Part shown: piece after piece, positions 1 through 64,000 of the stretch
Position numbering within the stretch: the first letter of the stretch is position 1
Layout of the letters: each line of letters starts with the position of its first letter
NCBI GenBank assembly: GCA_951406725.2
Contig: OX597835.1
Location: 14,136,001 to 14,200,000, forward strand
Direction of reading: 5' to 3'
Source: Octopus vulgaris
Lineage: Eukaryota
DNA length: 64,000 bases
Made by a program: the position numbers and the translations under genes
The notes under the pieces: generated by a model
What the model saw: the letters and a program-made list of their open reading frames with translations, nothing else
Databases searched by the model: none
What the model was told of the DNA's origin: nothing

Positions 1-191
1 ATAGTAGCAAACGCCTGCAGAAGATGTCATGCAGTGGGATTGAACCTGATACCATGTGATTGGAATACAGACTTCTTAGTCGCACAGCCATGTATAATAA
101 AAGCAGTCTCATTAATTGTGTATTTCCATGCAACGAGTGTATAATACTAGTCTTTGCAATAATATATTTTGCTTCTCTTGTTTCTTTGTAG

Positions 192-379
192 AATCTGGAA
201 TCTGTGAAACAGTTGAAAGCTATGCTCCTGATGCAGTGCGAGAAGTGGGCCGCAGACAAACTGCCTGTATTTAATCAAATTTTATTGGACACATGCGAGA
301 AGCAAATTGGATTCCTAATTAGTGAAAGATTCATTAACATGCCCTCGTCTGTGGCAGTACCACTGTACGAATCATTAAG
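192..379 (+). CDS. BCCIP: BCCIP/Bcp1 homolog, internal exon (5' exons lie outside the window)
   Basis: Acceptor tttctttgtag ends at 191; donor ag|gtgagg. Translates NLESVKQLKAMLL...IGFLISERFINMPSSVAVPLYESL, matching the BCCIP motif GLLxSERFINxP. Confidence 0.88.
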
Positions 380-416
380 GTGAGGCTAACTTTTCATTTG
401 TTGAAATTTCATTAAT

Positions 417-788
417 ACTCTTTTTACTCTTTTACTTGTTTCAGTCATTTGACTGCGGCCATGCTGGAGCACCGCCTTTAGTCGAGCAAATCGACCCCGG
501 GACTTATTCTTTGTAAGCCCAGTACTTATTCTATCGGTCTCTTTTGCCGAACCGCTAAGTGACGGGGCGTAAACTCACCAGCATCAGTTGTCAAGCAATG
601 GTAGGGGACAAGCACACACACACATATATACGACAGGCTTCTTTCAGTTTCCGTCTACCAAATCCACTCACAAGGCATTGGTCGGCCCGGGGCTATAGCA
701 GAAGACACTTGCCCAAGGTGCCACGCAGTGGGACTGAACCCGGAACCATGTGGTTGGTTAGCAAGCTACTTACCACACAGCCACTCCT
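417..788 (-). mobile_element. tRNA-derived SINE, family A
   Basis: Head (rc) ggagtggctgtgtggtaag...ggttcagtccc with A/B-box-like motifs, internal (CA/TA)n tract, tail gactgaaacaagtaaaagag. More than ten copies in the window. Confidence 0.85.
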
Positions 789-907
789 AAAGCTAGATTT
801 ATATTTTTTAATTAATCTGATTGACAAACAACATTACAAATCTTCCAGCATTCATAGTTCTATCACCATGACAGATTTATCCATTTTGCCTGATTAAAAT
901 AGGTCAT

Positions 908-942
<35 letters not shown>

Positions 943-943
943 C

Positions 944-1140
944 CTTTCTAGGCTGAGATTTGGGGTAGGGGATAAATTGATACATTGACCCCCAATGTTC
1001 AACTGGTACTTATTTTGTCAACCCTGAAAGGATGAAAGGCAAAGTTGACCTTGGTGGAATTTGAACTCGGAACACAAGGGCGGATGAAATGCCACTAAGC
1101 ATTTTGTACAGTGTGCTAATGATTTTGCCATCTCACCTCA
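944..1140 (-). mobile_element. Diverged SINE, family B
   Basis: Contains gaaaggatgaaaggcaaagttgacc...ggaatttgaactc, shared with the copies at 14089, 29299 and 35021. Confidence 0.65.
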
Positions 1141-1143
1141 GTG

Positions 1144-1383
1144 ATCATCATCATCATCATCATCATCATTTAACGTCCGCCTTCCATGCTAGCATGGGTT
1201 GGACGATTTTGACTGAGGGCTGGCGAACCAGATGGCTGCACCAGACTCCAATCTTGATTTGGCAGAGTTTCTACAGCTGGATGCCCTTCCTAACGCCAAC
1301 CACTCCAAGAGTGTAGTGGGTGCTTTTTACGTGCCACTGGCACGGGGGCCAGTTTCTAGAGCTGGATGCCCTTCCTAACGCCA
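1144..1383 (-). mobile_element. SINE family C 3' part, (GAT)n tail
   Basis: catcatcatttaacgtccg...ctggatgcccttcctaacgcc; homologs at ~1960, ~3475, 3731 and 8083. Confidence 0.7.
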
Positions 1384-1661
1384 GATATTAATAATAATAA
1401 TATAATAATAATATAATAACAATAAGGATAATATTAATTCAGAGTAAACTCCTTCAAGACTGCTGCCATGTTATCTATAACTTTGCTAAACCTCCAAGAC
1501 ACACCTTTGTTTATTCACTAGAAACATAAAATTGGAAATATTCTCCCAATTCTTCAACTTTTAATAATATGAAGGTGTAAATGATTAAAAGAGTCAAACT
1601 GCAGCCCTTTCTGAATGGCATGCCCGACAAATAATTACCTCAAAGTTTTTATTATAAATGT

Positions 1662-1910
1662 GGAGGCGTGTGGCTTAGTGGTCAGGGAGTCAGCACCATG
1701 ATCGTAAGATTGTGGTTTCAATTCCTGGACCAGGCGACGCATTGTGTTCTTGAGCAAAATACTTCATTTCACGTTGCTCCAGTTCACTCAGCTGGCAAAA
1801 ATGAGTAATGCTGCGATAGACTGGCGTCCCTTCCAGCTGGGGAACACATACGCCATTGAAACTGGGAAACTGGGCCCATGAGCCTGGCTAGGCTTTTAAA
1901 GGGTGCATTT
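1662..1910 (+). mobile_element. tRNA-derived SINE (distinct family)
   Basis: A-box tggcttagtgg, B-box ggtttcaattcc, then cttgagcaaaatacttc body. Confidence 0.6.
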
Positions 1911-2426
1911 ATTTTATTATGAGTAATTCAAATCAGTAATAACAGTTACTAAATCTGTCATCATCATCATCGTTTAATGTTGGTTTTCCATGTTGGCATG
2001 AGTTGGACTCCAATTGTCTGTTGTGGCATGGTTTCTATGGCTGGTTGTCCTTCCTGACACCTGCCTCTTTACAGAGTGTGTTGGGTGCTTTTTATGTGGT
2101 ACCGGCACCCACTTGCTTGATTAGTTGGAGAAGGAATGCAGGGGACAAGTCTGTATGCAAGGACAACCAATGCTTTTACTTAGCTTGGCGTGTTTTCTGA
2201 AGCACAGAAAACCGCCAGGAGTCTTAGTCCCCTGTCATCCCTTCTGTGAGCCCCAACATCTGTAGGTGCTTTCTCTTGAATTTTCTTTTTTTGGTAGTAG
2301 TTACCAAATCCTTCCAAAATGTTATTTAAAAAGAAAAAAAAATCAATTAAAACACAGGCAGATACAACCACAAAGAAACCTTTAGCTTTCATATTTCTCT
2401 GTCAAATGTAATGCTTATCTCTCTCT

Positions 2427-2790
2427 CACTTGTTTCAGTCATTTGACTGTGGCCATGCTGGAGCACTGCCTTTAGTCGAGCAAATCGACCCCAGGACTTA
2501 TTCTTTGTAAGCTTAGTACATATTCTATTGGTCTCTTTTTGCTAAACCTCTAAGTTACGGGAACGTAAACACACCATCGGTTGTCAAGCGATGTTGGGGG
2601 GACAAACACATACACACATATATACGATGGGCTTCTTTCAGTTTCCATCTGCCAAATCCACTCACAAGGCTTTAGTCGACCCGAGGGTATAGTAGAAGAC
2701 ACTTGCCCAACGTGCCACGCAGTGGGACTGAACCCGGAACCATGTGGCTGGTAAGCAAGCTACTTACCACACAGCCACTCCTACACCTAT
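2427..2790 (-). mobile_element. SINE family A
   Basis: Collinear with 417-788. Confidence 0.85.
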
Positions 2791-2982
2791 ATATCTGTTC
2801 ACATTGATTTGAACTAGTCATGCTTTACCTTGTAGCTTCGAGATTTCAAATGATGTGAGTGTTTATTTTTAGAATGATATTGTAGGGTAAGTGTGAGAGG
2901 CTGGATATGGTCAGTTTAAATGCTAAAAGGTTAAACAGACAAAATCAAAACATTCTATTGTAAAATTTCTTTTATTTTTCAG

Positions 2983-3145
2983 CAAAGATCTCCAGAGTGA
3001 AAAGGTCAACAAGATGAATTACAAATTCGACCAGTTCATTTTAATAAGCAAAACATGTCGTCCACGAATTGAAGGTTCCAAAGAGAGACCAATTGATGAG
3101 AATGAAATAACTTACCTTAATCTTGAAGAACAAGTTTTATTAGAG
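2983..3145 (+). CDS. BCCIP: BCCIP homolog, penultimate exon
   Basis: Acceptor ttttttcag; phase matches the previous exon (AG+C = Ser). Translates KDLQSEKVNKMNYKFDQFILISKTC...EITYLNLEEQVLLE; donor gag|gtttgt. Confidence 0.85.
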
Positions 3146-3730
3146 GTTTGTAGCAATTGTTTTTCCCTTTTTTTTCTTTTTTGGTTTTGGCTTTTCACCG
3201 ATTCCAGTTTGTTGGAAGAATAATAAATTAACATTCAAGATTTATTTCCCTTTGTGACTTCACACTGAGAGGACATTGTATCACCATCATCGTCATTGTT
3301 ATTTTTATCATTTTATTTCTGATTTCCATGCTGGTGTGGGTTTGAGGAATCAGCATTGTCCAAGTTACCACCTCGGAGTTGCCGCCAGAGAACTCTGCCT
3401 CGTTTGTCTGCTTTCAAATGGCAAAAATAGACGTTAAAAATGTTTGAATGAACGAATTATGTTTTGTAATTTCATCATCATTTAATGTTCCTTGTATGCT
3501 GGCATGGGTTTGGTGGTTTGACATAGACAAACTAGCTGCCAGAGAGCTGCACCAAGTCTTGATGTCTGTTTGGCCTGGTTTCTTTCACCTGGTTGATGCC
3601 CTTCCTAATGCCAACCAGTTCACAGAGTGTACTAGATGCTTTTTACATTGCACCAGCGTCAGTACCAGTGGGGTCACCAAGTACCTGCAAGTCAGGACCC
3701 CTCAGCTGAGTGGATTATTGGATTGAGGGA

Positions 3731-4100
3731 TCATCATCATCATTTAGCATCCGCTTTCCATGCTAGCATGGGTTGGACGGTTCAACTGGGGTCTGGGAAG
3801 CCAGAAGGCTGCACCAGGCCCAGTCTGATCTGGCAATGTTTGTACGGCTGGATGCCCTTCCTAACGCCAGCCACTCCATGAGTGTAGTGGGTGCTTTTTA
3901 CGTACCACCGGCACAGGTGTCAGACTGGACTGGCAAACAGCCACGGGCAGATGGTGCTTTTTACGTGCCACCAGCACGCGGACCAAGCGGGGCTGGCAAC
4001 GGCCACGATTGGATGGTGCTATTTCGTGCCACCATCGGGGCGGCGCTGGCAACGGCCATGTTCGAATGGTTCGCTTACTTGCCACCGGCACTGGTATCAC
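3731..4100 (-). mobile_element. SINE family C with an internal ~55-60 bp tandem repeat
   Basis: Family C tail followed by four units containing ggtgcttttacgtRccaccRgcac-like cores. Confidence 0.65.
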
Positions 4101-4170
4101 AGCTAGCTAAAAGAGACACAACAAGTGCAGGTGTCTTACTGAAAAGGTGAATACATGGCTTACCCACCTG

Positions 4171-4201
<31 letters not shown>

Positions 4202-4664
4202 AGAAAAATGTGAGATCCAGGTACAAGGTGAATATATGAGAGACAGAATAGGATAGAGGAGCAGAAAAGATGAATGGACAGGTAAATGCACTCAGTGTAA
4301 ATGGTGTGATTGATGATTAGGGATGGGGGAATAAGTGAAGGAATGACTGTGTAATTTAATTGTACAGTTAAAGGGTTAAAACGTCTGCTAGGTGATAAAG
4401 AATAAGGACTACTTGCCAAATGAGGTAAACATGAAATTTGAACATGTTTCTAAATATTTTGATGCGTTTATTTTGCATGGGGAGTGACTCTGTACTGAGT
4501 CTGTATAAAATTGACAAGGAACCGAGACAAATCCGAGGTACGTCTTGTTTGTCAGGAGTTATCTTATCTTGTGAAGTTACTTCCCTTGGCACAGGAAATT
4601 TATGTCGCTGCTGAATACAAGCAGTGTGCCAAACGTTTTGTTTTACGTGCATATGTATGTATAG

Positions 4665-4709
4665 CCTGGCTTTCACTCGAGCGGTCCAGGTTCGATTCCT
4701 GGCATAGGA
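4665..4709 (+). pseudogene. 3' half of a tRNA-Glu(TTC)-like sequence
   Basis: cctggctTTCactcgagcggtccaggttcgattcctggcatagga resembles the anticodon arm, T arm and acceptor 3' strand of metazoan tRNA-Glu; the 5' half is absent. Confidence 0.55.
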
Positions 4710-4730
4710 ATGCACATTTTCTTTTCGTAG

Positions 4731-5327
4731 AGGCAAGCATGATTTTGTGGTAAGAAGCTTGCTTCTCAACCACATTGCTCCGGGTTCAGTCCCATTGCGT
4801 AGCACCTTATGAAGTTTAAATTATATATAATGATAGAGATTACTTATATGCACTAAAGGTGTGTTTTTGCCTATGTTTACATCTGTAAACCGTGTTTACT
4901 AGGGGATTTTTAGAAAAAATAATGAAAAATAGCTCAGAATTACAGAGAAGACAGAATTCCTTACCTTTGTCATAAGGTATTGTGATTGAGAGAATCAACC
5001 ATTCTAAATAAAGTTGTTCATTGTGGTCTTTTAGATCCCAAATTAGTTTGCTGAGACTGGTACTCAGGCCGACCAAAGTCTTGTTAGTGGATTTGGTAGA
5101 TGGAAACTAAAAGAAGCCCGTCGTGTATATATATATATATATAAGTTTGTGTGTCTGTATTTGTCCCCCAACATCGCTTGACAACCGATGCGGGTGTGTT
5201 TACGTCCCCATAACTTAAGCTGTTCAAAAAAAAAAAAGCAATAGAATAAACACTAAGCTTACAAAGAATAAGTCTTGGGGTTTGCTCGACTAAAGGTGGT
5301 GCTCCAGCATGGCCGCAGTCAAATGAA
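4731..5327 (+). mobile_element. SINE family A split by a Penelope fragment
   Basis: Head at 4731-4808; body resumes at ~5063 (ggccgaccaaag...gtggatttggtag). Confidence 0.7.
4840..5062 (-). mobile_element. Penelope-like element fragment (GIY-YIG endonuclease C-terminus)
   Basis: TSLSKLIWDLKD...W.IL...Y...CLLC..E..FI...N....CKH fits the Penelope-like element (PLE) C-terminal pattern. Confidence 0.7.
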
Positions 5328-5567
5328 CCTTCTAGCATTCAGGGTACTCCGTCAAATGTAATGCTTATTTATTCTTGTTGCTTTGAATTAATCATGCATT
5401 ATCTCAAAGAATTGAAATTTTGATGATGTGATTGTTTAGTTTTGAGAAGGACATTGCCCGGTAGGTGTGAGAGGTCAAATCTGGCTGGTTTGAAAATAAA
5501 GTTACGCAGAATATTAAGGCCAGATATGACCAAAGGGTTGAATAAACTGAATTTAACCTGATTTAGT

Positions 5568-5776
5568 ACTCTTTACTCTTTTACTCTTTTACTTGTTTCA
5601 GTCATGTGACTGTGGCCATGCTGGAGCACCGCCTTTAATCGAGCATCTCGACCCCGGGACTTATTCTTTGTAAGCCCAGTACTTATTCTATCAGTCTCTT
5701 TTGCTGAACCGCTAAGTGACGGGGATATAAACACACCAGCATAGGTTGTCGAGCAAGGCTAGGGGGACAAATACAG

Positions 5777-5819
<43 letters not shown>

Positions 5820-6000
5820 GCTTTATATACATATCCGACGGGCTTTTTCAGTTTCCGCGTCTACCAAATCCACTCACAAGGCTTTGGTCGGCCCGAGGCT
5901 ATAGTAGAAGACACTTGCCTAAGGTGCCACGCAGTGGGACTGAACCCGGAACCATGTGGTTGGTAAGCAAGCTACTTACCACACAACCACTCCTGCGCCT
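5568..6000 (-). mobile_element. SINE family A
   Basis: Full head to (gtaaaaga)n tail; ends ~50 nt before the last BCCIP acceptor. Confidence 0.85.
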
Positions 6001-6051
6001 ATTTCACTTTTATTCACTTTTATTTATTTCCGTTTTTTTTTTTTTTTTCAG

Positions 6052-6216
6052 AATGCTAGCCATTACTTCACATATTCTGTGGCCAAAGAACGAGATACGC
6101 TTGTGGATGGGAAGTGGATAGAAGAAGATTACGAGTCTTTGAGAACAGTTCTTCTGTTTGATGCCAAGAAGACTACACAGATCATTGAAGACATGAAAGA
6201 GTTCCTAGGGAAATAA
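6052..6216 (+). CDS. BCCIP: BCCIP homolog, last coding exon
   Basis: Poly-T tract plus cag acceptor, phase 0. Translates NASHYFTYSVAKERDTLVDGKW...LRTVLLFD...MKEFLGK*, resembling the BCCIP C-terminus. Confidence 0.85.
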   Translation, partial: NASHYFTYSVAKERDTLVDGKWIEEDYESLRTVLLFDAKKTTQIIEDMKEFLGK

Positions 6217-6459
6217 ATGTTTTTTAAAAAAATATTCACTTTTTAGTTCTTTGTTGTTTTGTTATGTGAAGAAAAGCATGTGTTATTTTGATGGCCATTA
6301 AGGGGTATATGTGAAGAAGAGCAGAGCATGTGGCTTGCTTTAGGGGCAGTGACGGAGTCATGTAAAGAACCGTGTATACCATATATGGTAGCATGAGAGA
6401 AGTGTGGGCATGTTAAATGCATCCCGATTTTATTATAGCAGATACTAATGTTTTATTTC

Positions 6460-6475
6460 ATTAAAGTGCATTAAA
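6460..6475 (+). terminator. Candidate poly(A) signals (two ATTAAA) for BCCIP
   Basis: Two ATTAAA hexamers ~250 nt after the stop codon; no transcript support. Confidence 0.3.
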
Positions 6476-6915
6476 GCACAGGTGTGGCCGTGTGGTAAGA
6501 AGCCGGCTTTCCAACCGCATGATTTTGGGTTCAGTTCCACTATAGGATATCTTGGACAAATGCTTTCTACTGTAGCCCTATGCTGACCAAAGCCTTGGGA
6601 ATGGATTTAGTTGACAGAAAGTGAAAAACGTTTATCATGTATGTACGCATGCATGCATGTATGTATATACGTATGTATGTATATGTGTATGTACTTGTGT
6701 AAGGATGCTTGTGTGCATCTGTGTGTGTGTGTAAGTTTATGTTACTATCTCCTTGCCTTGACACCATGTGATGTCTGGCCATGAGGAAACATTACCTCAA
6801 CTGGAAACAAGTGAAGGTTAACAGCAGGAAAGGCACCCAGCCACAGCAAATTCACCTCAAAAAATGTCTGTCCAACTCATCCAAGCATGGAAAAGTGGAC
6901 ATGAAACCAATGATG
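6476..6915 (+). mobile_element. Old SINE: family-A-like tRNA head with family-C-like tail
   Basis: gtggccgtgtggtaag...ggttcagttcc head; caggaaaggcacccagcc...gcatggaaaagtggac...gatg tail. Confidence 0.55.
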
Positions 6916-6920
6916 GAAAC

Positions 6921-7050
6921 CTATTTCTTTATTACCCACAAGGGGCTAAACACAGAGATGACAAACACATTAAGTCGATTACACCGACCCCAGTGCGTAA
7001 CTGGTACTTAATTTATCGACCCTGAAATGGTGAAAGGCAAAGTCGACCTT
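6921..7050 (-). mobile_element. SINE family B, 3' part
   Basis: tttctttattacccacaaggggctaaacacagag...aaggcaaagtcgacc. Confidence 0.7.
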
Positions 7051-7354
7051 TAAAGCAACTTTGCGTAAGGCATCCATGGTGATTTTTTTAAAGCATTTTT
7101 TGGGGGGAAGATGTATTTCTTGTCTATCACCAAATACAATTGTTACTTTGGGGACCTGTGAAAGAGTTTATATGTAAATTGTTATTGTTGAGCAGATTGA
7201 TAATGAAATGTTTTACAACTGTCGCCATGCTCTCTTTGCTTTCAAAACATGATATTGAGGGCTGTATTATCCATTGTATCTTATATCGCTTACTTGTTGC
7301 ACTCAAAAGTACTGGGATACTATTTCAAAGGGTTCAGCCAAACAAATAAATCCT

Positions 7355-7695
7355 GGTGCAGAAGTGGCTGTGTGGTAAGTAGCTTGCTTACCAACCACAT
7401 GGTTCCGGGTTCAGTCCCACTGTGTGGCATCTTGGGCAATTGTCTTCTAATATAGCCTCGGGCCAACCAAAGCTTTGTGAGTGGATTTGGTAGGCAGAAA
7501 CTGAAAGAAGCCCGTCGTATATATGTGTGTGTTTATCCCCCCAACATCGTTTGACAACCGATGCTGGTGTGTTTACGTCCCCGTAACTTAGCGGTTCGGT
7601 AAAAGACCGATAGAATAAGTACTGGGGTCGATTTGCTTGGCTAAAGGCAGTGCTCCAGCATGGCCGCAGTCAAATGACTGAAACAAGTAAAAGAA
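7355..7695 (+). mobile_element. SINE family A, followed tail-to-tail by an older inverted copy (~7697-7950)
   Basis: Collinear with the other family A copies. Confidence 0.8.
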
Positions 7696-8082
7696 GGTAC
7701 TTATTCGATTGGTCTCTTTTGCTGAACCTCTAAGTTATGGGGGATGTAAACAAACCATCGTCAGTTAAGCAGTGGGGGTGGGGAACACATATATATGTGT
7801 GTGTATGACAGACTTTTTTAAGTTTCTGTTTACTAAATTCACCCACAAGGCCCAAGACTATATAGTAGAAGACACTGAAGGTGCCATGCAATAGGACTGA
7901 ACCCAGAACTACGTGGTTGGGAAGCAAATTTCTTACCATGCAGCTACACTTGTATATCCTATAATTAGCTATTCCTCTATTATATAACTCTCAAACAAAA
8001 TAACTGTTGATAGCATGACTTGAAACATTTTCTTTATATCTTATAATGATGGCTATGCACCTATATATATATATATACATAT

Positions 8083-8254
8083 AGGCACATAAAAAGCACC
8101 CACTACACTCTCGGAGTGGTTGGCGTTAGGAAGGGCATCCAGCTGTAGAAACACTGCCAGATCAGACTGGAGCCTGGCGCAGCCTCCTGGCTTCCCAGAC
8201 CCCAGTTGAACCGTCCAACCCATGCCAGCATGGAAAACGGACGTTAAACGATGA
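8083..8254 (+). mobile_element. SINE family C, 3' part
   Basis: ggcgttaggaagggcatccagctgtagaaac...ggacgttaaacgatgat. Confidence 0.7.
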
Positions 8255-8260
8255 TACATA

Positions 8261-9032
8261 CAGGGGTTAGACAAAATAACGGAAACACCTTAAAATTTCA
8301 AACAAATTAATTTTAACACGGGGTAGGACCGCCTTTGGCAGTAATTACAGCTTGAATTCTACGAGGTATGGACTTGTACAAAGTTTGAATTGTTTCCAAA
8401 GAATTTTTGTCCATTCTTCAGCTAAAACAGTCTCCAGTTCTTGTAGCGATGATGTTGGAGGATATCGACTCCTCACTTGTTTTTCTAAAATGCACCATAA
8501 ATATTCAATGATATTGAGATCTGTGGACTGTGGTGGTGGCCAGATAAGATGTTCAACTTCACTAGAATGCTCCTTGTGCTATTCGGTAACAACTTTAGCT
8601 GTGTGAATTGGTGCATTATCATCCTGAAAGACTGCGTTTCCCTCCGGAAACAATTCTGTAACCATAGGATGAATTTGATCAGATAAAATGCTTAAATAGT
8701 CTTGACTATTAATTCTGCCACGAAGGGAAAACATTGGGCCGGCAGATTTCCAAGATATAACCTCCCCCCATCAGATCCTCCTCTATGTTTAACAGTTGGA
8801 AGGGGGCAGTCTAGGTCAAATGCTTCTTTTGGCTGTCTCCACACGTATACTTGGCCAGTGGTCGGAAATTAGGTAAAGGATGACTCGTCCGAGAAAATAA
8901 CATTCTTCCACTGCTCTAAGGACCAATTCGGTTTTTACTCCACTCTAAAAGTTTTGCAATGTTTGTTTTTGAAAGTAGGGGTTTTCTGATTGCAGCCCTC
9001 CCGTGAAATCTGACTTTGTGCAGCTCCCGGCA
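8261..9032 (-). mobile_element. Truncated Tc1-like (DD34E-type) transposon
   Basis: TA then TIR caggggttagacaaaataacggaaacac. Minus-strand remnants VIFSDESS, VFQDDNAPIH, WPP-QSTDLNIIE, with frameshifts. Confidence 0.8.
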
Positions 9033-10032
9033 AAGGCACATCAAAAATAATAAAACAGGAAAAACAACAAAAGTCAAGAGGATATACACAACTAATGTAT
9101 TAGATTGACGGCTCAGAGAAAGTTTAAGGTGGAAAAACAGACGGGGTGTGATGTTTCAAGCATGGTTCTTTGTCAAAAAGAGAAAAGAGAAAAAATTCGA
9201 GGAGAAAGAAAATAATCTGAGAAAAGAACGTGTGACGTTACATGGCTGTAAAATGACTGATCGGTAGTGGAAATAGTTAGAGAAAGGGGTCTTTGAAGGC
9301 AGAAGAGAGTGAAAATGACCAATACACACGCTCGCACGCACACATGTGCACACAAATAATGAGTGTGAGATGGAAAACTCTATCAAATTGCATTACTAAG
9401 TGGAAACTAATGCTGTCTCTAAAGATGACTGCTTTACTGAAGCAATGAATCGACTAGCCTGTTATCTAAACCACCTACTCTGAAGATATGAAATAAAAAG
9501 TGGAAAAGAGTGAGTGGAAAAACGTATACTTGTCTGCATTTTTGTTGAATAGGCGTTTGACCGATGGTCACTCAGCCTGTTGAAATTAGCTGCCAAAACT
9601 CTCGCAAATTATACCCTGTCGTTTTACATGAAGGCTTTATGTAGTCCAATATACACAACCATGGGATTATAAGAATGTGAGGTATCCGTCTGTCATGCGG
9701 ACTATGGAAGTAGCTTGTAAATGAACAATTTCAGAAATAAAAATATTACATTTCTAAATATCTCAAAGAGATATAAGCAGTGGTGGAACGATAGAGCAGT
9801 TGTATACTGTCAACTTAATGTGACAGTCCCATGAAGGGAATCACACCACTGCTATTTAGCCCTAGGAAGCAGCAACTCTTCCTGTCAGCCTTGACACATT
9901 ACCTGTGTCTATATGTTTACAAGGGGGAGATAACTTCAGAAATGATTTTAATATCCAGTCCGTGATCTGGAGATATTAAGTCTTCGAACAAACCATATCA
10001 GAATAATCGTTATATGAACAAAGACAGATGTA

Positions 10033-11321
10033 CGAGGGACGTTCAATAAATAATGCCTCTGACCCACTTGCAATTGTTTGATTTAGCTGAAATTTTGCAT
10101 GTGCAATCATTTATATCTCTATAGAGTAAGTGAGAAATTACAGTTCAGAACTAATTGTGGTTTCTGATTTACAGGTGTTTGAACTGAGTCAAGTGTGAAA
10201 TGGAGCCTGTTGAGTGTCGAGCAGTGATCCGGTTTTTGTATTTGAAAGGACGCACACCACGGGAGACTTTTGATGAAATGAAAGTAACTTATGGTGATGA
10301 TGCCCCATCATTTGACCTTGTAAAACGCTGGCATCGTGAATTCAAACATGGTCGGAACTCTGTGGAAACAGCTCCCAGATCTGGTCGCCCCTTCTGCCAT
10401 TGATGAGGCATCTGTCCGTCAAGTTGAGGCTGCCATTTTGGAAGATCAACGCATAACTATTCGCCAAATAGCCCATGAGGTAAAGATTAGTACCGGGTCT
10501 GTGGAAACTATCATTCATGACCATTTGCATATGCAAAAGGTGTCTGCCAGATGGATTCCCAGGTTGCTCACGCCTTTCCAGAAGCAAGAACGCGTCGAGT
10601 GCTCGAGGGTGAATTTGGAGATGTGCCAAGAAGATGAGTCAAAATTTTTCAAAAGACTGATTACACAGGATGAAACCTGGGTCCATCACGATGATCCAGA
10701 GACCAAAGCCCAGTCAATGCAGTGGAAGCACCGTGACTCACCCCCTCCAAAGAAGGCAAGGGTGCAGCCCTCCGCTGGCAAGGTCATGCTCACAGTCTTC
10801 TGGGACCAGGACGGAGTAGTGATGACAGATTTCCTGGCAAAGGGTACCACAATTGCAGGAGCCTATTATGCTTCACTTTTGAGGAAATTAAGAGAAGTTA
10901 TCAAAATCAAGAGGCGGGGCAAGATCAGCAAAGGCATCCTCCTCCTGCAGGACAACGCTCCAGTCCACAACTCGCTTGTCGCCAGATCAGAAGCACAGGC
11001 GTATGGCTATGAACTCCTCCCCATCCCCCTACTTTCCTGACCTTGCACCCTCTGATTTTCACCTCTTCCCAATCATGAAGTTGTTTTTGAAAGGAAAGCG
11101 TTTCCCAGATGATGCAGCCTTGATTTCTGAAGTCACGTTGAGGTTGGAGGACCAAGCTGGGTTCTTCTACAAAAACGGTCTCCAGAGCCGCATCAAACGA
11201 TGGGAGAAATGCGTAACTCTGGGTGGTTCCTATGTAGAAAAAGACTAATAACTGTGCCAAGTTTCGTTGCTCTACTGCTATGGGAAGTGGGTCAGGGGCA
11301 TTACTTATTGAACGCCCTACG
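10033..11321 (+). mobile_element. Full-length mariner (DD34D) transposon
   Basis: TA-flanked TIRs cgagggacgttcaataaataatgcctctgacccactt and aagtgggtcaggggcattacttattgaacgccctacg; ~1.29 kb. Confidence 0.92.
10200..11248 (+). pseudogene. Mariner transposase, two frameshifts
   Basis: ORFs 10200-10403, 10336-11040 and 10976-11248 together give HTH, WIPRLL, DETW, QDNAPVH and YFPDLAPSDFHLF. Confidence 0.9.
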
Positions 11322-11489
11322 TATGTATATATGTGGATGAATGCATGTCTGTATGTGTATATTTGTAGTTCAATATCCAAACAGAATAAATAGAACCTTT
11401 TTACTGTCCATGGTAAACCAGTCAAAGCAGCGCCCTCCTTCGTCTATCGAGGAAACTACTTCTATTTTCGTTGACATCGTTAGAACATT

Positions 11490-11616
11490 TGGGCTCCTGT
11501 CGCATCATATCTTTCACTATCATAGCCTGAAGTTTGAAATAAAAGCCCTGGTGTATCTGGCTGTTACTCGCTTCACACTGTTTTATGGATGTGGAACATG
11601 GGCAGCCTACCCATGA
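11490..11616 (+). mobile_element. Small RTE-like LINE fragment
   Basis: IKALVYLAV...TLFYGCGTW resembles the RTE thumb motif K..VY.A...LLYG.ETW. Confidence 0.45.
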
Positions 11617-12332
11617 GGAGTTTCAGGGAACAAAACAGAGGCTGATTACACTGTGTAACACGATTTTTGCCCTTGGGTTGCTGCTGTTATTTCCTGTTTG
11701 CTTACCCCCCCTCCCGAAAGTTTGGAAAAAGAGCCAGTATATATATATTTCCTTCAAACTTTGCTTTTGTTACATTTATTCAAACTCAAAAGAATCCCTC
11801 TCCACATATAGCTTTGATGCTCCCCCACTACTCCTTTTCATGATCAGAGATGCACATATTGTCAGCCACTGAGGGACATGCTCAACTGGTTAAGGTCAAG
11901 CAAGTCTGTGGTATTGAGCAGAGTATTTGCTATAACGATATTTCTGCTTCAGCAACTCAGTACTGAATCTGTCTGAAATGTAATGGAAAAATAGGTCAGT
12001 TTCAAAACATTGATACCAAGGTCACAAAAGTTTGAAGGAATAGTAGTCATTTCCTTTGATTTCTAGATAGAAGCAAATAGGAAATAACACTTAATGACCA
12101 AAGACAAAAAAATAAAAAATAAAAATAAGAATTTTGTTACACAATGTTATGAACGTCAAATCTGAAACCGGTCCAGAGGTTGAGACATGTGAAAAGGACA
12201 TCAAACATGAGAATACCGAAATAGACCCGATACTCTGAAATGTGATGTGATGTCTGGCAATGAGGAAACATTATACACAAATAGGAGTTGAAAAAGGTAA
12301 AGAAAAAACTTTGTCACAGGCGGGCATACGCT

Positions 12333-12394
12333 CATCATCATCATCGTCATCATCGTCATCATCATCATCATCATCATCATCATCGTCATCATCG

Positions 12395-12426
<32 letters not shown>

Positions 12427-25981: not shown

Positions 25982-26366
25982 ATGATATTTTTCATATTGT
26001 TCTTCAATAACGGCTTCGAATTTTGACACAAGGTCAGTAATTTTATGGAGAAGGGATCAGTCAAGTACGTTGACCCCAGTAGTTGACAAGTATTGCTTTC
26101 TTTTTTTTTTTTCGACCCACGGACGGAAGAAAGACGATGTTTACTCGGGCGGAGTTTCAATTCAAAACGTGTTGAAACGGAAGAAATACCACCAGGCATT
26201 TGGTCCCTCCAACGTTTCCGCCAGCTCACCAACTTCTTCTGTAAAAGCTCATGTTTCAAAAAAGCCAAGAATATGAAAATGCTGTTCCTGTAACTTGCTT
26301 TAAAACTATTGTGGGACTTAATTTTGTCAGATCTCTTACACACACACACAGACGCACGCACGCAAA

Positions 26367-26406
<40 letters not shown>

Positions 26407-26660
26407 TAAGTATGTCCTTGAGAACGATTATTTATGTAGTAATCTTTTGTGCCCAATATTTTAAGGAACTTGTTGAACTTTTTTATGTCCTTAACATGTC
26501 CCTGTTACCAAAGACTGTATATATGTAATGTAGCAATTTGAAACAACCAATAATTAACGCAACCAAGCATCGACATGTTACTTTTGACAATCTTTTTCGA
26601 AAGAGTGAAACCGGTAAAGTAAATAAACATCTTTTAAATTGCATTTTCAAACCTTCTTTC

Positions 26661-26696
<36 letters not shown>

Positions 26697-27224
26697 TCTT
26701 TTTACTCTCTTTTACTCTTTTACATATCAATATGTCTGTCTATTGGCATCATACAATCTGCTGCGAAGAATCTTGTAATGCAAGAATTATTCTCAGTGCA
26801 GTTCATAACGATTATATATGGTGTGTTCTAAGAAATAACAAAAAAAAAAAAGAAAAAAAACTATTAAATCGTTCTATCTCCCACAGCAGGTGTTGCAAAT
26901 TCAAAGACCAAGAATATTTTGTCGTCTGACCAAATTTCTTTCATCAGTCTTGCTTTGGAACCTTGCATCAAATTTTAATATGGCTAGTTCAAGAATTGCC
27001 AAATAAGCCTTAAGCTCTTCCCAATTCATCAAGTATTAAGTATTACGCTTGCATTCACGAGACACCGAGGAGATGAAAGACTTTCGAAGGTGAGAAGAGC
27101 AGTTGGTGTTGAGGGAAACACGGTTCTGTCTTTTTCTTGTTTTGGCTCTCTCCTTCCTCTCTTTCTCTCTCTCACACGCACAAACATACACACATACATG
27201 TACATATATTTATACACACACAGA

Positions 27225-27305
<81 letters not shown>

Positions 27306-27312
27306 GTATATG

Positions 27313-27376
<64 letters not shown>

Positions 27377-27414
27377 GCTATTGATTTAGATTATGTACAT
27401 ATTCTTTTCTTCTT

Positions 27415-27591
27415 TTATTTGTTTCAGTCATTTGATTGCGGCCATGCTAGACCACCACTTTTTAGTCGAGCAAATCGAGCCCAGGACTTATTCTTTGTAA
27501 GCCTAGTACTTATTATATCAGTTCCTTTTGCCGAACCGCTAAGTTACGGGGACGTAAACACACCAGCATCGGATGTCCAGCGATGTTGGAG

Positions 27592-27632
<41 letters not shown>

Positions 27633-27788
27633 CATATATACGACGGGCTTCTTTCAGTTTCCGTCAACCAAATCCTCTCACAAGGCTATGGTCGGTCCGA
27701 GGCTATAGTAGAAGACTCCTGCCCAAGGTGCCACGCAGTGGGACTGAACCCGGAACCATGTGGTCGGTAAGCAAGCTACTTACCACAC
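27415..27788 (-). mobile_element. SINE family A
   Basis: Collinear with the other copies. Confidence 0.82.
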
Positions 27789-28272
27789 TATTCAATATAT
27801 ATATTTATACACACTTACAATCACATACGCCTATATATACATACACATACACACATGCGCATATATATATATATACTATTATACTATGTGTTTGTGTGTA
27901 TATGCATACATGTATGTATGCATATATGTATGTATATGCATGCCGACATACATACGTATAAACGTATACATACATTTATGCACACACAATTTGGACGTCG
28001 TGAATTCTGGGTAACTCAGTGAATATCAGATCCGTCTTTCGATTCTTCAGTCATGATAGCTTTCGGCTACGTTGCTGGAAATACAAAATAAGCATTTCTG
28101 AAGAATACAATGAGTCCGAATGTAATGATAGACGTTAGTTTACGCTTGTTGTTAGATTTGCGGAGTTGTTAGGGAGGGGTAAGAGTTCTTTATGCGAAGG
28201 CGATGTTGGATCTTTTTTTTGCGACTATGTTGCGATGGGGTATGATAAATGGGGTAGGCAAATGCAGGCGGT

Positions 28273-28477
<205 letters not shown>

Positions 28478-28639
28478 GGAAAGAAGGCATTATAATGGAA
28501 ACGAATAGTAGAAGCGAATACAGATGAAGTTCTTAGTCTCTGAGTTTCATGGGATGAGCGTACAACAGTGAGAATCCAAAAAATAATGTATCTTATTTAA
28601 AAATATATTTATTAGCGACAGGGGTAGTATTACTACCGA

Positions 28640-29013
28640 GAGGTAATCTTTATCTCCATTTAAACGTGGATGTTCTGTTAGAACAAACTATACTGCGGTA
28701 GATACTAAGAGAGAACCTCTCTCACATTGGCTTTTGGTGCAAAATGCACTTTTGTTTACATCGCTAACGGGGAGATAAATACCCGCCATCCCCAACGGTC
28801 GAGCACCCATCATTGACGAGACCAAGGAAGGTCGAAATACGTGAATTGGTGGTACGGCATTGGAGATGGCAGGGATCTACCTCCCCCGCTGCAATATAAA
28901 CAAGAGCGCACTTTACATTAAAAGAACCTATGAGATTTTTTCTCATTGTAACGATAGCAGTATAGTTTCTCCTAAGTGAACATCCACGTTTAAGTGGGAA
29001 TAAAGATTACCTC
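28640..29013. mobile_element. Diverged foldback/MITE-like palindrome, ~375 bp
   Basis: gaggtaatctttatctccatttaaacgtggatgttc pairs with gaacatccacgtttaagtgggaataaagattacctc; complementarity continues toward a centre near 28825. Confidence 0.75.
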
Positions 29014-29298
29014 CCAGAAAATGTATCTATTAATTCTTAATACGTTCAGCTTGTAGTAACCTGCTCACTGTCTAGCGACGCTTATCTAGGGTGACCATAT
29101 AAATGACAAATTTGTCTTCTGTATGACCGACGATTTTGAAATGTGGACAAAATAATTCAAATTCATTTGAAAAATATTTGCGTTCAAATAGCATCTTCCT
29201 TGTTCCTTTTTATATCTAAATTTTGAGACACTCCGTAGTAGTATTAGAGTAAGGGTGGGGGTGGGGAGAGAATAAATACATTACTCCATATATATATA

Positions 29299-29887
29299 TT
29301 TCTTTACTGCCCAGAAGGGGCTAAACATAGAGGGGACAAACAAAGACAGACGAAGGGATTGAGTCGATTATATCGACTCCAGTGCGAAACTGGTACTTAA
29401 TTTATCGACCCCGAAAGGATGAAAGGCAAAGTTGACCTCGGCGGAATTTGAACTCAGAGCGTAACGACAGACGAAATACCTATTTCTTTACTACCCACAA
29501 GGGGCTAAACACAGAGGGGACAGACAAAGGGATTAAGTCGATTACATCGACTCCAGTGCGTAACTGGTGCTTAATTTATGGACCCCGAAAGGATGAAAGG
29601 CAAAGTCGACCTCGGCGGAATTTGAACTCAGAACGTAACGACAGACGAAATACCTATTTCTTTACTACCCACAAGGGGCTAAACACAGAGGGGACAAACA
29701 AGGACAGACAAACGGATTAAGTCGATTACATCGACCCCAGTCCGTAACTGGTGCTTAATTTATCGACCCCGAAAGGATGAATGGCAAAGTCGACCTCGGC
29801 GGAATTTGAACTCAGAACGTAACGGCAGGCGAAATACGGCTACGCATTTCGCCCGTCGTGCTAACGATTCAGCCAGCTCGTCGCCTT
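29299..29887 (-). mobile_element. SINE family B, tandem trimer
   Basis: One head at 29887 and three ~165-180 bp body/tail units; tactccatatata flanks both sides (TSD-like). Confidence 0.82.
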
Positions 29888-31509
29888 CTATATACTCCAT
29901 ATATAACAGGACAAAGATCAACAGTATTGAGTATTTCTTGATTACTTTGCCAATTAGTTAACTGTCACTGGATAATTACGTGTCTCAGTCACCCTCGTAC
30001 AATTTCCAACTCTTCGAACTCTTTGCTATCGTTTTATTCCTGTCTGTTACTCCATACAATTTGTAGGGAATCAAATTTTGAATACAATAACAGCCACATT
30101 TAGAAAATGTTTCAAAGAATTTATTTGGTAATTTTTCTTCTTTAGCAAACGTTTCAAAGAATTTTTAAAATTGAATTATTCTCTCGGTAGTAAAGCGACC
30201 TGTGAGATTTCGCCAGAAATAGTCATGAAACAGCATGCTATATATTACAAGAGAAACACCGAAATATTTCGATAAATCGAAAAACATTAAAAAAAACCGA
30301 TATGATTCTTGTTGTTTTGTTGTTGGTTTAAGAAGTTCTCAAAGTGTTTTGATCCAGAGCTACTCAACAATAACGACTACTAAGAACACTTACCGAAACG
30401 GTTTCAAACCTTACAACGAAGAGATAGAATATTATGCAATTATTGTTCATTGAAAGCTTTATTGATCCCCAACTCACATCCTGTGCTCGCATTTAGCCCA
30501 TTAAAAATTTTGTGTGACAAATGGTATTTAATTTGGTCTACATTTAACACTTATTTTCTTGTGTTCACAAAACTGCATTTAGAACTACACAATGTAATGC
30601 GAAATCTTATATTAATTTTTAAATTTAGATAAATCGTTTATCAGATTTTACTAATATATTCTTCAGTTCTTTAATAGAATCTTTTATTGTGGAACTGAAC
30701 TGTTTTACTGGGTATAAGTATTGCATGTCTGCTGTACAGCTCTTAATCTTAACAACCCCCAGTTCTTGCGCTATCAAAATCCAAATATTTAACTTGGCGA
30801 GTAAGTGGCTATTTCGGAATCTCTTGAACCTTTTTATGTAATCTCTAGGATGACCAACGAGTGACCTTTGTGACCAACTTGGGGGTCTCTAATTAGGGAT
30901 ACAGTTCATTTGACGGCTGTCCACATGGTTACCACTAAAGACATTTCCGTTTGCAAGGTCGACCCACAGCTATGCAAGAAGACACTTAACTCAAAATGTC
31001 GTAAAGTGGTTCTGAGATGAAACTGAACAGAAAACTTAAGCTCACGACTATACATGAAGGTTGTTTAAAATATTTGTGCATGCATGATAATTCGTTTGAA
31101 TTTATAAATATATTGTTTTAGGTGTTATCGTTTAACTCTCGGAAAGCCAACTTGTTTTCAGCTATTTCAATTCCCGGAAGAATCGTTGTAAATGTTCTTT
31201 TTCTGTGTCTTTTGTAGAGCGTTTGTTTAAACCCCACCCCACCCCCACCTCCAGTAGACTTATTTACGAAAACCTAAGCTCGAAGGCATTCTGGTTATCA
31301 TCCTATCTTTTTTTTTTCTAAATTTCGGCTTCGCGTGACGTGATACGAAACTGTAAATTGATTGGGTGAGATACGGAGGAATTCGGCTGCTATTTCTAAT
31401 TGGTGACAGACTACGGCAATTGTCCCTCTTCAGCTCGATTGCTACTTTTGTCTTATTTCTTTAGTCTCTAGTAAAATAGCTATTAAGCAATACTCTTTTT
31501 TCTCCCCAG

Positions 31510-33120
31510 AGAGAATATATTAGCGTACACATAGGACAAGATCGAATCCAAACTAGTAACGCTTGTGGGGGGGGGGGCGATATTGCCTTGAACATGGTAT
31601 TCAGTCAAATGACCAGATATCATTTGAAGAGCCTGGTTCTTCTGGTACGCTCTTTCTAGAGTTAGGTTCTGGGAAACGTGTACTTACTGCTATACTTATT
31701 GACTTAGAACCCACGGTTGTCAGCAAGTATAAAGTTATGAAACTCTTTTACAAGAGTAAAAGAACGAATTGACAATCTGTGCATTCGATGTTCTACTTAA
31801 TCAAATCTTCTGTATTGTCTTTCTGTTGGCAAAATAGTTCAAGGAGACTTGTGACGAAATGAAGGAGAGGTTCTTTTTTCACTGCTGTATCCTCAAACGC
31901 CGATAGATAATCTTAGATATTGGAAAATTTGTGTTGTACAACAGAACTGATATTCTTAGATATTGGAAAACTGTTTTACAACAGAACTGATCGCGGCAGT
32001 AAAATGTGTTGACTATGACATTGGTTAAATATGAGTAGATTAATGAAATTCTGTTGTAAATATATCCGTTATTTGAAGGTAGTTATTGTTAGCAATATAT
32101 CGAGGAACTAAGTGCATGTCATGCGTGTAACTACTGGAAAAGTTTGGTTATGGAATTAGGATTTTTATTCGATCGAACAACTGATAAATCAAATTATACT
32201 CTAAAACATTTAGTTATCTACATTTTTATGCTCTTTTGATATGAGAACAATCTTTCGATTATTATATTGTTATTACCAGTTTAATATATTCTGATTATTG
32301 CGCAATATCTTATTTTCTAGATCAAGGAAGATTGGCAAATACAATTAATCCACCAGGATCAACTCATCAGTGGCAAGGCAGACGCAACTAGTAACTATCA
32401 CCAGGGATCACTACATTATTGGGAAGGAAATCGTTGATTTGGTGTGTGGCCACATTCATAAATTGACTGACCAATGGTCTGACTTTCAAGGCTTCTTGAT
32501 TTTCCAGTTTCGGTGCCGACACTGGTTCTGCATCTTTCTTTTTTTAATGGAACCTCTGACAATTGACTTCGGTAAAAAGACAAAGCTTGAATTTTCAGTT
32601 TATCCGGTACCACTAATTTCTGCATCTGTAATAGAACCGCACAATTCCATTCTAAAAACTTGTACCACTCTAGAACATTGTGATTGCGTTTTTATGGGAC
32701 AATAAAGCAATTTATGAAATCTGTTAAAGCCATTTAGATGTTGAGCACCCAAGTTATATTAGCTTGAATCGTGCAATTGCTCAAAAGATGAGTTCCATTA
32801 CTGCTTTTTTGAGGTTTAATGTTGATTTAACCGAGTTCCCAATCAGTTTGGTATCTTATTCACGGATTCATTGATTACGTCTGCATCTATATCGTTTGAG
32901 AAAGCGGACCACGAGCAATTAACCGTTTCTAAAACGATAAACGCTTGTTTCGAAACCGGTTATCAGATGGTTAAATATGATCCTCGTCGTCATGGGAAGT
33001 ACATGGCTTGTCTGTTGTGCTGAGGTGATGTGGTCTCCAAAGATGCTAATGCTGCTATTGTAGCAACTGAAACAAAGTCCATCCAGTTTGTGGATCGGTG
33101 CCCAGCAGGGTTTAAAGTTG
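31510..33120 (+). pseudogene. Unprocessed alpha-tubulin pseudogene (exons 31510-31722 and 32321-33120), 3'-truncated
   Basis: REYISVHIGQ..., YCLEHGIQ, DLEPTVV, HY.IGKEIVDLV, FQGFLIF, GKKTKLEFSVYP, IQFVD.CPAGFKV; many frameshifts and stops; acceptors cccag and ttctag. Confidence 0.9.
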
Positions 33121-33121
33121 T

Positions 33122-33539
33122 TGTAAAACGTGGCCTCCCTTCTGTACCAACACGACTCCAACAGCAAAAGTCGGAAGTAGGGAAACCGCAGACCAGGCTA
33201 GCAAGCCAAGTTGCCCAGGGAAGCCGTCGTGCACAGCTTGGTGTCTTCAAACACACGTCTCGTGGAATATAGTTCTTTGTCAATTAGCTTCACACTGACT
33301 GACTTTTGCCTAGTATTTGCCTGCACACGGAGACTAAGTCCTCCTTATATAACCTAGAATCTTCTAAACAGTCGCGTGACTTCGTAACTTCTAGAACTTG
33401 GTTCTTAAACAATCAGCTTTCTGGATGCTAGGTAAGCCGCGCCTCCCATATATCACCTAACTATATGAAACATGTCATTTATCATGTAATATAATTCTGG
33501 AATATTCTCTGGCACTTTGACATGATTAACTATATTACA
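33122..33539 (-). mobile_element. Possible solo LTR truncating the tubulin pseudogene
   Basis: TGTAA...TTACA termini and a minus-strand TATATAAGG; starts where tubulin homology stops. No TSD found. Confidence 0.35.
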
Positions 33540-34260
33540 CGGTGAGTACACTGAAAACTAATCCATATTACATAATTGCTACACGAAACCGCTTCGTAAA
33601 TTTACCAAACAAAACCATAATTACTTATTCTCTCCTTCATAATATTTCCCACTTCGTAGACTTTTGTCGACCCGACAAAAGTACACATTTATAAATATTC
33701 AGCCCTTAAGCCTAACTGCATTAATCATACAAGAAATAATCCTTAAACTTATAGGGTCCCTTTCTTTGTCGCTTCTGAGGACGTTTTTGTTCCCTACGTG
33801 GATCTATTTCCACTGGCCTCTTATGAAAACAAAAACAAAAAAAACATCGTATTTATCTTTATTTTAATTTTGAATGAAGATGTTTAGTACGAATTTTTCT
33901 CCTAAAATGTTTATTACATTTTTCAAAAATTGGAATATTATAATATTTGATATATCGTGCGATATACAAAACAAGCAAATTTAGTTCTGCAAGACGAGTC
34001 CCCGTTGTAAATCAAAAGTTTTTTCTTCCTTATGCTTGCTTCGTCAAAGTTTGTTTGCTTCAAGAACTATTATCTCCAAGACAACTAGAAACAGATACAA
34101 AAGAAAAAAGTAGTCAGTATTTCTTTTTTTTTTTTAGAAGTAAATGGGATACCATCGATGTATATCTATGTAAGCATACATACATGCAAACACACATACA
34201 CACACAATGTACATACATATACATATACATACGTACATAATACATATATATATATATATA

Positions 34261-34635
34261 CTAGCAGTATCGCCCGGCGTTGCTCGGGTTTGTAAGGGAA
34301 ATAACTATAAAGCATTTTTAGATAGTTATAGCCAAAATATAGCAAAAAAATGGGAAAAAAATTATGGTAAATTTTTTATGAGAGTTAAAAAGGTGGAGTT
34401 GCGTCTCCTAGACAGTCTGTGGTTTGTGTTTCTGATTCTCGACCCCATGTCGAATTTATCGATTTTTTTCAGAACTGAGGGAACTTTTCAAAATTTTCCC
34501 TGCGTTAGTTTTGAATTATGACATTGGGCTATGTGTGTGTCAAGTTTCATCAGAATCGGTTGAAAGCCGTGGTCAGAGTGAGGGTACAACCAAACAGACA
34601 CAGAAACACACACAGACAAACTGCCGTTTATATAT

Positions 34636-34640
<5 letters not shown>
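34261..34640 (-). mobile_element. Non-autonomous Helitron, second copy
   Basis: Reverse complement of 20585-20967; begins ctagcagtatcgcccggcgttgctcggg; inserted in (TA)n. Confidence 0.82.
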
Positions 34641-34695
<55 letters not shown>

Positions 34696-35020
34696 ATATA
34701 TGTATATATATATTATAATTACTAATTATCAGTAATTAATTTGCCTCCGGTGGGGTCTGGTTGTTTCTATTTATGTATAGAAATGAGAATACTGGCGTGA
34801 GGCCGTGTCAGAGATACTCTGAGTGCAGGTGAGTCAGTATACATTTGTGGGAGTGGGCATACGCGTGCGTGGATGCTTGAGTGGGCGTACGCGTGCGTGG
34901 ATGCTTGCACATGATCTGGTATAGATGGAGATGCGTATTTGTTCACGTGCATGCATGTACGAGCGCTGAGTAACAGGGTGCAACGAGGTTTCTGTCGGTA
35001 TTGAAATATATTTTTGTAGT

Positions 35021-35253
35021 AAGGCAGCGAGCTGGCAGAAACGTTAGCACGACGGGCGAAATGCGTAGCCGTATTTCGTCTGCCGTTACGTTCTGAGTTC
35101 AAATTCCGCCGAGGTCGTCTTTGTCTTTCATCCTTTCGGGGTCGATTAAATAAGTACCAGTTACGCACTGGGGTCGATGTTATCCACTTAATCCGTTTGT
35201 CTGTCCTTGTTTGTTCTCTCTGTGTTTAGCCCCTTGTGGGCAATAAAGTATAA
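35021..35253 (+). mobile_element. SINE family B, full length, 18-bp TSD
   Basis: TSD GAAATATATTTTTGTAGT at 35003-35020 and 35254-35271. Confidence 0.88.
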
Positions 35254-35501
35254 GAAATATATTTTTGTAGTTGCTTTGTTTGTGTTTATATGTTTTAGTT
35301 CATGTATGGGCTCACCCATTTATATATCGAAATATTGGGATCTACAGATATCCATAAGATGTAGAACGACAGGGATTCGAACATAAGTGCATAAACAAAG
35401 TGATATTAGCAAAAGACTACGCACATTCTCATGTAGAAGTGTATGTGTAAACACACACACATTATATATATACACGCACACAAAAATATGCACATATTGT
35501 A

Positions 35502-35565
<64 letters not shown>

Positions 35566-35599
35566 CAGACGCCATGATAGATCGTTAGCTACTACACAC

Positions 35600-35755
35600 A
35601 TTTTTTTCTCTCCTTGTTTTTTCTGTGTCCCTTTCTGTAGAAGAGCATAGGCTCGAAACGTAAAAGACTTTTTCTATTCCCGAGCGTTATACTAATACAT
35701 CTGTTTGTTTTGTACACCGCCTGTCTTCGTCTTTTGCTTCTTTTTAGTAAACTCT

Positions 35756-35760
<5 letters not shown>
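35600..35760 (+). mobile_element. Penelope-associated repeat with a hammerhead-like motif (copy 2)
   Basis: cttt-ctgtaga-agagcataggctc-gaaac-gta-aaag; homolog of 22392-22578. Confidence 0.55.
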
Positions 35761-35809
<49 letters not shown>

Positions 35810-36056
35810 CTGAAATATATAAAAGGATAAAGAAAGGAAAGGAGTTCAGCATATTCCAGTGACTGACCGTTTCATCTGCCAATTCTTCAAACTGATGCTT
35901 TTGGGATGCTTTTGTTTATTGGAAAGCGATTTTCTGTGAGGAACGTAGTCGAGTCACGATGTAAATGTGGAGGATATGGTTTCGAATTGGTTCTACGGTC
36001 GTGTTTTGGGATAGGCAGGTGGTTGTTAAAATCGTTGGTAATTGTTGAAGGTAGTA

Positions 36057-36096
<40 letters not shown>

Positions 36097-36423
36097 TGTA
36101 TGTGTATGTGTGTTTTGTGCGTGTGGTTATTTGTGTATATGTATGTGTGTGCGCCTGTGAGTATGTGCGTGCGCGTGCGCATGCGCATGTGCATGTATGT
36201 GTGCATGCGTGTCTGTGTGTGTATGAGTGTGCACAGGTGTGTATCCGTGTGCGTCTGTGTCCGTGTGTGCATGTATGTGTATGTGTGTGTATGTGTGCTC
36301 GTGTGCACATGTATGTATGTATCTATGCATGTATGTATGTGTGTATGGATATTATGATGGCGAGAAGACGATCCCGCATATGGTCGGATATAAAGATCAA
36401 CAAAGACAGGGGATCCGACGGAT

Positions 36424-36587
<164 letters not shown>

Positions 36588-36814
36588 GAAAGGAGAGAGG
36601 TGGGGGGGGGGAGAATCTGGTATTGAAGCGTAGACGAACAGACAGACGAGTAGAAAGAAAACAGCAAGTCTAAGTTATATTTATATATAAAAAACAAGCA
36701 TATGTCGGCTGATAATAATTAGGTGAGTTAATTATCTTTGAGGATCTGTTTTTTTTACTTCTATTCTTGGGCGAATGGAAAAGATTGGAGTGTTGTTGTG
36801 TGTGAAGGTGTGTA

Positions 36815-36848
36815 TATGTGTTTGAGGTTCTGGTAGCATGAGTATGTG

Positions 36849-36892
<44 letters not shown>

Positions 36893-37106
36893 TGAGCTTC
36901 TGGGCGCATGTGTATGTATGCGTGTGTTTGAGGTTCTGGGTGCATAATCACGTATATGTGTGTGTGTGTGTGTGCGTGTGTGTTTGAGCCTCCGGGCGCA
37001 TAAGTACGTGTGTGTGTGTGTATGCATGTGTGTGTATGTGTGTGTGTGTATGTGTGTTTGAGCTTCTGGGCGCATGAACATGTGTGGGTGCGTATGTGTG
37101 TTTGAG

Positions 37107-37169
<63 letters not shown>

Positions 37170-37245
37170 AGCTTCTGGGCGCATGAGTACGTATGTTTAC
37201 GTGCATATTTGTGTATGTGTGCTTGTGTGTCTGAGTTTCTGAACT
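36815..37245. repeat. Compound minisatellite: GTTTGAGCTTCTGGGCGCATG cores separated by (GT)n
   Basis: About seven degenerate cores near 36820, 36890, 36925, 36982, 37057, 37100 and 37165. Confidence 0.75.
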
Positions 37246-37640
37246 CACGAGTAACGTGTGTGCATGTAGGAACAGAATGAAAGCCACATATACTCGGACA
37301 TAGAAATGGACGAAAGCAAGCGGTCATATTGAGTGACAGAAACTGATTGGTCAACAGATGAGATAAATACGGAGAAACCACTGCGTGTATAAACTCAATA
37401 GTAAAGCATATGCATACATTTAGGAACTGCTTAATTAACAGAGTAATTAATACATCAAAAGGAATTCTTTTTAATTCTCATCATGGACAGATGTGTGAAT
37501 ACTGGGTCGAGGGGCCTGGGCGTGCGTCTGGGTGCTCGTGGGTGAAGATGGTTTATGTCGGTTTGGGCGTGTGTTTGCTTGTCCTTTTGAAAGTGGATGT
37601 GTGAGTTGATAGGAATGGTTTTCTGTGTCCATGCACGGGA

Positions 37641-37641
37641 A

Positions 37642-37673
<32 letters not shown>

Positions 37674-37815
37674 CGTGTGTGTGCGTGTGTGTGTGTGTGT
37701 GTGCGTGCGTATGTGTGTGTGCGTGCGTGTGTGTGTGTGCGTGTGTGTGTGTGTGCGTGCGGCGTGTGCGTGTGTGCGTGTGTGTGTGCGTATGTGTGCG
37801 CGCGTGTGCGTGTGT

Positions 37816-37846
<31 letters not shown>

Positions 37847-37982
37847 CGTGCGTGTGTGTGTGTGTGCGTGTGCGTGTCTGTGCGTGCGCGTGTGTGTGTG
37901 TGTGTGCGTGCGTGTGTGTGTGTGTGTGTGTGCGTGCGTGTGTGTGTGCGTGGGTTTCCATGTATGTTTGCGTGTGTGTGTT
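37641..37982. repeat. (GT/GC)n microsatellite
   Basis: Direct reading. Confidence 0.95.
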
Positions 37983-38390
37983 TGGAACAGCAGATGAGTG
38001 CGCTGGTATTTCGGTTTGATGCAGATGTCGAATGTATGTTAGCAACCTTAGAGATACTGGCGTATATTTTTAGCGATTGTTTTGTAAAAGCTCTCACATT
38101 TTTTATAGACAAATATAGAACGGGCGAAGAGAGAAATCCGTGGAAGAAGATGTGGAAGAGAGACGAAAATAAACGCAGAGGTGAAGTCAAATAGTGGGAT
38201 GTTACACGCATACATACATACATACATACATACACAAATGCACGCACTCACACAAACACAGACGCGAACACACACACACACACACATACAGTCACACATT
38301 CATAGAGATGGTGACAAAGACGGACAGGTATAAGCATAGAGAGATATATACGTATATAGACGCAAATGAAGATGTTGAGGTGACGGTGGC

Positions 38391-38433
<43 letters not shown>

Positions 38434-38447
38434 TATGTATGTGTGTT

Positions 38448-38482
<35 letters not shown>

Positions 38483-38583
38483 GTACGTGCATACATACTC
38501 ACATATATGCGTGTTTGTGTGTCTTATACATATAAACGTACACACACACACAAATATAAACCTGTGTGTGTGTATATATACAT

Positions 38584-38631
<48 letters not shown>

Positions 38632-38753
38632 GACGGGCTTCTACCAAATCCACTCACAAGACTTTGGTTGACCCGAAGCTATAACAAAAGACACTTGCCC
38701 AAGGTACCACGCAGTGGGACTGAACACAGAACCACACAGCCACGCCTGCGGGT

Positions 38754-38926
<173 letters not shown>

Positions 38927-38930
38927 CACA

Positions 38931-39337
38931 GGCGCAGGAGTGGCTGTGTGGTAAGTAGCTTGCTAACCAACCACATGGTTCTGGGTTCAGTCCCACTGCG
39001 TGGCATCTTGGGCCAGAGTCTTCTACTATAGTCTCGGCCCGACCAAAGCCTTGTGAGTGGATTTGGTAGACGGAAACTGAAAGAAGCCTGTCGTATATAT
39101 GTATATATGTGTATGTGTGTGTGTGTTTGTGTGTCTATGTTTGTCCCCCTAGCGTTGCTTGACAACCGATGCTTGTGTGTTTACGTCCCCGTAACATAGC
39201 GGTTCGTCAAAAGAGTCCGATGGAATAAGTACTGGGCTTACTAAGAATAAGTCCCGGGGTCGATTAGCTCGACTAAATGAGGTGCTCCAGCATGGCCACA
39301 GTCAAATGACTGAAACAAGTAAAAGAGTAAAAGAGAG
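38931..39337 (+). mobile_element. SINE family A
   Basis: Collinear with the other copies; older inverted copies on both sides (38630-38750 and 39430-39995). Confidence 0.85.
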
Positions 39338-40011
39338 AATATATATATACACACACACACACATCTAAACATGTACTTGTGTATATATATATATGTGTGT
39401 GTGTGTATATTTATACATCTTAGCTTTTATTTATTCCTGTCATTAAACTGCGGCCATGCTGGGGCACCGCCTTGAATAATTTTACTGGAACGGATCGACA
39501 TCAATGCTTATTTTTTTTAAAGCTTGATACTTATTCTATTGGTTCCTTTTGTCGAACCGCGAAGTCACGGTAACGTAAACACACCCACGCCAGTTGTGAA
39601 GCCGTGGTAAAGAAACACACTCACATATTCATATATAACAGTCGTTTCCCCGTTCTCGAGTATAAGGTGTCGATGACTGTTCGTCAGGTGATGCTCGTAC
39701 ATGATGCTTCTTTAAAGTGAGGTGCGGCTTTGGGCACGGCCAATGCCGCTCTCTGAACAACGATGGTCGATGATAGGTGCCCCAAAAGCCAAAAAGAAAA
39801 CAGGATAAGCCAACATCCTTGGCTGCCATCGAGTCTTCCTTCTTTCGATTCCTGTCAAGCAAATCCATTCACAAAGCTTTGGTCAGTATGGGACTATAGT
39901 AGAAGACACTTGCTCAAGGTGTCACGCCGTGGGACTGAACCCGGAACGACGAAGCAGGAAAGCAAACTTCTTACCACACAGCCACACCTACGCCTATACA
40001 TACATAATACA

Positions 40012-40099
<88 letters not shown>

Positions 40100-40482
40100 G
40101 CGTCCCGTACTGAAAGGAGGCAGAAATAGCCTGAAACCAGGCTGGTCTGCTGCTCCCATAGATAGAATGTTGTAGGGGTTCGCTTCCCTGCTCGCAATAT
40201 CTCGGATGCAGCCATGCATCGTTAACCAGCTAGAAGAGATGTTCTCTTGTGAATAAAAAAATCGCAGTAAAGTCCATTCGAACAGAACAGCCATGCTGAG
40301 TGGCTACGAACATAACTATATATATATAGATAGATATACACACACATATATACCTAAACACACAGGTACGAATTCTTGCATATTTATATGCGTGCGCACC
40401 TGTGCCAACATGTATATATGCGTATATATGCGTGTAGGTGTATGACAATTAGATTTAAGGAGATAATATGAAATATATATGT

Positions 40483-42316
40483 ATGTTTGGGATGTCCGAT
40501 GTAGCCTGACCCATGATGTTGGTCTTCTTGAGGCTGATAACTATGCCAAAGTTGCCAAATGCTTGCTCAAAACAGTTGCTGAGCCTTCGTAGGGCTTCTT
40601 CTGTGTGTGATACCAGAGCGGCATCATCAGCAAATAGCATCTCCTTGATCAGGATGCTTCTGAAATTTTGGTCTTGGCACGCAGACGCGAGAGATTGAAT
40701 AGTTCCCCATCACTTCTACTGTGCAGAAACACTCCATCATCTGATGTCTCAAAGGCATGTGACAGCAGCAGCGAGAAGAAGATGCCAAATAATGTAGGAG
40801 CAAGGACACAACCTTGCTCTACCCCATTTTTTATTTGGAAGGCGGCTGATGTTGAACCATTGTGCTGTATGGTGCCTTGCATATTAGCATGGAATGATTT
40901 GATGATCCTCAGCAGCTTTGGTGGACATCCGATTTTTGGAGCAGGATGAAGAGGCCTTTTCTACTTACCAAGTCAAAGCCCTTTGTCAGATCAATGAAGG
41001 CCATATATAATGGCATGTTCTGCTCTCTGGACTTCTGAAGTTGGCGTATGGAGAATATCATGTCAATAGTTGATCTGCTTCTAAAGCCACACTGCGATTC
41101 TGGATAAATTCGAGAAGCAATTAGTTGCAGCCTGGACAGGATAATGCAAGCAGAGGCCTTTCCAACTGTGCTTAGAAGAGATATTCCACGGTAATTGTTA
41201 CAATCATCACGGTCACTTTTATTTTTGTAAAGCGTAATGATGTTAGCATCCCGCATATTCTGAGGGACTGTACCCTCTTACCTGCACTGACACAGAAGCT
41301 CATGAATGTGCCGAAGCAGGATGGTGTTTTTGCCGGTTTTGATGATCTCTAAGGGGATGCCGTCTTTTCCCGGAGCCTTGTTACTTGCTAGGGAGTCAAT
41401 AGATTTAGTGAGCTCTGCTATAGATGGCAGACTGTCAAGTTCACACATGACTGGCAAGATCTTGACACCCTCGATTGCAGCCTCAGCTACCGTGGTCTCT
41501 CGTGAGTAGAGATCCTGGTAGTACTCCATCCATCTATCCATTTGCTTGCTTTGGTCCCTGATGAGATCTCCAGTAGTTGATTTCAGAGGGGCTGAGGTAT
41601 TTGCGGATGGACCGAGGGCCTTCTTCAAACCGGCATACATCCCACGGGTGTCGCCACTGTCAGCAGCTGACTGGATACTCTGACAGATTTCCTTTCAATA
41701 CCCATTTGCATAGCGTCTGGCAGTCAGTTGGGTTTTATTTCTTGCCTTTCTGAGTTCTTCGTGTGACTTTGTAGAAGAACCACTCTTGTATTGCATCAGA
41801 GCTGTACGCTTTGCTTCGATAACTGGTTCCAGCTCTGAGAGCCCAGCACTGAACAAAATCTGGGTTTACCTTTCTCTCATTCCGAAAGTATCTATTGATG
41901 TGGTATACAAAGCTTCCCTGATATAATTCCACCTACTTTCAGCAGAGGAGGTTGGGCAGCTACTGAGGGCAACCTTGATAAAAACAGCAAAACATTGTCG
42001 CAGTGTAGGGTTCGAGGTTCTGGCAGTGTTAATGCGTGGTTGGCTAATTTTCTTGGAGTGATGGACTTTTTAGGCAGAATCCTCACCCTTCTTATTAGTG
42101 AATGATCTGTCTCACAATCCGCGCTACGGGTCAGTTGAACAGAATTCAGAAAGGATCTTCGTGTAATGATGAGATCCAACTGATGCCAGTGGTGATATCT
42201 TGGATGTCTCCAAGATGCCTTGTGGGATGTCTTGTTGGGAAAGAATGTGTTGGTGATGCACAGGTTATGGTATGTGCAAAATTCAAGTAGTCTCTGGCTA
42301 TTGTCATTCATGTTGT
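40483..42316 (-). mobile_element. Decayed RTE-clade LINE fragment (APE C-terminus and RT)
   Basis: HQLDLIITR, KAPGKDGIP, NYRGISLLS, PESQCGFR, FIDLTKGFD, GVEQGCVLAPTLF, MLFADDAAL; several frameshifts. Confidence 0.9.
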
Positions 42317-42398
42317 CAATACTAAAACACATACACTTACATATATACATACATACATATATATACGATTGATTTGTTTCAGTTCCTGTCCACGAAAT

Positions 42399-42479
<81 letters not shown>

Positions 42480-42991
42480 GATAAATTGATAGATACAACT
42501 GAGTGGGCAAACAAAAATGTGAGACACTGCGTAGAGCTTTTTTAAATTTTGATAAGCCTGGTACTTATTCTATCAGTTTCTTCTTGTGAAACCAGTATGT
42601 TATGGGGATGTAAATAAACGAACACCAGTTGTGAAGCAGTGATGAGGGAGAAACACAAAGACACATACACAGACTTACATACATACATACATACATATAT
42701 ATACGATTGATTTCTTTCAGTTTCTGTCTACAAAATCCACTGACAAGGCTTTGGTTGGTCTCAGGCTATAGTAGAAGACACATGCCAAGTTACCACACAG
42801 TGGGACTGAACTGAGAACCATGCGTTTTGGAACCATAAGAATACTTATGCATAAATCTAAAATCTTAAATAATTTCTTTGTTATTGTAGTATATATCAGT
42901 AAAAAAATGGAATATTCCCAAAATTGCATGATTAACTAAATGATTTCCATTTCTTATTTAAACGTGGCAATCTGAAAAAATTGGGAACATC

Positions 42992-43016
42992 GATACTCAA
43001 AATTGAACTTTCACCA
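42992..43016 (+). other. Target/TSD motif; repeated at 48253-48268, 53516-53531 and 58791-58816
   Basis: Left GATACTCAAAATTGAACTTTCACCA; right GATACTCAAAAACTGAACTTTTACCA; both internal junctions GATACTCAAAAACTGA. Confidence 0.8.
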
Positions 43017-43210
43017 CGTGAGTCTTTTTGTCAGTGAAATATTGTTGTTGAATTTGAAAGTTAGTAGATTATTGTTGCTGTGTTAATATTGTTATTTTGG
43101 TGTCTTTTCAATAAGACGGTTAGTGGCCTTCGCGCGAAGGTTGTGTACGTAGTTCCCCCCCCCGCGGGGGAATTATTGTGTGCCTTCGTGTACGAAACAC
43201 ATTCAAAAAC

Positions 43211-43243
<33 letters not shown>

Positions 43244-43265
43244 TACTAACGGCTGCAAAGCCAGA

Positions 43266-44594
43266 ATGTCTTTGGAAGGCAGTGAATGCAAACTGGAAGG
43301 AAAATTCGAAATGGATTTCCCCATTACCTATTCACCTATCTCAGGTGATGAAGAATCTCAAACCTCGGGTGAGAGAAGCACGCCGGCGGTGACACCGGAA
43401 AAAGAATCGGCGGTAACGCCAGGAACAAAAGGCCCCAGCAAAGAAGTTTGCGGAAGTTGTTGGACGCAAACAGAAAAACATAGATATAGAAAACCTAGAG
43501 AAATATGAAGACCTTCTAAAGAAAGAAGGAAATGAAATTGCAGTGAAAAAAGATATGGAAAAAAAGGAAGAGATTGAAAAGAAAAGAATTATATACAAGA
43601 CATACAGCATGACTACAAAAAGCATACAAAAAGTGGAAGAATGTAAAATAGAGGAGTGCCTGAAGACAATCAGAAAAGATATCACTTATATAAACAGAGG
43701 AAGACGGTTCGGAACAGTAGAAGTGAGGTTCAGGACCGAAGAAATAGCTAAGAAGCTATCCACAGAACCTCAGAAAGCGGGAAATCTAGTCCTTCTACCC
43801 TTGTACAAAGGAAGAAGGACTTCAAAGATAGTAATGAGAAATATTCCCCCAGAGGCAGACGCCTCATGCCTGGTGGCGGCAGTGATGCTGGGCCTGAAAG
43901 AAAAATCAACATCCTCCAAGCTACAGTGGAGGAGGAGGGATTTTGGCAGGGCCAGATCATAACAATGGCTATACAAGCAGAGGCCCAGACTCTGGAAGAA
44001 ATACCAGAGGTGCTGAGGCTAGATGAGGAGGAGCGAGTTCTAGTATTTGTAGAAGGAAGAAAACCGAGGTGCTTCGGCTGCGGAAAGAAGGGGCACGTGA
44101 GAGCGGAGTGTCAACCTAAACCGCAGGTAGAAGCACCGTCGGAGAAAGAAGAAACGGAGGAAAAAAAGGAAACCAAAGAGGTGGAAAAAGCTGCAGAAAA
44201 GGAAAAAGAAAACGAAAAAGAGGAGGGGTGGTCTAAAGTTACCAAAAAAAAACGGAAAACTGAAACCACCCCTCAAGAAGAAGAAAACCTGAAGAAAAGG
44301 AAAGAGGTTACTTCTTCATTTATGGCCATTAAGGCTACTAACAACAGACTTGTCAATGTGTTGGCAGCCATGGCCAAGGTGGAACGTATAAGGAAGATGA
44401 AAGACTTCATCATATACAAAATAGGCCGGAAGGACTACAGGAGGATAAAATCCGAGTTCTTCCACGACGTGGGCCCTCTGAGACTGGACATGTCTCCATA
44501 TCTATACGAGGGCCTACGTCGGACTCCCCCACGAGCCAAAGAAAAAAATGAAGAAGAAGGCGAAACCGCCGAAAAAGCCAAACTACCGATATAA
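43266..44594 (+). CDS. ORF1 (gag-like, CFGCGKKGHVRAEC zinc knuckle), copy 1; frameshifts at A-runs
   Basis: ORFs 43080, 43543 and 43866 join into one protein by comparison with copies 2 and 3. Confidence 0.82.
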
Positions 44595-44602
44595 GGTAAG
44601 TG

Positions 44603-47600
44603 ATGAACTACATTTATGTTGGTTGTTTAAATGTGCGCGGCCTGGGATCAAGCGGGAAGCAAGGTCGCTTCCTTAATGATATCAGGTCGCGCAATTTGGA
44701 TGTTATTGTTGCTACAGAAACCCGGTTAAAGGGGCCAAGAGATCTACTCCCACTGTTTGACGGCTACGAGAGTTTTTTCTCTCCTGGCAGTCCTGCAGGC
44801 GGGAGTGGGGTGTTGGTCCTACTAAAAAGAAACCGGGTTTTTGAGAAAAAGTTAATTTTTTCAGACCCAGAAGGTAGGCTGGTCGTCATGGATTTGACGT
44901 TCAGTAACGGTAAAGTTATCAGACTGGTTGCAATTTACGCACCCTGCAGTAATAATGGGCAAAGTGATTATTATCGTGATCTAGAGAACTTTCTCGGTAC
45001 TTCGCATTCAATAGTTGTGCTAGGAGACTTTAACACAATTTGCAAAGCGGATGTAGATTGTGTTGGCTCGAATGATAGAAAAGGTAACTCAGGCTTCCTG
45101 GAACTGCTAAGCCGCTTTGAGCTAGCAGATCCTTATAGGTTGGAATTTCCGAACGCTCCATTGTGGACATGGTCAAACAGCGACGGATCTTCCAGGTCAT
45201 ACATAGATAGAATTCTAATTAGAAAGGTAGACAGTAAAATAGCTAAGCGTCCACAGTTTTACCCGATCAGCTACAGTGATCATAAAATGGTCACTTGTAA
45301 GCTTGACATAGATAAGGTTAGAAAGAGAGGATCCGGTTACTGGAAACTTAATACGTCCCTTTTGGCGATTAAGGAGTACAGAGACCGGATTAGGACCATA
45401 ATTCAGAGGGCGCTGTCTGGTGCCATCATTAATAACAAATGGTGGTACGCCCTCAAACGAGCCATCAAGTTTGAGTCTATTAGATATAGCATAGGAGTAG
45501 TGTCTAGAGAGGCTAGAAGGGAAACTACTCTAGTTAAGGAATTAGAGGAAGCCATGAAAACTGGCTCTGCGGCTCAGGTGGCGTCCAAGAGACTGGTGTT
45601 AAACCAGCACCTCGAGGCCAAACACATGGGCTGCATTGTCAGGGCTAGAATCCGTCATATGGGATGTGAAGGAATCAACGCCGTGAGATGGGCCCGAGTG
45701 GTGGAAGCCCGGAATGGCAACGATGCCACGATTCGATCTTTGAAGAACCAACAAGGTGAGTTGATAGACGAACCCGAGGAGATGTGTGAGGCCTTTCAGG
45801 AGCACTTCGCTCAGCTTTTCGGTGAGTGCGGCGGGCTGGATAGGAGGAGGGCCTTTACGGACCTACTCGACGGGCTGCCGCGCTTATCGGGGCGAGATGC
45901 GGAGGGCTGTGAAGGGCCAATCACGCCTGAGGAGGTGGTGGAGGCAATGGCGGACTGCGGCGCGGGCAAGGCGCCGGGTTTGGATGGTCTACCCTACGAG
46001 TTATATAAGAATATGCCAGACTTGTTCGGGCACCTACTGGCGGAAGTCTATGCGAACTGGCAGCAGAACGGGTTGATACCCAGATCTGTGCGCCGGGGAG
46101 TGGTGACTCTCGTCAGAAAGGACCCGAGCAAGGGGAGTGCATTGATAATTTCAGGCCCATCACTCTGCTAAACACAGAGTTGAAGATTTTGGCCAAAGTG
46201 TTATCGAAAAGATTGGCGCGTGTCGCGGATGGTCTGATCGGGGAGGCACAGACATGTGCCGTTCCGGGCAGAACCATTCAGGATAATCTCCATCTAATGC
46301 GGTACACTATAGAGGGGTTTAATAGTGATTCTGGCAAGGGTGGGGCACTGGTCCATTTAGACCAATCCAAAGCTTTTGATAGGGTCGACCATCGTTACCT
46401 GGTGTCTGCTCTGGCACAGTTCGGGCTGGGCCTTGGCTTCCTCAGGTGGATTATCCAAATTTACGACAACATCGACTCGGTAGTTCGGGTGAACGGCTTC
46501 TTGTCGAAGCCGTTCAAAATCAAACGCTCGGTTCGTCAAGGGTGTCCGCTCTCCCCGCTTTTGTACGTGATGGCTCTTGAGCCATTACTGCGAAAACTGA
46601 GCGGCATCCCGAGACAGCCAGGTAATGGAAAATCAGTGTCAGCGTACGCGGACGACATCACCATCATCGTGACCGAAATGGACCACCTATGTAAAGTAGG
46701 CAAGGCCATAGAGGATTACGAGACGGTGACAGGAGCAAAAGTTAATCGCGAAAAGTCAGTCGGCTTGCAACTCGGCACCTGGAGAGGCAAGTCGATGCCT
46801 CCTGACAGCGTCGTGGGACGTTGGACGGAGGGTCCGATTAAACTGCTAGGGGTCTGGTTCGGTCCAGACCTCCAAATAGAGAAGAATTGGGGCGAGGTAA
46901 CGAGCAAGGTGGCTGCAGTAGCCAAGACCTGGTCTTGGCGGTGGCTATCCTTGAAAGGGAGGGCGGAGGTGGCCAATGTGTTTATCGCATCGGTTATCAT
47001 CTACCGCCTTTCCGTCGTTCCATGCCCTGATTCGTGGTTGACCAAGTTGGAAAGACAGCTCTTCTACTTCCTGTGGAAGGGCAGGAAACCACTTGTGAAA
47101 CGCTCTACTTGCTGTCAACAACCGTTAAAGGGTGGGCTAGGGATGCCTTGGCTGATGATGCGCAGACATGCGCTGAGGTTAAGACATCTGTGGCTCTACC
47201 TGGATGGTGAACGGGTGTGGTCTCCGTTAGCAAAACTGATGTTTCCCAAGTTCACTAGTTTCGGTGGATGGGAAACCTGGTTGAATCGTAGATCGAAACT
47301 CGGTACATGGTATACGGAGTGTCGAAAGGCCCTCCTGCTATTCCGTCGCTCGGGCAACGCCTGCGGTGGGGGTTCCACCACATTCTTCTATAGAGGGTTG
47401 GTAGAGGCGGAATGTGAAGACACCTTGGGGGAAACCCTGGGTCTCGACGATAATCAGCTGGCTAGTCTGTTCCGACGTACGTTCGAGCCGAAGACTCTGG
47501 ACAACTTCCAGAAGTCTCTGGCATGGCAATGCTACAGAGGAGCTCTACCTGTTCGGGATAAACTCGCAAGGCACGGTGGCCAAGACAGTCCGATGTGTCC

Positions 47601-47997
47601 AAGATGCGGGCGGGATAGGGAAACCGTCCCGCACGCTATTGTTCATTGTTCGGACGTGTCTGAGGTGTGGGTTTATGCCGAACAGCTGTTGTCAAGCACA
47701 CGAAGAGTACAGCTGTCGACTGAGTGTATTAAAAAAATTGACCCACCAGATTTCCTCGCGAAAGAAGGTAAGAATTGTTTTCTCGTTGTGGTAGCAATTG
47801 CGAAGGAGGTGATATGGAAGACGAGAATGAAAGGTATACGGTCAGGCAAGTTCATATCCGGCCCTGGGTTGATGAATTACTTCATCTACCACCTGAAAAG
47901 GAAGATAGGGCTGGAGAGAAAATGCCTGACTAAAAGAGTGTATGAAGAACGATGGAAGGATGTAGCACGGAAGTTGAGAATGGATGACACCACATAA
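44603..47997 (+). CDS. ORF2 APE endonuclease-reverse transcriptase, copy 1 (one frameshift near 46135)
   Basis: NVRGL, IYAP, LGDFN, IDRIL, SDH; PGLDG, DQSKAFDRV, RQGCPLSP, YADD; C-terminal CPRC..ETVPHAIVHC. One G is missing from a G-run relative to copies 2 and 3. Confidence 0.92.
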
Positions 47998-48507
47998 ATG
48001 TAGATCAAAACGAAACCAAAAGTATCAGTGGTGAGGCGGGGCTCGTGGGGTCCGAGCTGAACCCGCCCCCACTCCACCTGTAGTGTCTTCCGGTCTGTTT
48101 TTTCTCATTCGATTTTTATAATTTTTGCAATTTTTGTGAATTTTTGGAATTTTTAAACTCATCCTTTTGTAACCCCATACGAGAATCTGACCCCACATCA
48201 GGTTGTATTGTCCCCTCTTTGTTGGCCCCTTGTGGGTAATAATAAAACAATCGATACTCAAAAACTGAGACGTGAGTTTTTTTTGTCAGTGAAATATTGT
48301 TGTTAAATTTGAAAGTTAGTAGTTTACTGTTGCTGTGTTAATATTGTTATTTTGTGTCTTTTCAATAAGACGGTTAGTGGCCTTCGCGCGAAGGTTGTGT
48401 ACGTAGTTCCCCCCCCCCGCGGGGGAACTATTGTGTGCCTTCGTGTACGAAACACATCCAAAAACAAAAAAAAAAAAATATTTTCTACTAACGGCTGCAA
48501 AGCCAGA

Positions 48508-49848
48508 ATGTCTTTGGAAGGCAGTAAATGTCAACTGGAAGAAAATTCGAAATGGATTTCCCCATTACCTATTCACCTATCTCAGGTGATGAAGAATCTC
48601 AAACCTCGGGTGAGAGAAGCACGCCGGCGGTGACACCGGAAAAAGAATCGGCGGTAACGCCAGGACAAAAGGCCCCAGCAAAGAAGTTTGCGGAAGTTGT
48701 TGGACGCAAACAGAAAAACATAGATATAGAAAACCTAGAGAAATATGAAGACCTTCTAAAGAAAGAAGGAAATGAAATTGCAGTGAAAAAAGATATGGAA
48801 AAAAAGGAAGAGATAGAAAAGAAAAGAATTATTTACAAGACATACAGCATGACTACAAAAAGCATACAAAAAGTGGAAGAATGTAAAATAGAGGAGTGCC
48901 TGAAGACAATCAGAAAAGATATCACTTATATAAACAGAGGAAGACGGTTCGGAACAGTAGAAGTGAGGTTCAGGACCGAAGAAATAGCTAAGAAGCTATC
49001 CACAGAACCTCAGAAAGCTGGAAACTAGTCCTTCTACCCTTGTACAAAGGAAGAAGGACTTCAAAGATAGTAATGAGAAATATTCCCCCAGAGGCAGACG
49101 CCTCATGCCTGGTGGCGGCAGTGATGCTGGGCCTGAAAGAAAAAATCAACATCCTCCAAGCTACAGTGGAGGAGGAGGGATTTTGGCAGGGCCAGATCAT
49201 AACAATGGCTATACAAGCAGAGGCCCAGACTCTGGAAGAAATACCAGAGGTGCTGAGGCTAGATGAGGAGGAGCGAGTTCTAGTATTTGTAGAAGGAAGA
49301 AAACCGAGGTGCTTCGGCTGCGGAAAGAAGGGGCACGTGAGAGCGGAGTGTCAACCTAAACCGCAGGTAGAAGCACCGTCGGAGAAAGAAGAAACGGAGG
49401 AAAAAAAAAACAGAGGAAACCAAAGAGGTGGAAAAAGCTGCAGAAAAGGAAAAAGAAAACGAAAAAGAGGAGGGGTGGTCTAAAGTTACCAAAAAAAAAA
49501 CGGAAAACTGAAACCACCCCTCAAGAAGAAGAAAACCTGAAGAAAAGGAAAGAGGTTACTTCTTCATTTATGGCCATTAAGGCTACTAACAACAGACTTG
49601 TCAATGTGTTGGCAGCCATGGCCAAGGTGGAACGAATAAGGAAGATGAAAGACTTCATCATATACAAAATAGGCCGGAAGGACTACAGGAGGATAAAATC
49701 CGAGTTCTTCCACGACGTGGGCCCTCTGAGACTGGACATGTCTCCATATCTATACGAGGGCCTACGTCGGACTCCCCCACGAGCCAAAGAAAAAAATAAA
49801 AGCGAAGAAGAAGGCGAAACCGCCGAACAAGCCAAACTACTGATATAA
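48508..49848 (+). CDS. ORF1, copy 2 (frameshifted)
   Basis: ORFs 48528, 49040 and 49570. Confidence 0.8.
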
Positions 49849-49856
49849 GGTAAGTG

Positions 49857-52800
49857 ATGGACTACATTTATGTTGGTTGTTTAAATGTGCGCGGCCTGGG
49901 ATCAAGCGGGAAGCAAGGTCGCTTCCTTAATGATATCAGGTCGCGCAATTTGGATGTTATTGTTGCTACAGAAACCCGGTTAAAGGGGCCAAGAGATCTA
50001 CTCCCACTGTTTGACGGCTACGAGAGTTTTGTCTCTCCGGCCAGTCCTGCAGGCGGGGGTGGGGTGTTGGTCCTACTAAAAAGAAACCGGGTTTTTGAGA
50101 AAAAGTTAATTTTTTCAGACCCAGAAGGTAGGCTGGTCGTCATGGATTTGACGTTCAGTAACGGTAAAGTTATCAGACTGGTTGCAATTTACGCACCCTG
50201 CAGTAATAATGGGCAAAGTGATTATTTTCGTGATCTAGAGAACTTTCTCGGTACTTCGCATTCAATAGTTGTACTAGGAGACTTTAACACAATTTGCAAA
50301 GCGGATGTAGATTGTGTTGGCTCGAATGATAGAAAAGGTAACTCAGGCTTCCTGGAACTGCTAAGCCGCTTTGAGCTAGCAGATCCTTATAGGTTGGAAT
50401 TTCCGAACGCTCCATTGTGGACATGGTCAAACAGCGACGGATCTTCCAGGTCATACATAGATAGAATTCTAATTAGAAAGGTAGACAGTAAAATAGCTAA
50501 GCGTCCACAGTTTCACCCGATCAGCTACAGTGATCATAAAATGGTCACTTGTAAGCTTGACATAGATAAGGTTAGAAATAGAGGATCCGGTTACTGGAAA
50601 CTTAATACGTCCCTTTTGGCGATTAAGGAGTACAGAGACCGGATTAGGACCATAATTCAGAGGGCGCTGTCTGGTGCCATCATTAATAACAAATGGTGGT
50701 ACGCCCTCAAACGAGCCATCAAGTTTGAGTCTATTAGATATAGCATAGGAGTAGTGTCTAGAGAGGCTAGAAGGGAAACTACTCTAGTTAAGGAATTAGA
50801 GGAAGCCATGAAAACTGGCTCTGCGGCTCAGGTGGCGTCCAAGAGACTGGTGTTAAACCAGCACCTCGAGGCCAAACACATGGGCTGCATTGTCAGGGCT
50901 AGAATCCGTCATATGGGATGTGAAGGAATCAACGCCGTGAGATGGGCCCGAGTGGTGGAAGCCCGGAATGGCAACGATGCCACAATTCGATCTTTGAAGA
51001 ACCAACAAGGTGAGTTGATAAACGAACCCGAGGAGATGTGTGAGGCCTTTCAGGAGCACTTCGCTCAGCTTTTCGGTGAGTGCGGCGGGCTGGATAGGAG
51101 GAGGGCCTTTACGGACCTACTCGACGGGCTGCCGCGCTTATCGGGGCGAGATGCGGAGGGCTGTGAAGGGCCAATCACGCCTGAGGAGGTGGTGGAGGCA
51201 ATGGCGGACTGCGGCGCGGGCAAGGCGCCGGGTTTGGATGGTCTACCCTACGAGTTATATAAGAATATGCCAGACTTGTTCGGGCACCTACTGGCGGAAG
51301 TCTATGCGAACTGGCAGCAGAACGGGTTGATACCCAGATCTGTGCGCCGGGGAGTGGTGACTCTCGTCAGAAAGGACCCGAGCAAGGGGGAGTGCATTGA
51401 TAATTTCAGGCCCATCACTCTGCTAAACACAGAGTTGAAGATTTTGGCCAAAGTGTTATCGAAAAGATTGGCGCGTGTCGCGGATGGTCTGATCGGGGAG
51501 GCACAGACATGTGCCGTTCCGGGCAGAACCATTCAGGATAATCTCCATCTAATGCGGTACACTATAGAGGGGTTTAATAGTGATTCTGGCAAGGGTGGGG
51601 CACTGGTCCATTTAGACCAATCCAAAGCTTTTGATAGGGTCGACCATCGTTACCTGGTGTCTGCTCTGGCACAGTTCGGGCTGGGCCTTGGCTTCCTCAG
51701 GTGGATTATCCAAATTTACGACAACATCGACTCGGTAGTTCGGGTGAACGGCTTCTTGTCAGAAGCCGTTCAAAATCAAACGCTCGGTTCGTCAAGGGTG
51801 TCCGCTCTCCCCGCTTTTGTACGTGATGGTTCTTGAGCCATTACTGCGAAAACTGAGCGGCATCCCGAGACAGCCAGGTAATGGAAAATCAGTGTCAGCG
51901 TACGCGGACGACATCACCATCATCGTGACCGAAATGGACCACCTATGTAAAGTAGGCAAGGCCATAGAGGATTACGAGACGGTGACAGGAGCAAAAGTTA
52001 ATCGCGAAAAGTCAGTCGGCTTGCAACTCGGCACCTGGAGAGGCAAGTCGATGCCTCCTGACAGCGTCGTGGGACGTTGGACGGAGGGTCCGATTAAACT
52101 GCTAGGGGTCTGGTTCGGTCCAGACCTCCAAATAGAGAAGAATTGGGGCGAGGTAACGAGCAAGGTGGCTGCAGTAGCCAAGACCTGGTGTCTTGGCGGT
52201 GGCTATCCTTGAAAGGGAGGGCGGAGGTGGCCAATGTGTTTATCGCATCGGTTATCACCTACCGCCTTTCCGTCGTTCCATGCCCTGATTCGTGGTTGAC
52301 CAAGTTGGAAAGACAGCTCTTCTACTTCCTGTGGAAGGGCGGGAAACCACTTGTGAAACGCTCTACTTGCTGTCAACAACCGTTAAAGGGTGGGCTAGGG
52401 ATGCCTTGGCTGTTGATGCGCAAACATGCGCTGAGGTTAAGACATCTGTGGCTCTACCTGGATGGTGAACGGGTGTGGTCTCCGCTAGCAGAACGGATGT
52501 TTCCCAAGTTCACTAGTTTCGGTGGATGGGAAACCTGGTTGAATCGTAGATCGAAACTGGGCACATGGTATACGGAGTGTCGCAAGGCTCTCCTGCTATT
52601 CCGTCGCTCGGGCAACGCCTGCGGTGGGGGTTCCACCACATTCTTCTATAGAGGGTTGGTAGAGGCGGAATGTGAAGACACCTTGGGGGAAACCCTGGGT
52701 CTCGACGATAATCAGCTGGCCAGTCTGTTCCGACGTACGTTCGAGCCGAAGACACTGGACAACTTCCAGAAGTCTCTGGCATGGCAATGCTACAGAGGAG

Positions 52801-53255
52801 CTCTACCTGTTCGGGATAAACTCGCAAGGCACGGTGGCCAAGACAGTCCGATGTGTCCAAGATGCGGGCGGGATAGGGAAACCGTCCCGCACGCTATTGT
52901 TCATTGTTCGGTCGTGTCTGAGGTGTGGGTTTATGCCGAACAGCTGTTGTCAAGCACACGAAGAGTACAGCTGTCGACTGAGTGTATTAAAAAAATTGAC
53001 CCACCAGATTTCCTCGCGAAAGAAGGTAAGAATTGTTTTCTCGTTGTGGTAGCAATTGCGAAAGAGGTGATATGGAAGACGAGAATGAAAGGTATACGGT
53101 CAGGCAAGTTCATATCCGGCCCTGGGTTGATGAATTACTTCATCTACCACCTGAAAAGGAAGATAGGGCTGGAGAGAAAATGCCTGACTAAAAGAGTGTA
53201 TGAAGAACGATGGAAGGATGTAGCACGGAAGTTGAGAATGAATGACACCACATAA
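49857..53255 (+). CDS. ORF2 APE-RT, copy 2 (frameshifts near 51760 and 52190)
   Basis: ORFs 49854, 51817 and 52143. Confidence 0.9.
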
Positions 53256-53779
53256 ATGTAAATCAGAACGAAACCAAAAGTATCAGTGGTGAGGCGGGGC
53301 TCGTGGGGTCCGAGCTGAACCCGCCCCCACTCCACCTGTAATGTCTTCCGGTCTGTTTTTTCATTCGATTTTAATATTTTTGCATTTTTGTGAAATTTTG
53401 AATTTTTAATCTCATCCTTTTTGTAACCTCATCCGAGAATCTGACCCCACATCAGGTTGTATTGTCCCCTCTTTGTCTGCCCCTTGTGGGTAATAATAAA
53501 ATAAAACAAAAAATAGATACTCAAAAACTGAGACGTGAGTTTTTTGTCAGTGAAATATTGTTGTTGAATTTGAAAGTTAGTAGATTACTGTTGCTGTGTT
53601 AATTTAAAACACTGTTGTTTTGTGTCTTTTCAATAAGACGATTAGTGGCCTTCGCGCGAAGGTTGTGTACGTAGTTCCCCCCCCGCGGGGGAATTATTGT
53701 GTGCCTTCGTGTACGAAACACATCCAAAAACAAAAAAAAAAAAAAAAAAAATTTTTCTACAAACGGCTGCAAAGCCAGA

Positions 53780-55138
53780 ATGTCTTTGGAAGGCAGTGAA
53801 TGCCAACTGGAAGAAAAATTCGAAATGGAATTCCCCATTTCCTATTCACGTATCTCAGGTGATGAAGAATCTCAAGCCTCGGGTGAGAGAAGCTCGCCGG
53901 CGGTGACACCGGAAAAAGAATCGGCGGTAACGCCAGGACAAAAGGCCCCAGCAAAGAAGTTTGCGGAAGTTGTTGGACGCAAACAGAAAAATATAGATAT
54001 AGAAAACCTGGATAAATATGAAGACCTTCTGAAGAAAGAAGGAAATGAAATTGCAGTGAAAAAAGATGTGGAAAAAAAAGGAAGAGATTGAAAAGAAAAG
54101 AATAATTTACAAGACATACAGCATGACTACAAAAAGTATACAAAAAGTGGAAGAGTGTAAAATAGAGGAGTGCCTGAAGGCAATTAGGAAGGACATCACA
54201 TATATAAACAGAGGAAGACGGTTCGGAACGGTAGAAGTGAGGTTCAGGACCGAAGAAATAGCAAAGAGGCTATCCACAGAACCTCAGAAAGCGGGAAATA
54301 TAGTCCTTCTACCCTTGTACAGAGGAAGAAGGACTTCAAAGATAGTGATGAGGAATATTCCCCCAGAGGCGGACGCCTCATGCCTGGTGGCGGCAGTGAT
54401 GCTGGGCCTGAAAGAAAAAATCAACATCCTCCAAGCTACAGTGGAGGAGGAGGGATTTTGGCAGGGCCAGATTATCACAATGGCAATACAAGCAGGCCCA
54501 GACACTGGAGGAAATACCAGAGGTGCTGAGGCTCGATGAGGAGGAGAGAGTATTGGTATTTGTAGAAGGAAGAAAACCGAGGTGCTTCGGCTGCGGAAAA
54601 AAGGGACACGTAAGAGCGGAGTGTCAACCTAAACCGCAGGTAGAAGCACCGTCGGAAAAAGAAGAAGCGGAGAAGAAAAAAGAAAACAGAGGAAACCAAA
54701 GAGGTGGAAAAATCTGCAAGTGGTGCAGAAAAGGAAAAAGAAAACGAAAAAGAGGAGGGGTGGTCTAAAGTTACCCCAAAAAAAAAAACGGAAAACTGAA
54801 ACCACCCCTCAAGAAGAAGAAAACCTGAAGAAAAGGAAAGAGGTTACTTCTTCATTTATGGCCATTAAGGCTACCAACAACAGACTTGTCAATGTGTTGG
54901 CAGCCATTGCCAAGGTGGAACGAATAAGAAAAATGAAAGACTTTATCATATACAAAATAGGCCGGAAGGACTACAGGAGGATAAAATCCGAATTCTTCCA
55001 CGACGTGGGCCCTCTGAGACTGGACATGTCTCCATATCTATACGAGGGCCTGCGTCGGACTCCCCCACGAGCCAAAGGAAAAAAATAAAAGAAGAAGAAC
55101 AAGGCGAAACTGCCGAACAAGCCAAACTACTGATATAA
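53780..55138 (+). CDS. ORF1, copy 3 (frameshifted)
   Basis: ORFs 53699, 54066, 54523 and 54720. Confidence 0.8.
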
Positions 55139-55146
55139 GGTAAGTG

Positions 55147-58100
55147 ATGGACTACATTTATGTTGGTTGTTTAAATGTGCGCGGCCTGGGATCAAGCGGG
55201 AAGCAAGGTCGCTTCCTTAATGATATCAGGTCGCGCAATTTGGATGTTATTGTTGCTACAGAAACCCGGTTAAAGGGGCCAAGAGATCTACTCCCACTGT
55301 TTGACGGCTACGAGAGTTTTGTCTCTCCGGCCAGTCCTACAGGCGGGAGTGGGGTGTTGGTCCTACTAAAAAGAAACCGGGTTTTTGAGAAAAAGTTAAT
55401 TTTTTCAGACCCAGAAGGTAGGCTGGTCGTCATGGATTTGACGTTCAGTAACGGTAAAGTTATCAGACTGGTTGCAATTTACGCACCCAACAGTAATAAA
55501 AGGACAAAGTGATTATTTTCGTGATCTAGAAAACTTTCTCGGTACTTCGCATTCATTAGTTGTGCTAGGAGACTTTAACACAATTTGCAAAGCGGATGTA
55601 GATTGTGTTGGCTCGAATGATAGAAAAGGTAACTCAGGCTTCCTGGAACTGCTAAGCCGCTTTGAGCTAGCAGATCCTTATAGGTTGGAATTTCCGAACG
55701 CTCCATTGTGGACATGGTCAAACAGCGACGGATCTTCCAGGTCATACATAGATAGAATTCTAATTAGAAAGGTAGACAGTAAAATAGCTAAGTGTCCACA
55801 GTTTCACCCGATCAGCTACAGTGATCATAAAATGGTCACTTGTAAGCTTGACATAGATAAGGTTAGAAATAGAGGATCCGGTTACTGGAAACTTAATACG
55901 TCCCTTTTGGCGATTAAGGAGTACAGAGACCGGATTAGGACCATAATTCAGAGGGCGCTGTCTGGTGCCATCATTAATAACAAATGGTGGTACGCCCTCA
56001 AACGAGCCATCAAGTTTGAGTCTATTAGATATAGCATAGGAGTAGTGTCTAGAGAGGCTAGAAGGGAAACTACTCTAGTTAAGGAATTAGAGGAAGCCAT
56101 GAAAACTGGCTCTGCGGCTCAGGTGGCGTCCAAGAGACTGGTGTTAAACCAGCACCTCGAGGCCAAACACATGGGCTGCATTGTCAGGGCTAGAATCCGT
56201 CATATGGGATGTGAAGGAATCAACGCCGTGAGATGGGCCCGAGTGGTGGAAGCCCGGAATGGCAACGATGCCACGATTCGATCTTTGAAGAACCAACAAG
56301 GTGAGTTGATAAACGAACCCGAGGAGATGTGTGAGGCCTTTCAGGAGCACTTCGCTCAGCTTTTCGGTGAGTGCGGCGGGCTGGATAGGAGGAGGGCCTT
56401 TACGGACCTACTCGACGGGCTGCCGCGCTTATCGGGGCGAGATGCGGAGGGCTGTGAAGGGCCAATCACGCCTGAGGAGGTGGTGGAGGCAATGGCGGAC
56501 TGCGGCGCGGGCAAGGCGCCGGGTTTGGATGGTCTACCCTACGAGTTATATAAGAGTATGCCAGACTTGTTCGGGCACCTACTGGCGGAGGTCTATGCGA
56601 ACTGGCAGCAGAACGGGCTTATACCCAGATCTGTGCGCCGGGGAGTGGTGACTCTCGTCAGAAAGGACCCGAGCAAGGGGGAGTGCATTGATAATTTCAG
56701 GCCCATCACTCTGCTAAACACAGAGTTGAAGATTTTGGCCAAAGTGTTATCGAAAAGATTGGCGCGTGTCGCGGATGGTCTGATCGGGGAGGCACAGACA
56801 TGTGCCGTTCCGGGCAGAACCATTCAGGATAATCTCCATCTAATGCGGTACACTATAGAGGGGTTTAATAGTGATTCTGGCAAGGGTGGGGCACTGGTCC
56901 ATTTAGACCAATCCAAAGCTTTTGATAGGGTCGACCATCGTTACCTGGTGTCTGCCCTGGCACAGTTCGGGCTGGGCCTTGGCTTCCTCAGGTGGATTAT
57001 CCAAATTTACGACAACATCGACTCGGTAGTTCGGGTGAACGGCTTCTTGTCGAAGCCGTTCAAAATCAAACGCTCGGTTCGTCAAGGGTGTCCGCTCTCC
57101 CCGCTTTTGTACGTGATGGCTCTTGAGCCATTACTGCGAAAACTGAGCGGCATCCCGAGACAGCCAGGTAATGGAAAATCAGTGTCAGCGTACGCGGACG
57201 ACATCACCATCATCGTGACCGAAATGGACCACCTATGTAAAGTAGGCAAGGCCATAGAGGATTACGAGACGGTGACAGGAGCAAAAGTTAATCGCGAAAA
57301 GTCAGTCGGCTTGCAACTCGGCACCTGGAGAGGCAAGTCGATGCCTCCTGACAGCGTCGTGGGACGTTGGACGGAGGGTCCGATTAAACTGCTAGGGGTC
57401 TGGTTCGGTCCAGACCTCCAAATAGAGAAGAATTGGGGCGAGGTAACGAGCAAGGTGGCTGCAGTAGCCAAGACCTGGTCTTGGCGGTGGCTATCCATGA
57501 AAGGGAGGGCGGAGGTGGCCAATGTGTTTATCGCATCGGTTATCACCTACCGCCTTTCCGTCGTTCCATGCCCTGATTCGTGGTTGACCAAGTTGGAAAG
57601 ACAGCTCTTCTACTTCCTGTGGAAGGGCGGGAAACCACTTGTGAAACGCTCTACTTGCTGTCAACAACCGTTAAAGGGTGGGCTAGGGATGCCTTGGCTG
57701 GTGATGCGCAAACATGCGCTGAGGTTAAGACATCTGTGGCTCTACCTGGATGGTGAACGGGTGTGGTCTTCGTTAGCAAAACGGATGTTTCCCAAGTTCA
57801 CTAGTTTCGGTGGATGGGAAACCTGGTTGAATCGTAGATCGAAAATGGGCACATGGTATACGGAGTGTCGCAAGGCTCTCCTGCTATTCCGTCGCTCGGG
57901 CAACGCCTGCGGTGGGGGTTCCACCACATTCTTCTATAGAGGGTTGGTAGAGGCGAATGTGAAGACACCTTGGGGGAAACCCTGGGTCTCGACGATAATC
58001 AGCTGGCCAGTCTGTTCCGACGTACGTTCGAGCCGAAGACACTGGATAACTTCCAGAAGTCTCTGGCATGGCAATGCTACAGAGGAGCTCTACCTGTTCG

Positions 58101-58542
58101 GGATAAACTCGCAAGGCACGGTGGCCAAGACAGTCCGATGTGTCCAAGATGCGGGCGGGATAGGGAAACCGTCCCGCACGCTATTGTTCATTGTTCGGTC
58201 GTGTCTGAGGTGTGGGTTTATGCCGAACAGCTGTTGTCAAGCACACGAAGAGTACAGCTGTCGACTGAGTGTATTAAAAAAATTGACCCACCAGATTTCC
58301 TCGCGAAAGAAGGTAAGAATTGTTTTCTCGTTGTGGTAGCAATTGCGAAAGAGGTGATATGGAAGACGAGAATGAAAGGTATACGGTCAGGCAAGTTCAT
58401 ATCCGGTCCTGGGTTGATGAATTACTTCATCTACCACCTGAAAAGGAAGATAGGGCTGGAGAGAAAATGCCTGACTAAAAGAGTGTATGAAGAACGATGG
58501 AAGGATGTAGCACGGAAGTTGAGAATGAATGACACCACATAA
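55147..58542 (+). CDS. ORF2 APE-RT, copy 3 (frameshifts near 55500 and 57955)
   Basis: ORFs 55144, 55472 (955 aa) and 57970. Confidence 0.9.
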
Positions 58543-59012
58543 ATGTAAATCAGAACGAAACCAAAAGTATCAGTGGTGAGGCGGGGCTCGTGGGGTCCGA
58601 GCTGAACCCGCCCCCACTCCACCTGTAATGTCTTCCGGTCTGTCTTTTTCATTCGATTTATAACTTTTTCATTTTTGTGAATTTTTGGAATTTTTAAACT
58701 CATCCTTTTGTAACCCCATCCGAGAATCTGACCCCACATCAGGTTGTATTGTCCCCTCTTTGTTGGCCCCTTGTGGGTAATAATAAAACAGATACTCAAA
58801 AACTGAACTTTTACCAACTGAATACTCGTCATGTAGTGCCTTACTGCTTTCTGCTGGATTTTACCTCGAGAAAGGAACCCTGAGGAAGGAGGGCTGAATT
58901 TCGAATACCTCGTACAACAAACGGCTGCAGGTTAGGAAAAAAAATTTAATCGCCTCTTTCAATTCAGGTTTTCATTTTTCATGTTTTTATTTGTATTTCA
59001 TTGTTATGTTTA

Positions 59013-59499
59013 TATTGGGTTGTCCGGAAAGTTCGTTCCGATTTTTAAAGGAAAGTACATGGTCACTAAATACTCTTCCCAGAATTGGGGTGGTTTCAAG
59101 GCAAATAATTCATCAAGGTATCTTTTTACGTCATCTAAGGAATTGAAATTTTCACCATTAAGACTATTCTGCAGAGACCTGAATAAGTGGAAATCCGAAG
59201 GAGTAATATCTGGTGAATATGGAGGGTGGGGTAAGTCACCCCAGCCAAGCTGCAGCAATTTTTGTCTGGTTCCCAAAGCATCAAATGCCGATAATGAATT
59301 TTTCTCATCTTTTAATTTAAAGGTTTACAGAATTAACACAGGTTATTGGAACATAAACCTTCTTCCACGAAAAGATAGATTAAACTGTGCTCCAAATGGA
59401 GGTGTAGTCAAATCCTATTTTATGGACTCAAACATGTTCTAAAATAAGTCGAAAGATAAGCTACTATAAATCTGCAAGAACTTTCCGGACAACCCAATA
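59013..59499 (-). mobile_element. Internally deleted mariner (~490 bp)
   Basis: Perfect TIRs tattgggttgtccggaaagttc / gaactttccggacaacccaata; remnant HPPYSPDITPSDFHLF. Confidence 0.88.
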
Positions 59500-59897
59500 T
59501 TTCTATATTTTTATCATGAAATTCTTAATATAAATATGTGGATATTCGTATGGAAAATAATACCTCATGTGCTACATCTGAATTTTCTTGTCTGAATGTT
59601 TTAAGACAAATATCCGAAATTTTTATCGTATACCACATTTTATTAATACTTAGCTCATATACGGAGACAAAAATGTTGTACTATATACTGCAGGTTATCT
59701 CCATTAAAATTATATTTAGCATTAGAATTCTTCAAGTAGTATAAAAATGGTTATTGTCTGCATCATTCGAAAGCGAAATAAATTTTGCATAAGGTGTAAA
59801 AGTTAAATAATAATTTGTATGGTGTTAGTAACAAAATATTTTGTAAGAAATAGAACTTTTATCGTCTGTCTTAAATATATTTTCGCCAGTGTATATA

Positions 59898-62435
59898 TCT
59901 CAGGTCATCCCATAAGTTCTGTCTGAATTTTGGATAAAGAATACAAGTGATCAAATGTTATATTTAATTGAAAGTTAATCATCAATGTACTTTCCCTAAT
60001 TATCTATGACTTACCTCCATCTATTTACAAGCTTTTTAATCCCATCAACGTAAAACTCTTTTGGTTTGAAAGCGAAGAACTCTGAAATGTCAGGTTCGAC
60101 CTCCCCCTGGCTTGCGAAAGTTGTATCCCCCTACTAATTCTGTAAACTATGAAACAAATGGTATCCTGAAGGAGTAAGGTCGGGAGAATAAGTTGGATGA
60201 AGAAATTTTTCCAAACCGACCCCTTCGATCTTCTGTGATGTGATCTTTGCAGTGTGGGGTTGCGCATTGTCCTGTTGAAACATCACTCGTTTTCGACTCC
60301 CTAAAGCGGCTCTTTTTTCCTTCAAAGCTTGGTTCAAACGCTCTAATTGCTGACAGTAGACTTGAGCATTGATTGTTGCATTAGGTGGTAACAATATAAA
60401 GTGAATTACGCCTTTGCAATCGCACCAGATAGAGAGTAGAACCTTTTTCCCATGAAGTTCCCTTCTCGGTTGTGGTTGAGAATTTTCCCTTTTACCAAGC
60501 CACTGTTTATGACGTCTAACGTTTCGATAGAAAATCCATTTTTCATCACAAGTCTATCGAAAAAGGGTGAAATGAGTTTGCGAGAATGGAGAGAAGAGCA
60601 GATACCAACTCGGGATTTGCGGTTGCTTTCGGACAATACATAAGGCACCTATTTTCCAAGTTTAGGAACCTTTCCACGTTGTTGATGACGATGAACTGTT
60701 GTATGGTTTGAAGTAAGCTTTATTGTCAATTCTTCAACTGATAATGACGGATTTTCTTCAAGTAATGCCTCAAGGAGCTTGTCAAACTCAACTGGACATC
60801 CTGTTCGATATTCATCTTCAATTTTGCAGACGATCTCCTGCAAGTTCTTTCATTCGAGCACTTTGCTATAAACTGAGTGTATGTTTCGAGTCACTTCGGC
60901 ATCAGAGTTCCCTTTATTGTACTCATAAAGAATTATATGTGCCTTAAATGCTCCTTGGATACTTCCATGTTGAAAGGGTTTTAATCAGAGCAATTTTAGG
61001 GTGTCCACGAAGTCTGGGTTTATGGAATAAAATCATAACATAAGAAATAATAATTTTCCTTTTTTACTTTTGTTTAAATTAAATAAAAAAAATACTTTAC
61101 TTTTCTAAATTTATTTGTTATTTTTTCTACAGATGATCGAATGATGGCTCTGTCTAAAGAAGAAAGAATCCCAGATCGAATGATGAATCTGTCTAAAGAA
61201 GAAAGAATCGAGTTAGTATTATTAAGTGGACGAGAGGGATGGTCTTATTGCGGAAGAATTTAATCTTCCACACCCTTGTAGGCAACCTATTTATTTTACT
61301 GCCGTCAGGAAATTGATCAAGAAATTTAAAGAAACAGGCAGTGTTTCGGATAAACCCCGTTCCGGGCGACCAAAGACTTCAGATGAAACTAAAGAGGCTG
61401 TCGAGGCTAAAGTTTCTGCTAGCTAGCCCCCCAAATCACTTCGTCGGACATCTACGGTGTTAGGTGTTCCAAAACCAACCATCCACAAAATGCTGGTTGA
61501 GGAAAAGTTTCATCGATACAACCTACAGATATTGCATCACTTAAATTAAGACGATCCTGATAGACGAATAAATTGGATGAAAATATCAATTTTACGAAAA
61601 ACTTTGTGTTGTTCAGTGACAAAGCTACGTTTTATGTAAATGGTAAGGTCAACAGACAGAATCTTCTATACTGGTCTCGAGGTAATCCACATTGGATGGA
61701 TCTATCCAAACAGCAAGACAGCAAAAAGGTGATGGTGTGGTGTGGTTTTTGGAAAGCTCATGTTCTAGGACCCTTCTTCATTGAACATGTAACGGATGAG
61801 ACTTATGCAAATATATTGAGAGACAAATTAATATCTTAAATTGAGCGCCTAGGCGAGGACCTTCCAAATTGGTTTCAGCAGGATGAGGCCCCTACCCATT
61901 TTGCCACAACTGTTAGAGATTGATTTAATGACACTTTTCCTCCTCACTAGATTGGAAGAAGGGGTCATATGGAATGGTCCCCTCGTTCACCAGACCTTTC
62001 TCCCCTTGATTTCTTTTTCTGGGGTATGTTGAAAGAGAAAGTTTACTCAATAAAGATTACAGATTTAAAACACACGAGAGAACGCATTACCAGTCAGTGT
62101 GCTTAAATTGATGGCAATATAGACTTATTTAATCAAGTTCACCTGAATTTTGCAAAGCGCATCAAGTTATGCATTGAAAATGATGGAAATCACTTTGAAA
62201 ATATTATTTATTATAATTAAATAAAATTGTTTTGTTTTAAAAGTATGTGTTAATTCCCATGTACGCAGACTTTGTGGACACCGTCTATTTTGTAAAACAA
62301 TACTGAATTAGTTTAAACGTATACAAATGCATAAAAATAATTTTTAATTGAATTAGACATTTGCAAATACTATTAAATTTCATTCAACTCTAAAAAGCAG
62401 GTAAAATTGGACAGAACTGACTGGATGACTTGATA
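59898..62435 (-). mobile_element. Decayed mariner interrupted by a DD41D element
   Basis: TIRs tcaggtcatcccataagttctgtc and gacagaactgactggatgacttga; transposase remnant 59975-60968 (MEVSKEHLRHI..., QQDNAQPH, YSPDLTPSGYHLF). Confidence 0.8.
60997..62287 (+). mobile_element. Tc1/mariner DD41D (rosa/Visitor-type) element, decayed
   Basis: TIRs ggtgtccacgaagtctg / cagactttgtggacacc; FSDKATF; 41 residues counted between QQD and the D of WSPRSPDLSPLD; in-frame stops. Confidence 0.85.
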
Positions 62436-63115
62436 TATATAATCTATGATATTCTAGTAAGTTTCAAGTTTATAACACCTTGATATCTCATTTTATATGC
62501 CTAAGACGTTTATTTTCTATTCTGGTTTTTATATATTTCTATACGTTATATTTGTATCTATAATTTATTTTAAGCCGAAACATAATACGATCCTTGTACG
62601 AACGAAAGAACAAGAATGCCCTCTGGAACGTTTATCTTCCACCGGCGTTTGTAATCGATGGTGACATGTGCGATGATTTTGCGACTATCTTATATTTTAC
62701 AGAGAAATTGGAAGCCCCGAATGTAAGTCAGCGCTTTATGCATAATTCAATATTCATAGTTCTCTATTTCTAACAGAAATTCTGTCCTCAATAACTATAG
62801 ATCTATTTCTAAATGTATTTCTTTTTCTTTTCCTTCATGCACTCCCGTCTGCCTCTTGACAAAGCTTTCTTTCTCCAGCGTTCACCACGTCATCTCGTTA
62901 GAGTTAACCAGCCCTTAGCGAAAATTTTGACTGTCCTGATTTTGTTAGCAGCTTTGACGTTCCACGTATCTCAAATTTTATCTAATTTGGTTTGGGGGAG
63001 CAATTGCTTTGAGAAGACACATCTAGTTGCAATGCGGAGCAAGTAAAATTGCCAACATCTGAGGAAGAGTTGTTTGTTTTTTTTTATATTCTGCCTTCAC
63101 GCTATAGTTCTCTAT

Positions 63116-64000
63116 GAACCGAACCGAACCGAACCGAACCGAACCGAACCGAACCGAACCGAACCGAACCGAACCGAACCGAACCGAACCGAACCGAACC
63201 GAACCGAACCGAACCGAACCGAACCGAACCGAACCGAACCGAACCGAACCGAACCGAACCGAACCGAACCGAACCGAACCGAACCGAACCGAACCGAACC
63301 GAACCGAACCGAACCGAACCGAACCGAACCGAACCGAACCGAACCGAACCGAACCGAACCGAACCGAACCGAACCGAACCGAACCGAACCGAACCGAACC
63401 GAACCGAACCGAACCGAACCGAACCGAACCGAACCGAACCGAACCGAACCGAACCGAACCGAACCGAACCGAACCGAACCGAACCGAACCGAACCGAACC
63501 GAACCGAACCGAACCGAACCGAACCGAACCGAACCGAACCGAACCGAACCGAACCGAACCGAACCGAACCGAACCGAACCGAACCGAACCGAACCGAACC
63601 GAACCGAACCGAACCGAACCGAACCGAACCGAACCGAACCGAACCGAACCGAACCGAACCGAACCGAACCGAACCGAACCGAACCGAACCGAACCGAACC
63701 GAACCGAACCGAACCGAACCGAACCGAACCGAACCGAACCGAACCGAACCGAACCGAACCGAACCGAACCGAACCGAACCGAACCGAACCGAACCGAACC
63801 GAACCGAACCGAACCGAACCGAACCGAACCGAACCGAACCGAACCGAACCGAACCGAACCGAACCGAACCGAACCGAACCGAACCGAACCGAACCGAACC
63901 GAACCGAACCGAACCGAACCGAACCGAACCGAACCGAACCGAACCGAACCGAACCGAACCGAACCGAACCGAACCGAACCGAACCGAACCGAACCGAACC
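63116..64000. repeat. Perfect (GAACC)n pentamer array, 177 units, reaching the window edge
   Basis: Direct reading; no variant unit seen. Confidence 0.98.

What the first reader, a model, noticed from the sequence alone, without database searches (positions are those of the whole stretch)
42992..58816. Three full-length Tx1-clade retrotransposons stacked at one target: a candidate new site-specific family
Seen: three head-to-tail ~5.25 kb ORF1+ORF2(APE-RT) elements. All four boundaries carry GATACTCAAAA(A)YTGA. The outer copies extend to ~25 nt (...ACTTTYACCA); the two inner ones are 16 nt. Each element's A-rich tail directly abuts the motif. Known: Tx1-clade families (Tx1L, Keno, Mutsu, Kibi, Koshi, Dewa) are often sequence-specific for snRNA genes, 5S rDNA, tRNA-array spacers, microsatellites or DNA transposons. 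Inference: the TSD regenerates the target, so new copies insert again at the same site. The reconstructed target (…ttgggaacatcGATACTCAAAAACTGAACTTTYACCAactgaatactcg…) is not an RNA gene or microsatellite I recognise.
Basis: partly seen in the sequence, partly recalled or inferred. Interest (0 to 1): 0.88.

Follow-up and report, generated by a model that had tools for sequence, protein, structure and literature searches.

The report
LINE stacks behind a borrowed promoter
Three copies of a jumping gene sit stacked at one hot spot inside a larger mobile repeat of an octopus-like genome; the family prefers this spot without being confined to it, carries pieces of its landing zone at its front end, and likely lands there because the spot lies just behind a promoter.

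Summary
The array is real: three head-to-tail L1/Tx1-group LINEs, 97.6-98.8% alike, all frameshifted. The target is no RNA gene. It is a ~70-bp hot zone in a dispersed, mosaic repeat of over 10 kb that carries Helitron pieces. Of 69 sampled zones, 30 hold Tx1-type inserts from several lineages and 36 are empty. The preference is strong, not strict: 13 of 29 loci (37 of 55 3' ends) lie in this zone, 4 in a hammerhead repeat, 8 in unrelated DNA. The motif is both a 16-bp duplication and an inherited 5' leader: 5' ends carry nested chains of earlier duplications, and new copies insert into those leaders elsewhere. In 10 of 18 filled zones the duplication starts 35-43 bases after a TATA box. Likely mechanism: insertion just behind a borrowed promoter, read-through adding the leader, growth at the promoter end. 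The promoter idea came from earlier scan notes on other DNA of this genome, which also reported Helitron and hammerhead-repeat targeting; I tested it only on sequence. New variant of a known kind.

The parts
40477..42991 (.). Left arm of the host repeat (old LINE remnant, microsatellite, SINE-like piece, promoter-like segment)
   Evidence: 95-99.6% identical to copies on C3, C13, C22, C24, C26, C27, C30; left limit of the unit not determined
42955..42962 (+). TATA-like box of the host, 34 bases before the first copy's duplication and 37 before the motif
   Evidence: read; distances; TATA label is recalled consensus; function untested
42922..42929 (-). Decayed octamer-like site (intact, and 46 nt before the TATA box, in older host copies)
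   Evidence: L026 against U6 loci L296, L298, L303-L307; in the window allele one mismatch and 14 nt closer
42989..43016 (+). Left junction: about 14-16 nt of duplication running into an inherited target-like leader
   Evidence: same leader-plus-body junction at G000:C18:35.69 Mb in an 81-87% relative
43017..48249 (+). LINE copy 1 (ORF1 from 43266, ORF2 44603-47997; both frameshifted); likely the youngest
48250..48268 (+). 3 target bases plus 16-nt motif copy between copies 1 and 2
48269..53515 (+). LINE copy 2 (ORF2 49857-53255, two frameshifts)
53516..53531 (+). 16-nt motif copy between copies 2 and 3
53532..58790 (+). LINE copy 3 (ORF2 55147-58542, two frameshifts); likely the oldest
58791..58850 (+). 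Right part of the insertion hot zone in the host
58876..58933 (+). Decayed type-I hammerhead-like motif; older host copies keep core, stem I and a 7-bp stem II but lack the stem-III closing pair; the window allele has lost 11 more bases
   Evidence: not called by Rfam
58851..63115 (.). Right arm of the host repeat (a ~480-bp inverted-repeat element near 59016-59500 and old transposon remnants)
   Evidence: 96-99% identical in other copies
63116..64000 (.). 5-bp microsatellite in a slot of the host that holds other simple repeats in other copies; 1.3 kb past the window end lies a piece of a non-autonomous Helitron on the minus strand

Best explanation
The array is three successive insertions of an L1/Tx1-group LINE into a hot zone of a dispersed, Helitron-associated repeat, and the family likely picks this zone because it lies just behind a TATA-box promoter that likely also transcribes the inserted copy. 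Shown: the zone is hit independently, by several Tx1 lineages, usually with 16-18-bp duplications; full-length 5' ends carry nested chains of earlier duplications; such chains are hit again outside the host. Inferred: the endonuclease nicks about 35-43 bases after the TATA box, fine-placed by a loose sequence preference and by pairing of the RNA's read-through tail with the nicked strand. Read-through from the host promoter starts upstream of the element, so each generation adds its duplication to the leader. New copies enter at the promoter end and push older ones away. Host duplication and unequal crossover then multiply some arrays.
For: Hot zone: 30 of 69 sampled zones filled, 36 empty, 3 unclear (29 filled by script, one more by eye). 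The zone is roughly 1e-5 of the genome, yet holds 13 of 29 loci (with flanks). Independence: 7 filled sites fall in 5 places on a host-flank tree, one sister to an empty allele, and junction alleles match different empty haplotypes. Leaders: 33 of 34 pattern hits for the 5' end have the motif or a variant directly upstream, and the exception is an 81-88% relative. Three nesting levels exist, where the outer 16 nt of a shorter leader is the duplication at other loci. At 3 loci outside the host a copy sits in another copy's leader, at C15:65.74 Mb with a perfect 16-bp duplication. Position: the duplication starts 35-43 bases after the TATA box in 10 of 18 filled zones with an intact left arm, with about six different first sequences (hand estimate about 2e-5 for a uniform 70-bp zone, but the window was chosen after looking and sites are not all independent). 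At C22:14.224 Mb the box is mutated, a new one lies 21 nt downstream, and the duplication is 38 bases from the new one. Older host copies have an octamer 46 nt before the box, as at 7 of the 20 U6 loci viewed (46-48 nt). Two other hot spots of the family group also follow a TATA-like box. Order: copy 3 branches before copies 1 and 2 in the RT tree.
Against: Six of 18 filled zones start at 50-82 bases, two at 29-30. Only 2 of 8 unrelated sites with a duplication have a TATA-like box at the right distance, against a background of 8%, and one of the two motifs was added after looking. One sister hot spot in the Helitron has no TATA box. Distance and sequence are confounded: 8 of the 10 sites share a short similar context. 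Insertions into leaders and the inner window copies show that the motif alone can be chosen. In the young host alleles, including the window's, the octamer is mutated, reversed relative to U6, and 14 nt closer. No start site, transcript or cleavage was observed; the one RNA-guess contig across such a junction begins upstream of the box. The order of copies 1 and 2 is weakly supported.
Confidence: 0.5

Rival explanations
1. Classical sequence targeting: each subfamily's endonuclease (helped by tail-target pairing) recognises a short sequence, the duplication regenerates it, and the TATA box is a bystander. This is, with looser specificity.
For: Most duplications after the plain tail begin with the same few bases, also at unrelated sites and in two SINE copies. 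Copies insert at the motif inside leaders far from the host. Endonuclease loop variants at residues ~15-18, ~116-120 and ~153-160 differ between subfamilies that use different sites while RT is 94-98% alike. R1 arrays form this way (PMC2718515, passages).
Against: One family starts its duplication at several different sequences in the zone; a near-identical endonuclease is found at both this zone and another Helitron site (L201 against L221-L224); the shift at C22:14.224 Mb follows the new box. Kin share loop and tail, so the loop correlation is not independent.
Confidence: 0.3
2. Hitchhiking: a few chance insertions were multiplied by duplication of the host repeat and by unequal crossover, creating the look of targeting.
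For: The host is a young, mosaic, multi-copy unit. Arrays of 4-8 copies at 99.3-99.8% identity with identical spacers exist. Two array types recur at two loci each (C27:32.95 Mb and C58; C10:43.62 Mb and C15:65.74 Mb), so the 13 loci are not all independent.
Against: Filled sites are scattered among empty ones on the host tree; different Tx1 lineages and partner elements enter the same zone at different bases; the three window copies differ by 1.2-2.4% and have different tails.
Confidence: 0.15
3. Assembly artefact: the triple is a mis-assembled single copy.
For: No read or contig spanning the array was available. Frameshifts at homopolymers suggest some base errors.
Against: Copies differ at 63-123 aligned positions and by distinct indels and tails; arrays of 2-8 copies occur at many loci; a contig from another sample joins the host's left arm to the element's 5' end (run X13).
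Confidence: 0.03

Closest known systems
Crocodilian Tx1-Mar, Tx1-9_AMi and SINEU; Xenopus Tx1L in Tx1D (PMC4494074: passages and section 15 read)
   Same: Tx1-type LINE that prefers a site in another, non-autonomous transposon; graded rather than strict preference (the paper calls a family target-specific above 20% of flanks; this one has 13 of 29 loci); tandem inserts around a duplication; a SINE sharing the machinery; transcription from the flank was suggested there.
   Different: Host here is Helitron-associated cargo, not Mariner, piggyBac or Harbinger; several lineages share a 70-bp zone; nested target-derived leaders and a TATA-distance rule are not in the passages I read. No tree against these families was possible.
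R1 tandem arrays and insertion-site rearrangements in Drosophila (PMC2718515: passages read)
   Same: APE-type LINE; arrays spaced by the duplication and formed by insertion at the 5' copy; extra upstream target sequence at 5' junctions; off-target copies.
   Different: R1 uses one fixed base of 28S rDNA; here the start varies in sequence, the leader grows over generations and is hit outside the host.
Dictyostelium TRE5-A and yeast Ty3 (PMC5911963: passages read)
   Same: Position set relative to a promoter; TRE5-A is an APE-RT element whose ORF1 protein binds TFIIIB. Here ORF1 differs most between subfamilies (67-75%) while RT is 94-98% alike.
   Different: TRE5-A inserts ~50 bp upstream of tRNA genes in the opposite orientation; here insertion is downstream of a TATA box in the same orientation, and no protein contact is shown.
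HeT-A of Drosophila telomeres (PMC1636488: passages read)
   Same: Head-to-tail arrays; template RNA starts upstream of the element and so carries extra 5' sequence.
   Different: HeT-A uses its neighbour's 3' end as promoter and inserts at chromosome ends; here the inferred promoter belongs to the host repeat.

Membership tests
L1/Tx1 group of non-LTR retrotransposons | ORF2 with N-terminal APE endonuclease, RT and C-terminal zinc-binding region | tested here: met
   Pfam on the window pieces and on an intact natural copy, 1128 aa; best solved match is human L1 ORF2p, E 3e-71
L1/Tx1 group of non-LTR retrotransposons | Separate ORF1, A-rich 3' tail, target-site duplications | tested here: met
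   duplications of 13-25 bp, mostly 16-18
Tx1 clade | RT groups with curated Tx1 families rather than L1 | tested here: inconclusive
   RT region scores 228 bits (37%) against a protein named Transposon TX1 149 kDa and 100 bits against human L1; no curated Tx1 set was available for a tree
Tx1 clade | ORF1 with a CCHC zinc knuckle (recalled feature) | tested here: inconclusive
   one CCHC motif visible; Pfam zf-CCHC at E 0.19, below cut-off
Strictly site-specific LINE (R1, R2, Keno type) | Nearly all copies at one base of one target | tested here: not met
   13 of 29 loci in the zone, 12 of 55 3' ends at the motif
Target-preferring Tx1 (criterion of PMC4494074) | One repeat type in more than 20% of flanks | tested here: met
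   13 of 29 loci, 37 of 55 ends; loci not all independent
Tx1 families targeting RNA genes or microsatellites | Target is an snRNA, 5S, tRNA array or simple repeat | tested here: not met
   no Rfam match at the target; no tandem repeat there
Helitron (host) | 5' TC end, 3' hairpin plus short terminator, A/T insertion site | tested here: inconclusive
   met for the small Helitron whose piece lies at the host's right end (7 loci with the 3' hairpin); the whole host unit's left end was not found, and in three older copies it shows no such terminator
Retrozyme or Penelope-type repeat (target segment) | Intact type-I hammerhead in a short tandem unit | tested here: not met
   core and two stems present in older copies (1 of 5000 shuffles), stem-III pair missing, no tandem unit seen; met for the second target, a 480-bp tandem unit
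U6-type (octamer plus TATA) promoter | Drives transcription from ~30 bases after the TATA box | not testable with these tools
   spacing resembles U6 loci; only contigs, no raw RNA reads, were offered

The most novel reading that the evidence does not exclude
An animal LINE radiation that finds its targets through TATA-box promoters of other mobile elements, borrows those promoters, and writes a 16-base record of each past landing site onto its 5' end; the record becomes a portable target, so arrays can start anywhere and the leader chain reads as a transposition genealogy.
Probability: 0.3. Interest if true: 0.8.

Novelty: new variant of a known kind. Interest (0 to 1): 0.55.

Why it matters
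It turns a supposed new sequence-specific family into a test bed for how LINEs choose and switch targets: near-identical RTs with swapped ORF1, endonuclease loops, tails and leaders use four different hot spots in one genome, with filled and empty alleles side by side. If the promoter rule holds, it would be a TRE5-like positional targeting in an animal Tx1 lineage, and the nested leaders would give a built-in record of insertion order. If it fails, this is one more transposon-targeting Tx1 family, with a Helitron-borne host.

Tried and rejected
Target as RNA gene, microRNA or snoRNA: no credible Rfam match. Rfam also missed the intact hammerhead of the second target, so its silence on hammerheads means little. 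Hammerhead proximity as the targeting rule: two of four hot spots lie upstream of such a motif, the two Helitron sites do not; rejected as general. 25-bp duplication at the left end: rejected (mismatches to the local allele; same junction at another locus). The pattern gave 4 hits, 3 of them unrelated, and did not list the window's own site. Reads: no RNA holder on record was listed; contigs laid on the left junction and on an empty site could not show starts or span the array. Penelope ORF near the second target: none in 30 loci of 3.2 kb. Left end of the host unit: not found within 10 kb in several copies. A last alignment of the Helitron's two ends against the host's right arm was not run, so the link for the window copy rests. 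Literature: searches listed no paper on Tx1 targeting of Helitrons, hammerhead repeats or TATA-proximal sites in cephalopods; search 86 for HeT-A 5' tags returned nothing; Repbase and Dfam were not available, and Kojima and Fujiwara 2004 was not read. Sequence look-ups in earlier scan notes were blank.
Full report
Observation. The motif lies exactly at the four stated borders. The three units are 97.65-98.8% identical, with different indels and tails, and encode APE, RT and zf-RVT domains. All three carry frameshifts in both ORFs against an intact natural copy 30 kb away. The genome has 2.8 Gb in 227 contigs; the nearest named RT is from Argonauta, 64%. I call it octopus-like. A repeat annotation of Octopus vulgaris lists 13 recently active L1-Tx1 families (PMC13282606, passages read; supplements not opened, and they may name this family). 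Tx1 membership is favoured by score, 228 bits against a Tx1-named protein and 100 against human L1, but not shown by a tree.

The target. Both flanks are multi-copy: 40 matches were scored for each, from 172 and 105 candidates. They belong to a mosaic repeat of more than 10 kb, 93-99.6% alike between copies, that holds old transposon remnants, a variable microsatellite slot and AT-rich satellites. Its right end carries part of a small non-autonomous Helitron whose free copies show a TC start and a hairpin-terminator end. I did not find the unit's left end, so 'Helitron cargo' is inferred. Rfam has no match at the target. About 90 bases downstream of the motif, older copies hold a decayed hammerhead-like motif. 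About 40 bases upstream is a TATA-like box, and in older copies an octamer 46 nt before it, the spacing seen at 7 of 20 U6 loci viewed; the other 13 look like promoterless copies.

How specific. A pattern in the 3' UTR found 55 ends at 29 loci; I read flanks for all 29. Thirteen loci (37 ends) lie in the zone. Four lie in a 480-bp tandem repeat with an intact type-I hammerhead, which fits the retrozyme description (PMC7229834, passages read). Three are chains outside the host where a copy entered another copy's leader, one is in a chain at a Helitron site, and eight are in unrelated DNA, mostly 5'-truncated. Only 12 of 55 ends abut the motif. From the other side, 69 zones were sampled by an exact pattern, a lower bound: 30 filled, 36 empty, 3 unclear; 7 have this family's end directly at the zone and the rest hold other Tx1 lineages or shorter partners. 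Filled sites are interleaved with empty ones on the host tree, in 5 places for 7 sites (45 sites, short branches). Some arrays recur at two loci, so the number of independent events is below 13 and at least 5. Among the first 100 of 336 hits for the wider family tail, the commonest flank is another site, in the Helitron itself.

Duplication or terminus. Both. Clear single insertions have 13-25-bp duplications, mostly 16-18 (the script found none or a spurious one at several loci, among them C24:29.91 Mb and three of the four hammerhead-repeat loci). But 33 of 34 hits for the 5' end have the motif directly upstream, often at the end of a longer leader. Leaders nest: the outer 16 bases of the leader level at C27:31.87, C30:13.36 and C10:43.64 Mb are the duplication there, and the arrays at C27:32.95 Mb and C58 add one more block in front. 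A sister subfamily carries a motif-like leader into the hammerhead repeat and into a SINE-like site, and at three loci this family inserted into that leader, once with a perfect 16-bp duplication. The window's left 25-nt copy differs from the local allele and recurs with the same body start at C18:35.69 Mb; I read it as a leader.

Mechanism. Earlier scan notes on other DNA of this genome proposed insertion near transcription starts; they are unchecked AI notes and I used them as a lead. Tested on this zone: the duplication of the leftmost copy starts 35, 39, 41, 42, 42, 43, 59, 64 and 82 bases after the TATA box for this family, and 29-30, 30, 39, 39-40, 42, 42, 50, 67 and 69 for others (several counted by eye; zones whose left arm was not in the fetched DNA or whose duplication was deleted are left out). 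Ten of 18 fall at 35-43. The 59 becomes 38 from a new box that arose where the old one is mutated. Against this: six outliers further downstream, 2 of 8 unrelated sites with a box against 8% background, one hot spot without a box, a decayed octamer in the young alleles, and a shared short sequence context at most sites. The nested leaders are most simply explained by RNA that starts upstream of the element. The RT tree puts copy 3 first, which fits growth at the promoter end; the order of copies 2 and 1 is weak. Subfamilies with different sites share RT at 94-98% but differ in ORF1 (67-75%) and in three endonuclease loops, so either tethering or nick preference could differ. I give promoter-linked targeting with inherited leaders 0.5, plain sequence targeting 0.3, hitchhiking alone 0.15, artefact 0.03.

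Known relatives. Transposon-targeting Tx1 families with SINE partners and tandem inserts are described in crocodilians and Xenopus (PMC4494074, passages and section 15). Arrays grown at the 5' duplication are described for R1 (PMC2718515, passages), promoter-relative insertion for TRE5-A and Ty3 (PMC5911963, passages), upstream-initiated templates for HeT-A (PMC1636488, passages). My searches listed nothing on this combination in cephalopods; a preprint on animal retrozymes does not mention Tx1 or octopus (10.64898/2026.07.22.740005, term search only). The scan has noted Helitron-hosted arrays and hammerhead-repeat targeting in this genome before; look-ups with this target's sequence were blank.

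Verdict. Real, a target-preferring rather than strictly site-specific family, with an unusual inherited leader. New variant of a known kind; interest 0.55.

Noticed in passing
window 29345-29837; L062, L075, L117, L198, L219: An abundant SINE-like repeat ends in the same 3' tail as this Tx1 group (a tail pattern has 3669 genome matches); two SINE copies carry this family's tail variant with 18-19-bp duplications. Likely a SINE-LINE pair.
   Followed up: partly
G000:C22:14.224-14.249 Mb (L063, L064, L129, L196): A second array of four near-identical copies, two of those read with intact ORF2, 30 kb downstream of the window in another host copy.
   Followed up: partly
L221-L227, L235, L288: Small non-autonomous Helitron with two further Tx1 hot spots about 320 bp apart, used by sister subfamilies 88% and 92-93% alike overall.
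   Followed up: partly
L131-L160: 480-bp tandem and inverted repeat with an intact type-I hammerhead motif, 1235 candidates in the genome; Tx1 3' junctions at 30, 41 and 52 bases after a TATA-like box, 11 bases apart.
   Followed up: partly
G000:C1:64.25, 115.86, 118.75 Mb; C3:85.75 Mb; L201, L202, L206: 1.78-kb elements with the same tail, in tandem and in the same hot spots; no ORF2-length sequence, probably non-autonomous partners.
   Followed up: no
window 63116-64000 and L061:1-1305: 2.2-kb 5-bp microsatellite in a host slot where other copies have different simple repeats followed by a 70-bp minisatellite.
   Followed up: no
L228, L229, L020, L049, L278: Minimal insertions of only 20-40 bases of the element's tail, some with full 16-17-bp duplications, some with target deletions.
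   Followed up: no
G000:C10:43.62-43.64 Mb (L115, L126, L128, L237, L241): Two arrays in opposite orientation meet inside truncated copies, suggesting an inversion between arrays.
   Followed up: no
L303-L307 (G000:C1:139.42 Mb): Tandem cluster of five variant U6 genes with octamer and TATA box upstream.
   Followed up: no
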